DNA of 64,000 nt, taken from a virus. Its lineage: Duplodnaviria > Caudoviricetes. Location of the stretch: the IMG/VR virus record IMGVR_UViG_3300046694_000619; one strand, 5' to 3'. The notes under the pieces were generated by a model. It saw only the letters and a list, made by a program, of their open reading frames with translations. It was not told where the DNA came from and did no database searches. The translations under genes and the position numbers were made by a program. Of the stretch, positions 1 through 64,000 are shown one piece after another (positions within the stretch are counted from its first letter, which is position 1; every line of letters begins with the position of its first letter).

Positions 1-78
1 TGCTAGGTTCTTTCGGTGACTTGTAGTATACTGCAAATTACGCGTACCTGCACGCGCTTTTTCGACCTTGGGGCCTTG

Positions 79-519
79 ATGTTAACTTTCATCGGTGCTG
101 TTGCTCAGCACATGTTTCGTGTCGTGACCTTCCGGCATCCGGGCACGGGGTTGCCGTCGACTCGTGGCGGTGCGCTCTACGTGCTGATGGTCATGTGGGC
201 GTTGAGCCGCATTGGCATCGACCTGACAACGCCTGAGGCGGAAGGCGGATTTGATGCGCTCAATTCCATCGCTTACGTCCTCGCATATATTGGTCTGACA
301 GCTGTGTTTCTCCGGCCGCCCGCAATCGCGTTGCTGATGCTGGTGAACACGTTCAGCAATTTGCTGGAAGCGGGAATTCGCCTTTGCGGCATAACCGAGC
401 CGGGTGTAGCCATCGCGCTCTACATCTGGACAGGTATCGCGCTTCTCCTCACGCTCAACCGTATCGTATCGAGCGCCATCCGCGCCAACCAGAAAAACCG
501 AACTCCCGAAAAGAACTGA
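79..519 (+). CDS. Hypothetical multi-pass membrane protein
   Basis: ORF 16..519, likely ATG at 79; about four hydrophobic segments. Confidence 0.6.
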   Translation: MLTFIGAVAQHMFRVVTFRHPGTGLPSTRGGALYVLMVMWALSRIGIDLTTPEAEGGFDALNSIAYVLAYIGLTAVFLRPPAIALLMLVNTFSNLLEAGIRLCGITEPGVAIALYIWTGIALLLTLNRIVSSAIRANQKNRTPEKN

Positions 520-521
520 CC

Positions 522-1196
522 ATGGACCAACAAAAACTCCTTGCTGCATTGACCGCCGCCCAAGGCGCGCTCGAACTGATTGCGGCGCGTCAACGCCCGG
601 ATGGTACCTACAATCGCGACCGTGAGGCCTGCGGAGTGCTCGCTCGCGACACGCTGAAGACGGTGACTGCGTTACTGAATCCATCCGCGGGAGCCGAAGC
701 AGAGTCAGGCGCAGAAGCACGGCCAGTAGGGCACTCCAGCGGAAGCTACATCGTCGTGTCCGATGGGTCCAGCCTTGGAAATCCGGGGGACTCTGGCTGG
801 GGCGTGGTATTGCTGGAGGGCGGTGATGTCAAATTCGCCGGAGGCGGGTATATCGGCGTGCAGACCAACCAGGTTGCCGAACTGACCGCGGCTATCGAAG
901 GCTTGTCGCGTGTACCGGAGGGCGCGCGCGTCGAACTCGTATCCGACAGTCAGTACACACTCAAAGGCCTGACCGAATGGCGCGCTGGCTGGGAGCGCAA
1001 CGGCTGGCGCACGGCATCCAAGGAGCCAGTCAAGAATCTGGAACTTTGGAAGCGGCTCTACTCGGTCGCCGACAAGCGCAAGGTCACTACGCGGTGGGTG
1101 AAGGGGCACGCAGGTGATGAGATGAACGAGCGCGCCGACGCGCTTGCGAGCAAAGCGGCCAAATCCCGTCAGCCGCTTGTACTCGAAGCTGCCTGA
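522..1196 (+). CDS. rnhA: Ribonuclease HI with ~75-aa N-terminal extension
   Basis: Motifs SDGSSLGNPG, TNQVAEL, SDSQY, WVKGHAG...NERAD; ATG at 522. Confidence 0.93.
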   Translation: MDQQKLLAALTAAQGALELIAARQRPDGTYNRDREACGVLARDTLKTVTALLNPSAGAEAESGAEARPVGHSSGSYIVVSDGSSLGNPGDSGWGVVLLEGGDVKFAGGGYIGVQTNQVAELTAAIEGLSRVPEGARVELVSDSQYTLKGLTEWRAGWERNGWRTASKEPVKNLELWKRLYSVADKRKVTTRWVKGHAGDEMNERADALASKAAKSRQPLVLEAA

Positions 1197-1225
1197 CGTC
1201 CAGGCGACGTGACCGTGACGCCGTG

Positions 1226-1250
1226 AAGCCGCCATCGAGGGGGCTTTTTT
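1226..1250 (+). terminator. Intrinsic terminator
   Basis: aagccgcc-atcga-gggggct followed by a T tract. Confidence 0.55.
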
Positions 1251-1366
1251 GTTTTCGGCGTTGATATACCATGAAAGTTGCATTATGACGTTTCTTTGAT
1301 ATACTAAGTCGGTCTCCCATCCACTGACTCACGTATCCGCGTCGGCCGCCGGCCCGCAACCAAGGA

Positions 1367-2191
1367 ATGCTCATGAAGAAAACCCTTTTCGCCATCATGG
1401 CGCTGATGGCTGCCAGCTCGGCTATGGCTGTCACTTCGAACAACCCGTTCACGCGCGACATCCCGGAGCCGGTTCCCGCGCTGCCGTCGCCGTACACCTT
1501 CGAGCTTGGCCTGACGTCGCACCACGAAACCTACCGCGAGTACGGCGAGGACGGACGGCACATCATGCAGGAAGAAGCCTGGTTCACGGGCGTAAAGGGC
1601 GGCGTCACCCGCACCATCGGCGATACCGGCGGCTCGGTTGTGTTGACGGGCGAATACGCGCTCGGCAAGTCAAACTACACTGGCTCCTACATCGGCGGCA
1701 GCTACGGCGACCTGTCGATTCACAACCTGGACCGCAGCCTGCTTGAAGTGACGGCGATGTACAAGCAGACCGCGCCGCTCTGGAATGGTCTGTCGGCCGG
1801 CCTCGGAATTGGTTATCGCCGCCTGGTCGACGACCTCGAGGGTTTCGACGGTGGCTACAAGCGTACCAACGACCGGCTCTACCTGACCGTCGCGCTCGAG
1901 CAGTCGTTCAAGCTCAAGAACTGGACCATCACTCCGGGCGTGCAGTATGACCGAATCATCATGGGTAAGGCTAAGTCCGACCTGCTCGGTGGCGTCACGG
2001 TGAACCAGAACAACGGCTACGGCGCGAAGGGTTCGATTGTCATCACGCACAAGGACCGCTTCAATACGACCGTGGAGCCGTACTTCCGCTACTGGGACGT
2101 CAAGGCGTCCAACGTCGACGCTGCAACGGGCCTGTACGAGCCGCGCAACAAGACGACGGAAATCGGTCTCAACGTGACGTTCAAGTTCTGA
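1367..2191 (+). CDS. Outer-membrane beta-barrel protein
   Basis: Signal peptide (MKKTLFAIMALMAASSAMA), alternating beta-strand pattern, C-terminal ...GLNVTFKF beta-signal. Confidence 0.75.
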   Translation: MLMKKTLFAIMALMAASSAMAVTSNNPFTRDIPEPVPALPSPYTFELGLTSHHETYREYGEDGRHIMQEEAWFTGVKGGVTRTIGDTGGSVVLTGEYALGKSNYTGSYIGGSYGDLSIHNLDRSLLEVTAMYKQTAPLWNGLSAGLGIGYRRLVDDLEGFDGGYKRTNDRLYLTVALEQSFKLKNWTITPGVQYDRIIMGKAKSDLLGGVTVNQNNGYGAKGSIVITHKDRFNTTVEPYFRYWDVKASNVDAATGLYEPRNKTTEIGLNVTFKF

Positions 2192-2243
2192 CACCTCTTC
2201 GCTGTCTAAAAGGAGCGCCGCCCGCAAAGCGGCGCGGAAACCC

Positions 2244-2564
2244 ATGATTTCAGGCTCCCTGTTTTTCATCCTCATGCTGCTTGCTGCGGGCGCCATGCTG
2301 AAGCTGTCTGAACGATTGCTGGTGCTGTTTCTCGGCGGCGCATGCCTGCTTGTGTTGATACCAACAGGCATCTTCATTGCCGAAAGCCAGAGCTGGCGTG
2401 AGCACGTCCTGAACAACACCACTACCGTCGGCCTGGTGCTCATAACGCTTGTCGCCATTGGCTCGATAGGCGCGCTCGCCTGCGCGCTGTCGGCGGTATT
2501 GCGGGTGCTCATCGCAACCGTTCGTGCACTTCGCTCAAAGAAGGGAAGGCAACAAATTGCTTGA
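2244..2564 (+). CDS. Small membrane protein
   Basis: Three hydrophobic helices. Confidence 0.6.
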   Translation: MISGSLFFILMLLAAGAMLKLSERLLVLFLGGACLLVLIPTGIFIAESQSWREHVLNNTTTVGLVLITLVAIGSIGALACALSAVLRVLIATVRALRSKKGRQQIA

Positions 2565-2589
2565 CACAATGTGATTGTCAAGCTATACT
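2561..2589 (+). promoter_or_regulatory. Sigma70 promoter of the tmRNA gene
   Basis: TTGACA (2561-2566), 17-nt spacer, TATACT (2584-2589). Confidence 0.85.
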
Positions 2590-2590
2590 A

Positions 2591-2855
2591 GCATTCATCG
2601 TTGTAATTCCTCTGGAATTGAAATTCGGCGGAAAAGGGTTCGACTCCCTTCACCTCCACCAAATGCGCATTTGTCAAGTACGTATTTGATGGGGGTGCCC
2701 AGGTTTCGACGTCGTGCGGAGATGAAGGCGGCAACGCGGGCAGGCGACTTCCCGGTGAGCTTCGGCTTGCGAACAGAGCAAAATCGTTAAATGCAAACGA
2801 TGAATCGTACCTGATGGTCGCTTGACCGTCCGGGGCCGCGCCTGCCCTGTGAAAT
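2591..2855 (+). ncRNA. ssrA: Circularly permuted (two-piece) tmRNA
   Basis: T-arm and acceptor 3' half (GGGTTCGACTCCCTTCACCTCCACCA, ends 2661) lies upstream of the 5' half (GGGGGTG...TTCGAC, starts 2691). The 7-bp acceptor stem has G3-U70. Tag frame 2793-2825 encodes ANDESYLMVA*. Ends are approximate. Confidence 0.9.
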
Positions 2856-2864
2856 AAATGCGTG

Positions 2865-2899
2865 GAAACCCAGGCCTCGCGGTCTGGGTTTTTCTTTTT
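2865..2899 (+). terminator. Intrinsic terminator after tmRNA
   Basis: gaaacccaggcc-tcgc-ggtctgggtttt plus T tract. Confidence 0.8.
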
Positions 2900-2939
2900 G
2901 AGCTATACCATGTGTCCTAGCCCCGTTGCCCAAAAGACC

Positions 2940-4955
2940 ATGCTGTTCAAGAACAAGATTTCAATCGCGGTTGCTTCCGCGCTGTTGCTGGCCGCCGGTC
3001 ACGCTATCGCGTCCGACTATTATGTCGTTGTGCCTGTCCCGAACCATACGGCGGATTCATCGGCCATCAACGTGACACTGGGCGGGGCGTCGCTACCGGC
3101 AGGGCAGGTCGGAATGCCGTATCAAGGCTTCGACCTCAAACCGTTGCTCTCGGTCACAGGTGACGCGACCTACACGGGTTATGGCGTGCGATGGAGCATC
3201 GCTTCTGGAAGCCTGCCCGCTGGGCTCACGCTCAACAGCAACGGCACCATCAGCGGCACCCCGGCCGCGGGCGGCACGTTCTCGTTTCAGGTGCTGGCCG
3301 CCTATAAGACGAAGGCCGGCCAGCAGGCGTATCAGATTCTCGTTGCCGACATCAAGGTCTCGCTCGATGCGGCTTCGCCGCCACAAGCCGTTGTGGGCGC
3401 TGCATACAGCTATGACCTGCGGCCGCTGCTGTCGGTCACAGGCGATGGCGCATACACGGGCCAGAACGTCACGTGGTCGATGGTCTCCAGTTCGCTGCCC
3501 GCGGGCCTGTATCTCACCTCCGATGGTTTCATCGGTGGCACGCCGAGCACCTCTGGAACTGGAAGCCTTACCGCGCGCGCGACGTACAGAAATAGCAGTG
3601 GCCAACAGACTTACCAGGTGGTGTCTGTCTACAGCATCAGCGTGGTGTTGGGCTCGAGCACGCCGACCCAGGCGATTGTCGGCCAGGCGTACACGTTCGA
3701 CGCGAAGCCTTTGCTGACCGTCACAGGCGACCCCGCATACACTGGAGACGGTGTGACGTGGGGCATCGCGTCTGGCAGCCTGCCAGCAGGGCTGTCTCTG
3801 TCGGCAAACGGCGTCATCACCGGGACACCGACCGCGGCAAGTAGTGGGCCGGTCACCCTGCAGGCGACGTATCGCGGCACCAATGGTCAGCAGACGTACC
3901 AGCTGGTCTCGCTCAACATCGTCGTCAACCTGGGGACGGCCACACTGCCGCTCGCCAACGTCGGCGCAAGCTACTCGTACGACTTCAAGCCCCTTCTTGG
4001 CGTAACAGGGGACTCGAGCTATGCCGTATCGGCGGTGCAATTCCACGCAGGCGCGCTCCCTCCCGGACTCAGCCTGAACGCGACAGGCGTGCTTTCGGGC
4101 ACGCCCACCGTGACTGCGTCTGCACAGAGTTTCTCGGTCGTGGCCGACTATCGCGGGCAGGATGGCACACAGCAGTACGCCATCACCGTAAACCCGGCGT
4201 TCTTTAATTTCAGCCCGACGATTGCAGCCTCTACGGCCAACTATAACCTCTACAACGCTGCGCGAGCCGCCGGCTGGGACGGCGTGGCGCCGCTGAAGGC
4301 GACGGTGACCGTCAACGCCGGTGTCTACGTTGGCGGCTCGTCGACGGGGAGCTACGCGTTCTCGACGGGTACGGGTTTTCCGGCACAGACCAGCCTCAAT
4401 CTGATTAACAACGGTGTCATCGTCGGCAAGGGCGGCGATGGCGGCAGCTGGGGCTTCGGCGGTGGCAATGGCGGCCCGGCTATGCTGGCGCAGTACCCAA
4501 TCAAGGTAACCAACAACGGCACCATCGCGGGTGGCGGTGGGGGCGGTGGCGGCTCCAACCGTGCGACGGTCGCCAACGTGCTGGCAGGCGGCGCGGGTGG
4601 CGGAGGCGGGCAGGGCTATGGAACCTCGGCTGGAGGAGCCGCGGACCCGGCTTTTTCGGGCACGCAATACCCGCAAGGACAACCGGGCTTGACTGGCAAT
4701 ATCACCACGCCGGGACTGGGCGGTACCGGTACTCAATCCGGCATGTTCCCAAACCAGTTTCAGGCGCCTTGGTATGCAATTTCGGGCAACGGAGGCAACG
4801 GCGGACTACTCGGGCAGGCGGGTGCTGCGTCGACGGCCGGACAGTGGGTGCCTAACGTCGGTAGCCTTTCAGGCGGTGCAGCGGGCTATTCCGTCGTCGG
4901 AGCGGCCAACGTAACCTGGTCGGCGACGGGCTCCGTGCTCGGTCCACGACAGTAA
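2940..4955 (+). CDS. Secreted putative-Ig (He_PIG-like) repeat protein with Gly-rich C-terminal domain (paralogue 1)
   Basis: Signal peptide, SDYYVVVPVPN, four LP(A/P)GL...G.TP repeats, Gly-rich tail. Confidence 0.8.
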   Translation: MLFKNKISIAVASALLLAAGHAIASDYYVVVPVPNHTADSSAINVTLGGASLPAGQVGMPYQGFDLKPLLSVTGDATYTGYGVRWSIASGSLPAGLTLNSNGTISGTPAAGGTFSFQVLAAYKTKAGQQAYQILVADIKVSLDAASPPQAVVGAAYSYDLRPLLSVTGDGAYTGQNVTWSMVSSSLPAGLYLTSDGFIGGTPSTSGTGSLTARATYRNSSGQQTYQVVSVYSISVVLGSSTPTQAIVGQAYTFDAKPLLTVTGDPAYTGDGVTWGIASGSLPAGLSLSANGVITGTPTAASSGPVTLQATYRGTNGQQTYQLVSLNIVVNLGTATLPLANVGASYSYDFKPLLGVTGDSSYAVSAVQFHAGALPPGLSLNATGVLSGTPTVTASAQSFSVVADYRGQDGTQQYAITVNPAFFNFSPTIAASTANYNLYNAARAAGWDGVAPLKATVTVNAGVYVGGSSTGSYAFSTGTGFPAQTSLNLINNGVIVGKGGDGGSWGFGGGNGGPAMLAQYPIKVTNNGTIAGGGGGGGGSNRATVANVLAGGAGGGGGQGYGTSAGGAADPAFSGTQYPQGQPGLTGNITTPGLGGTGTQSGMFPNQFQAPWYAISGNGGNGGLLGQAGAASTAGQWVPNVGSLSGGAAGYSVVGAANVTWSATGSVLGPRQ

Positions 4956-4976
4956 CCAACAATCGGGTTCTCTATC

Positions 4977-5249
4977 ATGATTGTCTGCGTGTGCAAGTCC
5001 GTATCTGACCGCCATATCCACGCAGCCATCCGGGATGGTGCCCAGTCGCTCGAAGAGTTGCAGTTCGAACTGGGTGTCGCGCTAGGTTGCGGCAAGTGTG
5101 AGAGCCATGTACGCGGGCTGCTGGATGAGCCCAGCCGGTGTCCCGCCGAATGCAAAGAAAAAGAGCCCTGGATTCGGATGAACCAGGGCTCTTTGAGTGT
5201 CGAGCTGCATCAGGCGCGGACACACGGTCCGTCCTGCTTTCCCTCCTGA
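4977..5249 (+). CDS. bfd: Bacterioferritin-associated ferredoxin-like [2Fe-2S] protein
   Basis: MIVCVC...GCGKC signature. Confidence 0.85.
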   Translation: MIVCVCKSVSDRHIHAAIRDGAQSLEELQFELGVALGCGKCESHVRGLLDEPSRCPAECKEKEPWIRMNQGSLSVELHQARTHGPSCFPS

Positions 5250-6278
5250 TTAGTCGGTTTCGCCATAGCGCGCCTTACGAGCTGCGCAAATCTCGTCTGC
5301 GGCGCCGGCAACGAAATCGGCATATCGCCTGCCAGTCACGTTGTCGTAGTCTTGCCCCGCGTACATGACAGGTTCGTACGCCACCCGCAGCATCCCCAGC
5401 CCGCGCGCCGCATACAGAAGCGACAATGGCGCCTCGCAAACCTCGATAAAGTGCGACACACACCGTCCGCCGTCGACCACTGCATCCACCGCCGCATCGA
5501 AGCGCCGGCGGAATAGCCACGTGATGGCATGCGTCTCGTCGCTCGACATTCGCATGCGCAAATGTTCGCGGAACGAGTCCTTACGAACAAAGCGCTTCAT
5601 GTCGTCTTCAACATCCGCCAGCTCCTCGGCGAGCTCAGCAAATGCCCGCGTGAAGTACACCTCGCGTGCAAAGGAACCATCCTCCGGGGTGGATTCAGCC
5701 AAGACAACCAGGCGGTTGAAGCTGACTTCGTGCATGACTGCAAGCTGCAACGGCCGCAACACCTGGCTGCCATTCGCGACAAACACGCGGTCTTCATTGA
5801 TTGCTTCCTCCAGCTCGTCCCATAGCGCGGTGGCTTCCTCAAAATCGAGGTGCTCGGGCGCGATGCTGTCAAGAAAATGCGTCTGTGCAGACAGCCGGGC
5901 GTGAAGCTTGGGAGCATGCTCCGCGGTGAGTGCCTTGAAGTCGAAAGCCTTATCGCGTTCGTCGGCCAGAGAGGTCGCCGCGCGATGAAACATCCCATTG
6001 TAGAACTCAGCCAGAATGGCTCTGTTCTCGGGCGTCTCGTCGAACGTGAACGTGCTGCAGTCCGAATACACTCCGCTGAGCAGCGCAGTCATCGCTCGCC
6101 AGTGACAGTCAGGGCTGCTCGCGGCGTTTCGAATTCCATACAGCTCTTGCTCCGTGTCGCCGAAAACCAGCTTGGCCGGCCGGAATGTCGAACGCTGGAG
6201 GATGACTGCGACACGGCACCGCTCGTTTTCGGCGATGACTTGACCGCTAACAAAACATTTGACGTTAAAAGAACCCAT
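5250..6278 (-). CDS. Hypothetical protein
   Basis: 342-aa ORF with GGAGG RBS. Confidence 0.7.
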   Translation of the reverse strand: MGSFNVKCFVSGQVIAENERCRVAVILQRSTFRPAKLVFGDTEQELYGIRNAASSPDCHWRAMTALLSGVYSDCSTFTFDETPENRAILAEFYNGMFHRAATSLADERDKAFDFKALTAEHAPKLHARLSAQTHFLDSIAPEHLDFEEATALWDELEEAINEDRVFVANGSQVLRPLQLAVMHEVSFNRLVVLAESTPEDGSFAREVYFTRAFAELAEELADVEDDMKRFVRKDSFREHLRMRMSSDETHAITWLFRRRFDAAVDAVVDGGRCVSHFIEVCEAPLSLLYAARGLGMLRVAYEPVMYAGQDYDNVTGRRYADFVAGAADEICAARKARYGETD

Positions 6279-6412
6279 GATTTACCTCCGAAAAGTGGTT
6301 TGAGCCTGTCCACGTATAGCGCCGGACATAGGCAGGCCCGCAAGCGTGTGCGGCGGTCAGGGCCGAAAGAAACAGCCTGGACTCGAGGGACCAGGCTGCT
6401 GAGGGTGAGGCT

Positions 6413-6679
6413 TTACTGCGCGGCGGGGACGTCGTAGGACAGCGGGACGCGCTGTCCCATGTTCCAGCACGAAAGCACCAGATGGTCCGGCTGCGGCGGC
6501 TTCAACAGACTGCGATGACGCACGATGTACCAGCCCGAATGCGTATGGCATTCGCCAGTCAGCATATTGCGGTGCTGGCGGGTCCAGGCGTCGAGCTCGG
6601 TCGAGCCAAAGACGAACTTCGGGGTTGCGGGGTCGTTCGCGAGTTCCAGAATGCGTGTGGGGGTCATGACCTTATCCAT
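6413..6679 (-). CDS. Hypothetical protein
   Basis: AAGGA RBS upstream of ATG at 6679. Confidence 0.5.
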   Translation of the reverse strand: MDKVMTPTRILELANDPATPKFVFGSTELDAWTRQHRNMLTGECHTHSGWYIVRHRSLLKPPQPDHLVLSCWNMGQRVPLSYDVPAAQ

Positions 6680-6823
6680 GGTTGATTGTCCTTTTCGGGT
6701 GTGCCACGTGAAGGTATAGGCTCCCAAAAAGTAGCGAAAGTCGTCCGCGTCATTCGCTTAATTACCGTTTTGTGGTATACTATGTATTCTTCCCCAGTAA
6801 CAGTGCTACCACACAGGAGTATC

Positions 6824-7156
6824 ATGGCACGCGTAACCGCATACGAAGCAAGCGACGGCACCCTTCTCCGTGACCGCAAAGAGTATCTGCGCCACGAAAG
6901 CAATCTGCTCGTCGCAAAAAAGCTGCAACCCATCATCGAAGCACAGGCCGGCGACACGTCGAAGGCCGGTGAAATTCTGAACTTCATCGTCAAGGGCATC
7001 GGCCTGAACACGCTGCGCGACCTGTTCGCCATTCAGTTCAAGCCGGGCGCAGAAGACGGCGACGGCGAAAACGCAGGCGGTGCGCCGGCCGCAGAAGCCG
7101 GTGCGCCGGCCGAAGCTGGTGCCGCGGCAGCCGCTGACGCAGGCGGCGACATCTAA
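6824..7156 (+). CDS. Hypothetical protein with acidic Ala/Gly-rich repetitive tail
   Basis: AGGAG RBS, ATG at 6824, AGAPA(A)E repeats; directly upstream of smpB. Confidence 0.7.
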   Translation: MARVTAYEASDGTLLRDRKEYLRHESNLLVAKKLQPIIEAQAGDTSKAGEILNFIVKGIGLNTLRDLFAIQFKPGAEDGDGENAGGAPAAEAGAPAEAGAAAAADAGGDI

Positions 7157-7178
7157 ACGGACAACACGAGGAAAAACC

Positions 7179-7637
7179 ATGACTACCGTGCTCGAAAACC
7201 GCCAGGCTCGCCATCTCTATCACATCGAAGAGAGCCTGGAAGCTGGTCTGGTGCTCGAAGGCTGGGAAGTCAAGGCTATCCTCGCCGGGCGCGCCAACTT
7301 CAACGGAGGCGGCGCGTTTATTCGATTTGCGGGCGGCGAGGCATGGCTCGAATCCATGACCATCACGCCGCTCCCGACGTCGAACCACGGTCTGCTGGTA
7401 GAGACCAACCCGACTCGCGCGCGCAAGCTGCTGTTGCGCCGCGCCGAGTTGACCAAGCTCTCGCGCAAGGTCGCCGAGCGCGGCTATACCGTGGTTCCGC
7501 TCGAGGTTTCGCGCGACCGCAAGCTCAAACTCCGCATTGGCCTGGCCAAAGGCAAGAACGTTGCGGACAAGCGCCAGACGTTGCGCGACCGTGACATGAC
7601 TCGCGAAGTTCAGCGGGAGCTGGCTGGCCGTGGCTGA
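7179..7637 (+). CDS. smpB: SsrA-binding protein SmpB
   Basis: NRQARHLY..EAGLVLEGWEVKA, RKLLL, GYTVVPL, GLAKGK...DKR motifs. Confidence 0.95.
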   Translation: MTTVLENRQARHLYHIEESLEAGLVLEGWEVKAILAGRANFNGGGAFIRFAGGEAWLESMTITPLPTSNHGLLVETNPTRARKLLLRRAELTKLSRKVAERGYTVVPLEVSRDRKLKLRIGLAKGKNVADKRQTLRDRDMTREVQRELAGRG

Positions 7638-8052
7638 CATGTACGTCCCGCGCCGGCGCTCGCCCGGCCGCACGGCGCTTAACTTCATCAAATCGGCGCT
7701 GACTGTCGTGGTAACGCTCGCGACTATCCCGATGGTCATTGCCGTCGGCATGACGCCGAAATGCTCCGAGCAGGCGACACGCTATGTCGTCGTGCCGTCG
7801 GACGTCCACGGCAAGCTCGAGTACTGCATCGCCGAGTCGCATCTGGGCCGGTACACGCCGGACGGTTCGATATGGCGAAATGTCGTGCAGCCCGACGCCA
7901 TTTGCTCTCAGGCAAAACCGGAGTTGGTGCAGCGGGCCGCGAAGATGACCCAGACGTCCGCGCAGGCCAAGGATGCATGCGATACCCGCGCGCTTCATGC
8001 GACTTACGACACGTTCGTCGCACCTGTCGTTCGGTGGTTTCATCGTGCATAA
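7630..8052 (+). CDS. Membrane-anchored hypothetical protein
   Basis: N-terminal TM helix, four Cys; overlaps the smpB stop. Confidence 0.55.
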   Translation: MADMYVPRRRSPGRTALNFIKSALTVVVTLATIPMVIAVGMTPKCSEQATRYVVVPSDVHGKLEYCIAESHLGRYTPDGSIWRNVVQPDAICSQAKPELVQRAAKMTQTSAQAKDACDTRALHATYDTFVAPVVRWFHRA

Positions 8053-8162
8053 TTCAATGCTATACTAGCGATATGAACTGACATCTATCTCCTTCTGGAC
8101 TTACACGAACTTAAAGCCTCTGGGCCATCCAGGGGTTCGTGCGCCCATTCGAAGGAGATTCC

Positions 8163-8444
8163 ATGCGCTACATCCGTCTGTCCAACGCAGCCGTCGCCAT
8201 CAGCGACGAGCAACCCATCAGCACCCCCAAGGCTCCGCGCGAGCCGTTACTCCCGACCGAGACGTACTGGGCCCGCAATGTGATGCGGGGAAAACTCGGC
8301 ACGTACATCGCCATCCGCGTGAGCGGCGAGCAGATGTGGGTCGGAGTTCGAGACACCAACGCCCTGGCCTGGGTCAAGGCCGACAAGGCGCTCTCGACGA
8401 GCGAAGCGCAAGCCTGGTTCAAGCGGGCAGGGTTCTCCCGCTGA
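8163..8444 (+). CDS. Hypothetical protein
   Basis: AAGGAG RBS; terminator hairpin at 8448-8478 follows. Confidence 0.6.
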   Translation: MRYIRLSNAAVAISDEQPISTPKAPREPLLPTETYWARNVMRGKLGTYIAIRVSGEQMWVGVRDTNALAWVKADKALSTSEAQAWFKRAGFSR

Positions 8445-8531
8445 CGCAAAAGCCGCCTCCCTGAAGGCGGCTTTTTTGTTGCTTATAACGTTATTAAACG
8501 ATATAATACACTATCTCTTTCGCACGTTATC

Positions 8532-9155
8532 ATGGCTAAAACCACTTTCGAACAGGACCTGATTTCCTTGGTCACGTCGCTCATTCATTTGCGCTTCATC
8601 GGCGAAGAGCTTCATAAAAAGCCGTTTGCGATTCCGCGAATGGAAGCTGCGCTGCACAATTCGATTAATGCCTTTCAAGACCTGAGCGTGTCGTTCGAGC
8701 GCGTCGAAGAAACGATGCAGCAGGATGCGCAGCCCTACATTGCGCAATGGCTTGCCGCGCGCCGCCTGCAAATTGGCGGAGGAGCGGCATTTGAAGGCAG
8801 GAACGGCTCGAATATCGCCCGGATTCGTGGACGTCTGTCGGTCGCACAGCTTCATCCGCGGATGCATGCAGGCAAGCGGTACGTCGAGCTGATTCTGGAT
8901 GACTTGAGCTTTTCCGTCGACACAAACTCTCAGTACGAGCTATTCGAGACATTCACTGCGCAACAGTTGTCTGCGGTACTGGGCAATACAACTGTGCGCC
9001 GCCTCCCTGTCACAAAAAGCGAGACCCGATTCCAATTTCGCACTGCTCCGGCGGACGCCGATATTGACCGCTATGTGGCACGCGTTCTTCTACCCATCAA
9101 GCAGGCGGACATTAAAGCGCTGGCGCTCGGTATCTGGCATTTCCGTCAGGTCTGA
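8532..9155 (+). CDS. Hypothetical protein (paralogue of the next gene)
   Basis: N-terminal half aligns by eye with 9206..9805. Confidence 0.65.
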   Translation: MAKTTFEQDLISLVTSLIHLRFIGEELHKKPFAIPRMEAALHNSINAFQDLSVSFERVEETMQQDAQPYIAQWLAARRLQIGGGAAFEGRNGSNIARIRGRLSVAQLHPRMHAGKRYVELILDDLSFSVDTNSQYELFETFTAQQLSAVLGNTTVRRLPVTKSETRFQFRTAPADADIDRYVARVLLPIKQADIKALALGIWHFRQV

Positions 9156-9205
9156 CGCGGCTATCCGTACATGACCGATTTGGTTCGGTGACGAGGACAC
9201 ATCAA

Positions 9206-9805
9206 ATGGCAACCAAGGCTAACAAGCTCGAATCCACGCTGGTTTCAATGACAGGCTCGGTCATCTATCTGCACGACCTGTCGAAAACACTGGAGAAGAA
9301 ACCGATTGTCCCGCAGTCGGTCACAGAACTCATGCCGGAGACCCAGGCGCAGGTGGCGTCGTTGAAGTCACATTTCGAACGTTCGCTGGCCGTGGTGCGC
9401 AAAGAGGCTCAGCCCTTCCTCGACGAATGGCTGGCGCAACAAAGTCTACTGGTCGGCGGTGTGTTTCGGGGTAGCACGCGTGGTCGCACGTTTGGTCACT
9501 TCGACACGTTGACCGTTGAAGGCGGCATCGAGCACGCCCAGCTCCATCGTTATCTCATCGACGGGACGCGAACCGTGGATTTCACGCTCATTGGAGCGCG
9601 GCTGGGATTACCGGACGGCAGTGTAGTCAACTGCGTGAACGACGTTCCGACGACGCGTTGGCATTTCAATCTCACCGCGTTGCACGATGTCGTGGCAAAG
9701 GACCCGGCATCGGGTGCCGAGGCACGCACGGTGCACGTGCGCGTTCCGCTCCAGGGTCTCATGCGGGACCGGTGGGCGCGTGATGGCGAACTCGAACTGA
9801 CGTAA
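9206..9805 (+). CDS. Hypothetical protein (paralogue of the previous gene)
   Basis: GAGGA RBS; EAQPFLDEWLAQQSLLVGG vs DAQPYIAQWLAARRLQIGG. Confidence 0.65.
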   Translation: MATKANKLESTLVSMTGSVIYLHDLSKTLEKKPIVPQSVTELMPETQAQVASLKSHFERSLAVVRKEAQPFLDEWLAQQSLLVGGVFRGSTRGRTFGHFDTLTVEGGIEHAQLHRYLIDGTRTVDFTLIGARLGLPDGSVVNCVNDVPTTRWHFNLTALHDVVAKDPASGAEARTVHVRVPLQGLMRDRWARDGELELT

Positions 9806-9862
9806 ATCTCAGGCCTCCCTCTCTCAGGGAGGCATTTTCTATAACCAGAAAGGACACACAAA

Positions 9863-10456
9863 GTGCTGATTGCAACATTGCTGGTGCTGCCGTGGTGGCT
9901 GACTGTCCCGACGTATTTTCTCATCGGGCTGCTGTGGGCAGTCATCTACCTGCCACATGCCATTGCCAGGAAACGGGTCGAATATCAGAACTGGAAGCAC
10001 GAGCAGCTTCGAGGCAAACGCCTTGATGAGTTGCTCGCGCCAGAAACGGTACGTCACGGAATCCAGCTATTGGCGCTGGCGCCCGAGGATTTCCTCGAGC
10101 TGTGTGCCACGCAGCAGAGCCACGGCAACTTCTCGTTTCTTCGCCTGGTTATCAGCTTCATGCTCGACATCGCATTCTGGCCGGTGCGCGTTCTGCGCTG
10201 GCTGCTGACGGAAATGCTCCGAAGCCTCTGGCGCGTGATTCGACGGGGCCTGCGGGCTGTTTGGAGAGCCCTCCGCCGGGTCCTGCGCGCACTATGGAAC
10301 GACGTCGTCGTGCCATTCTGCCGTTGGGTGTACCGGCAGGTTCTGGCGCTGTACCGCCGCGTAATGGTTGTCTATCAAGGCATTATCCAGCGCGCGAACC
10401 GCGAAGCCATTGCCGATATGGCGATTCTGAATGCCCGCAAGGGAGACAAGCAATGA
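9863..10456 (+). CDS. Membrane protein (paralogue of the next gene)
   Basis: YFLIGLLWA...FWP motif; AAGGA RBS. Confidence 0.6.
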   Translation: MLIATLLVLPWWLTVPTYFLIGLLWAVIYLPHAIARKRVEYQNWKHEQLRGKRLDELLAPETVRHGIQLLALAPEDFLELCATQQSHGNFSFLRLVISFMLDIAFWPVRVLRWLLTEMLRSLWRVIRRGLRAVWRALRRVLRALWNDVVVPFCRWVYRQVLALYRRVMVVYQGIIQRANREAIADMAILNARKGDKQ

Positions 10457-11181
10457 CGCTGCAACACTTCACGGACATCATCATCCTGCTTTGGCCGGCC
10501 ATCACGGTTGCGACCGTCATGGCCGTGCTGTTTATGCCAACCCGGGCAAGAGCTGGCTGGGGCGGGATAGCCGGCGCCGTTCTGTTCACCGCAGCGGTTC
10601 TGTGGGGCGTCTTCATCGAGTTCCTGCTCACGGTGCCATACCGAGGCGATTTCGACCATGTCGAATTCTGGGCGTCGGTCTCGCACGTCTGGAAGCCCGT
10701 CATTGCGCATATCACCGCGCCATGGGCGGTCACCGCGATGGTGAGTTACTTCGTCGTAGGCTTCGCATGGGCCGTCGCTTACTTCTGGCTGTACGCGCGC
10801 CGCCTTGGTCAGCGTTATGTGCTCGAGCGGGACATCTGGCTGCGCGCCCATCAACGCACCAGCCTCGAAGGCCTCACAGCGGAGCTTCGGCTGAAATTCG
10901 ACACGGTGGTTGCCACCGTCAAAAAAGAGATGATTTACGCGGGCGACTTTCCGCTGCGCCCGTTGCAGCAGAAGCGCTTCTTCGCAGCCAATCTGCTGCT
11001 CTGGCCGATGACGGTGCTCGCCTATCTGGTCGGCGACATGGCGCTCGACGTCGCACGCCACACCTGGTTCAGGCTGCGCAACTGGGTTCTCCAGCGCTGG
11101 GAGAAGGGCATGCCCGAGTTCTTCGCCGACGAAGCACTGTGCCGCGAGAAGCTGGCCGAGTTCGAGCGCGCGCAAGCCTAA
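10453..11181 (+). CDS. Membrane protein
   Basis: ATGA overlap with the upstream gene; YFVVGFAWA...LWP motif. Confidence 0.65.
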   Translation: MTLQHFTDIIILLWPAITVATVMAVLFMPTRARAGWGGIAGAVLFTAAVLWGVFIEFLLTVPYRGDFDHVEFWASVSHVWKPVIAHITAPWAVTAMVSYFVVGFAWAVAYFWLYARRLGQRYVLERDIWLRAHQRTSLEGLTAELRLKFDTVVATVKKEMIYAGDFPLRPLQQKRFFAANLLLWPMTVLAYLVGDMALDVARHTWFRLRNWVLQRWEKGMPEFFADEALCREKLAEFERAQA

Positions 11182-11191
11182 CAGGTACGAC

Positions 11192-12352
11192 CTATTGCGC
11201 GCCGGGCCGTCCGCTCTTATCTACCTTGTAGATTCGGCCCGGTAAGTCGACGTCGACATGGTCGAGTTTTACTCGTGCCTGGTGTATCCATATGCGCTTC
11301 CGCAACTTATGCCCTTCACCGTAGGCTTGTTGTCGCCAAAACGATTTTCGCCAGTGCGGCCGAACAGTTCCTCCTGTTGGCGCTGAAGGCGCTCCTTCGT
11401 TGACCAGTTCCTTACCCAGAAGCCTGACGACGGTAAAATCCTCGCTCATGAGTTTGCTCTTCAGCTTTCGACGCTTTTCGGGCTTCGTTGCATTCCACTT
11501 TTCCTGCAAATCTGAGGGGACATCGCGACCCGGGGAGCAGGGCACCGTCACCGAATCTCGTTGGAGCGATTCGATGTAGTACAGCGAATTAAAAATCAGA
11601 CGTGAAGCGTCGCTGATTAGGCTAGCCGCATCCCTGTATCGCTGCTTCTGAATTTCGGTAATGGCTCTGACAGTAGCATCATCCACAGGGTCTTTATCCA
11701 ACTCGGCAAATCGGTGCTCCAGAGCACGTTGGATAGCTTCGTCCCTGGGTAACGCATGCGTGTCCGGGAAAAAATCGAGAAAATATCCCGGACAACGAAG
11801 ACCCGAACCGTCCTCTCTTACTGTCGTAATACCTATCTTCAGCCGAAATCCGTTCTCAGGGGACTCTACCGGCGCAACCGCTACGAAAGCACCATCCAGA
11901 TATTCAAACCGGGTCAGTTCATCAACGTATGGCAGGTGAATGTCGGCCTGTTTCCCGAAGCGCAGGAAGAAGGCGTAATGGGGTGGATGCCAGTCTTCGA
12001 GCGTGCACTCATTGACATCCGTATCCCAAAACATATCCACCAACTGTTCGGGTAAGTCGAATATTTCTCGACCACAGCCCTCGAATTGAGCGGCGAGAAC
12101 GATGAAATGATGCATTCCCCAAAGTGTGGCTAGCATTTCTCCAATGGCGTCTTCATTTCCTTCGGCACGCAGGGCCTGTACGTCGTCACGGGCCTTTGGG
12201 TCGGTGAATTCGACTCGTATCTTGTCCAGGATATTCGGGCCGACCATGCCCTCTGGCATCACCCAACCGTCCCGAGCCAGCCCTCGGGCATATTCCCACC
12301 AGTGGAGTCCTCGGTATCGGACCGGAGCATAAGGCGACAGCATGTTGGGCAT
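11192..12352 (-). CDS. Hypothetical protein with C-terminal VRPHWR...QAYG motif
   Basis: 386-aa ORF, lower GC than its neighbours. Confidence 0.7.
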   Translation of the reverse strand: MPNMLSPYAPVRYRGLHWWEYARGLARDGWVMPEGMVGPNILDKIRVEFTDPKARDDVQALRAEGNEDAIGEMLATLWGMHHFIVLAAQFEGCGREIFDLPEQLVDMFWDTDVNECTLEDWHPPHYAFFLRFGKQADIHLPYVDELTRFEYLDGAFVAVAPVESPENGFRLKIGITTVREDGSGLRCPGYFLDFFPDTHALPRDEAIQRALEHRFAELDKDPVDDATVRAITEIQKQRYRDAASLISDASRLIFNSLYYIESLQRDSVTVPCSPGRDVPSDLQEKWNATKPEKRRKLKSKLMSEDFTVVRLLGKELVNEGAPSAPTGGTVRPHWRKSFWRQQAYGEGHKLRKRIWIHQARVKLDHVDVDLPGRIYKVDKSGRPGAQ

Positions 12353-12470
12353 GATGAACCTCGTACCTGGGGCTACGGCGGGTCGAAACAGACCAGACCT
12401 GCTCAGCTTGTAAGCTCAAATAATACTAAGTTTGTCGGCTATCCGATGAAGTAAACATCATAGTCGCTTC

Positions 12471-15400
12471 TCAGTGAAAATCGCGGCTGTGAGTCGACAG
12501 GTCGCCTAGCAGGTGGGACATGTCGACGAGGCGCTGGGCAATCAGGTGCCGCACGCCACCTTCACTCTGCCAGGTCCCATACACCGCGAGAAGCGAAGCG
12601 CCTAGCGCCTCCTTGCGATGTCGTTCGAGCACCGACTGCCACACAATCACGTTCACGTTGCCCGTCTCGTCCTCGAGCGTCACGAACATCACGCCGTTTG
12701 CCGTGCCCGGCCGCTGCCGCCCGACAACCAGTCCGCACCCGCGCGCGAGCCGGTTGTTCGGATACCTCGCAAGCGTCGACGCGGGCATCAGCCTATGCTC
12801 GCGCAACGCAGGTCGGAGCAGGGCAAGCGGATGCCGGCCAAGCGTGAGTCCCGTCGACTGGTAGTCGCTCACGATGTCGTCGACTTCCGACGGCGCGCCA
12901 AGCTCAGGTGTCGCGTCATCAACGCCTGCACCGGCCAGGATGTCCTTGTCGGGGATGGCCGCTGCAGATTGCCACAAGGCTTCGCGCCGGTTCCCCGCGA
13001 GGGAGGCCAGCGCGTTGGCCGCGGCCAACACCTGAAGGTCGTGGCGGTCGAGTTGCGCGCGCCGCGCCAGGTCGCTTACGGAAGAGAACTGCCTGACTGC
13101 GCGAGCATTCTCAATGCGCTCCGACGCGCCGTCGCGCATGCCGCGCAACAGCGACAGCCCGAGCCGAACCACTGGCCTTGGCTGCCCATCCGGATGCTCA
13201 AGCACGGAGTCCCAGGCGCTTATCGTGACGTCGACCGGCGCCACCCTCACGCCGTGACGCTTTGCATCCTGCACGAGTTGCGAGGGCGAATAGAACCCCA
13301 TCGGTTGGGAGTTCAGCATCGCAGCAAGGAACGCCGCAGGCTCGTGGCGTTTGAGCCAGCTGCTCGCATAGACAAGTAACGCAAAGCTCGCGGCATGGCT
13401 TTCGGGAAAGCCGTACTCTCCGAAACCCTTGATTTGCTCGAAGATGCCGTCGGCGAAGCTGCGCTCATAGCCGCGCGCGAGCATCCCGTTCACTATGCGG
13501 TCGTAGTATTTTTCAAGTCCGCCTTTACGTTTCCACGCGGCCATCGCGCGCCGGAGCTGGTCCGCTTCACCCGGCGAGAAGCCCGCGGCAAGGATGGCGA
13601 CCTGCATTACCTGCTCCTGGAAAATCGGCACGCCCAGCGTTCGGCCCAGCGCGGTCTCCAGGTCCGCACTCGGATAGCTTACCGGCTCAATACCCTGGCG
13701 CCGGCGAAGATATGGATGCACCGCGCCGCCCTGAATCGGACCGGGTCGCACGAGCGCGACCTCAATCACAAGGTCGTAGAAGGTCTTCGGCTTCAGCCGC
13801 GGGAGCATCGACATCTGCGCGCGCGACTCGATTTGAAAAACGCCCACGGTATCTGCGCGGGAAATCATGTCGTAGGTCGCCTTGTCCTCGACCGGAATAT
13901 CCTGCATCTCGAAGCGCTCGCCGCGCTCCTCGGACACGATGTCGAGTGTGCGCCGGATGGCTGACAGCATTCCGAGCGCAAGGATGTCGACCTTCAGCAG
14001 CCCGAGCGCCTCGAGGTCGTCCTTGTCCCATTGAATCGCGCTGCGCCCCGTCATCGCTGCATTTTCAATGGGGACCAGGCGCGTGAGCTTGCCGCGGCTG
14101 ATAACGAATCCACCCGAGTGCTGCGAGAGATGACGCGGGAAATTCAGTATCTGGCCGGCGAGCGACGCCCACGCCGCAATCAACGGATTCTCTGGGTCCA
14201 GGCCCGATTCCGCAAAACGGTTGAGCAGGTCGTGACTGCTATCGAACCATTGATGATTTTTGGCGACACGGTCAACGATTTGCGGGTCGATGCCGAGCGC
14301 CTTCCCGGTTTCGCGCAGCGCACCTCGCGGTCGATATGTGTGCACGGCCGCCGCGATGGCGGCGCGATTGCGGCCGTACTTTTCATAGATGTACTGGATG
14401 ACGATTTCACGTTTTTGATGCTCGAAATCGACGTCTATGTCGGGCGGCTCGTTTCGCTCAGGGCTCAGGAATCGCTCGAACAACATGGAGCTGCGCGAGG
14501 GGTCAACTTCGGTCACGCCCAGGCAATAACAGACCGCAGAATTGGCGGCGGAGCCGCGTCCCTGGCAAAGGATGTGCTCGCTGCGAGCGAACCGAACGAT
14601 GTCGTAAACCGTCAGGAAATACGGCTCGAAATTCAGTTGCCGGATTATCTTCAGCTCGTGCTCAATCTGCTCCTGCACTGCATGCGGGATACCGTTTGGA
14701 AAGCGGCGATGCGCGCCGATGTACGTCTCCTGACGCAGATAGTCTTCGTGTGTGATGCCGGGCGGCACAAGTTCGTCGGGATACTCGTAGCGAAGCTCAT
14801 CCAGTGAGAACGTACAGCGCTCGAGGATGCTGAGCGTCTCTGACAGCGTGTGCTCCGGATACAGGTTGGCCAGCCGCAGACGGGACCGCAGATGCTGCTC
14901 GGCGTTCGGCGCGAGGTCATAGCCACACTCGGCAATAGGCCTGCCGACGCGTATGGCCGTCATCGTGTCCTGCAACGGCTTCCTCGAGCGCACATGCATG
15001 ACGACCTTTCCCGTGGCCACCACGGGAACCCGATACCGGTCGGCAATGTGTTCGACGATGCCGCGATGAATGTCATCCATCGCGCGCTGGTGCAATGTGA
15101 GTCCGACGTAAGCACGCGTGGGAAACGTCTCGTTCATCCACTCGAGCTGCGCCGCGAGCGCGGCCTCCTTTGCCGGGAAGTCGGGCACGAGGATGGCGAG
15201 GCAGTCGGGCATGCCGCGCAGGTGCGCATAGTCAGGCTCCGGCCGTGCGATGTCCTGTGGCGTGAGCAGGTAGCTGCCTTTCTCCGCACGCATGCGACCG
15301 AGCGTGATGAACTCCGACAGATTGCCGTAGCCTTCACGATTCTGCGCAAGCAGAATCAGACCGAAAGCGGGGCGTTTGTCTGCATGTACCAGCTCGAAGT

Positions 15401-15620
15401 ACGCGCCGATGATGAGTGGCAGCTTCTCTTCTTTGGCCTGAACATGTGCGCGCACCACGCCGGCGAGCGAACACTCGTCGGTGATGGCGAGGCCCGCATA
15501 TCCGAGTTGCGCCGCGCGCGCGACCAGCTCCTCCCCGCGTGACGCGCCGTGAAGGAACGTGAAATTCGAGAACGCGAACAGCTCCGCGTATTCGGGCAGG
15601 ACGGAGAACGGCGTATCCAT
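12471..15620 (-). CDS. dnaE2: Error-prone DNA polymerase DnaE2 (ImuC)
   Basis: SNFTFLHGAS, GRGSAANS, PPDIDVDF, C-terminal SRDFH. Confidence 0.97.
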   Translation of the reverse strand: MDTPFSVLPEYAELFAFSNFTFLHGASRGEELVARAAQLGYAGLAITDECSLAGVVRAHVQAKEEKLPLIIGAYFELVHADKRPAFGLILLAQNREGYGNLSEFITLGRMRAEKGSYLLTPQDIARPEPDYAHLRGMPDCLAILVPDFPAKEAALAAQLEWMNETFPTRAYVGLTLHQRAMDDIHRGIVEHIADRYRVPVVATGKVVMHVRSRKPLQDTMTAIRVGRPIAECGYDLAPNAEQHLRSRLRLANLYPEHTLSETLSILERCTFSLDELRYEYPDELVPPGITHEDYLRQETYIGAHRRFPNGIPHAVQEQIEHELKIIRQLNFEPYFLTVYDIVRFARSEHILCQGRGSAANSAVCYCLGVTEVDPSRSSMLFERFLSPERNEPPDIDVDFEHQKREIVIQYIYEKYGRNRAAIAAAVHTYRPRGALRETGKALGIDPQIVDRVAKNHQWFDSSHDLLNRFAESGLDPENPLIAAWASLAGQILNFPRHLSQHSGGFVISRGKLTRLVPIENAAMTGRSAIQWDKDDLEALGLLKVDILALGMLSAIRRTLDIVSEERGERFEMQDIPVEDKATYDMISRADTVGVFQIESRAQMSMLPRLKPKTFYDLVIEVALVRPGPIQGGAVHPYLRRRQGIEPVSYPSADLETALGRTLGVPIFQEQVMQVAILAAGFSPGEADQLRRAMAAWKRKGGLEKYYDRIVNGMLARGYERSFADGIFEQIKGFGEYGFPESHAASFALLVYASSWLKRHEPAAFLAAMLNSQPMGFYSPSQLVQDAKRHGVRVAPVDVTISAWDSVLEHPDGQPRPVVRLGLSLLRGMRDGASERIENARAVRQFSSVSDLARRAQLDRHDLQVLAAANALASLAGNRREALWQSAAAIPDKDILAGAGVDDATPELGAPSEVDDIVSDYQSTGLTLGRHPLALLRPALREHRLMPASTLARYPNNRLARGCGLVVGRQRPGTANGVMFVTLEDETGNVNVIVWQSVLERHRKEALGASLLAVYGTWQSEGGVRHLIAQRLVDMSHLLGDLSTHSRDFH

Positions 15621-15635
15621 GGCGACTGCCTGACC

Positions 15636-17099
15636 TTACCCGAACATGCCGTGCAGGAACCAGCGCACTTCTTCAGACGTCGCGCTTGGCCGCTCCCGGT
15701 AAATCCAGTAGCAGCTCTTGTCCGTTGCTTCTGCGACGTAATAGTCGCGTGCCGTCTGCCCGCCATCGAACCAGCCGCCTTCAATGCGCTCAGCGGTCGA
15801 GACGAGCTTCAACGGCGACCCGTAAAAAGGCCGATGCTGTTTGACCATCAGACGGATGGGTGTTTCGAGCAGCCAGGACGGACGCGGCAATTCGGAGGGT
15901 GGCGGCGCGAGCTTTACTGACTCCTGCACGGAGACCCAGCGGTTAGCGTTCTCCGGTCGATGGTCCGAGGTCGGAGCAGGGCGCAAGACGTTCTCGGCGC
16001 CGAGCCGCGCGACGAGTAGCTCGAGCAGCCGGTTGTGGTCTTCGCTTGAACCACCCGGGTCTGGAAAGAGGTCGTCTGAAGGCGGCTCCGCCGCTTGCAC
16101 TTTCGTCGCGCTCAACCGCACGGCAATCACAGCGGCGTCCAGCTCGATACGGCCCAGCCGTTCCTTGAGCAACCGCACCAGATGCTCTTCGTGCCATGTT
16201 GGCTCAGCAAGCGCGATTTCGACGGCGGTCGGGTCAATTGCGTCCCGGCCTCGCTCGTGCTCGAGCAGCACCGTCGCATGCGTGAGTGCGAGCTGCTGCG
16301 CGCTTAGCCACCCGCAAAGCTGGACCACGAGGCGGCGCGCCGAGAAGAGTATCGCTTCTGCGTGTTCGACCCGGTCGGGAAGCTCAACGCGCGCGCTGAA
16401 GGTCGGCGGCAATTCCAGCCACTCGTACACCTCGGGCGAAAGCCCATAGGCTCTATCCAGCGAATCCAGCAGGTCCACGCCGCACCTTTTCTTCAAACCC
16501 GCACGCGGCAGCCGGCGGATGTCATTGAGCACCTGGCACCCGAGTCCGGTGAACCAGTCGGAAAACCTGCGCACCTCAGGCACGACAGGATAGGGAAGTT
16601 GGTCCAGCACGCGCTCGAGGGAGGACATCTTGAGCACGCGCCGCCGGCCGCGCTTGGCCAGCAACCACGAACCCTGGCCGGTTGGCGCCACGCTCATACA
16701 CATCGTCACGCCTACGGCGGCGACAACCTGACGAATCAGATGGCAGATACGCAGCACGCCGCCGAAGAGTCGCAGGCTTGCCGAGACGTCGACGATGACC
16801 GTGTCCTCTTCCCGAACGCAGACCATCGGCGAGAACCGCATCAACGCTACGGCGACCTCACACAGCATGTTTTGCTCTCGGCCGGCATCCCGTTCATATG
16901 CCAGCGCGGCTGGCGCAAGTGTAAGGACCCCTCCGCGCTTCATGCCCATCACCACACCCGCGTCTTTGGCTACCGCGTCCGCGATGACAACCTTGTCCCT
17001 GTCCAGTACGACGCAGCCGTTTTCCGTCCTAGGCGACCACCTCGGACGGAACACCTCCAGCGAGAGCCGGGGCAGGTGTACGGCGACGAATACGGCCAT
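15636..17099 (-). CDS. imuB: ImuB (inactive Y-family polymerase)
   Basis: Y-family fold pattern; ERIEGGWFD...RDYY and C-terminal WFLHGMFG; position in the operon. Confidence 0.93.
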   Translation of the reverse strand: MAVFVAVHLPRLSLEVFRPRWSPRTENGCVVLDRDKVVIADAVAKDAGVVMGMKRGGVLTLAPAALAYERDAGREQNMLCEVAVALMRFSPMVCVREEDTVIVDVSASLRLFGGVLRICHLIRQVVAAVGVTMCMSVAPTGQGSWLLAKRGRRRVLKMSSLERVLDQLPYPVVPEVRRFSDWFTGLGCQVLNDIRRLPRAGLKKRCGVDLLDSLDRAYGLSPEVYEWLELPPTFSARVELPDRVEHAEAILFSARRLVVQLCGWLSAQQLALTHATVLLEHERGRDAIDPTAVEIALAEPTWHEEHLVRLLKERLGRIELDAAVIAVRLSATKVQAAEPPSDDLFPDPGGSSEDHNRLLELLVARLGAENVLRPAPTSDHRPENANRWVSVQESVKLAPPPSELPRPSWLLETPIRLMVKQHRPFYGSPLKLVSTAERIEGGWFDGGQTARDYYVAEATDKSCYWIYRERPSATSEEVRWFLHGMFG

Positions 17100-17736
17100 A
17101 AGGGCTTAGCAGAGTGGGTGAAGGGTGCAGGGTGACGGAAACCGGCTCGATTCGGTCCGGGCCTCGCCGTTTGATGACATCGACGACGACACCGCCCGCG
17201 GAAGACCGCAGCCCGAGTCTCAGTGCAGCAGGAGAAGCGTCTGCGGCATTGGCCAGCGGCCTGACGAGGAAGAAGAGTGTCTCGGTCGCCTGCGCAGCCA
17301 GGTGTAACCGTCGCAGGGCATCTGTGCGGATGTGCTGCTGCCAAAGCAAGAGCGCGCCGCAACTTCGCGCGCGCAGGATTTGCTCCGCGCTCCATAGAGC
17401 GTCCGCGGTTGTCTTCGTCCGCACCCACATGAGCTTCTCGAGCGGCAGGCCCAGAAACGAGAAAGCCAGCGCGTTGGGTACATGCGGGGGCTGCAACAGC
17501 GCGATAGGCCGCTTGCTGACGTCAACCAGCGCCGGCTGCAACAGCCGGAGTTCGCCGACGCCGGGTTGCTGAACCAGCAACTCGACCAGCGCCGCGACCG
17601 GCCAGCCGCCGCCGGGCAACTCGCTCGAGAGTGCCGCGTATCCGGTGTCGACAGTCTTTCCCTGCGGACGCGCGAGTTGCGCCCCGCGCCAAAGCGCTGG
17701 GTGAATCGACTCGACTTCCTTCGGCAGGGCTGACAT
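17029..17736 (-). CDS. imuA: ImuA (RecA/SulA-like)
   Basis: LWRG..L, DTGY..L..ELPGGGWP, LRRLHLAA, DVIKRRGP. Confidence 0.93.
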   Translation of the reverse strand: MSALPKEVESIHPALWRGAQLARPQGKTVDTGYAALSSELPGGGWPVAALVELLVQQPGVGELRLLQPALVDVSKRPIALLQPPHVPNALAFSFLGLPLEKLMWVRTKTTADALWSAEQILRARSCGALLLWQQHIRTDALRRLHLAAQATETLFFLVRPLANAADASPAALRLGLRSSAGGVVVDVIKRRGPDRIEPVSVTLHPSPTLLSPYGRIRRRTPAPALAGGVPSEVVA

Positions 17737-17748
17737 GGTGGCTGAGTA

Positions 17749-17764
17749 CTGTATGCATGTACAG
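17749..17764. promoter_or_regulatory. LexA (SOS) box
   Basis: CTGT-atgcatgt-ACAG, 12 nt upstream of the imuA ATG. Confidence 0.9.
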
Positions 17765-18021
17765 TGATTGTACTCCACAACGACACACCGCCTGGAGACC
17801 AGGGTTTACGCGGACTGCCCAGAGGGGTGCCGCGACCGCTTCGCCGGCCCAACTGAAATGACTGACCATACGGGTATGAAGTCTGCTGGGTGCGGACGAC
17901 GTGCAATCGCGCCGCCACCAGGCGCGCCGCCCGTGGTGGTAAGCTCGAAAATCCAGCAAGGGTTCCGGCCAGCTGCCTGGAGCCCCGCATAAGGCCCCCG
18001 CCGGCCTGCGAGGAGAAGCAT

Positions 18022-18936
18022 ATGGCTGCTCGTACTATCGCAACGTTGTCCCTCTCTTTCGGGCTTGTGTCCATCCCGGTGCGGCTCTATAGCGCCACCG
18101 AGAGCGATAAGGACATCAAGTTCAATCTGCTCGCACCCGACGGGTCGCGCCTCGAGCAGCAGTACGTTTCGAAGAGCAGCGGGAAGAAGGTAGAACGCGC
18201 GGAGATGAAAAAGGGGTACGAGTTTGAAAAGGACCAGTACGTCGTTTTCACTCCGGATGAATTGAAGGCCCTGGAAGAAAGTCCCACGCACATCGTCGAA
18301 ATTCTCGCGTTTCTGCCCGATAAGGCGGTTGACCCAATCTACTACGATAAGGCCTACTTCATCGCCCCCGACAAGCGCGGCGCGAAGCCTTATAGCCTGC
18401 TTCAGGATGCCTTGCTGGAGAGCCATCGCTGCGCACTCGCAAGCTGGAACACGAAAGGCAAGACGCACCTGGTTCAGGTCCGCGCGACCGAAGACGGGCT
18501 GGTTTTCCAGCAGCTGCTATGGGGCGACGCGGTGCGGTCGCAGAAAGACCTTCACATCGAGCACGTTTCCGTATCCGATGCCGAGTTGCAACTCGCGCTC
18601 AAAATAATCGAGCAGGGCGCCGCCGAGGCCTACGACCCCAGCCAGTACGAGAATGAGGAAAAGAAGCGCGTGCTTGCGGCCATCGACGCGAAGATTGAAG
18701 GCAAGCAGATTGTGACGCCGAAGGGCGAAACGGAAGCCGAGGGCGGGCAGGTCATTGACCTGATGGAAGCACTTCGAGCGAGTCTTTCGCGTGGCGGCAA
18801 GACAAAGACGCCCGCTACAAAGACTGCGGAGCCCGCGCCGGTCGCTACCATGCCGGCCAAGCCGCGTAAAACCGCCAAGCGCGCGGAAAGCACGCCTGCG
18901 GCCGCACCCGCGCCGGCGAAAAGGGCTCGTCGGTGA
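18022..18936 (+). CDS. ku: NHEJ Ku protein
   Basis: LSFGLVSIPVRLYSAT, KGYE, VIDLMEALRASL, basic tail. Confidence 0.95.
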   Translation: MAARTIATLSLSFGLVSIPVRLYSATESDKDIKFNLLAPDGSRLEQQYVSKSSGKKVERAEMKKGYEFEKDQYVVFTPDELKALEESPTHIVEILAFLPDKAVDPIYYDKAYFIAPDKRGAKPYSLLQDALLESHRCALASWNTKGKTHLVQVRATEDGLVFQQLLWGDAVRSQKDLHIEHVSVSDAELQLALKIIEQGAAEAYDPSQYENEEKKRVLAAIDAKIEGKQIVTPKGETEAEGGQVIDLMEALRASLSRGGKTKTPATKTAEPAPVATMPAKPRKTAKRAESTPAAAPAPAKRARR

Positions 18937-19880
18937 CCCGTCGGCATCCGGTGCACGGCTATTCGCTGCGAGACCTTCAGTCGCTTCTGGGCGTTTCGCG
19001 TCGAGTGCTGTCTGGCCTGGTTGCCGCGGGTTTCATTGCGCCATCGCGCGGCCGGCGCAACGAGCTTCGCTTTAATTTCCGGGACGTGGTGCTCCTTCGC
19101 ACCGCATTGAGTCTTCAGACGGCCAAAATCCCATCGCGGCGCATCCTGCAGGCACTGACGAAGCTCAGAAAGGAAATGCCCGATGAAGCGCCGCTGTCAG
19201 GATTGCGGCTCAGTGCCGTCGGCTCCGCAGTCGCGGTCCGCACGGGCCCGACACAGTGGGATGCAAGTTCGGGGCAACTGCTGCTCGACTTCGGTGAGCC
19301 CGACGTTCAGAGCGACATCACGTTCATGGAGAGCGCACAGGCAAGCCTCCGGGCCCGCGAGACGCAGGCTGATGCGTGGTTCACGCTGGCCGAGCAGCTC
19401 CAAGAAACGGACCCGGTCGGCGCGGAAAGCGCGTACAGGAAAGTGCTCGAACTCTCGCCCGAGCCGCACTATCAGGCGTTCAACAACCTGGGCGCGCTGC
19501 TTTCGCAAGACGAGTCTCGCTGTGCGGACGCGCTGCGAGTCTTCGAGGATGCGCTTGAGCACTTCGGTAACGAGGAACTGCTGCACTACAACCGCGCGGT
19601 GCAGCTCGAAAATCTCAATCGGTTGGAAGATGCGGCAGCGAGCTATCTGCGCTGCGTGCAGCTTAATGCACACAATGACGATGCAGTGTTTAATCGAGCA
19701 ACGATTCTCGAGGAGCTAGGCCAGGTTGATGAAGCCGCTGAAGGATATGTGCAGGCCCTTCGGCTTAACCCTGCCCATGAAGAGGCAATGCATAGGCTTG
19801 AGCAACTGATTGGAAAGCTCAAGGGCAATACACAGTCAGTTATCCGGCACCTCAGCGCGCTGCGGCGCTCGAACGCTTAA
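18933..19880 (+). CDS. MerR-like HTH plus TPR-repeat protein
   Basis: YSLRDLQSLLGVS...FNFRDVVLLR at the N-terminus; TPR motifs at the C-terminus; GTGA overlap with ku. Confidence 0.75.
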   Translation: MTRRHPVHGYSLRDLQSLLGVSRRVLSGLVAAGFIAPSRGRRNELRFNFRDVVLLRTALSLQTAKIPSRRILQALTKLRKEMPDEAPLSGLRLSAVGSAVAVRTGPTQWDASSGQLLLDFGEPDVQSDITFMESAQASLRARETQADAWFTLAEQLQETDPVGAESAYRKVLELSPEPHYQAFNNLGALLSQDESRCADALRVFEDALEHFGNEELLHYNRAVQLENLNRLEDAAASYLRCVQLNAHNDDAVFNRATILEELGQVDEAAEGYVQALRLNPAHEEAMHRLEQLIGKLKGNTQSVIRHLSALRRSNA

Positions 19881-19903
19881 CGAAGCCGTTCAGGAGAAGA
19901 GCG

Positions 19904-20617
19904 ATGCTCGACGTAGCGATGTATCTGGAGGCTGTCGGAAAGATTGCTGACCGAATCATCCAGCTCTCAAAGCGCCGAGAAGAGCTTCGGCGAAGCGACT
20001 ACCTGGACTTCGTGGCGCCCATCATGGTGGATTTGGATGCGGTCCACAAAGACTATCTGGATAGCTTTCGCCGCTATCAAGTGTTACTCGACGATTCGTC
20101 TCATCGGATTACAAGCAAACATCCGATTTTCGATGCAATGGCAAACGACAACCTTCTTTCAGAGAACCTGCGAGAGCGACTCTACGAACCAGACACGCGG
20201 CTCTACCCTAAAAGCTTCCTTGATAAGCGCAGCGATTTGACTGAGATTTGGTTGGCCATTGTTTTATATCTTGACGGCTGGCAGAGCAACCCGGAAGCTC
20301 AGATTGACGCAATCATTCAAATGTTGCAATCAAGGCGACGAATCATCACTCCGGCAGCAGCGACCTTGCTCCAGGCGAGAAAGGCAGCTATCGAGGCAAA
20401 ATGGAATGAAGAGGACCGCAAGGGCGGTTGGCAAAATATCCGCGCAGCAGCTGCAATCAGCATGCTAGAGCTGGAGGACCTCAACTTGGCTGAAAAGAAA
20501 AAACGAGAATTGGCGAAGCTGATTTTGACCGAAGATGTGAGCCGGCTGCAGCGCAAATACGCGGCCGCGCTTAAGGCCCATAACCAGATAAAATTCAGCT
20601 TGCTGACTTCTCATTGA
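19904..20617 (+). CDS. Hypothetical all-alpha protein
   Basis: AGGAG RBS, 237 aa, lower GC. Confidence 0.6.
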   Translation: MLDVAMYLEAVGKIADRIIQLSKRREELRRSDYLDFVAPIMVDLDAVHKDYLDSFRRYQVLLDDSSHRITSKHPIFDAMANDNLLSENLRERLYEPDTRLYPKSFLDKRSDLTEIWLAIVLYLDGWQSNPEAQIDAIIQMLQSRRRIITPAAATLLQARKAAIEAKWNEEDRKGGWQNIRAAAAISMLELEDLNLAEKKKRELAKLILTEDVSRLQRKYAAALKAHNQIKFSLLTSH

Positions 20618-20618
20618 C

Positions 20619-22544
20619 GTGCCGACTTCTTTGAAATTGAAAATTGGTCATCGCGATGTCAGGGAAGCTGGAGTAATTCCCCAGACCATCCCTCCTCAAC
20701 TCGCCACCGCGGCCAAGCAGCCGCCCGCACAAGGCAACTGGTTCTATCAAATAAAATTCGACGGATTTAGGATGATGACCCGTATCGCGCGCGGGGACAT
20801 CAGACTCATCACGAAGGGCGGACACGACTGGGCGGACAGGATACCCAGGCTCCAGCAGGCACTTGCTCAGTTGCCCGTCGACGAGCTCTGGCTCGACGGA
20901 GAAGCCGTGGTGCTTAATGCAGCGGGCCGCCCGGACTTTGGTGCCCTGCAGAACGCATTCGACCGGCGCAGCACCTCAGACATCATCCTCTTCGTATTCG
21001 ACATCCTGTGGCTGAATGGCGTCGACCTGCGGCCGCTGCCGTTGCGCGAGCGCCGACGCAAACTCGAAGAGTTGCTTGGCCCCTACGAGGGTCCGTTGCT
21101 ACGCGTCGCCGAGGTGTTCCCACATGATGCGCACTCGTTGCTTGCTTCCGCCCGCCAGATGCAGCTCGAAGGCATCATGGCCAAGCGCGCCGACGCGCCA
21201 TACCGGTCGGGCCGCGGGACCGACTGGCTGAAATTGAAGTGCAATCTGCGACAGGAGTTCGTGATTGGCGGCTTCACGCGCCCGCGCGGCGCGAAAGCTG
21301 GCGTGCGCTCGCTCCTGCTCGGCGTGTATGAGCTGGATGGCTCCCTTCGCTACGCCGGCAGCGTGCAGCCTCATCTTTCACCTGCGAAGGCGGCGGCATT
21401 CTATGGCCAGGCGGTACAACTCGCCCAGCGCGCGCCGCCGTTTGCCCGGGAGCCGAAGCTGGAACGCGGTCGCGACTACTACTGGGTCCAGCCAGAGCTC
21501 GTCTGTGAGGTCTCCTTTCTCGAATGGACGCGCGGCGGAGAAATCCGGCACGCGAGTTTCCATGCGTTGCGCACCGATAAGCCCGCGCGCGAGGTCTCCG
21601 CTGAAATCGCGATTGACGTCGATGATGAGGCTCCCGTCGAGGCTACTCGAGGTGCACCTGTCGTACGCGGCATCCGCATCAGCAACCCGGAACGCATCGT
21701 CGACACAAGCGCAGGCCATACGAAGCTCGAGGTCGCACGCTATTACGACGCCATCGCGGAATGGGCACTGCCATATCTGCGCAACCGGCCGCTCTCGCTA
21801 GTGCGCGCGCCGGACGGCATCAGTGGCGAATTGTTCTTTCAGAAGCATGCCGAGCAGTCGAAGATTCCCGGCGTCGAGGAGCTGCCGGCGGGCCTGCATC
21901 CAGGCCACGCGCCACTGTTGGTCGCTAACAGCCAGCGCGCGCTTGTCGGCCTGGCCCAGATGGGCGTCGTCGAGCTGCACACGTGGAATGCCGCAGCTCC
22001 GGACCTTGTCCATCCGGACCGCGTCGTATTCGATTTGGACCCAGACCCCGCATTGTCGTGGCAGACCATGCTCGAGGCGGCGCAACTGCTCAAGCTGGTG
22101 CTCGACGAGCTCGGGCTCGCGTCGTTCGTGAAGACAAGCGGCGGCAAGGGGCTGCACATCATCGTGCCGCTCACGCAGAAGCAGGGGTGGGATGAGGTGA
22201 AGGCGTTTTCAAAGGCCGTCGCGCAGCATCTTGCGAAAGTACTGCCTACTCGCTTCTCTGCGGTCTCGGGACCAAAGAATCGCGTTGGCAAGATATTCGT
22301 CGACTACCTGCGCAATTCGAAGGGCGCTACGTCAGTTGCCGCGTTCTCAGTAAGAGCGCGACCAGGGATGGGCGTGTCAATGCCGGTGTCGTGGGATGAG
22401 GTTGCTTCGCTCAAAAGCGCCGACCAGTGGACCATGCAGTCCGCAGTCGAGCGTCAGCTGCGATTAGGCGGCGACGTCTGGACTGGGTACGCCGACGTGC
22501 GTCAGGGAATCACGGCGGCCATGCGACGCGCGCTAATCGCCTAG
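20619..22544 (+). CDS. ligD: NHEJ DNA ligase D (ligase and primase-polymerase domains, no phosphoesterase domain)
   Basis: KFDGFR, LDGE, EGIMAK, WLKLK; DRVVFDLDP, KTSGGKGLH, DYLRN. Confidence 0.93.
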   Translation: MPTSLKLKIGHRDVREAGVIPQTIPPQLATAAKQPPAQGNWFYQIKFDGFRMMTRIARGDIRLITKGGHDWADRIPRLQQALAQLPVDELWLDGEAVVLNAAGRPDFGALQNAFDRRSTSDIILFVFDILWLNGVDLRPLPLRERRRKLEELLGPYEGPLLRVAEVFPHDAHSLLASARQMQLEGIMAKRADAPYRSGRGTDWLKLKCNLRQEFVIGGFTRPRGAKAGVRSLLLGVYELDGSLRYAGSVQPHLSPAKAAAFYGQAVQLAQRAPPFAREPKLERGRDYYWVQPELVCEVSFLEWTRGGEIRHASFHALRTDKPAREVSAEIAIDVDDEAPVEATRGAPVVRGIRISNPERIVDTSAGHTKLEVARYYDAIAEWALPYLRNRPLSLVRAPDGISGELFFQKHAEQSKIPGVEELPAGLHPGHAPLLVANSQRALVGLAQMGVVELHTWNAAAPDLVHPDRVVFDLDPDPALSWQTMLEAAQLLKLVLDELGLASFVKTSGGKGLHIIVPLTQKQGWDEVKAFSKAVAQHLAKVLPTRFSAVSGPKNRVGKIFVDYLRNSKGATSVAAFSVRARPGMGVSMPVSWDEVASLKSADQWTMQSAVERQLRLGGDVWTGYADVRQGITAAMRRALIA

Positions 22545-22553
22545 CTGCGGAGG

Positions 22554-23009
22554 CTAGTTTGGAGCACGAGACTGAACGCTGAAGTACATGCGCGTGTACT
22601 TGCCCGCCGTGAATTTCCAACGCTCCTCTTGGTCGGACCCAGCATTTCCGCCAATGATAGTTATCGTTGGATGCTGGGCGTTCGACCGGCTGGTCCGAAT
22701 GACGTAGCCGGCCGCTTCAAACAGGACTTTCGGAATCGGACCGGACGTAACTATCCATACAGGAGCGGTAGCACTTCCCCAGCATGTCGAGCTTGTCGTG
22801 ACCGCATCAAGCCCCGCGTCGAGCGGATGCCGCTGGAGTGGTTTGCAGTCCACGTCACCAGGAAGCTGAGCATATTTCTGAATGAGATTGCTGAGATATG
22901 GTGACGCGGGCTGCCAATCCTTGCTTTCAACAGAAATTTCAGCGGCCAGGGTAAGCGATGCGCAACCCAGAAGGCCGAGAGCCAACGAGGCTCGAACGAA
23001 TTTCATCAT
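22554..23009 (-). CDS. Secreted hypothetical protein (paralogue of the next gene)
   Basis: Signal peptide; EISVESKDW..ASP and C.....APVWIV. Confidence 0.6.
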   Translation of the reverse strand: MMKFVRASLALGLLGCASLTLAAEISVESKDWQPASPYLSNLIQKYAQLPGDVDCKPLQRHPLDAGLDAVTTSSTCWGSATAPVWIVTSGPIPKVLFEAAGYVIRTSRSNAQHPTITIIGGNAGSDQEERWKFTAGKYTRMYFSVQSRAPN

Positions 23010-23453
23010 TTATCGAATCCCGTCCCGGTAGAACTGGCGCGAGTATCGGCCTTCCCGGCGCTCCCACCGTTCTTCGTGGCCGATACCAGGTCGGCCGCCG
23101 ACGAAAGTTATGAGCGGGCGGTCATGTCCCATTCTGGTCGTTCGAATGAGCCCGCCCGTGCCTTCGACAATGACCGTCATCGTAATGGGGTCGACAATCC
23201 AAATCGGCGCTACGGCACCGAAATGGCAGATTGGGTTGGTCGTAAGGACGAAAAGGCCGTCCTCGAGCGCGTGCACCCGCAGCGGTCTGCATCGCACATC
23301 GAGCGGAACGGCTGACCGGGCTTCGATAACGTGCGTGAACACAGGAGAGGCGACGAGCCAGTCGTCACTGTCGATTGAGATTTCAGTTGCGAAAGCAGAG
23401 TGCGCAAGCATTGCGGTACCAACCGCCAGAGCGGCTCGGAAGAGTTTCACCAT
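23010..23453 (-). CDS. Secreted hypothetical protein
   Basis: Signal peptide; EISIDSDDW..ASP and C.....APIWIV. Confidence 0.6.
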   Translation of the reverse strand: MVKLFRAALAVGTAMLAHSAFATEISIDSDDWLVASPVFTHVIEARSAVPLDVRCRPLRVHALEDGLFVLTTNPICHFGAVAPIWIVDPITMTVIVEGTGGLIRTTRMGHDRPLITFVGGRPGIGHEERWERREGRYSRQFYRDGIR

Positions 23454-23455
23454 GG

Positions 23456-23896
23456 TCACGCTCCCGGGCACATAACGCGACCGCGCTTGACGTGCCGCTG
23501 GTCAACCAGCTTCGGGTCAATGGCCGCGGCTTGCTCGTACGCATAACGCGCTGTCACGCAATCCTTGCGCACCGCGCTGACGAAAGAGAGGTCCGCCTGG
23601 GCGTCACCGTTGCTTGGAGCCACGCGCGTGGCGGAGACGAGCACAGCCTGCGCGTTGTCGAAGTCCTGCAGGCGCATCAGGGCGCGCCCGAGCTCGCCCA
23701 TCAGTACGCCATCGGAGGAGTCGACAGACTGGATGAAGATGCGCACGCCGGCCTGGTAATCCGACTGGCTTTGGGCCTGGTCCCGGATGAACCGAATCTT
23801 CTCGAGGAAGAAATCATCGGGCGTGTTGGCCATAGCGCTCGCGACGGCCAGACCAAGGCCGAGCGCCAGCAGAGTTTTCTTGAACATCAGGAGCAT
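23456..23896 (-). CDS. Secreted TPR protein
   Basis: Signal peptide; TPR-like LGRAL...A...L..A..VAP. Confidence 0.65.
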   Translation of the reverse strand: MLLMFKKTLLALGLGLAVASAMANTPDDFFLEKIRFIRDQAQSQSDYQAGVRIFIQSVDSSDGVLMGELGRALMRLQDFDNAQAVLVSATRVAPSNGDAQADLSFVSAVRKDCVTARYAYEQAAAIDPKLVDQRHVKRGRVMCPGA

Positions 23897-23929
23897 TTCT
23901 CCGTGATAGAGGATGCTCCCGTATAGCTT

Positions 23930-24343
23930 TTACGATGACCCGTCTGAGTGGCGCTTGAGCAATTCCGTGATGGGCACAGAGACACTGCTGTCTATCGACG
24001 CCTCGAGCCGCGTCTTACCCCAGAGTCGGTGCCGGACTTCCTGGAACAGGGCCACGTTTTTGCGGCATCTCGCTTCCGTCTCCTTGCCCGGCGCCGAGTC
24101 TGCCAGTGATTGTTCCCACTGCTGCCCGTACAGAAGCGCGAGCATCGCGGCGCGAAGCTCGTTGGAAGTCATCTTCGCGAGCTTCTTTCCTTTGATGGCC
24201 GTGAGGCCCGCTATCTCTTCCCGAATGGTGTCGGCCGCAGGCCCTTCGCCCGAATAGGCATCGAGCAAGGATTCGCGGTCGAGCAGCGCCCATTCGCGCG
24301 CGCGTTGCACCAGGGTGTCGTCAGAGTAGCGGGGCACGTTCAA
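23930..24343 (-). CDS. Hypothetical protein
   Basis: 137-aa ORF within a minus-strand gene run. Confidence 0.5.
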   Translation of the reverse strand: MNVPRYSDDTLVQRAREWALLDRESLLDAYSGEGPAADTIREEIAGLTAIKGKKLAKMTSNELRAAMLALLYGQQWEQSLADSAPGKETEARCRKNVALFQEVRHRLWGKTRLEASIDSSVSVPITELLKRHSDGSS

Positions 24344-24384
24344 TCACTCAGCGTAAATGGCGGGTCATTTGAGCATGAATGTGC

Positions 24385-24851
24385 TCAAGCGTCCACCAGG
24401 CCCAGCTTCGCCATGATGACCGCGAACACCGCCTCCCAGTCGCCTGTGAAGGGGATGAGCGTGCCTGGAAAATTCTGCGCGTTGGCCCACTTGGGCATGT
24501 CGTCGACCAGAAAGTCTCGCGCCGTGCCCACCGCGCCTTTGTCCGGCGAGATGATGACCTTGTCGTGCAGCTTCGGCAGCATGTCGATGGTCCACAACAG
24601 TTTTTCAGTCGCGGCGTAGGGGTTGCTTCCGGGAATCTTGGTGAGTCCCCACGGGTCCAGTCCGAGTGTTTCCACGCGGTCAACCGCTTCCGACGCACCT
24701 TTGATAGCGACAAGTGCCGGTAGGCGCCGGCCACGCGCTTGAATTGCGTGGGCGTCATCCCTTGGGCCGTAGCCGCGCCGATGAAGTCCCCCGTCGTGCC
24801 GTCAAAATCGAAATAGACGCGGGGCACGTCGCGATAGTTTCTGACTCCCAT
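24385..24851 (-). pseudogene. Frameshifted HAD-family 5'(3')-nucleotidase-like gene
   Basis: VYFDFDGT in one frame; LTK, K..W, DK, LVDD in the frame of ORF 24385..24675; 1-nt shift near 24705. Confidence 0.7.
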
Positions 24852-24868
24852 ATCGAATCCTTACTTGG

Positions 24869-25243
24869 TCAATTGCATTGTGTGTTGCGCATAGGCACCT
24901 GATAGACGTCGAAATTGTCGTCAATCTGGTGCGCTTCAACGATGGTGACGACTGCATTGCAGACGTCGTCGTGCGGAAATTCCACCGTATGCACGGTGGT
25001 ATGCCGCAAACGTACCGGCGCAGTCCCTTCGTACCGCACAGGCTTGAGCTTGGTGTGGTACTTCGGCTCCCACGTCACCGAGATGCGTGCGTGCTGTGCG
25101 TTATCCACGGTCATCGTGTACTGGGTCGGTCCGCGGAATACAGCCGTTGCGTTCGCCATACACGCGGGACCGCATCCTTCCTGCGAGGCTAGGGCGGCAA
25201 GCGGTGCCAAGCTCAGCAGCGCGGCGAAAAACAGCTTCTTCAT
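24869..25243 (-). CDS. Secreted hypothetical protein
   Basis: MKKLFFAALLSLAPLAALA signal peptide. Confidence 0.6.
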   Translation of the reverse strand: MKKLFFAALLSLAPLAALASQEGCGPACMANATAVFRGPTQYTMTVDNAQHARISVTWEPKYHTKLKPVRYEGTAPVRLRHTTVHTVEFPHDDVCNAVVTIVEAHQIDDNFDVYQVPMRNTQCN

Positions 25244-25266
25244 CTTTTGCCTCTCGATAGTTCGGG

Positions 25267-25785
25267 TTACGCAGTGCAGGCGTCGCAGCGAACCTTCCGG
25301 TTCTGCATGCAATAAGACGGGGGAGTCGCGCACGCGTTGGTCACCGCGCTGACCAGGTTGTCGATGTTGCCCGGGTCGATGGCGTAGTGCACGAACTGCG
25401 GGCAGGCATCGTCCCAGGCCGTGACCGCCGTTACGCTCTCTCGAGCCTGATTGGCAGGCGCACCCGACAGAACCCCTTTCATTGCCGGCGACAGCCTCAA
25501 AGTCAGGTCGTTCGCGACCAGCGGAGAAACCTCGTGAACAGCGGCATCCACGCGGATGTTGCGTTCACGCAGCCAGGTCAACGCGGAAGCTAATCCGGCC
25601 GCAATGGGCTCACCCGTAAATTCAAAGCGATGTAGCACCGCACCCCGCGGGTCATGCAGCACCGCCACCCCCGGCGTTCCGAGACACGCGTGCCCTTGAA
25701 GTGCGAGCTCCGGCGCGCCACCGTCGACGACGCAGAGGGATAGCTCAATCCGGCCCGCCTTGGGCGCGAGAATCAAAATATTCAT
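25267..25785 (-). CDS. Hypothetical protein with remote resemblance to the acetate-kinase N-terminus
   Basis: MNILIL...L.L start and AAVHEV; catalytic motifs degenerate. Confidence 0.4.
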   Translation of the reverse strand: MNILILAPKAGRIELSLCVVDGGAPELALQGHACLGTPGVAVLHDPRGAVLHRFEFTGEPIAAGLASALTWLRERNIRVDAAVHEVSPLVANDLTLRLSPAMKGVLSGAPANQARESVTAVTAWDDACPQFVHYAIDPGNIDNLVSAVTNACATPPSYCMQNRKVRCDACTA

Positions 25786-25933
25786 GGGTTTGGGTCTCCG
25801 GGACGCCGATTTCGATAGCGAATTATACCATTAAATAAGCATCACGCCGCGTCGGTCTGCATCCGTATACCGTAAAATTGGCATTCGGCACATTTAACGG
25901 TATACTAGCGACGACCCACTCGAAAGCATCGCT

Positions 25934-27124
25934 ATGACCACTATCGCCCGCGCGAGGACCTCGCACGCCCACGAAAATCTCAACATCCTCGAAACCGTCG
26001 CCCGAGCCGGATGGCAGGATGCGAACGTTCTCCGGCCTGACCAGGTACTCGGTGGAGTTGTAAAGTTGCTACTCGGAAACCAATACATCTGCGTCCGCCT
26101 AGTGGTGAACGACGGCGGGGATACTGGCCCGCTACTTGGCGCCATTGAGCGAGACGTGCTCAACCGTTCGGACTACCTGGAGTCCTACATCATCCTGGCC
26201 GGGTACCCGAATGCAGAAATCAAGTCGTATAAAGCTAGGCTTTCAGCTATCAAGTCGAAACTGGTGACGGCGGGGTCGCCTGAAGCGTTTATCGTATGGC
26301 TCCGCGGTAGGCTTGGGCCATTGGCAAAGCTCCCGCTGTCCTCGCCTTTGCGAAAATTGGCTGAACCGTTTCGATGCGCAATCGGGAAGCCCGAGCCGCT
26401 TGAAAAACGGCCGATAGTCGGCTCATACGTGGGTTCGCCTATCGAGCCTTCGTACGCATTGGGTCAGTTGGGGGTACAGGCTATCGCGACACTTATCGGC
26501 TACACGAGGAGTGAAAGTGACGTCATCAATCTGGAAGCTGACCGCAAGTGGCAACGTAAAGATGTCGATTTGGAAATTCGCGAATTCACTACGCTGCTCA
26601 ATAGAATTCTTGTCGAAGTGAAAAACGAAGATAAATATACAGGGAACTTAGTTCTCGAGAAATACAGCAAATATGCTTGGAAGAAAGACTGGTTCGTCAT
26701 GAAAGACGGCCAGTACGTCGTAAAGAATGGCCGCTATGTTAAAAGGCCGGACCGGCACGACATGGGAAACGATAAAACGGCCGGGTGGTTCAAGTACAGT
26801 GAGGCGGAATGTCTCGTCACTTGCCTGTGGAAGTCGAAAGACGTCGTGATTTTTGACATGGAGAAGCTACGGGAATGGGTGGCATCCAGGCTCAAGAAAA
26901 TTCCGCTATTAGAAGGTACTGTACCGCAACAGGATTATCTGTCGCAATTCTATTGCGTGGACATCAACGAAGTCCTTACGGACCTGCCGGACGCGGTACA
27001 TCTTCGGCTTTCTGATTGGCTTCCGAATCTGTATGGGAATCAAGAGAGTTTGCAGCCCAGCTTGGTACACGCCAGTGTGCAAAGTGAGAAGACGCTGTTT
27101 CCGTTGCGTCTTGACTTTGCCTAG
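25934..27124 (+). CDS. Putative PD-(D/E)XK nuclease-fold protein
   Basis: KDVDL...ILVEVKNE...NLVLE; lower GC. Confidence 0.55.
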   Translation: MTTIARARTSHAHENLNILETVARAGWQDANVLRPDQVLGGVVKLLLGNQYICVRLVVNDGGDTGPLLGAIERDVLNRSDYLESYIILAGYPNAEIKSYKARLSAIKSKLVTAGSPEAFIVWLRGRLGPLAKLPLSSPLRKLAEPFRCAIGKPEPLEKRPIVGSYVGSPIEPSYALGQLGVQAIATLIGYTRSESDVINLEADRKWQRKDVDLEIREFTTLLNRILVEVKNEDKYTGNLVLEKYSKYAWKKDWFVMKDGQYVVKNGRYVKRPDRHDMGNDKTAGWFKYSEAECLVTCLWKSKDVVIFDMEKLREWVASRLKKIPLLEGTVPQQDYLSQFYCVDINEVLTDLPDAVHLRLSDWLPNLYGNQESLQPSLVHASVQSEKTLFPLRLDFA

Positions 27125-27128
27125 TCGC

Positions 27129-27365
27129 CTACTTCCGGTTGCCGTTCTGGACGAAGTAGCCGGACTCGAAGGCGTGCTTAAGCCGCTTGTATAGGTCCAC
27201 TGCGCGCTCCGGACTACCCTCGTAAGGCATCTCGAAGCCGACGACCTTGTACATGTGCTGGCCCGTCACAGGACCAATCCGATGCTCAATCTGGAGACCT
27301 TCGGGAACAACAAACGGCACAGTCGGGGTTTCAGGCGTGGGGGCAGTCGGTTTGACGGAGGGCAT
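27129..27365 (-). CDS. Hypothetical protein
   Basis: 78-aa ORF filling the gap between genes. Confidence 0.4.
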   Translation of the reverse strand: MPSVKPTAPTPETPTVPFVVPEGLQIEHRIGPVTGQHMYKVVGFEMPYEGSPERAVDLYKRLKHAFESGYFVQNGNRK

Positions 27366-27429
27366 GATGTTGGACGCGGCTTATACTTTTGAATGACTTT
27401 CAGTATAACATAAAAGAACCTTTCACGAT

Positions 27430-29169
27430 ATGAAGCCCCGGTTTACCCTCTCCCGGATTTCGCTTGTCGGTGCCTTGCTCACAGCATCCGCCGCGGCATT
27501 CGCCTCGGACTATTTCGTCGTGGTGCCGGTGCCGAATCGCACTGCCACCGCAGGCAATATTCTCGTGACGCTCCACGGCTATTCGCTACCGGCCGGCGTG
27601 GTCGGCCGCGCATACCCGGGGTTCGACTTCAACTCCGCGCTGCAGGTGCAAGGCGACCCGAGCTATGACCCGGCCAATGTACGCTGGTCTGTTGCGGGCG
27701 GCGCGCTGCCCGCGGGACTCTCGCTTTCCGCCGACGGAAAGCTGGGCGGTACTCCAACAGCGGGCGCGACTTCGAGTTTCCAAGTCCTGGCTGCCTACAA
27801 AACGAAGGCTGGACAGCAGGCTTATCAGGTGCTGGTCGCTGACATCACCGTCGCGCTCGCGGCTGATTCAGCGATGTCTGCCGGTGTCCAGGGCGCACCC
27901 TACAGCTACGACCTGACTTCGCGGCTGACCGTCACTGGCGACGCGCAATACACGCCGGCACAGGTTACATGGTCGCTCGCCGGCGGCTCGCTGCCGGCAG
28001 GCCTGCAGCTGAACACGAACGGCACCATCACCGGCGTGCCGAGCGCGGAGGGGACGTTTCCATTCACGGTAAAGGCCAGCTATCTGAACAAAGCCGGCCA
28101 GCAAAGCTATCAGGTCATCGTAGGCGCCATCACGGTGAGCCTGACGGGCGCCGCGCTGCCGGCAATGCTGGCGGGGGCGGCCATTCCCGCGTATGACCTG
28201 AAGCAGAATCTCTCGATTTCTGGCGACGCAGCCTATGCCGGGGATGGTGCAGGGGTGACCTGGAGCGTCACCGGCTCGCTTCCCGCGGGCCTCACGCTGG
28301 GCGCCGATGGGCGTGTCACGGGCACGCCGACGGCCGTTGGCAACTCAAGCCTCGCGGTCACCGCCGGGTACAAGAGCAAGGTGACGGCCCCGGCCACCTA
28401 CACCATGTCGGTCACCGCCAATCTGAAGGACAACGGCAGCTACCGCGCGTGGTCCGACGGAACGTATGCGGCAAGCTGCCAGGCCTACCTGAGCGCGAGC
28501 GCGCCTTATAACTACGCCGGCGCAACGGGCAATGGGGTGTACCGCGTCAACATCGGCGGGACGCCGACAGACGTCTATTGCAACCAGACGCTCAATGGTG
28601 GCGGCTGGACGCTCGTTATGAAGCAGGCAGCCGGTGACGGCGGGACGTTGGAGGGCGATACGGGCTACTGGACAAGTGGCACGACGCTTAATGACACGGC
28701 GTCCGGGCGTAACACGAACGACGGAAACTTCGTGTCGACGGCCTTCGCGCGCATGAGCGCGACGCAATACATGCTGCAGGCAGCCAACGAGTCTACGGTC
28801 AAGACCTATGTGCGCAGTGCCTCGACGCCGCAATTCGCATTCAGCGATTCAACGCGCACCATGCGGCAAGACCCGAATGGGACCAGCGCAACGACGGACT
28901 GGTTCATCCACACGTCCGCCTATCCGAATGGACAGGCTCTGACGGTTGCCATATTCGGCGTGAACTTCCAGGAACTCTACAGCGCGAACGCCTTTGCGTG
29001 CGGCGCGCGCTGGGGATGGGCCGCCAACCAGGATTCTGGAAGCAGCTTTGTGGGCACGTTCGACGCTTGCGGTGGCTTGGGAGCCTATGGAGACGCCTAC
29101 GGCTCCTCTGGCATGAATGGGACCAAGAATGCCTGGCAGCCGGCCACGCTTTACCTCTGGGCGAAGTAA
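27430..29169 (+). CDS. Secreted putative-Ig repeat protein with fibrinogen-like C-terminal head (paralogue 2)
   Basis: SDYFVVVPVPNRT; three repeats; SC..Y...G.Y...VYC..T.NGGGWT. Confidence 0.8.
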   Translation: MKPRFTLSRISLVGALLTASAAAFASDYFVVVPVPNRTATAGNILVTLHGYSLPAGVVGRAYPGFDFNSALQVQGDPSYDPANVRWSVAGGALPAGLSLSADGKLGGTPTAGATSSFQVLAAYKTKAGQQAYQVLVADITVALAADSAMSAGVQGAPYSYDLTSRLTVTGDAQYTPAQVTWSLAGGSLPAGLQLNTNGTITGVPSAEGTFPFTVKASYLNKAGQQSYQVIVGAITVSLTGAALPAMLAGAAIPAYDLKQNLSISGDAAYAGDGAGVTWSVTGSLPAGLTLGADGRVTGTPTAVGNSSLAVTAGYKSKVTAPATYTMSVTANLKDNGSYRAWSDGTYAASCQAYLSASAPYNYAGATGNGVYRVNIGGTPTDVYCNQTLNGGGWTLVMKQAAGDGGTLEGDTGYWTSGTTLNDTASGRNTNDGNFVSTAFARMSATQYMLQAANESTVKTYVRSASTPQFAFSDSTRTMRQDPNGTSATTDWFIHTSAYPNGQALTVAIFGVNFQELYSANAFACGARWGWAANQDSGSSFVGTFDACGGLGAYGDAYGSSGMNGTKNAWQPATLYLWAK

Positions 29170-29196
29170 CCACCGCCCCCACGACACGGAATCACA

Positions 29197-31197
29197 ATGA
29201 ACAGATTCACGATGAAAAAAATCGCCATTGCAGCGCTGCTTTCGGCCAGCATGGCGCCGGCCTTTGCCGCTAACTATTACGTCGTGGTGCCAGTACCGAA
29301 TCGCACCGCTACCGCGGGCAACATCCTGGTCAGCCTCAACGGCTACGGTCTGCCGCAAGGTCAGGTTGGCGACGCTTACGCGGGCTTCGACTTCAACAGC
29401 GTGCTGCAGGTTAAAGGCGACCCGGGTTTCGACGCCAGCAGCGTGCGCTGGTCTATGGCCAGCGGTGCGCTTCCCGCGGGACTTTCGCTTGGCGCGGATG
29501 GCAAACTTACCGGCACTCCGACGGTGGCGGGCACAGCGAGCTTCCAGGTGTTGGCCGCCTACAAGACCAAGGCCGGGCAGCAGGCCTACACGGTGACCGT
29601 CAACAACCTGGTCGTGACTCTTGCGTCCGGCGGGCTTCCCACGGGTGTGCAGGGTGCCGCATACAGCTTCGACCTGAAAGCGCGGCTGTCGGTCAGTGGA
29701 GACCCCGCATACACAGGTGCGGGTGTGACCTGGAGTGTGTCATCGGGAAGCCTGCCCTCAGGCCTGAGTCTCGGAGCCGATGGCGTCATCTCTGGCGTGC
29801 CCACCGACGAAAACGCTGGAACTCCGTTCACTGTGAAGGCGGCCTACAAGACCCGAGCGGGTCAGCAGGTCTACCAGGTTGTTGTGGGCGCTATCGTCGT
29901 GACACTGAGCAATGCCGCGCTTCCCGCGGGAAAGCAGGGCGCTGCCTACTCGTTCGACTTGAGCTCAAAGCTCCAGGTGACCGGCGACGCGGCCTACGCA
30001 GGCTCGGCTGTGACGTGGAGTGTGGTATCGGGCAGCCTGCCCGCCGGCCTGAGGCTTGGCGCGAATGGCGTCATCTCTGGCGTGCCGACGGCGGAGAGCA
30101 CCGGTACGCCATTCACTGTACAGGCGACCTACAAGGCGAAGAACGGCCAGCAGTCGTATCTGGTGACGGTCCCCGCTATTGTGGTGTCGCTCTCCGCGAC
30201 GACCCTGCCGAAAGCCACCAACAACGAAGCCTACAGCTTTAATTTCAGCCCTTACGTGAGCGTTACCGGTGACGCAGCCTATGGCGGCTCCGGCATTACA
30301 TGGTCCGTTGCAAGCGGCACGTTGCCGGTGGGACTGACGCTTGATTCGACGACAGGCATCCTTTCGGGCAAACCGGTCGGTGCGACGACGGGCACCTCCG
30401 TGACGGTGCAGGCCGCATACAAGACCAAGACGGGGCAGTACGCCTACAGCCTGGTCGTGGCCACAACGCCGGTCGTTCTGGCACCGACGAGTTTTGCAAG
30501 CGGCGGCACGCCTCAGGCAATGTTCTACGAGGACCAGACCGTCGCTGCGTCCTGCAAGAACTATCACGCGGGCAACGCTAACTACGCGGCGGCGACCGCC
30601 AGCGGCTACTACTGGGTCAACATGGGCGCGGGTATCGAGCGCGCGTATTGCGACATGACGACCGCGGGAGGTGGATGGACGCTTGTCGCGCGCTCGGGCG
30701 GGGCAGTCGTGACCAATGCGACGTACTGCAACGCGGGCGTCTCGGGCGTGAATACGCCGTTCGGATGGTCAGTCGCGCGTGGTTCGCCGGGCGATACGAG
30801 CAACCCCTACTCGATGGGCGTATTCACGCGCAGCCTTGCCTTCTCCGAAGTCCTGATTGGCGATGCCTCGGGCACGTCCAACAGCTGGGGCGCGCACGTG
30901 TTTCAGCAGCCGGTTCCAGCCAACTTCAGGACCGCCCTGACGACGACCGACGTGCCACTGCCGGTGGCCGCCGCATTCCCGATGGCTCAATACATGGGCC
31001 ATACCACGGACGCCACGCAGTATTTCTTCCGGGATGTGCCTGATGGCACACGAAGCCAGGCGCAGGCCTACGGGCTTCACGCCGATGGTTGGCAGACCTG
31101 CTATGGCGACGGTCCGAACACGCTGTCGCCACAAGCGTTCCCCGCCAGCTACGGCGGAAGCATCAACTATCGTCACGGCATGTTGATGGTTCGGTGA
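29197..31197 (+). CDS. Secreted putative-Ig repeat protein with fibrinogen-like head (paralogue 3)
   Basis: ANYYVVVPVPNRT; four repeats; YCDMTTAGGGWTLV. Confidence 0.8.
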   Translation: MNRFTMKKIAIAALLSASMAPAFAANYYVVVPVPNRTATAGNILVSLNGYGLPQGQVGDAYAGFDFNSVLQVKGDPGFDASSVRWSMASGALPAGLSLGADGKLTGTPTVAGTASFQVLAAYKTKAGQQAYTVTVNNLVVTLASGGLPTGVQGAAYSFDLKARLSVSGDPAYTGAGVTWSVSSGSLPSGLSLGADGVISGVPTDENAGTPFTVKAAYKTRAGQQVYQVVVGAIVVTLSNAALPAGKQGAAYSFDLSSKLQVTGDAAYAGSAVTWSVVSGSLPAGLRLGANGVISGVPTAESTGTPFTVQATYKAKNGQQSYLVTVPAIVVSLSATTLPKATNNEAYSFNFSPYVSVTGDAAYGGSGITWSVASGTLPVGLTLDSTTGILSGKPVGATTGTSVTVQAAYKTKTGQYAYSLVVATTPVVLAPTSFASGGTPQAMFYEDQTVAASCKNYHAGNANYAAATASGYYWVNMGAGIERAYCDMTTAGGGWTLVARSGGAVVTNATYCNAGVSGVNTPFGWSVARGSPGDTSNPYSMGVFTRSLAFSEVLIGDASGTSNSWGAHVFQQPVPANFRTALTTTDVPLPVAAAFPMAQYMGHTTDATQYFFRDVPDGTRSQAQAYGLHADGWQTCYGDGPNTLSPQAFPASYGGSINYRHGMLMVR

Positions 31198-31324
31198 TGA
31201 GCGCCAGTTGCCTGGCAGGTCGCGTTGCTCCACGTTGGAAGGTACCAGCGTACGTCCTCTATCTCGTGGCCGCGGGTATCACGATTTTTATCTAGTTTCC
31301 TATCAAGGATGGTTTGCAAACAGA

Positions 31325-31720
31325 ATGAGTAAAAGGCTTTTGTTCGTCTACGGGACGCTCAAACGCGGCGAGTTCAACGATTTGAGTCGATATAGGCCCA
31401 CCCCGGCATACCAGGGAGACGGCTGGGTGCGCGGACTCCTTTATGACCTGGGTCATTGTCCGGCAATGGTTCATAACGACGACGCAGGGGAGGTGTGGGG
31501 TGAGGTGTTTGAGCTTGATGAGAGTCTCTTCGAAGCGCTCGACCGGTACGAAGCACAGTGCGGTGACTATGCACTCGAGCACGTAACCGTCCATATGGCC
31601 GAGCGAACACTCACGGCGTGCGCTTACCTGTTCAGGCCGGATGTAACGAACTTGGGACCTGCCATTTCAGCCGGAAGGTGGTCGAACAGGCAGGCGTCGC
31701 GCGAAACAAGAGTTGCATAA
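31325..31720 (+). CDS. Gamma-glutamylcyclotransferase family protein
   Basis: LFVYGTLKRG, LYDLG..P, V.GEV, LD.YE. Confidence 0.85.
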   Translation: MSKRLLFVYGTLKRGEFNDLSRYRPTPAYQGDGWVRGLLYDLGHCPAMVHNDDAGEVWGEVFELDESLFEALDRYEAQCGDYALEHVTVHMAERTLTACAYLFRPDVTNLGPAISAGRWSNRQASRETRVA

Positions 31721-31776
31721 GACAAGGCGTCACGGACCTAAGTCGGTGACGCCCTCAAACAGGTAGTTCTGTGCGT

Positions 31777-32034
31777 TCAAAGGTCCACTTCAACAAGGGC
31801 CCAGTCTGCATCAGCGTAGGCTGCGCTGCCGCGCAGTTCATTCAGGGTCGACGCCGAGAATACCGGGCGGCGACCGGTCTCGACCAGCGTGGCCACGTGG
31901 AGTTTGATGGCTTGCCGAACGTTGGTGAGCGCTTCTTCGAGACTATCGCCGGCGGAGTGGCAGCCCGGAATATCCGGGACGCTAACACCATAAGCGCTAC
32001 CCGCATCCTTGTGAATCGCGACAGGAAATTCCAT
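31777..32034 (-). CDS. hicB: HicB-family antitoxin (orphan)
   Basis: YGVSVPDIPGCHSAGDSLEEAL; GAGGAG RBS. Confidence 0.85.
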   Translation of the reverse strand: MEFPVAIHKDAGSAYGVSVPDIPGCHSAGDSLEEALTNVRQAIKLHVATLVETGRRPVFSASTLNELRGSAAYADADWALVEVDL

Positions 32035-32090
32035 TTCAAAGCTCCTCACCTTTTTACTGAACCCATCGCGCTGCGATGCTCGCCGCGCGC

Positions 32091-32744
32091 TCAAAAACGG
32101 TAGGCCGCACCCAGTTTTACGACCGGAAAGAAGCGCACGCGATTCGCCGTGTCCTGCCACTTGGCTTCCTGAGCGGCGACGTTATCGGAGCCCACTGCTT
32201 CCTCGAGGCCCACCGGCAGGTTGTACTCCATTTTCGGTTTTCCATACGCAACACCGACGTCAGCGATGAACGAGAAACCCTTCGCGAGCGCGTTGTGGCC
32301 GTAGCCAATGCCGATGTATGGCCGGACGGTCGGCATCTTGGCCTTTGCGTAGATGGACTGGCCATAGGTGGAGAGCGTGTGGCCGTTGATGGTAATCGAA
32401 CCGTTATTGCCGTCCAGCGAACCATACGCTCTGTCGTTACCAATCAATGCGCCCGCCGTCAGACGCAACCCATGCGCGATGCCACCCAGTGGAAACCAGT
32501 CAGCATAGAGACCCGCGTGCGCAAGGCGCGCCGTGGCGTTGTAGCCCGTGCCGTCCAACTCGCCACCGTGGTTGAAGCCGAGGTAGTTGAAATCAGCGCG
32601 AACGTCGACCGACTTGCTGATGGAGTAACCGTATCCGAGGCCGACGCCTTCCGAACCGACGGTACTATAAATCTCGTGAGCATGGGACTGAACTGCGGAT
32701 ACGGCCAGGACGGCCGCAGCAACTGCGACTGCAATTTTACGCAT
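32091..32744 (-). CDS. Outer-membrane beta-barrel protein
   Basis: Signal peptide; PYIGIGYG; C-terminal ...AYRF. Confidence 0.75.
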   Translation of the reverse strand: MRKIAVAVAAAVLAVSAVQSHAHEIYSTVGSEGVGLGYGYSISKSVDVRADFNYLGFNHGGELDGTGYNATARLAHAGLYADWFPLGGIAHGLRLTAGALIGNDRAYGSLDGNNGSITINGHTLSTYGQSIYAKAKMPTVRPYIGIGYGHNALAKGFSFIADVGVAYGKPKMEYNLPVGLEEAVGSDNVAAQEAKWQDTANRVRFFPVVKLGAAYRF

Positions 32745-32969
32745 GTGTGAATACCAGTTTAATTTGGAAATAGTCTCTGGCCGGGATGCCGCCGAGCGGA
32801 GCTGTCCTAATGGGATATAGGATGTGGATAGTATACTGTGTAATGCGTCTTTCGCAACTACGCGCGCGAGGAAACCCTCATGAATTTTTGCTTCATTGCG
32901 TTGGGCAGGAGAGGGGTGCGGTCGCTTCGCACCTATACGTCCGTAACTGCTTTCAAAGACCACACGACA

Positions 32970-35036
32970 ATGAAAATGACCATCCTTGCGGCCATTCTGG
33001 CCGCAACGTTCTCGATGGGAGCGTCCGCTTCCAATTACTTCGTCGTCGTCCCCGCTCCGGGACGCACGGCCGTTTCGCCCATCGCGGTCGCGCTGCAGGC
33101 GGGTGTGCTGCCGGACGGCACGAGCGGTACCCGCTATCAGGACTACGACCTACACAGCCTGCTGTCGGTCACCGGGGACGCCAACTTCAATCCAGCCTGG
33201 GTGCGCTGGTATCTGGCATCCGGTGCACTTCCCGCCGGCATGTCCCTTAGCTCCACAGGCACGCTGAGCGGCACGCCTTCAGTCGACGGGTCTTCGAGCT
33301 TCGAAATTCAGGCGCTCTACAAGAGCAAATCGGGCACACAGCGTTACGTGCTGACAATCAAGGCGCGCGGTAGCGTCGCCACGCTCTACGGCGTCAGCAC
33401 GCTTGACTGGGGTAGCGTCGCACGTACGGACCTGCCGCAGGTACGCAGTGTGGCCGTGGGCAATACCGGCGACCGACCGATGACGTTAACGCCGGCGGTC
33501 TCGACCGGACCATTCTCGCTGGTCAGCAATTCCTGCTCGAATGTCGCGCCAGGTGGCTCGTGCGCCGTGAGCTTCCGGGTGGGCGACACGGCACCCGGCG
33601 ACTACGGCCCCGTTCAGGTTTCGCTCGCCGGCGCGACATCCGGTGATTCATCGGTCAACCTCGCCGCACGGGTGCTCGGCCCACTGGCTGCCGCTGATAG
33701 CTCAACATCGCTCGACTTCGGTGGGGTCACGCAGTCCGATTCGGTCGCCAGCAAGAGTGTCACCTGGCACAACAACGGCAACGTAGCGATGAACCTTACG
33801 CCGCTCACGGTGGCGGCGCCGTTCTCGCTCGACAGCAACACCTGCACGAACGTCGCGCCGGGCGCAAGCTGCACTACCACGTTCAGCATGGCCACGTCGG
33901 CTCCGGGGACCTACGGCCCAGCCACTACGACGTTCACAGGCGGTGGCTCCGCGGCCTCGGTCTCTCTGAAAGGGCAGGTGCTCGGTTACAACTTCACGGC
34001 GTCGCTCAACCCGGTGGCTTTCGGTAGTGTCACCGCCAATACCACGGCAACCAAGGTGGTGACCGTCACGAACGCGAGCACGGTGCGAGCTCCTTTGACA
34101 GTCGGTTCGCTAAGCGCTCCGTTTGCGCAGACCAGCACCTGCCCGGCCACGCTTGACGCTGGCGCGTCGTGCGCCGTGACCCTGACGTTCAAGCCGACCG
34201 ACGTTGTAGCCCATGCAACTGCTCTTTCGGTCCCAGGGCTGTCGATTCCTGTCAGCGGCACGGGTGGCGCCATCACCATCGCGACTGCTGACGCGGGCCG
34301 TCGGTGGGCTGATGGCACATATGCGGCGTCATGCAAGGACTATCGCACGCCAGGCGGTAACTATCAGTACACAGGTGTGACAGGCGACGGCGTCTACACC
34401 ATTGACCCCGATGGCGCGGGCTCGCAGGCACCGTTGAACGTCTACTGCGACATGACGACCGACGGCGGCGGCTGGACGCTGTTTGCGAACACTTATCGCG
34501 ATGCTAGCGGCGGCCTGGATATGCTGGCAGGTACCAATGCGGCTGCGGTGCTCAGCCCGACCAGTGGTTCGGGAACGATGGGGGGCGTATTGGGGCTTAA
34601 CAACTTCCAGACATTCCCGTTCACCACCACTCGAATCCAGTTTGTCGCGGGCGACAACCCTGGTCAGGTGGCGACATTCTATAAAGGCGTTACCCGCGCC
34701 AACGTAGCAAGCTGGGCGCAAGTCGGAGCGATTGAGCCGGATACGACCAAGGCCGCCGTTTGTACGGACCTCGCGATGACGCAGAATTGCACATCCCGGC
34801 CATTCGACCACGACTACAACAACAACGGCAGTGCGACTGCGTTCACGATGATGTGGGGGGTCACGGTTGCGAAGTACGGTTACACCGTAACGAGCTATCA
34901 ACCGGTTCACGGAGAAGTGTTTACAGGCGGTAGCGCAGGTTGGTGCTCCACGACGGGCAATGCGAACAACAACGCGTGGAATGATAGCTACGCAGACGGG
35001 CACTGGGGCAACGGACTGAAAATCTGGTTCCGCTAA
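32970..35036 (+). CDS. Secreted Ig-repeat, choice-of-anchor-D/ASH-like and fibrinogen-like protein (paralogue 4)
   Basis: SNYFVVVPAPGRT; F.G.V...N.G...C..V.PG.SC modules; VYCDMTTDGGGWT. Confidence 0.8.
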   Translation: MKMTILAAILAATFSMGASASNYFVVVPAPGRTAVSPIAVALQAGVLPDGTSGTRYQDYDLHSLLSVTGDANFNPAWVRWYLASGALPAGMSLSSTGTLSGTPSVDGSSSFEIQALYKSKSGTQRYVLTIKARGSVATLYGVSTLDWGSVARTDLPQVRSVAVGNTGDRPMTLTPAVSTGPFSLVSNSCSNVAPGGSCAVSFRVGDTAPGDYGPVQVSLAGATSGDSSVNLAARVLGPLAAADSSTSLDFGGVTQSDSVASKSVTWHNNGNVAMNLTPLTVAAPFSLDSNTCTNVAPGASCTTTFSMATSAPGTYGPATTTFTGGGSAASVSLKGQVLGYNFTASLNPVAFGSVTANTTATKVVTVTNASTVRAPLTVGSLSAPFAQTSTCPATLDAGASCAVTLTFKPTDVVAHATALSVPGLSIPVSGTGGAITIATADAGRRWADGTYAASCKDYRTPGGNYQYTGVTGDGVYTIDPDGAGSQAPLNVYCDMTTDGGGWTLFANTYRDASGGLDMLAGTNAAAVLSPTSGSGTMGGVLGLNNFQTFPFTTTRIQFVAGDNPGQVATFYKGVTRANVASWAQVGAIEPDTTKAAVCTDLAMTQNCTSRPFDHDYNNNGSATAFTMMWGVTVAKYGYTVTSYQPVHGEVFTGGSAGWCSTTGNANNNAWNDSYADGHWGNGLKIWFR

Positions 35037-35045
35037 TGCCCAATG

Positions 35046-35072
35046 AAAAAGCGCCCAACTGGGCGCTTTTTT
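35046..35072. terminator. Bidirectional intrinsic terminator
   Basis: aaaaagcgccca-ac-tgggcgcttttt between convergent genes. Confidence 0.85.
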
Positions 35073-35075
35073 GTG

Positions 35076-35558
35076 TCAGCCGAAAATTACTGACAGGATG
35101 TTCAGAACGATGTCGAGTACCACGAGCGCGATGGCTTCGTCGGGTTCAAGTGCGCTTCGTCTGGGCTGCGGCAGAAGTCGTTTCACCGCAATCCGTTCGA
35201 AGCGGGTGAACGGGCGCTTCTGTTCGTGCACCTGTGCGACGTAGGCTTCGAGCTTGGCGTGCAGCTCGGCATCGTGCTTCACGCTGGAGAAGGGCGGCTC
35301 AGCAGCGGCGGTGAACGCCTTTATCGAGAGATTTCCCAGCCCCTGAAGTAGCATGCCAACGAAGAAGACGCCTCCGCCCGCAATAAATAGCCACGCATAG
35401 TGCGCTTTTTGCGCATCCGGACGCGTGCCGCTCCAGGCTATCCCGGCGAAGCCCGCCAGCATTAGTGCGGCTGCCGTTACCTGCACCAGCAGGGTATTGC
35501 GCCGCATACGCGCCAGTTCTCGCGCAGTGAGGGGCTTGTCGATATTGAATCTTGGCAT
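35076..35558 (-). CDS. Membrane protein
   Basis: Two to three TM helices. Confidence 0.6.
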   Translation of the reverse strand: MPRFNIDKPLTARELARMRRNTLLVQVTAAALMLAGFAGIAWSGTRPDAQKAHYAWLFIAGGGVFFVGMLLQGLGNLSIKAFTAAAEPPFSSVKHDAELHAKLEAYVAQVHEQKRPFTRFERIAVKRLLPQPRRSALEPDEAIALVVLDIVLNILSVIFG

Positions 35559-35613
35559 TGTCGTGCTCGATACGTGGGGAGCGAATGATGCGGCTCCCCC
35601 GTGACGTCGGCAA

Positions 35614-36369
35614 TTACTTGCCTTGCGCAGCGAACCACTGGAGCAGTTCGTCGTCGATGAGAAATTCGTTCAGGTCTTCCGTGCTCATCGCATTGAACTT
35701 GCGCAGGTCCGGAATGGCCACGAAGCCGGTATTGCTGAACTTGTCGCCGATGGATTCCAGGAACGGGAACCGCGAGCCCTGATTGCTGATGCCAAGGAAC
35801 AGGAAGTACACCTGGTCCTTACGCGCTTCCGACTCGCGCAGCACCTGCATGGTCCGTTCTTTATCGCCGTGTTCGTTGTTGTCGCCATCGGTTGCAACGA
35901 TGACGAGAGACGGCTTTTGCTCGCCGTGGACGATTTCGTCCTTCTTGCCGAACAGGCTGCCCAGGATGCCGGCCTTCTTGACCTTATCCTTCCAGCCGAA
36001 GTGCTTCAGGAACGCTTCCAGAACGTGCGAGTATGCGGTGCCGCCGTTGTAGCCCGGGACACCGATGATGTTCCGGCGCACGAATCCCTGGTAGTTCTTC
36101 GCGTCAATCGGGCCGACATCCTGCACACTCGCCGCGCCATTCGAGAACGTGAACACGTCAAGCTTCCGGTCCGGGTCGAAGCAGAGACCCCAAGGCACGA
36201 GGCGCGTCAAAAGCGTTTCGGTCGTACCGTCATTGTGTTCGTCTTCGAACGATTGCGAGACATCCATTGCGAAACCGACGTCCAGCGTCGGGACCTTGAT
36301 GCCAGCCTTTTCCAGGCTCAGGACGAGTGCCTGCGATGCTTTTTCCAGATTCAGTTCGAGTGCCATCAC
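35614..36369 (-). CDS. vWA domain protein (TerF-associated type)
   Basis: MIDAS D-x-S-x-S (DVSQS), GGT, TDGD. Confidence 0.85.
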   Translation of the reverse strand: MMALELNLEKASQALVLSLEKAGIKVPTLDVGFAMDVSQSFEDEHNDGTTETLLTRLVPWGLCFDPDRKLDVFTFSNGAASVQDVGPIDAKNYQGFVRRNIIGVPGYNGGTAYSHVLEAFLKHFGWKDKVKKAGILGSLFGKKDEIVHGEQKPSLVIVATDGDNNEHGDKERTMQVLRESEARKDQVYFLFLGISNQGSRFPFLESIGDKFSNTGFVAIPDLRKFNAMSTEDLNEFLIDDELLQWFAAQGK

Positions 36370-37403
36370 ATTTTCCTTTGAATAAATTGAACAATTTCAG
36401 TCAGCTTCTCAGCGGCCAGGAAGCGCTGGGTGTCGCTGGGTTTTGATACGGCGGACAGCCCTGCCAGCTGGCTGTAGACGGCGGGCAATTGAAGGAGCAC
36501 CCCGTCCTGTACAAGCGTCATCAGCTCTTTCACGCTCTCCTTGTCGAGCGCGAGCGTCTGGATTTGCTCAATCGTCAGCGCCTGCGACGTAGTCATCGCG
36601 AGTTGACGCGAAGTCATCAGCTGCCTGATTTCAGGCGCAACGACATCGAAGAGATAGTCGGCTGCCAGGGCGTGCGCTTGCAGCGCCTCTCCGCCGGCCT
36701 CGTTCTTGTGGATGAGCTTCTCTAGCTCACCGATGAGGGTCACAAGCGAAGCACCCGCCTGGGAGAGCAGCGTTTCGAGCTGGCGAACCTCGCTTACAAC
36801 CGATTCCCACACCTTGGAGACGGACCGGCGGAGCAGGCCACCTTCCATCGCGTCGAGCACTTCGCGCAGCAGCGTATTCAGCCGCGAAAGGTGCTGCGTT
36901 ACAGCGCGGGTTTCAGCCGACTCCAGCAGGGCAAGTCGCGCTTTCACGAGCGTTGACACCTGCTCCTGCGCCGGCACGCCGAAGCGGAGCCACGCGGGCA
37001 TATCCATCGTCTGCGGGCACACACCTGCAAGAACCGCATGAACTTCCACGAGCGTCGCGTTCGACGTACCGGGAAAACGGCGCGTGAGCGTTTCAATCGA
37101 GACGTCCAGTGGTTTGCGTTGGGTGCCGGGCATCACAGATGCTTTCACATGCTCAGCCGGCACCACCGCCGGCGCGGGCGCCTGATAAGGCAACCCGGTC
37201 GGCTTCATGGCAGCGGGCTGTGGTGCTGCCTTAGTGGCGGGTGCGGTGGCACCCGGAATTGCCGTCGGCTTGATGGCTGTCGGTCGCACGGATGGCGCCG
37301 GCTCAGCATGTGTCGCGCCCTCGCCAGCCATACCAACCGTGCGAGTCGGTGCGAGCGTGCTGCCCGTTGCCGGCGTGCTGATGATGGTTGGCTTGAAGGT
37401 CAT
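36366..37403 (-). CDS. TelA-like coiled-coil protein with Pro/Ala-rich N-terminus
   Basis: FG..AQ and helical heptads; ter context. Confidence 0.55.
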   Translation of the reverse strand: MTFKPTIISTPATGSTLAPTRTVGMAGEGATHAEPAPSVRPTAIKPTAIPGATAPATKAAPQPAAMKPTGLPYQAPAPAVVPAEHVKASVMPGTQRKPLDVSIETLTRRFPGTSNATLVEVHAVLAGVCPQTMDMPAWLRFGVPAQEQVSTLVKARLALLESAETRAVTQHLSRLNTLLREVLDAMEGGLLRRSVSKVWESVVSEVRQLETLLSQAGASLVTLIGELEKLIHKNEAGGEALQAHALAADYLFDVVAPEIRQLMTSRQLAMTTSQALTIEQIQTLALDKESVKELMTLVQDGVLLQLPAVYSQLAGLSAVSKPSDTQRFLAAEKLTEIVQFIQRKM

Positions 37404-37421
37404 GGCGAGGCGACGCGTCGA

Positions 37422-38057
37422 TTACGAGAAGTGAGCCAGGACTTGATTGAAGTCGTTGTTGAAGCCCACACCGATGAGTGCGAACGACGAGCCGCTTTGC
37501 TCGACCATGATGGAACCGCCTTGCACGCCCACGAACTCGCCAAACTGGTCCGACAGCGACACGTTCATCTGTTCCTCGCCGAGACTGTTTTCGATGATGA
37601 AGCGTGCGTTTTTCACGTCGCGGAACGTCTTGCCGCTGTTTTGCGGGTGAATGGTTGCCAGCAGCGGGATTTCGATGGCGCCGCCGACTGGCGGGTTCAG
37701 GCGGTCCGGCTGGATGGTCACGAATTCGTCGTCACCGGTGGCGCTGCCGTCGAGGGCGTCCGGGCTGTGCACCAGCGCGCCGGCGTAGATTTCGAACGAG
37801 CCATCCGGCTTCTTTTCCAGCGTGCCCACGGCCTGGCCGCGGATAACGCGCTTGACGTTGTAGGTCGACAGGATGTCGTCGAACGACGAAACCTTCGAGC
37901 CCTGGCCGACGTTTACCGCGACGAATGCGTGCAGGTCGAGGTCGACGTCACCTTCCCACGACAGGCGAACCTTGAAGCGTTCGCCCTTGTCGAGGCTCAA
38001 CGAGAGTTTCTGGACGACGTCTTCCGGCTTGGTCAGATTGAGTTGCAGTGCTGCCAT
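37422..38057 (-). CDS. TerD-family stress protein
   Basis: LSW..DVDLDL, HSPD...G...GDDE. Confidence 0.85.
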   Translation of the reverse strand: MAALQLNLTKPEDVVQKLSLSLDKGERFKVRLSWEGDVDLDLHAFVAVNVGQGSKVSSFDDILSTYNVKRVIRGQAVGTLEKKPDGSFEIYAGALVHSPDALDGSATGDDEFVTIQPDRLNPPVGGAIEIPLLATIHPQNSGKTFRDVKNARFIIENSLGEEQMNVSLSDQFGEFVGVQGGSIMVEQSGSSFALIGVGFNNDFNQVLAHFS

Positions 38058-38090
38058 GATTTTCTGTTTCCTGTTGGTTGGAGAATCTGG

Positions 38091-39332
38091 TTAATACGTT
38101 CGGGCAGCGACGGGCGCGCCCGGAGTAACCCGTTGGCTCAGGTCCAAGACGTCCTGGCGAACTTGGGCCATCGTTTCGCGTGCTTCCTGGAACTTCGCGC
38201 GGTTGTCCTCACGCGCCTTGTCGGTGATGTCTTGCAGTGCAGCCACGTCGGTGACCGCGCGCTTCAGGTTGTTCGCCTGCTGGACACGGTTGTCACCGGG
38301 TGCGTTGGCTGACGTGGCGACAATGACGCCCGTAAGCTTTGCGCGGGCTTCCTGAAGCTGGTTGTCGAGGTTTGCATTGGCCTGGCCGAGACGTTGCACG
38401 TTGCGCACGAGATTCGCGCCATGCAGGCCAATCAGCGTCATGCGGATGCTGGCGAACCGGTCGCCCATCGTCGTCGACAGTTCCAGCAGCGTTTGCGCGC
38501 CGGCGTTCTGAATCTGACGGAGGATGAGTGCTTCGCCAGGCAGGCGCGTCATCATGGCTTCGCGGCTGAGCGCCACCGATTCGAGCGCTTGCAGCTTGTC
38601 CTGAATGTCCTGCGCGCGCATCACGTCCTTATCGGCCGCAGCCAGGAGAGCGGGTGCCTGGGCCTTCGCCTTTGCAAGCGCACTGTTCAGGAACACGACT
38701 TCTTCGCAGAATTCAACGAAGGATGCGAAATAAACACCCTTTACCGCTTCCAGATTGCGCAGCTCTTCGTTGAGCTTGTTCATCTCGGTGATGAGCTGCT
38801 TTTCCTGCGCGACGACCACGTCGGAAAGATTCTTGGACTTCAGACGCACCTGCTTGCCGAGCTCTTCGAGCACAGCGTCGAGGCTCTGTTGCAACTTCTT
38901 CTTGCTGAAGAAGCCTAGGGCCCGGTCGAGCGGACCCGGCTTGGCATCCAGAATCTGAATGGCCAGGTCGCCGATTTTCTCTTCCTCGAGCTTCTCGGTC
39001 AGCTTGTCGACCAGCTTGAACAGTTGCGGGTTTTCAGCCTTGTTGATACGCGCCATGAAGGCATCCAGCGCACGATTCAGGTTCATCGTGGGTTGCTGGC
39101 TCAGCGTGGAGAAGTCTTGCAGCGGCAGCTCGGCGAACTCGAACTTCTCGACGCGTGCCACGAGCGTTGCGCTCTGCTGCGCATCGAGGTTCAGCGGGAA
39201 CTTTTCCGGCAGGACCAGCGCCGCCGGCACGACCGGCAGGCTGGCGGGGATGCCGATGTGGCCGTTGCTCAATTGCTGAAGGCCGGGGCTACGGAAGGCA
39301 GGGTTCGCCTGCGCCAAAGAGGTGGGTTGCAT
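38091..39332 (-). CDS. Toxic anion resistance (TelA/KlaA-like) protein
   Basis: Long coiled coil with IRQIQN-type segment; ter context. Confidence 0.65.
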   Translation of the reverse strand: MQPTSLAQANPAFRSPGLQQLSNGHIGIPASLPVVPAALVLPEKFPLNLDAQQSATLVARVEKFEFAELPLQDFSTLSQQPTMNLNRALDAFMARINKAENPQLFKLVDKLTEKLEEEKIGDLAIQILDAKPGPLDRALGFFSKKKLQQSLDAVLEELGKQVRLKSKNLSDVVVAQEKQLITEMNKLNEELRNLEAVKGVYFASFVEFCEEVVFLNSALAKAKAQAPALLAAADKDVMRAQDIQDKLQALESVALSREAMMTRLPGEALILRQIQNAGAQTLLELSTTMGDRFASIRMTLIGLHGANLVRNVQRLGQANANLDNQLQEARAKLTGVIVATSANAPGDNRVQQANNLKRAVTDVAALQDITDKAREDNRAKFQEARETMAQVRQDVLDLSQRVTPGAPVAARTY

Positions 39333-39357
39333 GGTATATGTGTCCTTGGGACGAGAC

Positions 39358-40083
39358 TTACTTTGCGTCGGAAGTCGTGGCGTTGGCGCTCTTGCTCACG
39401 CCCTTGGCGATGAGGACAGCGACAATCACTGCGACAAAACCAGCGGCATTGAAAATCAGGTGAGCGTGCTCGCCAATCGAATCCGTGACGCCGGCCATGA
39501 CGTTGACCAACTTCGGGTCCGAGACAACCATTTCCGCGCCGACCGAGCCAAGCAGGCCCGCTCCGAGCCAGATGATGACGGGGAATTTCGCCATGAGACC
39601 GGTCAGCAGGTTTGCGCCGAACACGATGACGGGAATCGAAAACACGATGCCTGCGATGGCGTACAGCGTGCTGTGTGCGCCAGCGCCCGTTGCGGCCGCC
39701 GCAACCGCAAGCACGTTGTCCAGGCTCATCATGAAGTCCGCGATGATGATGGTTTTCACCGCAGCAAACACACGTTCCGACGCGTTCACGTGCGGCTCTT
39801 CGTCACCTGCATCGGTCAGCAGCTTGAAGCCGAGATACAACAGGTAGGCGCCCGCCACCAGTTTGACGAACGGGATACCCATGAGGAATCCAGCAAACGC
39901 GAGCAGGATGGCGCGAAGGCCAACGGCGCCTGCCGTGCCCCAGAGCAATGCACGCATGCGCAGTTCTTTCGGAAGAGCGGCGCACGCGAGAGCCAAGACG
40001 ACAGCATTGTCGACACCCAACATCAGGTCGACGCCGATAATTTTGAGAATGGAGCCCCAGTCGATGGTGGCGAGAAAGTTCAT
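39358..40083 (-). CDS. TerC/YjbE-family membrane protein
   Basis: DLMLGVDNAVVLALAC, ADFMMSLDNVLAVAAA. Confidence 0.92.
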   Translation of the reverse strand: MNFLATIDWGSILKIIGVDLMLGVDNAVVLALACAALPKELRMRALLWGTAGAVGLRAILLAFAGFLMGIPFVKLVAGAYLLYLGFKLLTDAGDEEPHVNASERVFAAVKTIIIADFMMSLDNVLAVAAAATGAGAHSTLYAIAGIVFSIPVIVFGANLLTGLMAKFPVIIWLGAGLLGSVGAEMVVSDPKLVNVMAGVTDSIGEHAHLIFNAAGFVAVIVAVLIAKGVSKSANATTSDAK

Positions 40084-40127
40084 ATGGCCTCTTGTTGTGT
40101 GGTCAGGTGTGCTTCTAGTGTTTTTGT

Positions 40128-40155
40128 AGTATACCTGTATTCGTGCATATGTCAA
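40128..40155 (-). promoter_or_regulatory. Sigma70 promoter of the ter-like operon
   Basis: TTGACA, 16-nt spacer, TATACT on the minus strand. Confidence 0.7.
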
Positions 40156-40313
40156 GTCAATACAGCCAGCATGGCTTGAGATTTTCGTATTCGTGCGATT
40201 GGTATAACGTAGAACGGTGTTACGACCGGTTACAACCTCTGTGCCGCGTGGCATTGCTGGAGCGTCTATACGGGAGCGCAGGCATGTGCCTGTTCTCACG
40301 GAGTAATACCCAG

Positions 40314-40679
40314 ATGCACAAGAAACTGTTGGTCGCGGCAATGCTCGCTCTGACCGCGTCGGCAGGCGCATTCGCCCAAACTGCTGCCAGCGGTGCGGTT
40401 GCCGTTCATCCGACGGCCGTAAAGCCCGCCATCTTCGTGGCTGAAACGCCGCAGGCGGCCAGCGCCGGTCAACCCGCACGCGAAGTGCACACCGTCACGC
40501 GCTCGGAGTTCCTCACGAAGGCTGCTGAGCGCTTTGACGCGATGGACGCAAATCACGACGGCACGCTCACCCCTGACGAACGCCGCGCCTTCTTCAAGGC
40601 CCATCTCGCAGAGTTGCGCGAGCACCACGGTCCCGAGCTGCCGGCATCGGGCGCACAAGCGCCGCGTCTGCCGAAATAG
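40314..40679 (+). CDS. Secreted EF-hand protein
   Basis: Signal peptide; FDAMDANHDGTLTPDE. Confidence 0.75.
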   Translation: MHKKLLVAAMLALTASAGAFAQTAASGAVAVHPTAVKPAIFVAETPQAASAGQPAREVHTVTRSEFLTKAAERFDAMDANHDGTLTPDERRAFFKAHLAELREHHGPELPASGAQAPRLPK

Positions 40680-40724
40680 CCGGCACGGCACAAAAGAGAA
40701 AGCCCCTCGCGAGGGGCTTTTTCA

Positions 40725-43163
40725 TCAGATGTAGTCGGCGTCTCCGAAATCTACTGAGGCCGTCGACTCACCGGGTGAGGACTCGACGGCCTCTGGCCTG
40801 GGTGCCGCAGCTTCTGCATCCGGGACACGCTCGAGCGGCGCAACCGCGTCGCCGAGCGTTGCCTGGGTGGCGAGTGCAACCGCCTTGTCCGGCAGTGCCG
40901 CGCCAGCCCGCGCCCGTTTCCCGCGGTGCGCGTCGAGGTCCTTGCCGGTCAGCGTGACCTGTGTGTGCTTCTTTCGCGCCGAGGGCGTGGTCGACACCAC
41001 CAGCTCCGTCACCGGCCGTTCATAGGCCGCGACTGACTTCACCGTGTCCTTCCCGCTCAGACTGATGAGCTGCATGCCGCGGCCCTTGGCCATCTGTTTG
41101 AGCTCGACGAGCGGAAACAGCAGCACCTTGCCCGAACTCGCGCCCACGGCAATTTCTCCGCCATCGCGCAGTGCCCTCACGGCGGTCGGAGCCAGAATGG
41201 CTTCACCGTCTTCGAGTGTCATCACCGCCTTGCCGGCCTTCTTGCTCGTGACCAGCTCCGCGCCCGGGCAGAGGAAGCCATAACCGCCGCTGTTGGCCAG
41301 CAGGTAGTGCGTATCAGTGTCGAGCACGAACGCGTGCACAAGCTTGTTCGAGCCAATTTCGACGAATGAGGAGAGCGGCGAGCCGTCACCGCGGCCAGTC
41401 GGGAATACCGACGCCGCGACGTTGTAAGCGCGGCCCGTGTGGTCGAACATCACCACCGTCTGCGTGCTGCGCGTCTCAATTACCGCGAGCGCTTCGTCAC
41501 CCGCTTTCCAAGTGAGCGCGGACAGGTCGACCTTGTGACCGGTGCGCGCGCGCAGCCAGCCCAGTTTCGAGATAACGAGCGTGACCGGGTCATCACTGGT
41601 TGCCACCACCGACGAGGTGGTGATGCGCTCGGCCGACTCGATGAGGGTACGACGCGCGTCGCCATACTTCTTGCGGTCGTCGCCCAGTTCATTGAGCACC
41701 TGCTTCGTCATCGCGCCACGGTCATCGAGCAGGCCTTGCAGCACAGCCTCTTCCTTGCGTAGCTCGGCGAGTTCGCTCTCAATCTTGATGCGCTCGAGAT
41801 TGGCGAGCTGGCGCAGGCGGATTTCAAGAATGTCTGTCGCCTGAATATCGGACAGCCCGAACCGGCTCATGAGCTGTGCCTTGGCATCCGCTGAGTCACG
41901 GATAACGCGGATGACTTCGTCGATATGGAGGAACACCGTCAGGCGGCCCTCGAGGATGTGCATGCGTGCGCGAACCTGGTTCAACAGGAATTGCGTACGG
42001 CGCGTCACGGTCTCGAACCGGAAGGCGACCCATTCTTGGAGCACCTGAAGCAGCCCCTTCTGGCCCGGCGCGCCATCCGCGCCAATGGTCACCAGGTTCA
42101 TCGAGAAGTTCGATTCGAGGCTCGTGTGTGCGAGCAGAACCTGCATCACCTCATCCGGGCTCTGGCGTGAGCTACGCGGCTCTATGATGAGCCGGACCGG
42201 ATGCTGCGCATCGGAATCATCCGAAATCTTGTCGACCACCGACAGCACGAGCGCCTTCAGGTTTGCCTGGTCCTGCGTGAGGCTCTTCTTACCCGCCTTG
42301 AGTTGAGGGTTCGACAACTCTTCGATTTCGGCCATGACCTTCGCCGTGGACGTCCCCGGCGGCAGCTCGGTAATCGCAATCTGCCATTGCCCACGCGCCA
42401 GTGGCTCAACAGTCCAGCGCGCACGCGTGCGCAGCGACCCGCGACCGGTCGTGTAGGCCTTGGCCACTTCGTCCGCCGACGAGATGAGTTGCGCGCCGCC
42501 CGGGAAATCCGGACCCGGCATGATGGCCAGGATGTCTGCGAGCATAGCTTCCGGATGACGGATGAGGTACTCGCAAGCAAGCGCCACTTCAGTCAGGTTG
42601 TGGCTCGGAATTTCGGTGGCCATACCCACAGCGATACCCGATGCGCCGTTCAGAAGCAGCACGGGCAGGCGAGCAGGCAGCAAACCCGGTTCCTGGAGCG
42701 AGCCGTCATAGTTGGGTGCGAAATCCACCGTGCCCTTGTCGAGCTCGCCCAGCAACAGCTCGGCAATCGGCGTCAGGCGTGCTTCGGTATATCGCATTGC
42801 CGCTGGCGAATCGCCATCGCGAGAGCCAAAGTTTCCTTGGCCGTCGACGATGGGGTAGCGCAACGAGAAGTCCTGCGCCATCCGCACCGCGGCGTCATAC
42901 ACCGACGAGTCGCCGTGCGGGTGGTACTTACCGATGATGTCGCCGACGAAACGCGCACACTTCACAGGCTTGCTCTTGTCGTTCAGCCCCATGCGGTGCA
43001 TCGAATAGAGAATGCGCCGTTGCACGGGCTTCTGGCCGTCGCGGACATCCGGGAGCGCGCGGCCCAGCACCACGCTCATTGCATAGGCGAGGTACGCATT
43101 CTCCGCGTAGTCGCCGATGTCGACGGCGTTCGACGAGTCAGCGGGTTCAAGCACTTCAGACAT
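40725..43163 (-). CDS. parC: DNA topoisomerase IV subunit A
   Basis: [35 protein letters not shown]; no GyrA box seen. Confidence 0.95.
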
Positions 43164-43166
43164 GAT

Positions 43167-43556
43167 TCAGACTTCCTGTGCGGGTTGTTCTTTGGCGGCA
43201 GCTTCACGGCGCGCCGCCTTTGCGCGATTCACGGCTTCCTGCGCCGCTGCGCGGTCTTCTTTCATTGCTACAGCCAGCTCCAGCTCGGAAATGGGCGTGA
43301 AGCGCGAGGCCCACATCACGGCCGGCCGTGCCCACGGGATGTCAGCCGTTTCGAACGGCCAGACATGCTCGTACAGATACAGCAGGCTCTCGTCTTCGGT
43401 GTGCCGCGCCGGGCTGATGAAGCGGTAGATGCCCCCATCCGTGTGACGAACAAGCTGTCCCCGCTCGAGCGGCTTGAAGTACCGCGCCGTGACTGTCGGG
43501 GTAAAAATGAGTTCGCCGATAGCGGCACTCAGGTCGGTGTTATAGGGTGCGTCCAT
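43167..43556 (-). CDS. DUF1653-like protein
   Basis: VRH.DGGIY...ARHTED....LY......WARP. Confidence 0.7.
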   Translation of the reverse strand: MDAPYNTDLSAAIGELIFTPTVTARYFKPLERGQLVRHTDGGIYRFISPARHTEDESLLYLYEHVWPFETADIPWARPAVMWASRFTPISELELAVAMKEDRAAAQEAVNRAKAARREAAAKEQPAQEV

Positions 43557-43559
43557 GAA

Positions 43560-43946
43560 TCACTCATCGTTTGTGTCTTCGGTGTCGTCCGAGCCCAGCA
43601 GCTCCCCATCCTGACCGGTCACCATCTCGCCACCTTTGACGCTTTGCCACGGACGATGCGCGTGCAGGGAGCAACTCTTCACGCCGCAGTCGCGCACGCG
43701 GAATTTCGCGCCCGGGTCGGCATCCGCGCCCACGCACGTCCAGCAGAACGCCTTGATGGCCGCCTTCAGCGAATTCGGGTTCGCCTCCGCCTGCTCGACG
43801 GGATTGCGGTGCACTGGCTTCCAGCCGGCGGCCCGCAGCTCACGCATACGCTCCTGGCCCTTCGCAAGCTGGGCGCGCAGTTGGGCCTTGCGGTCTGAGG
43901 CTTCCGCCGACTCGTTGGTCGCAGGAATGTTGTTGATGTCAGTCAT
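43560..43946 (-). CDS. Hypothetical Zn-binding protein
   Basis: AIKAFCWTC...VRDC....CSLH..RP. Confidence 0.65.
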   Translation of the reverse strand: MTDINNIPATNESAEASDRKAQLRAQLAKGQERMRELRAAGWKPVHRNPVEQAEANPNSLKAAIKAFCWTCVGADADPGAKFRVRDCGVKSCSLHAHRPWQSVKGGEMVTGQDGELLGSDDTEDTNDE

Positions 43947-43957
43947 TTCTGTTTTGG

Positions 43958-44836
43958 TTACTCGCTGTTTTTGGTTTTCAGGTCCAACATGGACATCCCG
44001 GTGCCGGGAAGAGCGAACACAAGCTTGTGATACTCGTCTACGAACACCGTCTTGCGCTGTTCTTTAGCGCGGCGCGCGGCCTTTGCATTCGTGATGGCGG
44101 CTTGCGCCTCCGCTCGAGGCTGCTGCTGTGCTTCGCGCAGGTCGTTGTTCGTTATTGGCGTGAACCGGCTCGGCCACTCTTGCGCGGGGCGCGCCCACAC
44201 CTGACCGGTCGCAAACGGCCAGACGTGCTCGTAGATGACGAGCTCGCCTTGGTCTTCCGTGTGGTGCGCGGTGGAGTGGTAGCGATAGATGCCGCCATCC
44301 TGATGGCGCACCAGTTGCCCCGGCACCAACCTGGCTGTCTCAACGCGTGCAAATTTCTCGACGCGTTGCAGTCTCGTGCCCGCAGGCAGCTCACCAAGGT
44401 CGACATCACCCATCATCTGCATGACGCCACAGAATCCGGCGTTCAGTTCCGCACCTTGTTGCAGCCAATCCAGCAAGCCAGGCAAAGTCCGCGTCACATG
44501 CCACAGGTCGTCGACCAGCACAAAAGTCGTCGCTGAAATGGCGAACAGGTGGGGCAGTTTCTCGATGTCGACGGGCTGTTTAGGGTGGTCCAGTTCATAA
44601 ACGGTCAACGGCAGACTTCCGAAACGCTCGACAGCAATGGCCCGCGTATAGTCCACGGTTACAACCGTGCCACCGAGCGCGCGAGCGAGATGCCGGTATG
44701 AGCGGCTACCGTCGAAAACCAGCGCCGTGTTGCCGTCGGCCAGACTATTCATCAGCCGTTGCGCAGCGAAAAGATGCTTGCCAGAGCCCGAGGGGCCGAC
44801 AATGAGGAGGTTTTCTTGTGGGTTTGTGTAAAGCAT
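43958..44836 (-). CDS. Small P-loop NTPase (VirB4/HerA-like motifs) fused to a DUF1653-like domain
   Basis: IVGPSGSGK, VFDGSRSY, LVDD; C-terminal domain similar to 43167..43556. Confidence 0.65.
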   Translation of the reverse strand: MLYTNPQENLLIVGPSGSGKHLFAAQRLMNSLADGNTALVFDGSRSYRHLARALGGTVVTVDYTRAIAVERFGSLPLTVYELDHPKQPVDIEKLPHLFAISATTFVLVDDLWHVTRTLPGLLDWLQQGAELNAGFCGVMQMMGDVDLGELPAGTRLQRVEKFARVETARLVPGQLVRHQDGGIYRYHSTAHHTEDQGELVIYEHVWPFATGQVWARPAQEWPSRFTPITNNDLREAQQQPRAEAQAAITNAKAARRAKEQRKTVFVDEYHKLVFALPGTGMSMLDLKTKNSE

Positions 44837-44847
44837 GTCTGATTCCT

Positions 44848-45366
44848 TCAGTCAGGTATCCGGCTCGCGAGCTTTTCTTTTTTGCCGAAAATGGCACATC
44901 CCAGCAGACGCCAGTCGCGCTCGCGAAGAGCACGAAACAGCGCGGCGCCACGCAGCTGGTTGACTACCCACGGGTTGGGCTCCAGCACGTCGGTGCCGAC
45001 AAGCAGCAACGGGCGATTGAGCCAGGCAGCCAGGAAGAGGCCGACACCGACCGAGCGCGAGGCGCCAGCTTCGCAATGGACCATCAAAGGGGCGTCTTTA
45101 TGTTTCGCGCCGAATTCGAGCGCCGCTTTCGCGTGCTCGCGCGACATCACCGTGAAGTTGCCGCCAACCTGGTCCGTGTCATGGAAGCCCAGGCGCAAAA
45201 TGTCGGCGTAACCCTCGAGCGTCGGCTGCGACTGGCGCGGGTTCGTGATGGAAATGCAAACCTCGCCGGCGAGCGGTGTACGGTTGACGGCGGCGCGGCG
45301 CGGCAGTACCCGAACGAGACGTTGCTCTCGCTCAGGGGTGGAATCGTGTGAATCGTTAAATCGCAT
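44848..45366 (-). CDS. Protein-tyrosine/dual-specificity phosphatase-like protein
   Basis: VHCEAGASRS (HCx5R) loop. Confidence 0.8.
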   Translation of the reverse strand: MRFNDSHDSTPEREQRLVRVLPRRAAVNRTPLAGEVCISITNPRQSQPTLEGYADILRLGFHDTDQVGGNFTVMSREHAKAALEFGAKHKDAPLMVHCEAGASRSVGVGLFLAAWLNRPLLLVGTDVLEPNPWVVNQLRGAALFRALRERDWRLLGCAIFGKKEKLASRIPD

Positions 45367-45413
45367 CTTCGTTTCGCAAACAAACGGCTCACGAGGAGCC
45401 GTTTTGAGGTGAA

Positions 45414-45953
45414 TCAGGTACGCGGATGGCCAAACTTGGCCGCTTCAGTTTCAATCCAGTTGCGGGCTTCCTCGACCGTCTCGACATACCGGAATCCAGC
45501 CGTACGCCCCGTTTCCTTTGCGACAACAACGCAATGGATGGTGCCGGGCTCAACGGTCTGGCGGTCGTCGTGGCGATAGTCTGGGCCGTAGTCCAGGTAG
45601 TGCCCGGCACACAGCGTCTTGCCGTGCCGTGTACTGCTGCGCGGCCAGTACCAGCCACGCGCCGTGGAAGCACCTTTGGGCTCGTCCCAAATCTTGTTCG
45701 TCTCATAGACCGACGAACGCGTCGCCGACGTCAACAGGTCCTGCTTTTCGCGTTCGGCCTTCATGACCGGATGCGACGTTGTCGCCACAAGGTACGTGTC
45801 GAGCGTTCCAACCTGGTTGGGGTTGCGAATGGACACAACATTGTTCGGATACAGTTCGTTGTCGATGAGCCAGTCCAGCTCGGCATCCGACATCACGGCT
45901 GCGCTTCCTGCGATAACTTCGGCAATCTTGCTGCGGGCGATATTCGTGTTCAT
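45414..45953 (-). CDS. Hypothetical protein
   Basis: GGAG RBS, ATG at 45953; hairpin at 45383-45404 follows. Confidence 0.6.
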   Translation of the reverse strand: MNTNIARSKIAEVIAGSAAVMSDAELDWLIDNELYPNNVVSIRNPNQVGTLDTYLVATTSHPVMKAEREKQDLLTSATRSSVYETNKIWDEPKGASTARGWYWPRSSTRHGKTLCAGHYLDYGPDYRHDDRQTVEPGTIHCVVVAKETGRTAGFRYVETVEEARNWIETEAAKFGHPRT

Positions 45954-46000
45954 GGTTTCCACTCCGTGGTTAGTTGGCCTGTATCCGTATAGGAAAGGCA

Positions 46001-47971
46001 TCACACGTCGAGGTCCGCTTCCTTGCCGCGCACTTCCAGCCAGGAGCGCCGCGCGCTCGCTTCGCCCTTGCCCATCAGCAGCGTGAAAATGCGATTTACG
46101 TCCTTCATCTCGCCGACCGTGACCGGCAACAGCAAACGCGTATCCGGACTGAGCACGGTGTCTTTCAGCTGGTCGGGGTTCATTTCGCCCAGACCCTTGA
46201 AGCGCGACACTGTCAGCTGCTCGAGCCGGAAGCCATCGCGCTGAAGCTGTGCCACGTTGTCATCGCGCTCCTGCTCGGTCAGGCAGTAAATTTTCTGTGC
46301 CGGACGGCCCTTGCCCTTCGACGGCGCATCGACACGGAAGAGCGGCGGCTTGGCGATGAACACATGCCCGCGCGTCACGAGCTGCGGGAAGTGGCGGTAA
46401 AAGAGCGTGAGCAGTAGCGTCTGGATGTGCGAGCCGTCAACGTCAGCGTCCGAGAGGATGATGACCTTCCCGTAACGCAGGTTGTCCAGCACGCTCGCCG
46501 GCGCTTCGACGTCATGCGGGTCGATACCGAGCGCGACGGAAATGTCGTGCACTTCGTTGTTCTCGAACAGGCGGTCGCGCTCGGTCTCCCACGTGTTGAG
46601 CACCTTCCCGCGCAGCGGCAGGATGGCCTGATACACCCGGTCGCGAGCCACCTTGCAGCCGCCGCCGGCCGAGTCGCCTTCCACGAGGAACAGTTCGTTG
46701 CGCGTGATGTCAGTCAGCTGACAATCGGTAAGCTTTCCGGGCAGGGTTGCCACGCCGGAGCTCTTGCGCTTCTCGACGACCTTGCCGCTACGCAAGCGCG
46801 CAGTCGCCTGCTTGATGACGAGTTCGGCAATCTTCTTACCCGAATCCGGATTGGCCAAAAGCCACTGCATGAAGGGGTCTTTCACGACGGAAGACACGAC
46901 GCGCACAACTTCGCGGCTCGTGAGCTTGTCCTTTGTCTGACCCTGGAACTGGGTGTTGACGATGTGGGCCGACAGCACGAAGTGCGCGCGGCTCCAGACA
47001 TCTTCAGCCTGCAGTGTGATGCCGCGGGGAAGCAGGGCGTGATGCTCGCAGTAGTCACGCATCGCCTCAAAGAGCCCCGTGCGCATGCCCGCTTCGTGGG
47101 TGCCGCCAAGCGGAGTAGGGATAAGGTTCACGTACGACTCGCCCTTGCCCGCTTCCGTGGTCCAGGCCACGGCCCACGCGGCACCATCGCCCGCGACCAC
47201 GTCTTCGCCGTCGGCTACCTTCAGGTGGCCTTCGCCCTTGAAAATATCGCCGACCTGCTCGAGGCCTTCCATGCGCTCTTTCAGATACGCTTTCAGCCCT
47301 TCCTGATAGCACCAAGTCTGTTCTGCGCCCGTGACCTCATTGACGTAGGAGACCGTGATGCCCGGCAGCAACATCGCCTTCGCGCGCAGCAGGTGTTCCA
47401 GCTTCGCGAGCGGGAGATTCCCGGTGTCGAAGTGCTTTGCGTCGGGCCAGAAGCGAACCTTCGTGCCGGACGTGCGAGGTCCGCACTCGCCGATTTGCTC
47501 GACAGGCGAAATCTCGCGGTCGCCTTCGACGAAGCTCACCTTGTAGACCTTTCCTTCGCGCTTCACCTCGACTTCGAGCTTGTGCGAAAGGGCGTTCGTC
47601 ACCGAGACGCCGACACCATGAAGGCCACCCGAGCGAGCGTAGCTATTGCCCTTGCGGAACTTCGCGCCTGCGTGCAGCTTGGTGAATGCGAGGACCACCG
47701 CCGGGATGCCCAGCTTGGGGTGCAATCCCACCGGGATACCCCGGCCGTTATCGGCCACAGAAATGGACCCATCCTTATGCACCGTCAGGGACACCTTGGA
47801 GGCATGGCCGTTCTGGGCCTCATCGACGGCGTTGTCGAGCACCTCCTGGGTGATGTGCAGAGGTGATTCCGTGCGGGTGTACATCCCCGGCAGCTTGCGC
47901 ACGGGGTCCAGCCCTTCGAGAACGTCGATGTCGGATGCGTCGTAGACCTTCTGGTCTTCAGTCGTTGCCAT
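46001..47971 (-). CDS. parE: DNA topoisomerase IV subunit B
   Basis: LEGLDPVRK.PGMY, EVLDNAVDE, LVEGDSAGG, PLRGKVLN, DADVDG, RFKGLGEM. Confidence 0.95.
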   Translation of the reverse strand: MATTEDQKVYDASDIDVLEGLDPVRKLPGMYTRTESPLHITQEVLDNAVDEAQNGHASKVSLTVHKDGSISVADNGRGIPVGLHPKLGIPAVVLAFTKLHAGAKFRKGNSYARSGGLHGVGVSVTNALSHKLEVEVKREGKVYKVSFVEGDREISPVEQIGECGPRTSGTKVRFWPDAKHFDTGNLPLAKLEHLLRAKAMLLPGITVSYVNEVTGAEQTWCYQEGLKAYLKERMEGLEQVGDIFKGEGHLKVADGEDVVAGDGAAWAVAWTTEAGKGESYVNLIPTPLGGTHEAGMRTGLFEAMRDYCEHHALLPRGITLQAEDVWSRAHFVLSAHIVNTQFQGQTKDKLTSREVVRVVSSVVKDPFMQWLLANPDSGKKIAELVIKQATARLRSGKVVEKRKSSGVATLPGKLTDCQLTDITRNELFLVEGDSAGGGCKVARDRVYQAILPLRGKVLNTWETERDRLFENNEVHDISVALGIDPHDVEAPASVLDNLRYGKVIILSDADVDGSHIQTLLLTLFYRHFPQLVTRGHVFIAKPPLFRVDAPSKGKGRPAQKIYCLTEQERDDNVAQLQRDGFRLEQLTVSRFKGLGEMNPDQLKDTVLSPDTRLLLPVTVGEMKDVNRIFTLLMGKGEASARRSWLEVRGKEADLDV

Positions 47972-48056
47972 AAAACCTTGCTCGGCTATTCGTTGATGAT
48001 GATGACCATGGGGTATAGCGAGATTGAGAGGGGCCGCACCACAGGCGCCCCGCCAA

Positions 48057-48545
48057 TCAATCTGACAACCGCACCAGGTCAGCGACATTGACCATGCGCA
48101 GCGTCAAGCGCCGGGCAGGGTAGAAAATCTGTTTGGTTTGCACGGCATCGTCGACCAGCACGACCTCCGTGTCGTCGAACTCAGGGCTCATCTCGATGAA
48201 GTGCTGAAATCCGAAGTCCTTGCCATGAAACAGCATGCATTCGTTGTCGCTCTCGAAAACCGTGCCCCGGCTCAGGCAGAGATGAAAAAGCTTCTCTGTC
48301 GTGAAGGTGTCCGCCAGGTCGAGCGTCACGCCGAGCGCCCGGTTGAGCCTTGCCTCAAAGAATTCGCGAAACAGTGCGACCCGGTGCTCATCCCATAGCG
48401 CAAAGGAAAAGAGCCGTACCGCCTCCGGCGCTTCGTCTTCGATAAAACCCCGGACAGGCTCCACGTTCACAAGCCGTGCGAGCGCCGCGGCATCGAATTC
48501 GTCGATGACCGTGTCTTCCAGGTCCAGGAACACGACTTTCTTCAT
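48057..48545 (-). CDS. HAD-superfamily protein
   Basis: VFLDLEDT, LVDD. Confidence 0.65.
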   Translation of the reverse strand: MKKVVFLDLEDTVIDEFDAAALARLVNVEPVRGFIEDEAPEAVRLFSFALWDEHRVALFREFFEARLNRALGVTLDLADTFTTEKLFHLCLSRGTVFESDNECMLFHGKDFGFQHFIEMSPEFDDTEVVLVDDAVQTKQIFYPARRLTLRMVNVADLVRLSD

Positions 48546-48677
48546 GGGAGCGAGCAACGCATCAAGTTATTCTGTAATATACCATTTATTGCGCCACCCG
48601 TCAATTTTGGCGGCGTTAAATTGGCATCTGCAATATTGTACGGTATACTTTATGCCTCTCATGTTTTAAGGCTTCGA

Positions 48678-48953
48678 ATGTCCGATTCAGTTTCTCGTGC
48701 TGATGCGACCGCGCGCACCGGCGTGCCTGCTGGTGATGCGCAAGCGATACCCGACCGCGGACCGTGGATGGTGACCGTCTGGCCCGGTCAAAAGGTCGTG
48801 CTGCAGTCGGACGACTTCACGCACGACGTCGCCCTCGAAATTTCGGGCGATTTCGGCTCACACGATGAAAAGCGCGCCTACGCGAAAGCCCTGGCGGACT
48901 GGATGAATTCGAATCTCCCCGCGGCGAGCCGCCGCGCAGCAGCATCAAACTAA
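48678..48953 (+). CDS. Hypothetical protein
   Basis: ORF ends 5 nt before the next gene. Confidence 0.5.
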   Translation: MSDSVSRADATARTGVPAGDAQAIPDRGPWMVTVWPGQKVVLQSDDFTHDVALEISGDFGSHDEKRAYAKALADWMNSNLPAASRRAAASN

Positions 48954-48958
48954 CTACC

Positions 48959-50635
48959 ATGCGCACGCAATATCTGATTCTCGTACCGATTACCGTCATG
49001 TTCAGCCTGCTGCTCGACAGCTGGGCCCTGGGCGCGACGCCGCTCATCTGTGCCGTCATCCCTGGCTGCCTGTTGCTGCTCGGACTGCGCGATGCGATGC
49101 AGACCAAGCACAGTGTGCTGCGAAACTACCCAATCATTGGGCACATCCGCTACATCATGGAAGAGATGCGGCCCGCCATTCGGCAGTACCTCGTCGAGGG
49201 CGACCTCGAGGAAACGCCGTTCAGCCGCTCGCAACGCAGCGTCGTCTATCAGCGCGCAAAGAACACTGTCGATTCGCGTACGTTTGGCACTGAGCTGAAC
49301 GTCAACCAGATTGGCCACGAGTTCCTTGCTCACTCGCTGAGCCCAACGACCATCGCTGACCAGGATTCGGACTTCCGCGTCGTGATTGGTGCGAATCGTG
49401 AGAAGCCGTATGCGATGTCGGTCTTTAACATTTCGGCCATGAGCTTCGGCGCGTTGTCGGCCAATGCCATTCGCGCGCTCAATCGAGGCGCGAAGATGGG
49501 TGGATTTGCGCACGACACGGGAGAAGGCTCCCTCTCGAAGCATCACATTCAGGAGGGTGGAGATACGATTTGGGAAATCGCCTCCGGCTACTTCGGCTGT
49601 CGCACGGCTGAGGGTCGGTTTGACCCGGAAGCGTTCCAGCGGCTCGCGACGCTCGACCAGGTTAAAATGATTGAAATCAAGCTGTCGCAAGGCGCGAAGC
49701 CTGGCCACGGCGGTGTGTTGCCGGCGGCGAAGATTACGCCTGAGATTGCTGAGACGCGTGGCATCCCGATGGGCAAGGATTGCATTTCGCCGTCGGCACA
49801 CCCTGAATTTTCGACGCCTGTCGAAGCGCTTCGCTTCCTGCAGCTGCTTCGTACACTGTCCGGCGGCAAGCCCACGGGCGCGAAACTCTGCATTGGCCAG
49901 CCGCACGAGTGGATGGCGTTCCTCAAGGCAATCCTGCTGACGGGTATCTATCCTGACTTCGTCGTTGTGGATGGCGCAGAAGGCGGTACGGGTGCGGCTC
50001 CGGTCGAATTTGCGGACCACGTCGGCATGCCATTGCAGGAAGGTCTGCAACTGGTGCACAACTCCCTCATCGGCGCCGGATTGCGCGACAAGATTAAGGT
50101 TGGCGCGAGCGGAAAAATCGTCACCGCGTTCGATATTGCGCGAGTGATTGCGCTCGGCGCGGATTACGCAAATAGCGGGAGAGCGATGATGATGTCCATC
50201 GGTTGTATACAATCTAACACCTGCAACAGCAATAAATGTCCTACGGGCGTCGCCACGCAAGACCCGAAACGGCAAGAAGCGCTGGTTGTCCCGGATAAGG
50301 CCGAGCGCGTTTATCACTTCCACCGCAACACACTGCACGCGCTCAAGGAGCTGTTGCAAGCCGCCGGGTTGATGAATCCCGCTGACCTGCGCCTGCATCA
50401 CATCATGCGACGTGTGTCGACGTTCCAGGTCGAGCCGCTTTCGAACCTGCTCGAGCATATTGGACCCGGCTCGCTTGTGGATGGCACCTGTCAAAGCCAA
50501 GCCTATACGAACTGGTGGGCCCAGGCGGATGCACATTCGTTCCAGCATCAGAACGCGCGAGCTGTGGTTGGCAAGCGAGTTATCTGGATGCAGCGCATGA
50601 GCGACCTCGAAGCAAAGCCTGCGGCCGTCGAATAA
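48959..50635 (+). CDS. FMN-binding glutamate synthase family protein (stand-alone)
   Basis: SAMSFGALS, TGEG, EIKLSQGAKPGHGG, DGAEGGTGAAP, GCIQ...C....CPTGVATQD. Confidence 0.92.
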   Translation: MRTQYLILVPITVMFSLLLDSWALGATPLICAVIPGCLLLLGLRDAMQTKHSVLRNYPIIGHIRYIMEEMRPAIRQYLVEGDLEETPFSRSQRSVVYQRAKNTVDSRTFGTELNVNQIGHEFLAHSLSPTTIADQDSDFRVVIGANREKPYAMSVFNISAMSFGALSANAIRALNRGAKMGGFAHDTGEGSLSKHHIQEGGDTIWEIASGYFGCRTAEGRFDPEAFQRLATLDQVKMIEIKLSQGAKPGHGGVLPAAKITPEIAETRGIPMGKDCISPSAHPEFSTPVEALRFLQLLRTLSGGKPTGAKLCIGQPHEWMAFLKAILLTGIYPDFVVVDGAEGGTGAAPVEFADHVGMPLQEGLQLVHNSLIGAGLRDKIKVGASGKIVTAFDIARVIALGADYANSGRAMMMSIGCIQSNTCNSNKCPTGVATQDPKRQEALVVPDKAERVYHFHRNTLHALKELLQAAGLMNPADLRLHHIMRRVSTFQVEPLSNLLEHIGPGSLVDGTCQSQAYTNWWAQADAHSFQHQNARAVVGKRVIWMQRMSDLEAKPAAVE

Positions 50636-50687
50636 CCCCTGAGCCGGGCATACGTCCGGCTCGCTTACCCAATGGGAGCAATACTCA

Positions 50688-50993
50688 ATGATTGACATCA
50701 ATAACTCCGCCGAGCTTCAGGAAAAACTCCTCGCGGCCGACGTAGCACTCATCGACTTCTGGGCGCCGTGGTGCGGCCCGTGCAAGCAGATGATGCCGGC
50801 GCTGGAGTCCCTCCAGGCGAACAACCCGTCTCTCGTCATCGGCAAGGTCAACTGCGACGAGGCCCAGGAGCTCGCGAAGTCGTTCGGCGTGCGCGCCATC
50901 CCGACGCTGGTGCTGCTCAAGAAGGGCCATGTCGCCGGCACGCACGTAGGCGCCCAGTCGCTCGACGCCCTGAACAAGCTTATCAACGGATAA
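50688..50993 (+). CDS. trxA: Thioredoxin
   Basis: DFWAPWCGPCK, IPTL. Confidence 0.93.
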   Translation: MIDINNSAELQEKLLAADVALIDFWAPWCGPCKQMMPALESLQANNPSLVIGKVNCDEAQELAKSFGVRAIPTLVLLKKGHVAGTHVGAQSLDALNKLING

Positions 50994-50998
50994 CCAGC

Positions 50999-51313
50999 AT
51001 GTTGAAGGTCGAGACACCTGCGCAGCTGAAAAGCCAGGTGCTGTCAGCGAACAAGGCGCTTCTGTTTTTCACGACGCCCGATTGCCCCGACTCGGCTTTC
51101 GTCAAGGAGCGCCTCGATATGGTGAAGGGGCGCAATGGAAGTCTCACTATCGCGAGCGCCGATATGACCCGCGTGCCGGCGCTTGCCCGTGCGCTGAATG
51201 TCACCGAGGCGCCCACGGTTGTGCTCTTCCGGTGGGGCAAACGTATTTCTCATCTGACCGGAAAAGTGAGTGCCCGGGAAATCCAGAATCTGGTCGACAG
51301 CGTGTTCTGGTAG
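50999..51313 (+). CDS. Thioredoxin-like protein with CxxS motif
   Basis: FTTPDCPDS; APTVVLF cis-Pro loop. Confidence 0.75.
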   Translation: MLKVETPAQLKSQVLSANKALLFFTTPDCPDSAFVKERLDMVKGRNGSLTIASADMTRVPALARALNVTEAPTVVLFRWGKRISHLTGKVSAREIQNLVDSVFW

Positions 51314-51498
51314 AACAGACCGTTAGAGTCACATAATCGGTTGAAAGCGGTACTCCGATTCATCAAACTAGCCCCTATCGGTCATCGACTTATAGGGGCT
51401 TTTCCATGCCCGGACTTGAGCGCCACAGACCGGCTGCTTACGGTAGAATTTTGGTCAGCTATGCCGTCTAGTGGTCCGTTCACGCCCAAGGTTTCCAA

Positions 51499-53034
51499 AT
51501 GGCTAAAAAGTCGACGCCAACCCCGCCGCCAACCGATAATCCCATCGACGTATCCAACCTGTTAGCGGGTAGGCCCAGGAATGAGCTTTTGTCGGAAGTC
51601 CTTGCCGCTGAGGAGGCGGGTGACGTCGACCTGGCGGCCAAGCACGCAATATCGGCGCTAGCCAGCAAGATGCCTCGCGAAATGGTCGACGTGCTGTTGA
51701 GCATTGTTCATGACATGGCGGTCATCGAGAGCCACTTTTCGCCAGCCGTCAAATCGCTCCTTTGCAAGGCCGCAGATAAGGGCTACCACCTCTATGCCTA
51801 TGCCGCCGCAAATAGCGTCAGGGACGACGCCAAAAACGTTCGGGACTATCGCCGGGCCGAGCGCTACTACAAACTCGCGATGAGCTGTACCGAGGAGCCG
51901 GCGAGGCAGGCGGCGGCGCATGTCAACTACGGCCGTATGGTGCGGGAGGGCCGGGTATCCGATAAACCGGATTTGCCTGCCGCAATTGAAATTTTCGAAG
52001 TTGCTGGCCGGATGGGACTGGTTAAAGGCATGTTCCATGCGGGTGATACGAGTTCCACTCTCGCCCAGGACGGTGACCGGGCGTATGGCGCCCGCGCAGC
52101 CTACTGGTTCAACAAGGCGCTGGAAACAAGGGCCAGCGGCGTCCCAATATTGGACTATGAAAACGACGCGGAACTGGAACGTCAAGTTTACGAAAGCTGC
52201 GTGTTTGAACTGTCTGCCCTGAACATTGATTCATTATTTGACGGAGCCGATGTTGAGGAAGGAATCCGGTGGGCGCGACAACTGGCCGATAGGGGCAGCG
52301 CGCGTGCTCGCCGCAATCTGCAGATTGCTTATGAACGGCACCTGACCGATATGACCACAAAGCCTGCCAAATCTCCGGGCGGGAACTGGAAATCGGTGCT
52401 AGCCCAGATGGATTGGTCGTTCAAGGGAAAACTGCGGACCATTACCGTCCCGGTCGTGCTCAGTGACTCAGATGAAGAGGAGTCGATGCAGGTCGATGTT
52501 CTGACGGTAAACCTGCACAAGGGTAAGCAGATTGATTTGTTCGTTGTGCACGACCCATGTTTGCCTGCGCAAGGCGGATTCGAGTTGCTGTCCACAGTTG
52601 CGCAGGTACTCTCCAAAATCCATCCGGGAGACTTTTTTCTGCTCAGCCGCAAGGCGCTTTTTATAGAGCAGGACGACATGGCGTACACACCTATCTACGT
52701 CAGACACAACGGTCGTGTTCGGCCACAGGCGCTTTGGCTAGGATGCTCGCCAGCCGAAGTGCTTCAACGCGCAAAAGATGGCGTGGAGTTCCTGGACCCA
52801 CGCTTCGGCAATGAAAATTGCATCCTCCCGATTGCCGTAAACACGTTGGACGAAGGCTACGTGGTAGCAACCGATGCCCGACTGGACCTGCCATGGGTCG
52901 GAGTCGGAGAGCCTTGGTGTATGCCGTTCCTGGACCGGAACCAGCTGGCCGGGCTTGGCATCATTTTTGAGGGTGGGCGAGTCCTCATGCTCTCGCAGGA
53001 CGATTGGGAGCGCAAGGTGCGGTGGCCGGAATAG
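51499..53034 (+). CDS. Sel1/TPR-like repeat protein
   Basis: A..YY..A, A..WF.KA, G..W...A..G Sel1-like repeats. Confidence 0.6.
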   Translation: MAKKSTPTPPPTDNPIDVSNLLAGRPRNELLSEVLAAEEAGDVDLAAKHAISALASKMPREMVDVLLSIVHDMAVIESHFSPAVKSLLCKAADKGYHLYAYAAANSVRDDAKNVRDYRRAERYYKLAMSCTEEPARQAAAHVNYGRMVREGRVSDKPDLPAAIEIFEVAGRMGLVKGMFHAGDTSSTLAQDGDRAYGARAAYWFNKALETRASGVPILDYENDAELERQVYESCVFELSALNIDSLFDGADVEEGIRWARQLADRGSARARRNLQIAYERHLTDMTTKPAKSPGGNWKSVLAQMDWSFKGKLRTITVPVVLSDSDEEESMQVDVLTVNLHKGKQIDLFVVHDPCLPAQGGFELLSTVAQVLSKIHPGDFFLLSRKALFIEQDDMAYTPIYVRHNGRVRPQALWLGCSPAEVLQRAKDGVEFLDPRFGNENCILPIAVNTLDEGYVVATDARLDLPWVGVGEPWCMPFLDRNQLAGLGIIFEGGRVLMLSQDDWERKVRWPE

Positions 53035-53112
53035 TAGGGCGGTCGTACGGGCCAACGAGCCGTAAAAAAGACTCCCGGGTTTCCAGGAGTCTGAAAGGCC
53101 TCGAACGGGAAA

Positions 53113-55617
53113 TCACTGCTGCCAGGTAACGCTCACCAGGCCATTCAAGCCCTGACCGTTGATGCCGCCCGCACCGGCAGAACCACGCAGCGAAGAACCG
53201 GCGTTGCCCGGCGTGGTGCCCGAGCCGCCGAGCAACGCTGCGCCTGTAGCGCCCGCCTCAATGTAGCCGGAGCCACCACCACCACCCGCGCCGCCCGAGC
53301 AGCCACCGCCGGTACCACCTGAGCCACCGCCGAAATAGCCGCCACCGCCGCCGCCGGATGCGCCGTTGCCAGAAAAGCCATAGCCAGAAATGCCGCCGCC
53401 ACCGTAGTTAAAGCCGGACATGCTGGACGCGGGCCCGCCGTGAAGCGAAGAGCCAGGTTGTCCGCCGCCACCACCTCCGGTCATGGAGCCGCCTGTGCCC
53501 CCGGCGCTTTGATTGCCGCCACCACCACCGCCCGAATTTGTAGGCGCGGTGGACGACGCGCCGCCGCCTGCAACACCAGTAGCGCCACCACCTGCACCGC
53601 CCGCGCCACCGACACCGCCCGCGGGACTAACCGAATACGTCGGGCAGACGGCGGTGCCGCCACCGCTGCCACCCGCACCGCCTCCACCGCCCGCGGCCAT
53701 CGCCAACGTGCCGTTGATATACGCAAATGAACCGCCGCCGCCGGTGCCGCCTTGGTACGTCGAGGCGCTTGTCGTGCACTGACTGGAGCCATATTCGCAA
53801 GTACCGTTGCTGGTGCCGCCTTGGCCCACGCGCACGAGAAGCGTGGCGCTGACGGGCACGGGGATAGTCGCTCCTGCATAACCACCGCCACCGCCTTGGC
53901 CCGAGTATCCGCCGCCACCGGCACCCCACATGGCAATGCTGGCGTGGCCGCACGCAGCTGGCGCCGTTACCGAGTAATCCGAAAGCTGCGTGACGGTAAC
54001 CGTGCCACCCGGGCAGGCCGGCGTCCCTGTCAGCGCGACCGGAACGCTCGTGTCCTGCGAACTGACCATCAGGTTTCCCGACAGCGCCGTCGACGTTCTC
54101 GGCGCGTAGGTCAGGGTCGCCGTGCAGCTTGTCCCTGCAGCTAGTGCCTGTCCGCAGGTATCAGTCTCGGTTACACCAGTCGGCAAGGAGAACGACAACT
54201 TCGTTGTCGCGATATTGCCGTTGTTCGTGAGTGTTACTGTCTTGACCAGGCTGCTTGCAGTGCTGACGCTACCGAAGTCCACGGCCGTCGGCGACGCGAC
54301 CAACTTCGTACCTTGACCTGTGCCGGACAGGTTGACAGTCGTGTCGCCGGAGCTCGCCGATACCTTGACGGTGCCCGTGGCCGCGCCGATTGCGGTTGGC
54401 GTGAAAGTGACGCTGACCGTACAGTTCGCGTTCGCCGCGAGCGAAGAGCCGCAGGTGTTCGTCACACTGAACGGACCGGTACCCGTGATGCCAGTCACGC
54501 CGAGGGGTTTGTCCCCTGTGTTGGTGAGCGTGAGCGTCTTCGCGCTCGACGGTGTGCTTACGGCCTGGTTATCGAAGCTCAGTGCCGTTGCCGACAGCGT
54601 TCCGTATCCGAGCTTGGCCACGAAGAGCTGGTATGCCTGCTGACCAGTCTTTGCCTTGTATGCGGCCTGAATCGTGAATGTGCTAGTGCTGCCCGCCGGC
54701 GGCGTTCCCGCGATGACCCCGTCAGAAGTAAGGCTCAGGCCGACTGGAAGGCTGCCGCCGACCACGCTCCAGGTAACCCCCGCGCCGGTGTAGGCAGCGT
54801 CACCTGAGACAGAAAGACGGGGCTTGAGGTCGTAGCTGTAGGCCGATGACTGGGTGGCGTCGGGCAGTGCCGCGCTAGCCAGCGTGACAGTAATCGCCCC
54901 CACCGCGACCTGGTAGGCCTGCTGACCCGAGCGGGTTTTGTATGCGGCCTGAACCGTAAAGGGCGTTCCGGCGTTTTCTGCCGTCGGGATTCCGGCGATG
55001 ACGCCATTGGCTCCGAGGCTCAGTCCGGCCGGCAGCGCTCCGCTGACGACACTCCAGGTGACGCCCGTGCCTGTGTAAGCCGAATCGCCTGACACAGCGA
55101 GGGAGGGCGTGAGGTCATAGCTGTATGGCGCACCTTGGGTCCCGTCCGGCAGGCCTGAAGCAGCCAGGGAGACGACCAGGTTGTTGATGGTGACGGAGTA
55201 GCTCTGCTCACCGGCCTTGGTCTTGTAGCTCGCCAGCAGCTGAAAGTTCGAGTTGGCCGGGGCTGCCGGCGTACCGGAGAGCTTGCCGTCCGTGCTGAGT
55301 GTCAAGCCAGCGGGCAATGCGCCGCTCGCTACGGACCAGCGCACATTGCTTGCGCTAAATTGCGGGTCACCTTTGACCTGCAGCACCGAGTTGAAGTCGA
55401 AGCCCGCGTACGCCTCCCCAACCAAACCCTGAGGCAGGCTGTACGCACTGAGCGAAACCAGAATGTTGCCAGCCGTTGCGGTCCGATTCGGCACCGGGAC
55501 AACCACGTAATAGTTCGTGGCGAACGACGAGGCCGAGGCTACCAGCAGCGAGGCTGCGAGGAGCTGCTTCAAGCGGGTCAGCCGGAATGGCGAGTGCGAG
55601 GAGGTCGATTGGTCCAT
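53113..55617 (-). CDS. Secreted Ig-repeat, ASH-like and Gly-rich protein (paralogue 5)
   Basis: TNYYVVVPVPNRT; three repeats; WGAGGGG Gly-rich tail. Confidence 0.8.
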   Translation of the reverse strand: MDQSTSSHSPFRLTRLKQLLAASLLVASASSFATNYYVVVPVPNRTATAGNILVSLSAYSLPQGLVGEAYAGFDFNSVLQVKGDPQFSASNVRWSVASGALPAGLTLSTDGKLSGTPAAPANSNFQLLASYKTKAGEQSYSVTINNLVVSLAASGLPDGTQGAPYSYDLTPSLAVSGDSAYTGTGVTWSVVSGALPAGLSLGANGVIAGIPTAENAGTPFTVQAAYKTRSGQQAYQVAVGAITVTLASAALPDATQSSAYSYDLKPRLSVSGDAAYTGAGVTWSVVGGSLPVGLSLTSDGVIAGTPPAGSTSTFTIQAAYKAKTGQQAYQLFVAKLGYGTLSATALSFDNQAVSTPSSAKTLTLTNTGDKPLGVTGITGTGPFSVTNTCGSSLAANANCTVSVTFTPTAIGAATGTVKVSASSGDTTVNLSGTGQGTKLVASPTAVDFGSVSTASSLVKTVTLTNNGNIATTKLSFSLPTGVTETDTCGQALAAGTSCTATLTYAPRTSTALSGNLMVSSQDTSVPVALTGTPACPGGTVTVTQLSDYSVTAPAACGHASIAMWGAGGGGYSGQGGGGGYAGATIPVPVSATLLVRVGQGGTSNGTCEYGSSQCTTSASTYQGGTGGGGSFAYINGTLAMAAGGGGGAGGSGGGTAVCPTYSVSPAGGVGGAGGAGGGATGVAGGGASSTAPTNSGGGGGGNQSAGGTGGSMTGGGGGGQPGSSLHGGPASSMSGFNYGGGGISGYGFSGNGASGGGGGGYFGGGSGGTGGGCSGGAGGGGGSGYIEAGATGAALLGGSGTTPGNAGSSLRGSAGAGGINGQGLNGLVSVTWQQ

Positions 55618-55708
55618 TTGTCAAGGCAAATCAGAGGTTTCGTAGTATAGGAGTCACTATCTGCCGGCCTATACCAGAATGAGTCAAACTTAATTTCTGG
55701 AGGGTCAT

Positions 55709-56032
55709 ATGAACATCATTCGCACAATTCTTTTCATCGTCCTTCTCTCGCTGGGGCTGTCAGCCAAGGCGCAAGTCAAGGAGTACGTGGTCGCACCGGA
55801 TGTACAGGTGCAGTATTTCAACGGCGAAATGCGCTTCTGCGAACGAGCAAACCTGCGCGGCATCACTTGTGGCTCCGAGCGGAAGATTTTCGGCAAGCAC
55901 TTTTTCGCCGCACGGGACTGGTGGAAGCCGGAGACATACGTCCAGGCCGTCACCGGTCTGAACGAATTTACGCTGTGGAGCGCCGAGCCCACGCCCGATG
56001 GCCGCGGCATCGTCATCTATTACAGCCGCTGA
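55709..56032 (+). CDS. Secreted hypothetical protein
   Basis: GGAGG RBS, signal peptide; terminator at 56063-56092. Confidence 0.65.
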   Translation: MNIIRTILFIVLLSLGLSAKAQVKEYVVAPDVQVQYFNGEMRFCERANLRGITCGSERKIFGKHFFAARDWWKPETYVQAVTGLNEFTLWSAEPTPDGRGIVIYYSR

Positions 56033-56228
56033 CACACCAAGTTCGACACTGACGTTTCTCTCAAAGCCACGGCAATTGCTGTGGCTTTTCTTTTTCCGCT
56101 CGGCCATTCACACGACGCTCAGCCGCCGTATATCATCCAACACGTATTCGGTCAAGTCGCGTTCCTATACTCAAGACCTTTGAGCCACCCTTCCCGGTGG
56201 CGTACGAATTCACGAGTAGCAGGTACGC

Positions 56229-58064
56229 ATGGACCTCATTTCAAAACTGCTGGATAGCCAGGAGGCGTCGGCCGCAGCCTTCGGGTTTCTGGCCTACGCC
56301 TTGTTTATTGTGTGGCGCCGCGCGTCGGCGCGCTGGGTGAACTGGTTCCCGCCACTCGCCAAGATTGCTCGCCTCGCGCTCTATGCCTGCGCGCTCGTCG
56401 TCGGCTTCATCGGCTTTCGCGTACTCACCAACGCGGATGCGTCGCCTTACACCTGGCTGCTCGTCGTTGGTGGTGGCTGTACGGGTCCCGTGCTGAACCG
56501 CGTGTCCCGCTTCCTGCGCCCGAAAGAAAAGATTCGCCGCGGCGCGCGCGTGGGCACGCCCGCTGACGTCAACAAGCAGAGTAGCAAGGAGATGCCGTCC
56601 AGCGACTTCAAGGACAGCTTCGAGATGGGCGGCGTGAAAATCCCGCGCTCGGCCGAACCGTATCACTTCTTCGTGGTCGGCTCGACGGGTACGGGTAAGT
56701 CGGTGGCCATCACCAACCTCATGGACGAAATCGAAGCGCGCGGCGACATCGCGCTCGTCGTCGACTCGGGTGGTGAGTTTTCTTCGCGCTACTTCAAGCC
56801 GGGCCGCGACCACATCCTGAATCCGTTCGACGACCGTTGCGCACCCTGGTCGCCTACTGCAGAGCTTGCGGGCCCTTGGGACGCTGAAGCGCTCGCCAAG
56901 TCGATGGTGCCGGACGGTGTCGGAGACTCGAAGGAATGGAACGGCTACGCGCAGACGTTCGTGACGTCCGTGTTGCGTCGGCTCATGGCATTGAACCGCC
57001 TCTCCATCAAGGACCTGCTGTACTACGTCCAGGCCGCGCCCATCGAGGAGCTCACGCCATTGCTGGCCGGCACGTCGGCCGCCGCACAACTGGTTTCGGA
57101 CCGGACTTTCGGGTCCATCCGGACGATTGCGACCAACTATCTGTCGACGTACGCGTATCTGTCGGACAACGACAACCCCTTCTCGGTGGCGAAGTTCATC
57201 CGTGCCGAAAAGCCGGGATTCCTGTTCTTCACGTACCGCGACGACCAGCTCGATTCGCTGCGCAACATGATTGCCTGCGCGCTTGACGTAGCGGCGCGGA
57301 CCATCCTTGCGTTGCCTGCCAATAGTGAGCGACGGGTATGGCTCATCATCGACGAGTTCGCCTCAATCGGCAAAGTGCAGAGCATCGAGGCCGTGGCAAC
57401 CAAGGCACGGAAGATGGGTGGTTGCCTGCTGATTGGTCTGCAGTCGGTTTCGCAGTTGCAGGAACGCTACGGCGAGAAGGGCGCGCAAACCATTCTGTCG
57501 TGCTTGAGCTCCTGGCTCGTGCTGCGCTGCTCCGACGCGGAGACATCTGAGTACGTCTCGAGGTACATCGGCGATACGGAAATCTCCCGCATGACCCGCT
57601 CGGAGTCTACTTCCGACACGGGCGGCGGCTCGGACTCACGCAACGAACAGATTCAGACCCAGCGCGCGGTGATGCCGGTGGAGCTGCAAAAACTTGTCAA
57701 CCTGCACGGCTTCTTCAAGCTCGCCGGCGGCTACCCCATCTGCAACGTCAAGCTGAGCTACCCCAAGAAGCGCGAAGCACGCTCCCAGAAATACGCCGAA
57801 CGCGACTTCATCGCGAAGCCGATGCTCGACCTCATTCCGGCTACCACTCCGGCGAGCCCGGCTGGTGGAAGTGAAGGCGCGGGACAGGGCATGCAACCGC
57901 AGGCCCACGCCGAGGACGCGAACACGTCGGTCGCCGACACGCATCCGACCGCTGAAACCGAACAAGCCACCTTGCGGGTCCGCAAGAGCCCGCTCGAAGA
58001 GGGGCCTGCCGCCCTCGAAGAAATTCTGAATGAACTGGCAGAAGCGTTCGAAAACGATTTTTAA
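56229..58064 (+). CDS. Type IV coupling protein (TraD/TrwB family)
   Basis: N-terminal TM helices, GSTGTGKS, LNPFD.R...W, WLIIDEF, GLQS.SQL...YG. Confidence 0.9.
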   Translation: MDLISKLLDSQEASAAAFGFLAYALFIVWRRASARWVNWFPPLAKIARLALYACALVVGFIGFRVLTNADASPYTWLLVVGGGCTGPVLNRVSRFLRPKEKIRRGARVGTPADVNKQSSKEMPSSDFKDSFEMGGVKIPRSAEPYHFFVVGSTGTGKSVAITNLMDEIEARGDIALVVDSGGEFSSRYFKPGRDHILNPFDDRCAPWSPTAELAGPWDAEALAKSMVPDGVGDSKEWNGYAQTFVTSVLRRLMALNRLSIKDLLYYVQAAPIEELTPLLAGTSAAAQLVSDRTFGSIRTIATNYLSTYAYLSDNDNPFSVAKFIRAEKPGFLFFTYRDDQLDSLRNMIACALDVAARTILALPANSERRVWLIIDEFASIGKVQSIEAVATKARKMGGCLLIGLQSVSQLQERYGEKGAQTILSCLSSWLVLRCSDAETSEYVSRYIGDTEISRMTRSESTSDTGGGSDSRNEQIQTQRAVMPVELQKLVNLHGFFKLAGGYPICNVKLSYPKKREARSQKYAERDFIAKPMLDLIPATTPASPAGGSEGAGQGMQPQAHAEDANTSVADTHPTAETEQATLRVRKSPLEEGPAALEEILNELAEAFENDF

Positions 58065-59447
58065 ATGAACTCCTTGCTCATCCCAAATCCGAGCCAGCCC
58101 CACGATACTTACCGGATTCTGGTGGCAGACGATTCCCCGGTCCTCCGGGGCGTTTTCCGGTCCTTCAATACCGGTGAGGTGATTGTGCGCGACGTGGTTA
58201 CAGACCGCCCGGCCCTCATTCGAGCCTTGAAGGATGCGCACGACCTTGACGCCGTGCTGTGTTCCGACCATCTGGCCGGCCGCTACGGCGGCGTCCTCGC
58301 CCTCAATGAGCTTCGCGAGAGCAAGCTGCTGCCACACGAAACCGCCTTCATCATGATGAGCGGTGACGCACGCCGGTCCAACCTGATGGTGGACATCGAG
58401 GCGAAGCCCGACAGCATCCTGCTCAAGCCGTTTGCGCCCGCGACGCTTGTGCGCAAGCTGGCTCAAACGGTGCCGGTGCGTCGCGCGCTGGCCCATGTGC
58501 GCCGGCAGGCCGACGCTCAGAACTGGGGCGACGTCCTGCGCGTGACTAACCGGATGCTGGAGGAGGGCACGGACTTCCCGACGGCTGTGCTATCGCTCAA
58601 ACTGGAGGCGCTGAGCAAGCTCGGGCAGCACGATGTAGTCATGGCCCTGTACGAGACCATCCTGGAGAACTCGCCCAGGTCGGTCGCGCTCCTCGAGCCT
58701 ATCGCGCGCTATGCCTACGACCAAGGCCAGCTGGTGAACGCAGAGAAGACGCTTGTGCGCATGTTGGCGCTGCAGCCGGCAAACTGCTTCGCAGCGGACC
58801 TGCTCGCAGACATCAAGCTCGAGCGCGGCGACTCGGTCGGGGCGCAGCTCCAGCTGCATCAGGCACTGCGGCACTCGCCTAATAGTATTGGGCGCCACCG
58901 TGCGCTCGGTCACATTGCGCTGCTCAACAACGACCTGGTTACGGCACAGCGCGCATATGCGGCCGCGATGCGACTCAATGCGGAAACATTCGGGCTCAGC
59001 GAGGTCGACGTCGCGAACGTTGTACGTGCTCTGTTGCTTAACGGCGACAACCTGCACGCCAATCGAGCCATCCGCGACGCACGGCATGTATTGCGGGAAA
59101 ACCTGGTGCTCGACGTGCTTCAGCAGCTCACCGAGGCTATGCTGTATCGCGAGTTTGACTCCTTCGGCCGGACGCAGCAACGCGTACAGCAAGGCATCGC
59201 GCTCCTGGAGCGCACCATCCTGCCCGACAATGGCGTAATGCTTTTGGCAGCCACGGAAGCGAGCTTGATGGCGTCACTTGCACATCGCGGGTACCAGCTC
59301 AGTTCTGCGTTACTGAACAAGCGTTCGCATGTTAAGTTGCATCCTGCACAAAAAAGATGGGCCGAGAAGCTTCACAAGTGGTCCAGAGATGTGCACAATG
59401 AAGTTCTGCCGGAAGGCATGTTGCAGTATCAGCAGTACATGCAGTAA
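58065..59447 (+). CDS. Atypical receiver domain plus TPR protein
   Basis: ILVADDS...IMMSG...LLKPF, then TPR repeats. Confidence 0.75.
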   Translation: MNSLLIPNPSQPHDTYRILVADDSPVLRGVFRSFNTGEVIVRDVVTDRPALIRALKDAHDLDAVLCSDHLAGRYGGVLALNELRESKLLPHETAFIMMSGDARRSNLMVDIEAKPDSILLKPFAPATLVRKLAQTVPVRRALAHVRRQADAQNWGDVLRVTNRMLEEGTDFPTAVLSLKLEALSKLGQHDVVMALYETILENSPRSVALLEPIARYAYDQGQLVNAEKTLVRMLALQPANCFAADLLADIKLERGDSVGAQLQLHQALRHSPNSIGRHRALGHIALLNNDLVTAQRAYAAAMRLNAETFGLSEVDVANVVRALLLNGDNLHANRAIRDARHVLRENLVLDVLQQLTEAMLYREFDSFGRTQQRVQQGIALLERTILPDNGVMLLAATEASLMASLAHRGYQLSSALLNKRSHVKLHPAQKRWAEKLHKWSRDVHNEVLPEGMLQYQQYMQ

Positions 59448-59528
59448 GTAACTCATTGATTTTGTTGGTGAGTTAAGTGTTAACACTTAGACGCGCGAAA
59501 ATATTTTCAACTTTTTTGAATTTGAGTG

Positions 59529-59556
59529 TTGACATGCAGGTTGGTGGTGCTATACT
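59529..59556 (+). promoter_or_regulatory. Sigma70 promoter of the tRNA array
   Basis: TTGACA, 16-nt spacer, TATACT with TGn extended -10; AT-rich upstream. Confidence 0.85.
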
Positions 59557-59632
59557 AGCTCACATGGTCCTCATAACCGAGGACTGAAACCAGCAGTAAA
59601 CCCAATTTACGAACATTTACGGAATCGAAATC

Positions 59633-59809
59633 ATGACACGCAGCCTCCGCCCAATCAACGCCGCCTCCACGCTTAATGCGTGGAATGGCGTTGTGCGCGT
59701 CGGATTCTCGCCGTCGAAAGATTGCGGTTTTAGCGCACTGAGCCTGGGCTTGGGTTATCAACCCGAGCATATTCAGGAACAGGTGCATTCCGGGAGGAAG
59801 GGCAGATAA
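59633..59809 (+). CDS. Putative attenuator leader peptide (58 aa)
   Basis: MTRSLRPINAASTLNAWNGVVRVGFSPSKDCGFSALSLGLGYQPEHIQEQVHSGRKGR*; lies between promoter and terminator; modest GGA RBS. Confidence 0.6.
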   Translation: MTRSLRPINAASTLNAWNGVVRVGFSPSKDCGFSALSLGLGYQPEHIQEQVHSGRKGR

Positions 59810-59837
59810 TATCGCCTAGACCTCAAGGTTCAAGACA

Positions 59838-59878
59838 GAACCCCCGGAATGCGCAAGCACCCGGGGGTTTTTGTTTTT
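59838..59878 (+). terminator. Intrinsic terminator (attenuator) upstream of the tRNA array
   Basis: aacccccgg-aatgcgcaagcac-ccgggggtt followed by tttgttttt. Confidence 0.88.
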
Positions 59879-59890
59879 AACCACCAAACA

Positions 59891-60075
59891 ACGTGCCAAA
59901 CGGAACGAGACCGTGGCCAGCACGATACCGGCAAAGCCGGATGGCAAATGGGCGGGGTCCCGGATTGAAACTGCGGAGGAAACGCAGGAGTAAAATGGGC
60001 ATGCGGAGGGACGACCTCCGCACTTTTTCAAGGGTCTTGTCGACTTGTTAACCCGAGTAGGGTCCTTGAAAAAGC
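59891..60075 (+). ncRNA. Candidate structured RNA between the attenuator and the first tRNA
   Basis: Several nested hairpins, no convincing ORF. Confidence 0.5.
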
Positions 60076-60126
60076 GATGACGCAGTCGCTTGATTGCGAA
60101 ATTTACGTTTTCATGTGATACATGAC

Positions 60127-60202
60127 GCCGGTTTAGCTCAGATGGAAGAGCTACTGTTTTGTAAACAGAGGGTCACGGGTTCGAATCCTGTAGCCGGCAC
60201 CA
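60127..60202 (+). tRNA. tRNA-Thr(UGU)
   Basis: Cloverleaf, loop TTTGTAA, CCA. Confidence 0.9.
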
Positions 60203-60213
60203 CCCATCACGCT

Positions 60214-60290
60214 CGGGGCATAGCGCAGTCTGGTAGCGCGTCTGCATGGGGTGCAGAAGGCCGCAGGTTCGAATCCTGCTGTCCCGACCA
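60214..60290 (+). tRNA. tRNA-Pro(GGG)
   Basis: Loop ATGGGGT, CCA. Confidence 0.92.
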
Positions 60291-60300
60291 ACGGTTCAAT

Positions 60301-60376
60301 GCGGGTGTAGCTCAGATGGTAGAGCAGAAGCCTTCCAAGCTTAGTGTCGCGAGTTCGATTCTCGTCGCCCGCTCCA
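60301..60376 (+). tRNA. tRNA-Gly(UCC)
   Basis: Loop CTTCCAA, U73, CCA. Confidence 0.92.
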
Positions 60377-60507
60377 GTTCCTTGTTGTCGCAGTCATGCG
60401 TTAAATGGCGTCTGCCGGTTGTCCTCTCTCCGGCGCGGTCACTGCGATAAGTGACGTGCTGGCAGGCAAGCTGCAAGCCGTGCTGACGGGAATCAGCGCG
60501 CAACGCT

Positions 60508-60591
60508 GCCCAGGTGGTGAAATGGAAGACACGCTGGTTTCAGAAGCCAGTGGCGAAAGCTGTGAGGGTTCGAGTCCCTCCCTGGGCACCA
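60508..60591 (+). tRNA. tRNA-Leu(CAG)
   Basis: Loop TTCAGAA, variable arm, CCA. Confidence 0.9.
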
Positions 60592-60644
60592 TTAGTACAA
60601 CTTACATGTAGTAGGTCGCAATCACTGCATGTTTTCGCTTCAAC

Positions 60645-60730
60645 GGGGATGTGGCTGAGTGGCCGAAGGCGGCGGACTGTAAATCCGTTCTGTAAAAAGC
60701 GCGATGGTTCGAATCCATCCGTCCCCACCA
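60645..60730 (+). tRNA. tRNA-Tyr(GUA)
   Basis: Loop CTGTAAA, variable arm, CCA. Confidence 0.9.
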
Positions 60731-60745
60731 CGATTTTTTTGCAAT

Positions 60746-60822
60746 GCCTAGGTAGCTCAGCATGGTAGAGCGCCGTCTTGATAAGGCGAGGGTCGCTGGT
60801 TCAAATCCAGCTCTAGGTACCA
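60746..60822 (+). tRNA. tRNA-Ile(GAU)
   Basis: Loop TTGATAA, CCA. Confidence 0.9.
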
Positions 60823-60832
60823 GTTTCACAAT

Positions 60833-60909
60833 TGGCCAGTAGCTCAGTTCGGTAGAGCGCTCCGCTGTTAACGGAAGGGTCACGGGTTCGAAGCCTGTCT
60901 GGCCAGCCA
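60833..60909 (+). tRNA. tRNA-Asn(GUU)
   Basis: Loop CTGTTAA, G73, CCA. Confidence 0.9.
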
Positions 60910-60918
60910 ATTTACGAT

Positions 60919-61004
60919 GCACGTGTGGCCGAGCGGTTGAAGGCACTGGGCTGCAAACCCAGCGATGAAACTCCACGCCAGTTCGAATCTGGCCACGTGC
61001 TCCA
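60919..61004 (+). tRNA. tRNA-Cys(GCA) with long variable region
   Basis: Loop CTGCAAA, U73, CCA, 86 nt. Confidence 0.85.
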
Positions 61005-61031
61005 GTCGCTGTTGCTAGTTGTACGAATAAT

Positions 61032-61117
61032 GCACGCGTAGCCAAGAGGTCGAAGGCACAGGTCCGCAAAACCTACGACGCAAGTCCACGTCAGTTCGAA
61101 TCTGACCGCGTGCTCCA
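61032..61117 (+). tRNA. tRNA-Cys(GCA) with C33 and long variable arm
   Basis: Loop CCGCAAA, U73, CCA, 86 nt. Confidence 0.8.
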
Positions 61118-61140
61118 GTAGTTCCTGAAGTTTGCTTTGC

Positions 61141-61214
61141 TCCGGTGTAGCTCAGTTCGGTAGAGCGCCTGGCTGTTAACCAGGATGTCGGTGGTTCGAA
61201 CCCACTCTCCGGAG
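61141..61214 (+). tRNA. tRNA-Asn(GUU), no encoded CCA
   Basis: Loop CTGTTAA; followed by CAA. Confidence 0.85.
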
Positions 61215-61231
61215 CAAAGCAAAGTTTCAAT

Positions 61232-61308
61232 GCTCGGATAGCTCAGTTTGGTAGAGCGCCGGCCCGATAAGCCGTAGGTCGCTGGTTCAAATCCAGCTCC
61301 GAGTACCA
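61232..61308 (+). tRNA. tRNA-Ile(GAU) with C33
   Basis: Loop CCGATAA, CCA. Confidence 0.82.
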
Positions 61309-61316
61309 AGTTTTCT

Positions 61317-61392
61317 GCGGGAATAGCTCAGTTGGTAGAGCGCAACCTTGCCAAGGTTGAGGTCGCGAGTTCGAGACTCGTTTCCCGCTCCA
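61317..61392 (+). tRNA. tRNA-Gly(GCC)
   Basis: Canonical sequence, loop TTGCCAA. Confidence 0.95.
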
Positions 61393-61403
61393 GGTTTGCC
61401 CTT

Positions 61404-61480
61404 GCAGGGGTAGCTCAGTTGGCTAGAGCATCTGCTTGCCATGCAGAAGGTCGCGAGTTCGAGTCTCGTTCCCTGCTCCA
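61404..61480 (+). tRNA. tRNA-Gly(GCC), second variant
   Basis: Loop TTGCCAT, CCA. Confidence 0.9.
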
Positions 61481-61488
61481 GTTTCATC

Positions 61489-61586
61489 GCCGAGATAGTC
61501 CGGTCGGTGCCGGTACGAATCCATAAGAGTTGTCGCTTGGTGACCCAGGCGCAGCCCACGCAGTTCGACTCTGCGTCTCGGCTCCA
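61489..61586 (+). tRNA. Atypical tRNA-like RNA (anticodon undetermined)
   Basis: Perfect acceptor stem, T-arm and CCA; weak anticodon arm; ~11-bp extra arm. Confidence 0.65.
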
Positions 61587-61595
61587 GCTTCATTT

Positions 61596-61672
61596 GCGGT
61601 AGTAGCTCAGCTGGTTAGAGCGCCGGCCTGTCGAGCCGGGGGTCACGGGTTCGAGTCCCGTCTGCCGCGCCA
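61596..61672 (+). tRNA. tRNA-Asp(GUC) with G37
   Basis: Loop CTGTCGA, G73, CCA. Confidence 0.9.
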
Positions 61673-61684
61673 GTTTCACCCGAT

Positions 61685-61760
61685 GTTCCGTTGGACTTTT
61701 GGTAAGGTCAGCAGGCTTTCAACCTGCGCAAGCTCGGTTCGAATCCGGCACGGAACTCCA
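61685..61760 (+). tRNA. tRNA-Glu(UUC)
   Basis: Loop CTTTCAA, CCA. Confidence 0.82.
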
Positions 61761-61769
61761 GATTACATT

Positions 61770-61845
61770 GCTCCGTTAACTCAGCGGCCAGAGTGCGTCC
61801 CTGTCCAGGACGAAGCCGAGGGTTCGACTCCCTCACGGGGCGCCA
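61770..61845 (+). tRNA. tRNA-Asp(GUC) with C37
   Basis: Loop CTGTCCA, G73, CCA. Confidence 0.85.
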
Positions 61846-61855
61846 GTTTCACAGC

Positions 61856-61931
61856 AGGGGGTAAATCGATTGGAGCAGATACTTGGCTTTGACCCAAGGT
61901 GAGTCGGGTTCGATTCCCACACCCCCTTCCA
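61856..61931 (+). tRNA. tRNA-Gln(UUG), divergent
   Basis: Loop CTTTGAC, CCA. Confidence 0.75.
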
Positions 61932-61943
61932 AAAAATCACAAC

Positions 61944-62019
61944 GTGCGCTTCGTCTAGTGGCCCAGGACCCCGTCTAACAAGGCGGGAGACACAGGTTCG
62001 AATCCTGTAGCGCGCTCCA
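61944..62019 (+). tRNA. tRNA with Glu-type body and 6-nt anticodon loop (TAACAA; AAC/Val?)
   Basis: D-arm TCGTCTAGTGGCCCAGGAC; stem CCGTC/GGCGG; CCA. Confidence 0.7.
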
Positions 62020-62039
62020 GTAACAACAAAGCACATTGC

Positions 62040-62112
62040 ATGACTGTGGCGCAATTGGCAGCGCAGCGGTCTCCAAAACCGAAGGTTGAGAGTTCGACCC
62101 TCTCCAGTCATG
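62040..62112 (+). tRNA. tRNA-Trp(CCA), no encoded CCA end
   Basis: Loop CTCCAAA; followed by CAA. Confidence 0.85.
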
Positions 62113-62131
62113 CAATGTGTTTTCCCCCTGT

Positions 62132-62208
62132 CTGGGCGTAATGTCAGTTGGTAGACGGCCGGCTTTGGAAGCCGGAGGCCGCAGGTTCGAGTCCTGTCGC
62201 CCAGACCA
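62132..62208 (+). tRNA. tRNA-Pro(UGG) with A37
   Basis: Loop TTTGGAA, CCA. Confidence 0.85.
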
Positions 62209-62220
62209 AATTTTTTCAAC

Positions 62221-62297
62221 ACTCGGGTCGTCTAGCTGGCCTAGGACACCGCCCTTTCAAGGCGGGCACGCGGGTTCGAATCCCGTCCCGAGTACCA
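62221..62297 (+). tRNA. tRNA-Glu(UUC)
   Basis: Loop CTTTCAA, CCA. Confidence 0.9.
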
Positions 62298-62313
62298 AAT
62301 TTCGAGGACAGTC

Positions 62314-62859
62314 ATGTTGACGTGCGTGAATTATAGGCCCGGCTTCGTGGCCAATCCGAATCCGATTTTCGATGCGCTGTGGTCCGAGCTGGACTGGGAG
62401 CGCAGAGGCTCGACGCCCAGGCGTGAGTATTACTGCAACGACGTCGGCGTGCCGTATGTCTATGGCCGCGGCGCCGGCGTACGGGAATACCTGCCCAAGG
62501 CCATGCATCCCGCCCTGGCTGCCCTGAAAGGCGAGACGGAAGCCGCACTGAGCACCAAGTTCGAAGTGGCCTTTCTGAACGGCTACGAGGACGCCCGCGA
62601 CAGCTTGGGCTGGCACGCGGATGACAGCGAGTCGATGGATGACAATCGTCCCATCGCCATCCTGACGCTGGGCGCGGAACGCGAAATCTGGTTCTGCCGC
62701 AACACCGACCGCTCCGACATCACGAAGCTGGTGCTGGGCAACGGCAGCCTGTGCGTCATGGCGCCGGGCATGCAAGATACCCACCTGCACAGAATCCCCA
62801 AGGCGGGGTTCGAGTGCGGCCCGCGTATCAGTATTACATTCAGGGGTTACGTAGCGTAG
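62314..62859 (+). CDS. AlkB-family 2OG-Fe(II) dioxygenase (ALKBH2/3-like)
   Basis: LNGY...DSLGWHADD (HxD), H.IPK, RISITFR; GAGGA RBS. Confidence 0.9.
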   Translation: MLTCVNYRPGFVANPNPIFDALWSELDWERRGSTPRREYYCNDVGVPYVYGRGAGVREYLPKAMHPALAALKGETEAALSTKFEVAFLNGYEDARDSLGWHADDSESMDDNRPIAILTLGAEREIWFCRNTDRSDITKLVLGNGSLCVMAPGMQDTHLHRIPKAGFECGPRISITFRGYVA

Positions 62860-62980
62860 TCCTGAAGGGGTTGCTTCATGCTGCCCTGGCGCCAGGTGTA
62901 GACCATCTGGCGCCGTCTCTACAAGTTGTCGTAGTGCCTATTGCATGGTATATTAAACTCCCCATCATAAGGAGTTTCCC

Positions 62981-63169
62981 ATGAATTACTCGACGGCTCT
63001 GTCGTTTGCTGTTCCGGTCTTGATGCTCATTGCAACCGTGAATCTGGTTGCGTACTGGGCTCGTAACGCAAAGAAGGTAGCTGACGCCCGGCTGCGTGCG
63101 CATTACGATGCGCACCCCGATAAGGCTGAAGCTCGTGCGCTGATGCGCGCAGCAGGCTACAACGTCTGA
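62981..63169 (+). CDS. Small membrane protein
   Basis: TAAGGAG RBS, one TM helix. Confidence 0.6.
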   Translation: MNYSTALSFAVPVLMLIATVNLVAYWARNAKKVADARLRAHYDAHPDKAEARALMRAAGYNV

Positions 63170-63227
63170 GCGTAACGCCGGCGTTGTGCTCCGTCCCAGG
63201 TCGGCCAACACCTGGAAAGAACACCTT

Positions 63228-63303
63228 GGGGGTGTAACTCAGTCGGTAGAGTGCCTGACTCTTAATCAGGAAGTCGCGAGTTCGAGCCTCGCCGCCCCCA
63301 CCA
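63228..63303 (+). tRNA. tRNA-Lys(CUU)
   Basis: Loop CTCTTAA, CCA. Confidence 0.92.
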
Positions 63304-63311
63304 CGATTACT

Positions 63312-63402
63312 GGAGAGCAAACCTGGCAGGGCTGGGCGCCGATTCGAAATCGGTTGGAGTGGCGAAAGCTGCTTGGGCTTCGAGTGCACCTGCTCTCCGC
63401 CA
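63312..63402 (+). tRNA. tRNA-Ser(CGA) with 8/4 fold (allo-tRNA-like)
   Basis: 8-bp acceptor GGAGAGCA/TGCTCTCC, short T-stem, long variable arm, G73, loop TTCGAAA. Confidence 0.78.
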
Positions 63403-63408
63403 GACAAT

Positions 63409-63486
63409 AGGACCGTAGCTCAGTTGGACCAGAGCGCCGCGCTACGAACGCGGAGGTCGGGGATTCGAATTCCTCCGGTCCTACCA
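63409..63486 (+). tRNA. tRNA-Arg(ACG)
   Basis: Loop CTACGAA, CCA. Confidence 0.9.
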
Positions 63487-63497
63487 TTTCATTTCTT

Positions 63498-63573
63498 GCC
63501 TCGGTAGCTCAGCTGGTAGAGCACTGCACTGAAGATGCAGGTGTCGCTGGTTCGATTCCAGCTCGAGGCACCA
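63498..63573 (+). tRNA. tRNA-Phe(GAA) with G37
   Basis: Loop CTGAAGA, CCA. Confidence 0.9.
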
Positions 63574-63584
63574 CCTTCCGGAGC

Positions 63585-63917
63585 TTGTCTATGGTCGCGT
63601 ATCCCGTGAACTACACAGACGAGCAGCTTGGAAAAGCCTACGCGGCCGGGATGCTGCGAAAGACCAAGCTTGAGGATGGCCGCTATTACAGAGGCGAATG
63701 TCGAAACGCGAGCGTCGCGCGCTGGTGCGCCGAACTGCAAGCATTCGTGCACTGGACCTTCACGATGGGCGGCTGGCATCTGGACCTCATCCATCATCCC
63801 GACGACGAGAAACGGTATGACGTGTTTCTCGCGTTCGAACGCGTTGAACCTTCCGCAGACGACGTCATCGCTGACGCCGAATACGAAGGGTTCGTCGCGA
63901 TGTATCGCAAACAATGA
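63585..63917 (+). CDS. Hypothetical protein inside the tRNA array
   Basis: 110-aa ORF filling the inter-tRNA gap; YY.G.CRNA..ARW. Confidence 0.6.
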   Translation: MSMVAYPVNYTDEQLGKAYAAGMLRKTKLEDGRYYRGECRNASVARWCAELQAFVHWTFTMGGWHLDLIHHPDDEKRYDVFLAFERVEPSADDVIADAEYEGFVAMYRKQ

Positions 63918-63928
63918 GACTGCAGCGG

Positions 63929-64000
63929 GGTGGCCGTCGCCAAGTGGTTAAGGCCCGCGGCTGTGACCCGCGCATGCATGGGTTCAAATCCCATCGGTCA
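63929..64000 (+). tRNA. tRNA-His(GUG), truncated by the window end
   Basis: Loop CTGTGAC, G-1. Confidence 0.85.

What the first reader, a model, noticed from the sequence alone, without database searches (positions are those of the whole stretch)
59529..59878. Pan-codon leader-peptide attenuator gating a tRNA array (candidate new regulatory system)
Seen in sequence: a sigma70 promoter (59529-59556), a 58-codon ORF below the ORF-track cut-off (59633-59809), a strong intrinsic terminator (59838-59878), then the tRNA array. Codons 51-55 of the ORF (GTGCATTCCGGGAGG, 59783-59797) are complementary to the terminator's 5' arm (CCCCCGGAATGCGC, 59841-59854), giving about 14 bp with one G-U pair and one bulge. 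This is a mutually exclusive antiterminator. By hand count the ORF uses 43 different sense codons in 58, including AT-ending codons rare in this GC-rich window. All 20 amino acids have appeared by codon 46, just before a ribosome footprint would reach the antiterminator strand. Every assignable array tRNA has a cognate codon in the leader. Established: trp/his/thr-type attenuators use this ribosome-position logic but with runs of one or two amino acids. Inference: complete translation masks the antiterminator and keeps the array off. A stall at any codon (tRNA cleavage, starvation, ribosome drugs) frees it and turns on a back-up tRNA set. I know of no described example of this arrangement, but I could not search for one.
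Basis: partly seen in the sequence, partly recalled or inferred. Interest (0 to 1): 0.95.

Follow-up and report, generated by a model that had tools for sequence, protein, structure and literature searches.

The report
All-amino-acid leader attenuator before tRNA array
A strong promoter, a short translated reading frame that always contains all 20 amino acids, and a terminator that can be switched off by an alternative RNA helix sit in front of a mobile tRNA gene array of Burkholderia-type giant replicons. They look like a sensor that switches on spare tRNAs when protein synthesis falters.

Summary
The promoter, the 58-codon ORF, the terminator and the 14-bp antiterminator complementarity are all there.

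The same module occurs in at least 16 copies from about 12 lineages: rhizosphere and soil metagenomes, Burkholderia ubonensis and B. vietnamiensis. It always lies between a TraG-type gene and a tRNA array that starts with tRNA-Thr.

What holds up:
- The ORF frame is kept, although the peptide sequence is only weakly constrained.
- The antiterminator strand is conserved at the RNA level, even where the reading frame differs.
- The terminator and antiterminator states are nearly equal in energy.
- Masking by a modelled ribosome flips the fold to the terminator only from about codon 46 onward.

The "pan-codon" claim fails: homologues have 32-43 distinct codons, which is the random expectation. 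The "all 20 amino acids" claim holds well. All 26 distinct peptides (56-62 aa) carry all 20, and always before the antiterminator strand. A tree-aware neutral simulation gives P about 0.0003-0.005 for that part and 0.007-0.03 for the whole ORF.

My verdict is a probable ribosome-mediated attenuator of a new, 20-valent type. The regulation itself is untested. The scan has flagged this stretch only on this same genome, not on other DNA.

The parts
59474..59489 (.). 16-bp perfect palindrome TAAGTGTT/AACACTTA upstream of the promoter. Its half-site recurs over the -35 hexamer (59522-59534). Possible operator; function unknown.
   Evidence: Partly conserved in alignment A1.
59529..59556 (+). Sigma-70-type promoter TTGACA-16 nt-(TG)TATACT. 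The inferred transcription start is near 59563.
   Evidence: 11 of 12 positions. TTGACAT...GGTGCTATACT is invariant in nine loci. A close variant of it stands upstream in L025, L026, L028 and L029.
59566..59585 (+). 5' stem-loop at the start of the transcript.
   Evidence: Minimum-free-energy fold.
59619..59714 (+). Long-range helix that pairs the GGAAUC ribosome-binding motif and the AUG (59619-59642) with codons 21-27 (59694-59714). It would close the start site after the first part of the ORF is transcribed.
   Evidence: One pair covaries A-U to C-G in 3 of 10 modules.
59633..59809 (+). Leader ORF of 58 codons. All 20 amino acids are present by codon 46.
   Evidence: The frame is open in all 16 modules, while the other two frames carry 1-4 stops each in the ten modules tested. 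Indels are in frame. 26 of 26 peptides have all 20 amino acids.
59666..59684 (+). Hairpin inside the ORF (codons 12-17) with compensatory changes.
   Evidence: C-G to A-U in 4 of 10 modules; 5 of 16.
59733..59786 (+). Hairpin domain H2. Its outer four pairs (59733-59736 with 59783-59786) use the first four bases of the antiterminator strand, so they act as a weak anti-antiterminator.
59783..59797 (+). Region 2, the antiterminator strand (codons 51-55).
   Evidence: It is conserved as RNA even where the frame is shifted (L021) or the C-terminus differs (L023, L025).
59790..59828 (+). Hairpin H3 with the stop codon (59807-59809) in its loop. It forms in the terminator state.
   Evidence: two pairs covary.
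59841..59878 (+). Intrinsic terminator T1: stem 59841-59847 with 59861-59867, then the U tract 59868-59878. Positions 59841-59854 are the strand shared with the antiterminator.
   Evidence: The stem covaries C-G to U-A in L025.
59889..60001 (+). Domain X, a highly conserved structured RNA of unknown family.
   Evidence: long invariant blocks in 11 loci. No Rfam match at E up to 10.
60002..60030 (+). Second terminator-like hairpin T2, followed by CUUUUUC.
   Evidence: The hairpin covaries A-U to G-C in L019, L027 and L029.
60127..64000 (+). tRNA array (26 genes within the window), starting with tRNA-Thr(UGU).
   Evidence: The order Thr-Pro-Gly-Leu is the same in most relatives, with variants in L023/L024 and L025.

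Best explanation
This is a ribosome-mediated transcription attenuator. A constitutive-looking strong promoter starts a transcript about 70 nt before a 56-62-codon leader ORF.

The last codons of the ORF (51-55 here) form an RNA strand that can pair with the 5' arm and loop of the intrinsic terminator T1, which excludes the terminator hairpin. In RNA that carries no ribosome on that strand, the antiterminator forms first and RNA polymerase reads on. This includes RNA whose lead ribosome is held up anywhere in the first roughly 46 codons.

If the lead ribosome has reached codons 46-58 when the terminator is transcribed, the strand is covered, the terminator forms and transcription stops. Because the part of the ORF ahead of that strand contains every one of the 20 amino acids, shortage of any charged tRNA, or any general slowing of ribosomes, would raise read-through.

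Read-through transcripts then meet a second conserved RNA domain (X) with its own terminator-like hairpin (T2) before the tRNA array.

Shown: the sequence features, their conservation, the energetics and the amino-acid completeness. Inferred: that the ORF is translated, that ribosome position decides the fold, the direction of the switch, and that the array has no other promoter.
For: 1. Architecture and conservation. The promoter, ORF start, stop position and T1 are conserved in 16 modules from metagenomes and Burkholderia assemblies. All lie between a TraG-type gene and a tRNA array.

2. Translation.
- Frame 0 has no internal stop in any of the ten modules tested, whereas frames 1 and 2 have 1-4 stops each. 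The six added modules are open as well.
- Indels inside the ORF are +3, +6, +3 and -3. The single -1 (L021) still leaves the frame open across region 2. Indels outside the ORF are mostly 1 or 2 nt.
- The GGAAUC motif before the AUG also precedes other genes of the element.
- Constraint on the peptide is weak: dN/dS is 0.43-0.9, variable columns by codon position are 22/32/41, and AlphaFold gives no fold at pLDDT 57. This is what one expects of a leader peptide.

3. The switch.
- The region 2 to T1-arm duplex is -27.3 kcal/mol (P about 0.002).
- 93.7% of cells are paired across 16 modules, against 21-55% when the register is slid.
- The best upstream partner of the T1 arm ends at codons 54-56 in the modules whose terminator the script parsed correctly.
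- The nascent RNA up to 59856 gains 16.5 kcal/mol from the antiterminator.
- At 59868 the terminator state is -124.6 and the antiterminator state -122.0 kcal/mol.

4. Ribosome masking. A P site at codon 20 or 40 gives the antiterminator. A P site at codon 52 or a ribosome at the stop gives the terminator. In 11 of 13 modules every P-site position from about codon 46-48 to the end gives the terminator, apart from single antiterminator calls in the last two positions of L019b and L026.

5. Amino-acid completeness.
- 26 of 26 distinct peptides contain all 20 amino acids, complete 3-14 codons before region 2.
- Only 2.5% of 58-residue windows of the window's long ORFs, and about 4% of shuffles, do so.
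- C, H, I, K and T change position between lineages but are never lost.
- The tree-aware neutral simulation gives P = 0.007 for the whole ORF and 0.0003-0.0004 for the part before region 2. It gives 0.03 and 0.005 at 0.6 times the rate. The simulation made fewer changes than were observed, so it errs towards keeping the set complete.

6. Modularity. L019, L027/L028 and L029 carry two ORF-plus-terminator modules in series behind one promoter. This fits a cis-regulatory unit.

7. No other promoter. No promoter-like site lies between 59557 and 62925 on the + strand. In L004 and L012 the first tRNA abuts its upstream sequence, leaving no room for a -10 box.

8. Precedent. The Anabaena long tRNA array is silent and is induced by translational stress (PMC8421152, PMC10272220). 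The 53-codon bmrB leader ORF gates bmrCD by the same kind of switch (PMC4191407).

9. RNA libraries. A 205-nt metatranscriptome contig spans 59840-60044, across the T1 release point. A 151-nt contig, 148 nt of it matching, covers 59589-59736. This is weak, because DNA can be present in such libraries.
Against: - There is no direct evidence of translation, termination or read-through.
- The antiterminator helix is supported by conservation, not covariation. Only one pair changes on both sides, and the shuffle control is not exceeded (161 of 500).
- The Shine-Dalgarno match is weak, and in the full-length fold the start codon is sequestered.
- A ribosome sitting at the stop codon leaves 59783-59791 free, so masking is only partial at that position.
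- The masking maps rest on equilibrium MFE of two near-isoenergetic states. They are noisy for upstream positions in several modules. The upstream modules of two tandems (L028a, L029a) never leave the terminator state, and their antiterminator duplex is not significant.
- There is no run of regulatory codons and no strong anti-antiterminator, so this is not a classical trp- or his-type leader.
- Domain X and T2 show that T1 is not the only barrier.
- The tree used in the simulation is built from a 58-residue alignment and is uncertain.
Confidence: 0.55

Rival explanations
1. This is a ribosome-dependent attenuator with the opposite polarity. Efficient translation through region 2 melts the local hairpins H2 and H3 and releases region 2 just as the terminator arm emerges, which promotes read-through. 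Untranslated or stalled transcripts keep region 2 sequestered and terminate. The array would then be coupled to active translation rather than to translation failure.
For: In the full-length equilibrium fold without a ribosome, region 2 is partly held in H2 and H3 and the terminator is the MFE. A ribosome at the stop codon leaves 9 nt of region 2 free, and the nascent fold then shows a 9-bp partial antiterminator.
Against: With region 3 present but the 3' arm not yet made, the antiterminator is favoured by 16.5 kcal/mol even without a ribosome. Masks at codons 20 or 40 keep it, and masks at codon 52 or at the stop give the terminator once the 3' arm is available. A requirement for all 20 amino acids is harder to explain under this polarity. 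The Anabaena array is induced by translational stress, not repressed by it.
Confidence: 0.12
2. The ORF is an ordinary small-protein gene with its own promoter and terminator, and the peptide acts in trans. The tRNA array is expressed by leaky read-through or from an unrecognised promoter. The complementarity to the terminator is incidental.
For: The family has about 20 invariant or nearly invariant residues (NAW, D-GF, GYQPE) and a conserved length. Gene callers predict it in most contigs.
Against: - dN/dS is 0.43-0.9, and second codon positions vary more than first positions.
- Several conserved residues coincide with RNA helices that covary through non-synonymous changes.
- Region 2 is conserved in a different reading frame in L021.
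- There is no predicted fold and no Pfam family.
- The second module of each tandem has no promoter of its own.
- A folded protein has no reason to keep all 20 residue types.
Confidence: 0.12
3. The leader is a non-coding structured RNA: either a stable small RNA ending at T1, or a switch set by a protein, a tRNA or a small ligand. The open frame would be a by-product of its composition.
For: The fold is very stable (z = -7.0 against shuffles). Several helices covary. Codon use is unbiased. Downstream domain X looks like a ligand- or RNA-binding domain with T2 as its expression platform.
Against: Frame 0 alone is free of stops in all modules, and indels keep the frame. The stop codon position relative to T1 is conserved at 21-32 nt. 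All-20-amino-acid completeness is meaningless for a non-coding RNA, yet it is retained. There is no Rfam match.
Confidence: 0.1

Closest known systems
bmrB leader ORF controlling bmrCD in Bacillus subtilis (ribosome-mediated transcription attenuation; PMC4191407)
   Same: Both have a long leader ORF (53 codons against 56-62) and alternative terminator and antiterminator helices at the 3' end of the ORF. The signal proposed here is general slowing of translation rather than one amino acid, and codon composition of bmrB affects the decision.
   Different: In bmrB the terminator lies inside the ORF; here it lies 21-32 nt after the stop. The bmrB target is a drug exporter; here it is a tRNA array. 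No amino-acid completeness is reported for bmrB. There is no sequence similarity. The bmrB system is experimentally shown, and this one is not.
Amino-acid operon attenuators (trp, his, thr, leu, and the multivalent ilvGMEDA leader); established knowledge plus PMC1183508
   Same: Both have a promoter-proximal leader peptide, mutually exclusive helices and an intrinsic terminator, and the position of the lead ribosome selects the fold. The ilv leader already senses three amino acids.
   Different: There are no runs of regulatory codons; instead every amino acid is represented once or a few times over about 46 codons. The anti-antiterminator overlap is only 4 bp. The downstream genes are tRNAs, not biosynthetic enzymes. 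The weak Rfam His_leader hit (17 bits against a gathering score of 49, E = 4.4) is not a match.
Anabaena sp. PCC 7120 trn operon (long tRNA array on a megaplasmid, induced by translational stress; PMC8421152, PMC10272220)
   Same: Both are large accessory tRNA arrays on a big extrachromosomal replicon. In Anabaena the array is silent by default and is switched on when translation is impaired, which is the physiology inferred here.
   Different: Control in Anabaena is by a repressor (TrcR) binding direct repeats over the -10 box. Neither paper mentions a leader, attenuator or terminator. No such repeats lie at this promoter.
toiL uORF upstream of topAI-yjhQ in E. coli (PMC12121999)
   Same: A short upstream ORF acts as a general sensor of ribosome stalling caused by several classes of inhibitors (abstract).
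   Different: I took this from the abstract only. It is a different organism, target and sequence, and no amino-acid completeness or tRNA genes are involved.

Membership tests
Ribosome-mediated transcription attenuators (leader-peptide class) | Short ORF with start codon and ribosome-binding site close to the transcription start, upstream of the regulated genes | tested here: met
   The ORF is at 59633-59809, about 70 nt after the inferred start. The ATG is invariant in 16 modules. A GGAAUC motif like that of other genes of the element precedes it.
Ribosome-mediated transcription attenuators (leader-peptide class) | Intrinsic terminator between the leader ORF and the structural genes | tested here: met
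   T1 at 59841-59878 is a G+C-rich stem followed by a U tract, and it is conserved in all modules.
Ribosome-mediated transcription attenuators (leader-peptide class) | Antiterminator helix mutually exclusive with the terminator, one strand of which lies where a translating ribosome can cover it | tested here: met
   59783-59797 (codons 51-55) pairs with 59841-59854 at -27.3 kcal/mol, P about 0.002. 93.7% of cells are paired across 16 modules. Covariation is uninformative because both strands barely vary.
Ribosome-mediated transcription attenuators (leader-peptide class) | Regulatory codons, as runs or clusters for the amino acid that is sensed | tested here: not met
   There are no runs. Every amino acid is present, mostly 1-3 times. 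This is the main departure from the classical type.
Ribosome-mediated transcription attenuators (leader-peptide class) | Read-through depends on translation of the leader | not testable with these tools
   This needs reporter fusions, Term-seq or coupled in vitro transcription-translation.
Rfam leader, riboswitch or T-box families | Match to a curated covariance model at its gathering score | tested here: not met
   Within 59300-60200 only the tRNA passes its threshold. The best leader hit is His_leader at 17.1 bits against 49.
TrcR-type repressor control of long tRNA arrays (Anabaena) | [quoted passage not shown] | tested here: not met
   The published motif, allowing 2 mismatches, has no hit near 59529-59570. 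A different palindrome and half-site are present.
Small functional protein family | Purifying selection on the residues and a predicted fold or a known domain | tested here: not met
   dN/dS is 0.43-0.9, pLDDT is 57 with no secondary structure, and there is no Pfam hit on record.

The most novel reading that the evidence does not exclude
This is a 20-valent leader-peptide attenuator: a general sensor of the cell's capacity to decode every amino acid. It is carried by giant Burkholderia-associated mobile replicons. It releases a horizontally transferred back-up tRNA set whenever any charged tRNA becomes limiting, for example through starvation, anticodon nucleases or ribosome inhibitors. It works in series with a second, unclassified riboswitch-like RNA (domain X with T2), and in some elements as two attenuators in tandem.
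Probability: 0.4. Interest if true: 0.9.

Novelty: new variant of a known kind. Interest (0 to 1): 0.8.

Why it matters
Leader-peptide attenuation is a textbook mechanism, but known leaders sense one to three amino acids, or drugs acting on the ribosome. A leader kept complete for all 20 amino acids would be a designed read-out of global decoding capacity.

It would also give the first cis-acting mechanism for switching on an accessory tRNA array. The function and regulation of such arrays in plasmids, phages and conjugative elements are still debated, with anti-defence and survival of translational stress as the leading ideas. The only worked-out case, Anabaena, uses a repressor.

The prediction is simple to test. 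Recoding the only Cys, Trp or Tyr codon of the leader should abolish the response to that one starvation. The module is small and portable, so it could serve as a reporter of translation stress.

Tried and rejected
- Pan-codon design: rejected. Distinct codons in homologues number 32-43, equal to the shuffle expectation.
- Species-representative genomes: two scans found nothing.
- PLSDB plasmids and the phage collection: no relative by DNA or by the neighbouring protein.
- The whole genome of the window is not held.
- Metagenome pattern scan: two of the four hits (L013, L016) were chance 22-nt matches inside unrelated coding sequence. L014 is cut inside the leader.
- Rfam: no family for the leader or for domain X.
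- Mini-ORF with an AGGAG motif at about 59985-60041: rejected, because both ATGs are lost in L012 and other loci.
- A promoter just before tRNA-Thr (TTGCGN-16 nt-TGATAY): rejected, because in L004 and L012 it abuts the tRNA 5' end. The scan finds none.
- Covariation test of the antiterminator: uninformative, because both strands are nearly invariant.
- TrcR-type repeats: absent from the promoter.
- Automatic terminator parsing failed for four modules (window, L001, L004, L027b). Their figures from that call are not used.
- RNA libraries: only two short contigs matched. Uncovered parts and depth cannot be interpreted, and DNA carry-over cannot be excluded.
- AlphaFold of the peptide gave no confident fold. 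This is weak negative evidence only.
- P0036 from the profile search is a spurious repeat protein.
Full report
**1. The observation.**
- The promoter at 59529-59556 is TTGACA-16 nt-TATACT with an upstream TG. It matches 11 of 12 positions and is the best site in 59000-64000.
- The ORF at 59633-59809 has 58 codons.
- The terminator T1 has a seven-pair G+C stem (59841-59847 with 59861-59867), three inner pairs closing a GCAA loop, and TTTTTGTTTTT. The hairpin is -20.1 kcal/mol.
- Codons 51-55 (59783-59797) are complementary to 59841-59854. The duplex is -27.3 kcal/mol, against -17.7 +/- 2.6 for dinucleotide shuffles of the ORF (P = 0.0025) and P = 0.0016 against natural chunks of the window.
- The ORF has 43 distinct codons, and all 20 amino acids are present by codon 46.
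- ARAGORN finds 26 tRNA genes from 60127 onward.

**2. Context.** The window belongs to a very large replicon. It encodes DnaE, an ImuB-like protein, LigD, GyrA, GyrB, many Ig-domain proteins, a TraG/VirD4-type coupling protein and a tmRNA. Relatives lie on contigs of 0.35-0.64 Mb from rhizosphere and soil metagenomes and from B. ubonensis and B. vietnamiensis assemblies. A B. multivorans protein record belongs to the same leader-peptide family. No finished plasmid or phage in the local collections carries the system.

**3. Homologues.** The 58-aa product and the neighbouring response-regulator/TPR protein led to loci with the same layout. The order is TraG-type gene, usually the response-regulator gene, about 180 nt of spacer with the same promoter, the leader ORF, T1, and then a tRNA array starting with tRNA-Thr. 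In all, 16 modules were aligned (A4, A7) and 26 distinct peptides were collected. Three elements (L019, L027/L028, L029) have two ORF-plus-terminator modules in series behind a single promoter.

**4. Is the ORF translated?** The evidence is indirect but consistent.
- Frame 0 has no internal stop in any of the ten modules tested, while the other two frames have 1-4 stops each. The six further modules are open too.
- Indels inside the ORF are +3, +6, +3 and -3. The single -1 (L021) lies near the end and leaves an open frame across region 2. Outside the ORF, indels are mostly 1-2 nt.
- The ATG and the stop position are conserved, with 21-32 nt between the stop and the terminator stem.
- The weak GGAAUC motif ahead of the ATG also precedes other genes of the element, which generally lack strong Shine-Dalgarno sequences.

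The residues themselves are weakly constrained. dN/dS is 0.43-0.9, second codon positions vary more than first positions, and AlphaFold finds no fold at pLDDT 57. Translation seems to matter more than the product.

**5. RNA structure.** The leader folds far better than shuffles (z = -7.0), and several helices covary:
- a hairpin in codons 12-17 (C-G to A-U in four to five modules);
- the helix that pairs the ribosome-binding motif and AUG with codons 21-27;
- hairpins H2 and H3.

Some compensatory changes are non-synonymous, so RNA pairing outranks the residue. Region 2 is conserved as RNA even when it is read in another frame (L021) or encodes a different C-terminus (L023, L025).

Its pairing with the terminator arm is kept in 93.7% of cells across 16 modules, against 21-55% in slid registers. 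Both strands barely vary, so covariation cannot confirm it. The few changes fit the pairing: U-G to C-G in four modules, U-G to U-A in one, and G-C to A-U in L025.

**6. Energetics of the switch.**
- Before the 3' arm of T1 is made (RNA up to 59856), the antiterminator lowers the energy by 16.5 kcal/mol.
- Once the stem is complete (59868), the terminator state is -124.6 and the antiterminator state -122.0 kcal/mol.
- Masking 28 nt around a P site at codon 20 or 40 leaves the antiterminator as the MFE. Masking at codon 52 or at the stop codon gives the terminator.
- Scanning all P-site positions in 13 modules gives the terminator from about codon 46-48 to the end in 11 of them, apart from single antiterminator calls in the last two positions of L019b and L026. 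Upstream positions give the antiterminator almost throughout in L019b, L023, L025 and L027b, and patchily in the others.
- The upstream modules of two tandems stay in the terminator state.

These are equilibrium predictions for two close states, not kinetics.

**7. Pan-codon or pan-amino-acid?** Codon diversity is extreme only against the biased host genes (mean 31.3 +/- 3.2, 0 of 20000 reach 43). Against shuffles of the ORF it is P about 0.02. Homologues have 32-43 distinct codons, centred on the expectation. I reject pan-codon design.

Amino-acid completeness is different.
- All 26 distinct peptides of 56-62 residues contain all 20 amino acids.
- In all 26 the set is complete 3-14 codons before region 2.
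- Such completeness occurs in 2.5% of 58-residue windows of the window's long ORFs and in about 4% of shuffles.
- In the ten-module alignment A5, invariant columns hold 15 of the amino acids. C, H, I, K and T sit at shifting positions but are never lost.
- Column shuffles give 61% complete sequences for the whole ORF and 46% for the part before region 2. They never reach all sequences.
- A simulation along the family tree used column-specific residue pools and parsimony-calibrated rates, and started from a complete root. It keeps all tips complete with P = 0.007 (whole ORF) and 0.0003-0.0004 (before region 2). At 0.6 times the rate the values are 0.03 and 0.005.
- The simulation produced fewer changes than the parsimony minimum observed, so it is lenient.

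**8. What lies between T1 and the array.** The 250 nt after T1 are more conserved than the ORF. Domain X (about 59889-60001) has long invariant blocks in 11 loci, including the most distant one. It is followed by hairpin T2 (60002-60022), which covaries A-U to G-C, and by a short U run. Rfam has no match. This looks like a second, independent gate with the anatomy of a riboswitch. An AGGAG-ATG mini-ORF there is not conserved.

No sigma-70-like site lies between 59557 and the array. In two clades the first tRNA leaves no room for a -10 box. The array is therefore most simply transcribed from the leader promoter through both barriers.

**9. Expression data.** Two metatranscriptome contigs match. 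One of 205 nt spans 59840-60044, across the T1 release point. One of 151 nt, 148 nt of it matching, covers 59589-59736. They show presence in RNA libraries only.

**10. Comparison with the literature.**
- Leader-peptide attenuation is long known, and the ilv leader senses three amino acids.
- The bmrB leader ORF of 53 codons responds to ribosome inhibitors (PMC4191407).
- The Anabaena long tRNA array is induced by translational stress, but through a repressor. Neither paper mentions a leader or terminator (PMC8421152, PMC10272220).
- A uORF that senses several antibiotic classes is described in E. coli (PMC12121999).
- Full-text searches found no paper joining a tRNA array to a leader peptide or attenuator, and none describing an all-amino-acid leader.

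The library is incomplete, so absence there is not proof.

**11. Verdict.** The most likely reading (about 0.55) is a ribosome-mediated attenuator whose leader is kept complete for all 20 amino acids, so that any decoding failure raises read-through towards the tRNA array. Rivals are the same device with reversed polarity, a trans-acting small protein, and a non-coding switch with an incidental frame. It is a new variant of a known kind of regulator, on a new kind of target, and it is readily testable.

Noticed in passing
window 59889-60030: Domain X is a structured RNA of about 110 nt, almost invariant across 11 loci whose leader ORFs have diverged to about 55% identity. It is followed by a covarying hairpin and a U run (T2). 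It has riboswitch-like anatomy and no Rfam match. It may be the more unusual element of the two.
   Followed up: partly
L019:4559-5090, L028:2224-2760, L029:1609-2140: Two complete leader-ORF-plus-terminator modules stand in tandem behind one promoter. The upstream module ends ...HSEGW(D/E)(G/V) and has a weaker antiterminator. The downstream module ends ...HSGR(K/T)GR. Each peptive contains all 20 amino acids.
   Followed up: partly
window 59474-59489 and 59522-59534: A 16-bp perfect palindrome lies 40 nt upstream of the -35 hexamer, and its half-site is repeated over the -35. This may be an operator for a DNA-binding regulator, so promoter-level control may exist as well.
   Followed up: no
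window 58065-59447: A 460-aa protein with a receiver domain and TPR repeats is syntenic with the leader in most loci, but it is absent in L025 and replaced by a 153-aa gene in L026. A role in controlling the array is possible.
   Followed up: no
window 61944-62019; also L001:7168-7244 and L012:7350-7425: ARAGORN reports a tRNA with a four-base anticodon (aaca) and no assignable amino acid. It is conserved at the same place in the array in relatives. A 98-nt 'tRNA-Tyr(ata)' at 61489-61586 is also odd.
   Followed up: no
window 62314-62859: A 2OG-Fe(II) oxygenase (AlkB-like, PF13532) gene is embedded in the tRNA array and is conserved in relatives (L001, L002, L012, L019). It may repair or modify RNA.
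   Followed up: no
L017:5040-5177, L021:4990-5127, L027:2970-3107 (approximate): A further conserved insert of about 130 nt lies between T2 and tRNA-Thr in three loci. It is absent from the window.
   Followed up: no
window 2569-2916: A tmRNA gene, which ARAGORN marks with an asterisk (tmRNA*), has the tag ANDESYLMVA. It sits on the same element as the tRNA array, beside replication genes (DnaE, GyrA/B, LigD). The replicon carries much of its own translation-rescue and replication equipment.
   Followed up: no

Follow-up and report, generated by a model that had tools for sequence, protein, structure and literature searches.

The 64,000-nucleotide stretch of DNA analysed here (the window) ends in the first 3.9 kb (60127-64000) of a tRNA array unit that spans ~8.5 kb and holds at least 41 genes. 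The explanation of the array that we consider best, with a probability of about 0.5, is that it supplies a back-up pool of tRNAs, expressed conditionally, whose anticodon arms would be selected to differ from those of the host, and which probably escapes tRNases.

A tRNA array on a megaplasmid-like element

ARAGORN predicted 26 tRNA genes at 60127-64000, all on the + strand, and 23 of these were matched by the Rfam model RF00005 at gathering score, with E values of 1e-5 to 1e-14. A further gene, Ser(CGA) at 63312..63402 (+ strand), was missed by ARAGORN and read from the sequence; it has an 8-bp acceptor stem, the loop UUCGAAA and G73-CCA, its MFE fold gives no cloverleaf (z = -1.5), and it belongs to the 8/4 type described previously (PMC5389517). 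The total of 27 co-oriented genes bears out the preliminary description, which had counted at least 27 tRNA or tRNA-like genes, and every loop deviation listed there was found in the window sequence. Counts for the whole array were taken from locus L007, which is 99.7% identical to the window, extends past its end and carries 41 ARAGORN tRNA genes. The anticodon set of the array is near-complete. The array recurs at 99.3-100% identity in Logan assemblies and in contigs from six or more JGI samples, and is therefore not an assembly artefact.

We interpret the carrier as a large conjugative, megaplasmid-like element with a GC content of 60%. It encodes a T4SS coupling protein, ParC/ParE-like topoisomerase subunits, Ku and LigD, ImuB and DnaE2, and TerC/TerD. 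The array contigs come from rhizosphere metagenomes, and the host is probably an uncultured rhizosphere betaproteobacterium, likely of the Burkholderiales. Inside the array, on the same strand, lie an AlkB-type 2OG-Fe(II) oxygenase gene (62314..62859; PF13532, E = 9e-16), syntenic in the related contigs L058-L065; a 62-codon ORF (62981..63169) with its own promoter-like site (62926-62954), which is a gene call on all related contigs; and a 108-codon ORF (63591..63917), identically encoded on 9 contigs, with no match in Pfam or PADLOC. The neighborhood of the array yielded no gene for a nuclease, a toxin or a known defence system.

A conserved leader precedes the first tRNA gene

The preliminary description had referred to an attenuator upstream of the array, and a leader is present there on the + strand and conserved. 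A sigma-70-like promoter for leader and array at 59529..59556 (TTGACA, 16-nt spacer, TATACT; 11/12 matches, extended TG) is conserved in the nearest relative, L059. It is followed by a 58-codon leader ORF (59633..59809, from translation), which matched no Pfam family and whose C-terminal half and frame are retained in L059 and L061 despite a deletion, which at 3 nt leaves the frame intact. A strong intrinsic terminator hairpin with a U-run follows at 59838..59878 (-26.5 kcal/mol, z = -5.05), its stem invariant in both relatives. The structured leader RNA at 59886..60032 (fold -57.1 kcal/mol, z = -4.0) is better conserved than the leader ORF, and a terminator scan placed a second terminator-like hairpin at its 3' end (60002-60022). 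The promoter, the leader ORF and both terminators precede the first tRNA gene, and L059 and L061 conserve every one of them; the default state of the array is therefore probably silence, with read-through when needed, which would amount to attenuation.

Anticodon loops deviate in specific isoacceptors

Loops are given as positions 32-38. Fourteen of the 41 array genes in L007 have a deviant position 33, a deviant position 37 or a loop of unusual length, compared with none of the 42 chromosomal genes of Piscinibacter sp. MQ-18 (Fisher p = 1.3e-5), which together with 30 other Burkholderiales genomes supplied the loops taken as those of the host, and these may differ from the loops of the actual host. 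Anticodon-stem pairing is 94.6% in the array and 95.2% on the chromosome.

The loop changes are isoacceptor-specific. The loop is canonical in 13/13 unique array genes for Arg(ACG), 14/14 for Trp and 14/16 for Asn, and 99 of 100 genes of the t6A class, with U36, retain A37; the suggestion that the variants are modification-independent thus does not hold as a systematic rule. In the window, canonical loops were found in Tyr(GUA) (60645..60730), Asn(GUU) (60833..60909), Lys(CUU) (63228..63303) and Arg(ACG) (63409..63486, CUACGAA), and Pro(GGG) (60214..60290, AUGGGGU) has the loop of the chromosomal gene. Thr(UGU) (60127..60202; ARAGORN and Rfam) carries UUUGUAA, Gly(UCC) (60301..60376) CUUCCAA, and His(GUG) (63930..64000; ARAGORN and Rfam), truncated by the window end and complete in L007 (7793-7868), CUGUGAC.

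The strongest deviation is that of tRNA-Asp(GUC). Sixteen of the 18 unique array genes have a non-A37 base with A38 (CUGUC(G/C/U)A or AUGUCGA), one has CAGUCAG and one the canonical CUGUCAC, which is the loop of 37/37 chromosomal genes in 30 Burkholderiales genomes (non-canonical 17/18 versus 0/37, Fisher p = 2.6e-13). The variants span at least five bodies that are 61-75% identical to one another, and the three different bases at position 37 suggest that the host state is selected against, and not that one particular new state is favoured. In the window, the G37/A38 copy (61596..61672, CUGUCGA) shares its loop with L058, L059 and L061 and has a body 79% identical to the chromosomal gene with CUGUCAC; the C37/A38 copy (61770..61845, CUGUCCA) has orthologs in Methylibium petroleiphilum pPM1 and the MQ-18 C7 array at 82-88% identity, in which all three stems are compensated and the loop is unchanged.

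Several variants are inherited or recur independently, namely Asp non-A37 with A38, Phe G37, Leu(CAG) A37, Gly U38 and Ile C33. Leu(CAG) (60508..60591, UUCAGAA) has A37 versus chromosomal G37, as in L059, pPM1 and the MQ-18 C7 array. Phe(GAA) with G37 (63498..63573, CUGAAGA) recurs in L058, pPM1, the Pseudomonas sp. FeN3W plasmid and viral contig L090. Glu(UUC) (62221..62297, CUUUCAA) has A38 versus chromosomal C38. The A37 of Pro(UGG) (62132..62208, UUUGGAA) recurs in viral contigs L084 and L094, G37 being kept in 13 of 14 unique array genes. Gly(GCC) occurs as a host-type A38 copy (61317..61392, UUGCCAA), 100% identical to an MQ-18 chromosomal gene and sharing 97.6-98.8% identity with genes of Ralstonia and Neisseria, and as a U38 copy (61404..61480, UUGCCAU), 100% identical in L058 and L059, with U38 also seen in L061, L062 and Variovorax.

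Ile(GAU) comprises a U33 copy (60746..60822, UUGAUAA) and a C33 copy (61232..61308, CCGAUAA); CCGAUAA occurs twice, on another tRNA body, in the FeN3W plasmid, and in L059 the second Ile gene carries U33. Both Cys(GCA) genes measure 86 nt and have a long variable arm: the U33 copy (60919..61004, CUGCAAA, U73) has a 99% identical ortholog in L059, and the C33 copy (61032..61117, CCGCAAA), with one broken anticodon stem pair, was not found in L059 or in one soil-metagenome relative. The proposed pairing of canonical with variant copies stands for Ile, Cys, Gly(GCC) and Pro(CGG) and fails for Asp and Phe, in which both copies are variant.

Several members have unusual structures. The 98-nt class-II tRNA-like gene at 61489..61586 (ARAGORN; CCAUAAG, C33) has a weak anticodon stem and no Rfam match at gathering score; in L058, L059 and L061 its central region is invariant and its variable arm altered by compensation. 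A Glu(UUC)-like gene (61685..61760, CUUUCAA, U73) and a Gln(UUG)-like gene with weak D and T arms (61856..61931, U73) were absent from the gathering search of the window and scored 43.9 and 38.2 bits, respectively, in an E-value search of L007 with a laxer filter. The gene at 61944..62019 (ARAGORN, fold) combines a Glu-type body, near-identical to the Glu(UUC) of L058 and L059 (loop CUUUCCG), with a replaced anticodon arm and an 8-nt anticodon loop (CUAACAAG). Asn(GUU) at 61141..61215 and Trp(CCA) at 62040..62113 lack an encoded CCA and lie within extended hairpins (61127-61229, z = -4.5; 62024-62128, z = -5.8). Leu(CAG) A37, the 8-nt Glu-like loop, the 98-nt C33 gene and the two 86-nt Cys genes go beyond the deviations noted earlier.

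Array genes are under purifying selection

Among 180 ortholog pairs, 247 double compensatory changes versus 32 breaks were counted in anticodon stems, and 150 versus 3 in T stems, with the pairs and related arrays not being phylogenetically independent. Anticodon stems diverge fastest, at 24% as against 18.8% in spacers and 15% in other stems (p = 6e-5), and loop flanks least (10.6%). In strain variant L013, none of 15 substitutions fell in tRNAs, which make up about half of the stretch, and all four strain variants together have a single substitution inside a tRNA. Unconstrained decay across related replicons, which had been named as the observation that would speak against functional variants, was thus not seen: cloverleaves are compensated, loop flanks change less than spacers, and polymorphisms avoid tRNAs. 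By this comparative evidence, the array genes are functional tRNAs retained by selection. Ile C33, the Cys C33 copy and Pro(UGG) A37 are absent from L059 and, on this comparison, are young, lineage-specific changes; the 8-nt loop is likewise confined to the lineage of the window, and all four could be slightly deleterious novelties.

Proposed function and alternatives

We propose that the leader terminators are read through on demand, and that the anticodon arms are under selection to diverge from the host, their stems turning over fast via compensation and the positions flanking the anticodon being held in non-host states, in Asp foremost, then in Glu, Phe, Pro(GGG), Leu(CAG) and His. The resulting pool would be aminoacylated and used by ribosomes and would go unrecognised by enzymes that read host anticodon stem-loops. 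Candidates for these enzymes are defence-system tRNases that respond to incoming DNA, the tRNases of toxin-antitoxin systems, and colicin- or CDI-type tRNase toxins of rhizosphere competition. Against this reading count the lack of nuclease, toxin or known defence genes near the array and the fact that we know of no tRNase that acts specifically on tRNA-Asp at its 37/38 side. C38 is an identity element for AspRS in E. coli, and A38 might therefore lower Asp charging. The earlier suggestion of nuclease-resistant or modification-independent substitutes is upheld in part: several variants are inherited or recur, without decay, but three of those highlighted are young, and modification-independence is unsystematic.

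A possible though rather unlikely alternative is a tRNA operon that serves general back-up or host range and has nothing to do with nucleases, in which a full tRNA set would aid plasmid expression or survival of translational stress across hosts, and the loop differences would be tolerated drift, arising where redundancy or non-essential modifications permit and then kept within lineages by purifying selection. The near-complete anticodon set fits it, resembling that of the Variovorax arrays, in which every amino acid is represented (PMC7313664), and so does the trn operon of an Anabaena megaplasmid, with 26 genes that are repressed under standard culture conditions and activated by translational stress (PMC10272220). 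Several variants are young and lineage-specific, and the plasmid GC of 60% is probably below that of the host. Position 37 varies only outside the essential t6A class and most in the m2A-type class, where modification is least important, a pattern that differing tolerance would also predict. Drift, however, does not account for tRNA-Asp, in which only one of 18 unique array genes is canonical and three bases occupy position 37 on unrelated bodies while the chromosomal loop is invariant (37/37), nor for the faster divergence of anticodon stems than of spacers, nor for the reappearance of the same changes in viral contigs.

A further, improbable alternative is that some members have altered decoding or extra-translational roles, which their odd loops would serve. 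Candidates are the class-II Cys(GCA) genes, the 8/4 Ser set, the 98-nt gene with its invariant centre and weak anticodon stem, the 8-nt-loop tRNA with its otherwise conserved body, and the CCA-less Asn and Trp genes in their very stable extended hairpins; proposed roles are missense or frameshift suppressors, regulatory RNAs, processing signals and decoys, and irregular polycistronic tRNAs have been suggested to be suppressors or regulatory RNAs (PMC5389517). Most deviants (Asp, Phe, Ile, Pro, Leu), however, are ordinary 7/5 cloverleaves with standard anticodons, the expected discriminator base and encoded CCA, so that such roles could cover a few members and not the array-wide pattern. That the variants are decaying, functionless pseudo-tRNAs in a selfish duplicating cluster is very improbable and largely refuted: three genes missed by the gathering search, two without CCA, the broken Cys stem pair, the tRNA-Lys(CUU) mostly deleted in strain variant L012 and the turnover of gene content among relatives would fit, but compensation predominates in all stems, strain polymorphisms avoid even the odd tRNAs, loop flanks diverge less than spacers, A37 after U36 persists and the Asp C37 orthologs hold their loop.

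Comparison with known systems

Escape from tRNases, the core of the reading we prefer, is not a new hypothesis: it has been published for phage tRNAs, whose loops are mutated where tRNases cleave (PMC10264068), and suggested for mycobacterial arrays, whose units were termed putative anti-defence (PMC12803027). The tRNAs of T5 rescue the phage from PARIS and retron tRNases (PMC11464382, PMC11555353). Known tRNases with targets of the relevant kind include CdiA-CT EC536, which cleaves tRNA-Ile(GAU) between positions 32 and 33 (PMC11724271), colicin E5, which cleaves Asp, His, Asn and Tyr tRNAs (PMC1635277), and an EndoU CdiA-CT, which prefers tRNA-Glu(UUC) (PMC9086364). Among IMG/VR contigs with tRNA clusters, C33 was found in 14 of 154 genes and a non-canonical loop in 4 of 5 Asp genes, along with A37 in Pro and Leu and G37 in Phe, His and Gln. 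Recurrent non-host loops are what selection for such loops predicts, and they agree with the phage hypothesis (PMC10264068). Among plasmids, the Variovorax tRNA megaplasmids encode a coupling protein 54% identical to that of this element and an AlkB protein 58.6% identical to the embedded one, and pPM1 carries an AlkB gene (71% identity) likewise inside a tRNA array, of 27 tRNAs. By these similarities, the array forms one loose family with the published arrays of pPM1 and the Variovorax megaplasmids.

A dense tRNA array with irregular members

ARAGORN identified 26 tRNA genes on the plus strand at 60127–64000, and 23 window tRNAs reached the gathering score of the Rfam tRNA model. A laxer Rfam search of L007, a locus 99.7% identical to the window that holds the rest of the array, returned a Glu-like gene (61685) at 43.9 bits and a Gln-like gene (61856) at 38.2 bits. 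A Ser(CGA) gene at 63312–63402, missed by ARAGORN, was read from the sequence; it has an 8-bp acceptor stem, the loop UUCGAAA (loops are written as positions 32–38), a long variable arm and a readable G73-CCA, with an irregular T stem and a free-energy fold lacking the cloverleaf. This gene brings the total to 27, bearing out the count in the preliminary description. Comparison with the allo-tRNA or (8/4) tRNA-Ser class (8-bp acceptor, 4-bp T stem, long variable arm, Ser anticodon; Mukai et al. 2017, PMC5389517) concerns this one array member only. The array goes on past the window, with 41 ARAGORN genes over ~8.5 kb (L007, 3991–12502); L007 itself reaches 10 kb beyond the window end. At 7.0 genes per kb in the window (27 in 3.87 kb) and 4.8 per kb overall (41 in 8.5 kb), it is a tRNA array unit as defined by Tran et al. 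2016 (PMC4758250), a definition that asks for 20 or more tRNA genes within one region, packed at 2 or more per kb.

Nearly all array genes encode CCA. The exceptions, Asn (61141) and Trp (62040), are enclosed by perfect extended hairpins of ~18–19 bp (61127–61229, z = -4.5; 62024–62128, z = -5.8), which may be processing or insulation signals. The Asn and Trp genes of L059, the nearest relative, are equally short (74 nt) at matching places. A tRNA-Cys(GCA) with U73 and a long variable arm (84–87 nt, 7/5 fold) was found in four arrays, including the window (60919–61004 and 61032–61117), locus L023 (2240–2326) and L057 (9142–9225), the MQ-18 contig C7. These genes are unlike chromosomal tRNA-Cys, a 74-nt class-I tRNA. 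Their identity elements resemble those of selC*-type tRNA-Cys, whose 8/4 fold they lack. A 98-nt tRNA-like gene at 61489–61586 has a central "anticodon" region (GAAUCCAUAAGAG) that does not change across four relatives; its long variable arm varies by compensation, and its anticodon stem is weak. In a strain variant (L012), a 47-bp deletion (window 63232–63278) takes out most of tRNA-Lys(CUU). Piscinibacter sp. MQ-18 carries on contig C7 (7083–13639) a second, different array of 35 tRNAs beside its pPM1-like one, including 87-nt Asn and Lys genes and a 97-nt Arg(UCU), all with long variable arms.

A gene for an AlkB-type 2OG-Fe(II) oxygenase lies inside the array at 62314–62859, and was also located in locus L001 (20001–20549) and in the related metagenome loci L058–L065. 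The protein is 71% identical to that of pPM1, the Methylibium petroleiphilum PM1 megaplasmid, and 58.6% identical to the Variovorax tRNA-megaplasmid protein. Its HxD, H and RxSxTFR motifs are readable from the sequence, and the gene is syntenic with the arrays in pPM1 and in L058–L065, whose AlkB proteins are 68–96% identical. The enzyme could service tRNA, for example by removal of methyl groups.

Anticodon loops are remodelled by isoacceptor

Chromosomal reference loops were taken from proxy genomes, Piscinibacter sp. MQ-18 and 30 Burkholderiales genomes. Deviations at position 33, position 37 or in loop length occur in 14/41 array genes versus 0/42 genes of the MQ-18 chromosome (p = 1.3e-5). 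The window loop table reproduced every deviation previously listed: Ile (UUGAUAA and CCGAUAA), Cys (CUGCAAA and CCGCAAA), Asp (CUGUCGA and CUGUCCA), Pro(UGG) (UUUGGAA), Phe (CUGAAGA) and Gly(GCC) (UUGCCAA and UUGCCAU). It added four more, namely A37 in Leu(CAG), an 8-nt loop in a Glu-type gene (61944), the 98-nt tRNA-like gene (61489) and the long variable arm of both Cys genes. The proposed pairing of canonical and variant copies stood for Ile, Cys, Gly(GCC) and Pro(CGG); for Asp and Phe, both copies are variant.

The loop changes are strongly isoacceptor-specific. Among unique array genes, Glu(UUC) is non-canonical in 14/17, Phe has G37 in 6/13, Pro(GGG) has C33 in 4/10 and Leu(CAG) has A37 in 3/6, with Arg(ACG) (13/13), Trp (14/14) and Asn (14/16) canonical throughout or nearly so. 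The most consistent change is in Asp, with a non-A37 base plus A38 in 16/18 genes (CUGUCCA 6, CUGUCGA 5, CUGUCUA 4, AUGUCGA 1), CAGUCAG in one and the canonical loop in one. The Asp loop is thus non-canonical in 17/18 array genes versus 0/37 chromosomal genes, all 37 of which, from the 30 Burkholderiales genomes, read CUGUCAC; a full-length chromosomal Asp copy at least 91% identical was present in 59/61 sampled genomes. The array variants are spread over at least five tRNA bodies that are mutually 61–75% identical, and in the clade shared by the window, pPM1 and C7 the loop CUGUCCA stays constant while all three stems have been rebuilt compensatorily. Since three different bases stand in place of A37, the host state itself looks as if it had been selected against.

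Other changes have a narrower distribution. Ile C33, the Cys C33 copy, Pro(UGG) A37 and the 8-nt loop belong to the window's lineage only, where by comparison with L059 they are young states; L059 carries U33 in its second Ile gene and G37 in Pro(UGG), and lacks a second Cys gene. The Ile loop CCGAUAA recurs in an array on a plasmid of Pseudomonas sp. FeN3W, and Pro A37 and many C33 genes recur in IMG/VR contigs. Three of these viral contigs (L085, L092 and L094) carry 24–33 tRNA genes each, with many C33 loops, Asp CUGUCUA or CUGUCGA, Pro A37, and His or Gln G37, indicating that the remodelling is not peculiar to the window's plasmid family. A D-arm pattern devised for the Asp C37 clade was unspecific in viral contigs, matching several isoacceptors; the contigs so retrieved were reused as a sample of viral tRNA clusters.

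Array genes are constrained while anticodon stems turn over

Related arrays at graded distance were compared, from L058 to L065 (AlkB 96% to 68% identical), pPM1 and MQ-18 C7, together with those of Variovorax sp. SRS16 and two Pseudomonas megaplasmids. Anticodon-stem pairing is 94.6% in array genes versus 95.2% in chromosomal tRNAs, despite ~49% of sites differing between arrays. Across 180 ortholog pairs, double compensatory changes outnumbered breaks by 247 to 32 in anticodon stems, 232 to 28 in acceptor stems and 150 to 3 in T stems. Only one substitution among strain variants is located in a tRNA; in L013, another such variant, none of 15 substitutions falls in a tRNA although tRNAs make up about half of the stretch, for which we calculate a chance of ~7e-5 under an even spread. 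A37 after U36, the t6A-requiring class, is retained in 99/100 unique array genes, so the earlier notion of modification-independent variants does not hold in general. Collectively, the stem pairing, the compensatory excess, the sparing of tRNAs by strain substitutions and the retention of A37 after U36 argue that the array genes, odd ones included, are under purifying selection as expected of translating tRNAs.

In comparisons of the window with close relatives, divergence is fastest in anticodon stems (24%), ahead of spacers (19%) and other stems (15%; p = 6e-5), and loop flanks change slowest (10.6%). The Glu-type tRNA at 61944–62019 is an extreme case of this fast change: its body is near-identical to Glu(UUC) of L058 (1101–1174) and L059 (5531–5606), with the entire anticodon arm exchanged and the loop CUUUCCG replaced by the 8-nt loop CUAACAAG.

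Leader, carrier element and host

The array genes share one orientation and are closely packed. They are preceded by a single strong promoter matching at 11/12 positions, then by a 58-codon ORF and two terminators, the first of them strong (z = -5), an arrangement kept in relatives; a further promoter-like site lies at 62926. The leader (59529–60032) is conserved in L059 and L061, its structured RNA part more so than the ORF, and L061 seems to have a second, partial ORF copy upstream. Close to its 3' end, the ORF contains 15 nt that, as read from the sequence, can pair with the 5' arm of the terminator, which makes stalling-dependent read-through plausible.

Exact-protein look-ups placed the source in rhizosphere metagenomes, and the same region was present at 99.3–100% identity in several Logan assemblies and on contigs from six or more JGI samples. 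As a lead only, contigs of four further soil and rhizosphere runs carry rearranged relatives at ~90% identity, one of them without the second Cys gene. Upstream of the array are genes for a TrwB-type coupling protein, an ImuB-DnaE2 mutasome module (12471–17099), a Ku and LigD end-joining pair (17890–22544), ParC/ParE-like topoisomerase subunits (40725–48088), TerC/TerD/vWA proteins and several Ig-domain proteins, a set typical of megaplasmid cargo. Neither a replication gene, nor a relaxase gene, nor replicon ends were seen in the window; given the first two of these, a chromosomal ICE is also possible. When plasmid and phage collections were searched for near-identical DNA, using the array plus 25 kb of flank, single conserved tRNAs and a gyrB-like piece were all that matched, and the replicon itself was absent from these collections. 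An AlkB scan of genome contigs returned solely Piscinibacter sp. MQ-18, in which the array duplicates that of pPM1.

The tRNA-Gly(GCC) at 61317–61392 is 100% identical to a chromosomal gene of MQ-18, which points to a host in the Burkholderiales. The orthologs at the same position in L058 and L059 reach only 88% identity, which suggests recent replacement by a host chromosomal copy.

A proposed back-up tRNA pool that may evade tRNases

Taken together, tRNAs that appear functional, anticodon arms apparently selected to differ from those of the host, the limitation of changes to certain isoacceptors and their sharing with viral clusters suggest that the array is a back-up tRNA pool evading tRNases, a reading to which we give a probability of about 0.5. 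These four features together are expected under the anti-tRNase hypothesis published for phage tRNAs, in which anticodon-loop mutations let the tRNAs escape cleavage (van den Berg et al. 2023, PMC10264068). Experimental cases are PARIS with T5 tRNA-Lys (PMC11464382) and retron Eco7 with T5 tRNA-Tyr (PMC11555353), and the same explanation has been suggested for mycobacterial array units (PMC12803027). Known tRNases attack pertinent sites, with literature precedents for cuts at 32/33 and 34/35. The 32/33 bond of tRNA-Ile(GAU) is cleaved by CdiA-CT EC536, an enzyme that recognises the D stem and the anticodon stem (PMC11724271); colicin E5 cleaves Asp, His, Asn and Tyr tRNAs (PMC1635277), and an EndoU CdiA-CT prefers tRNA-Glu(UUC) (PMC9086364).

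The same genes could instead form a back-up or host-range operon independent of nucleases, in which loop changes are tolerated drift. We consider this rather unlikely. Pfam and PADLOC scans of 40 proteins from the window and downstream L007 revealed no tRNase, toxin or defence system beside the array, giving a weak CARF-like match of a DUF2726 protein and a CARF_2OG match of AlkB; the array Asp loops, on the other side, converge on non-host states in separate tRNA bodies. Special decoding or non-translational roles might be imagined for the irregular members, such as the 98-nt gene with its invariant central region, and are improbable. Codon supply was considered as well; the array includes readers of both GC-ending and AU-ending codons. 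Decay of the variants is highly improbable, as unconstrained decay across related replicons, named beforehand as the outcome that would count against functional substitutes, is not what we found: compensation outweighs breaks, and strain substitutions spare tRNAs.

If the array does evade tRNases, a more specific and decidedly speculative proposal is that leader and array are a self-triggering counter-measure on a conjugative megaplasmid against an undescribed tRNA-Asp/tRNA-Glu loop nuclease or modifying toxin. Loss of host tRNAs would stall ribosomes on the leader ORF, and the stalled ribosome would relieve termination and switch on a full set of tRNase-proof tRNAs. The convergent Asp state, anything but A37 plus A38, and the related Glu changes would mark the attacker, which might be a widespread anticodon-loop nuclease or modifying toxin directed against these two tRNAs in soil Proteobacteria and their phages. 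The embedded AlkB may also service the array tRNAs.

Plasmid tRNA arrays have been known for years and, to our knowledge, have no agreed function. The window array and its relatives offer a clean comparative signal that anticodon arms are shaped by selection rather than decay, consisting of convergent isoacceptor-specific loop remodelling in which tRNA-Asp is almost never in the host state, anticodon-stem turnover faster than that of spacers, and an intact t6A-class A37. A vague hypothesis is thereby sharpened into asking which enzyme reads A37/C38 of tRNA-Asp and whether the plasmid copy escapes it, and cultured carriers exist in Methylibium PM1 and the Variovorax strains. If the reading is true, unknown tRNases in rhizosphere competition would be indicated.

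Comparison with known systems

Plasmid tRNA array units, including those of pPM1 and Variovorax, and loop-mutated phage tRNAs are already published; in the papers available to us we did not find convergent Asp 37/38 remodelling, fast compensatory anticodon-stem turnover or the intact t6A class reported. The closest system is pPM1 (NC_008826), entered as a plasmid tRNA array unit by Tran et al. 2016 (PMC4758250), for whose anticodon loops we found no published analysis. It is a betaproteobacterial conjugative megaplasmid and, like the window, has 27 co-oriented tRNAs and AlkB inside the array; its array is also present, identical, in MQ-18. It shares Phe CUGAAGA, Leu(CAG) A37, the long-variable-arm tRNA-Cys and an Asp C37 ortholog that is 88% identical (82–88% across pPM1 and MQ-18 C7). 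However, gene order and content differ, DNA similarity to the window is confined to single tRNAs, the genes are single copies without canonical/variant pairs, and C33 is carried by Pro(GGG) and Leu(GAG) rather than by Ile and Cys.

The megaplasmids pPBL-H6-1, pSRS16-1 and pWDL1-1 of Variovorax linuron degraders carry a tRNA array (Ozturk et al. 2020, PMC7313664), treated in that paper in terms of codon supply only. They are large plasmids of ~62% GC with an array covering all amino acids, and they share with the window a coupling protein 54% identical, an AlkB at the 58.6% identity already mentioned, Asp CUGUCCA and Gly(GCC) U38, whereas their AlkB lies outside the main array and loop deviations are fewer (~4/47 genes). 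On the SRS16 plasmid (L002), a short "glutamate--tRNA ligase family" gene and a peptidyl-tRNA hydrolase gene (8800–9591 and 12394–12843) adjoin a small Glu/Arg/Asp tRNA cluster, with NAD-salvage, NADAR, macro and NUDIX genes nearby. The ligase-family gene may be GluQRS-like; GluQRS modifies tRNA-Asp.

Mycobacterial array units occur on plasmids and phages (Morgado and Vicente 2018, PMC5966550), and for the unit on M. avium linear plasmids a putative anti-defence role has been put forward (Yano et al. 2026, PMC12803027). These units are plasmid-borne and, like the window array, form a near-complete second tRNA set whose departures from the chromosomal genes lie mostly in the D arm, the anticodon arm and the variable arm, but on an actinobacterial, linear and unrelated backbone (T7SS/T4SS hybrid), with neither AlkB nor convergence analysis reported. 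The megaplasmid trn operon of Anabaena sp. PCC 7120, with 26 tRNA genes, is kept off by TrcR and switched on under translational stress (PMC10272220). As a plasmid tRNA operon that is silent by default and includes irregular genes, it serves as a model of conditional expression; it belongs to an unrelated lineage and is controlled by a transcriptional repressor, whereas the window array has a leader ORF and terminators, and no TrcR-like gene was identified for it.

In phages, mobile-element tRNAs duplicate host isoacceptors, differ from them in the anticodon loop and have been proposed to form a nuclease-proof pool; we know of experimental proof of resistance for only a few of them. The carrier of the window array differs in apparently being a conjugative plasmid-like element; the array and the IMG/VR contigs show the same kinds of loop change, and anti-defence tRNAs, if the reading is true, would extend from phages to conjugative plasmids.
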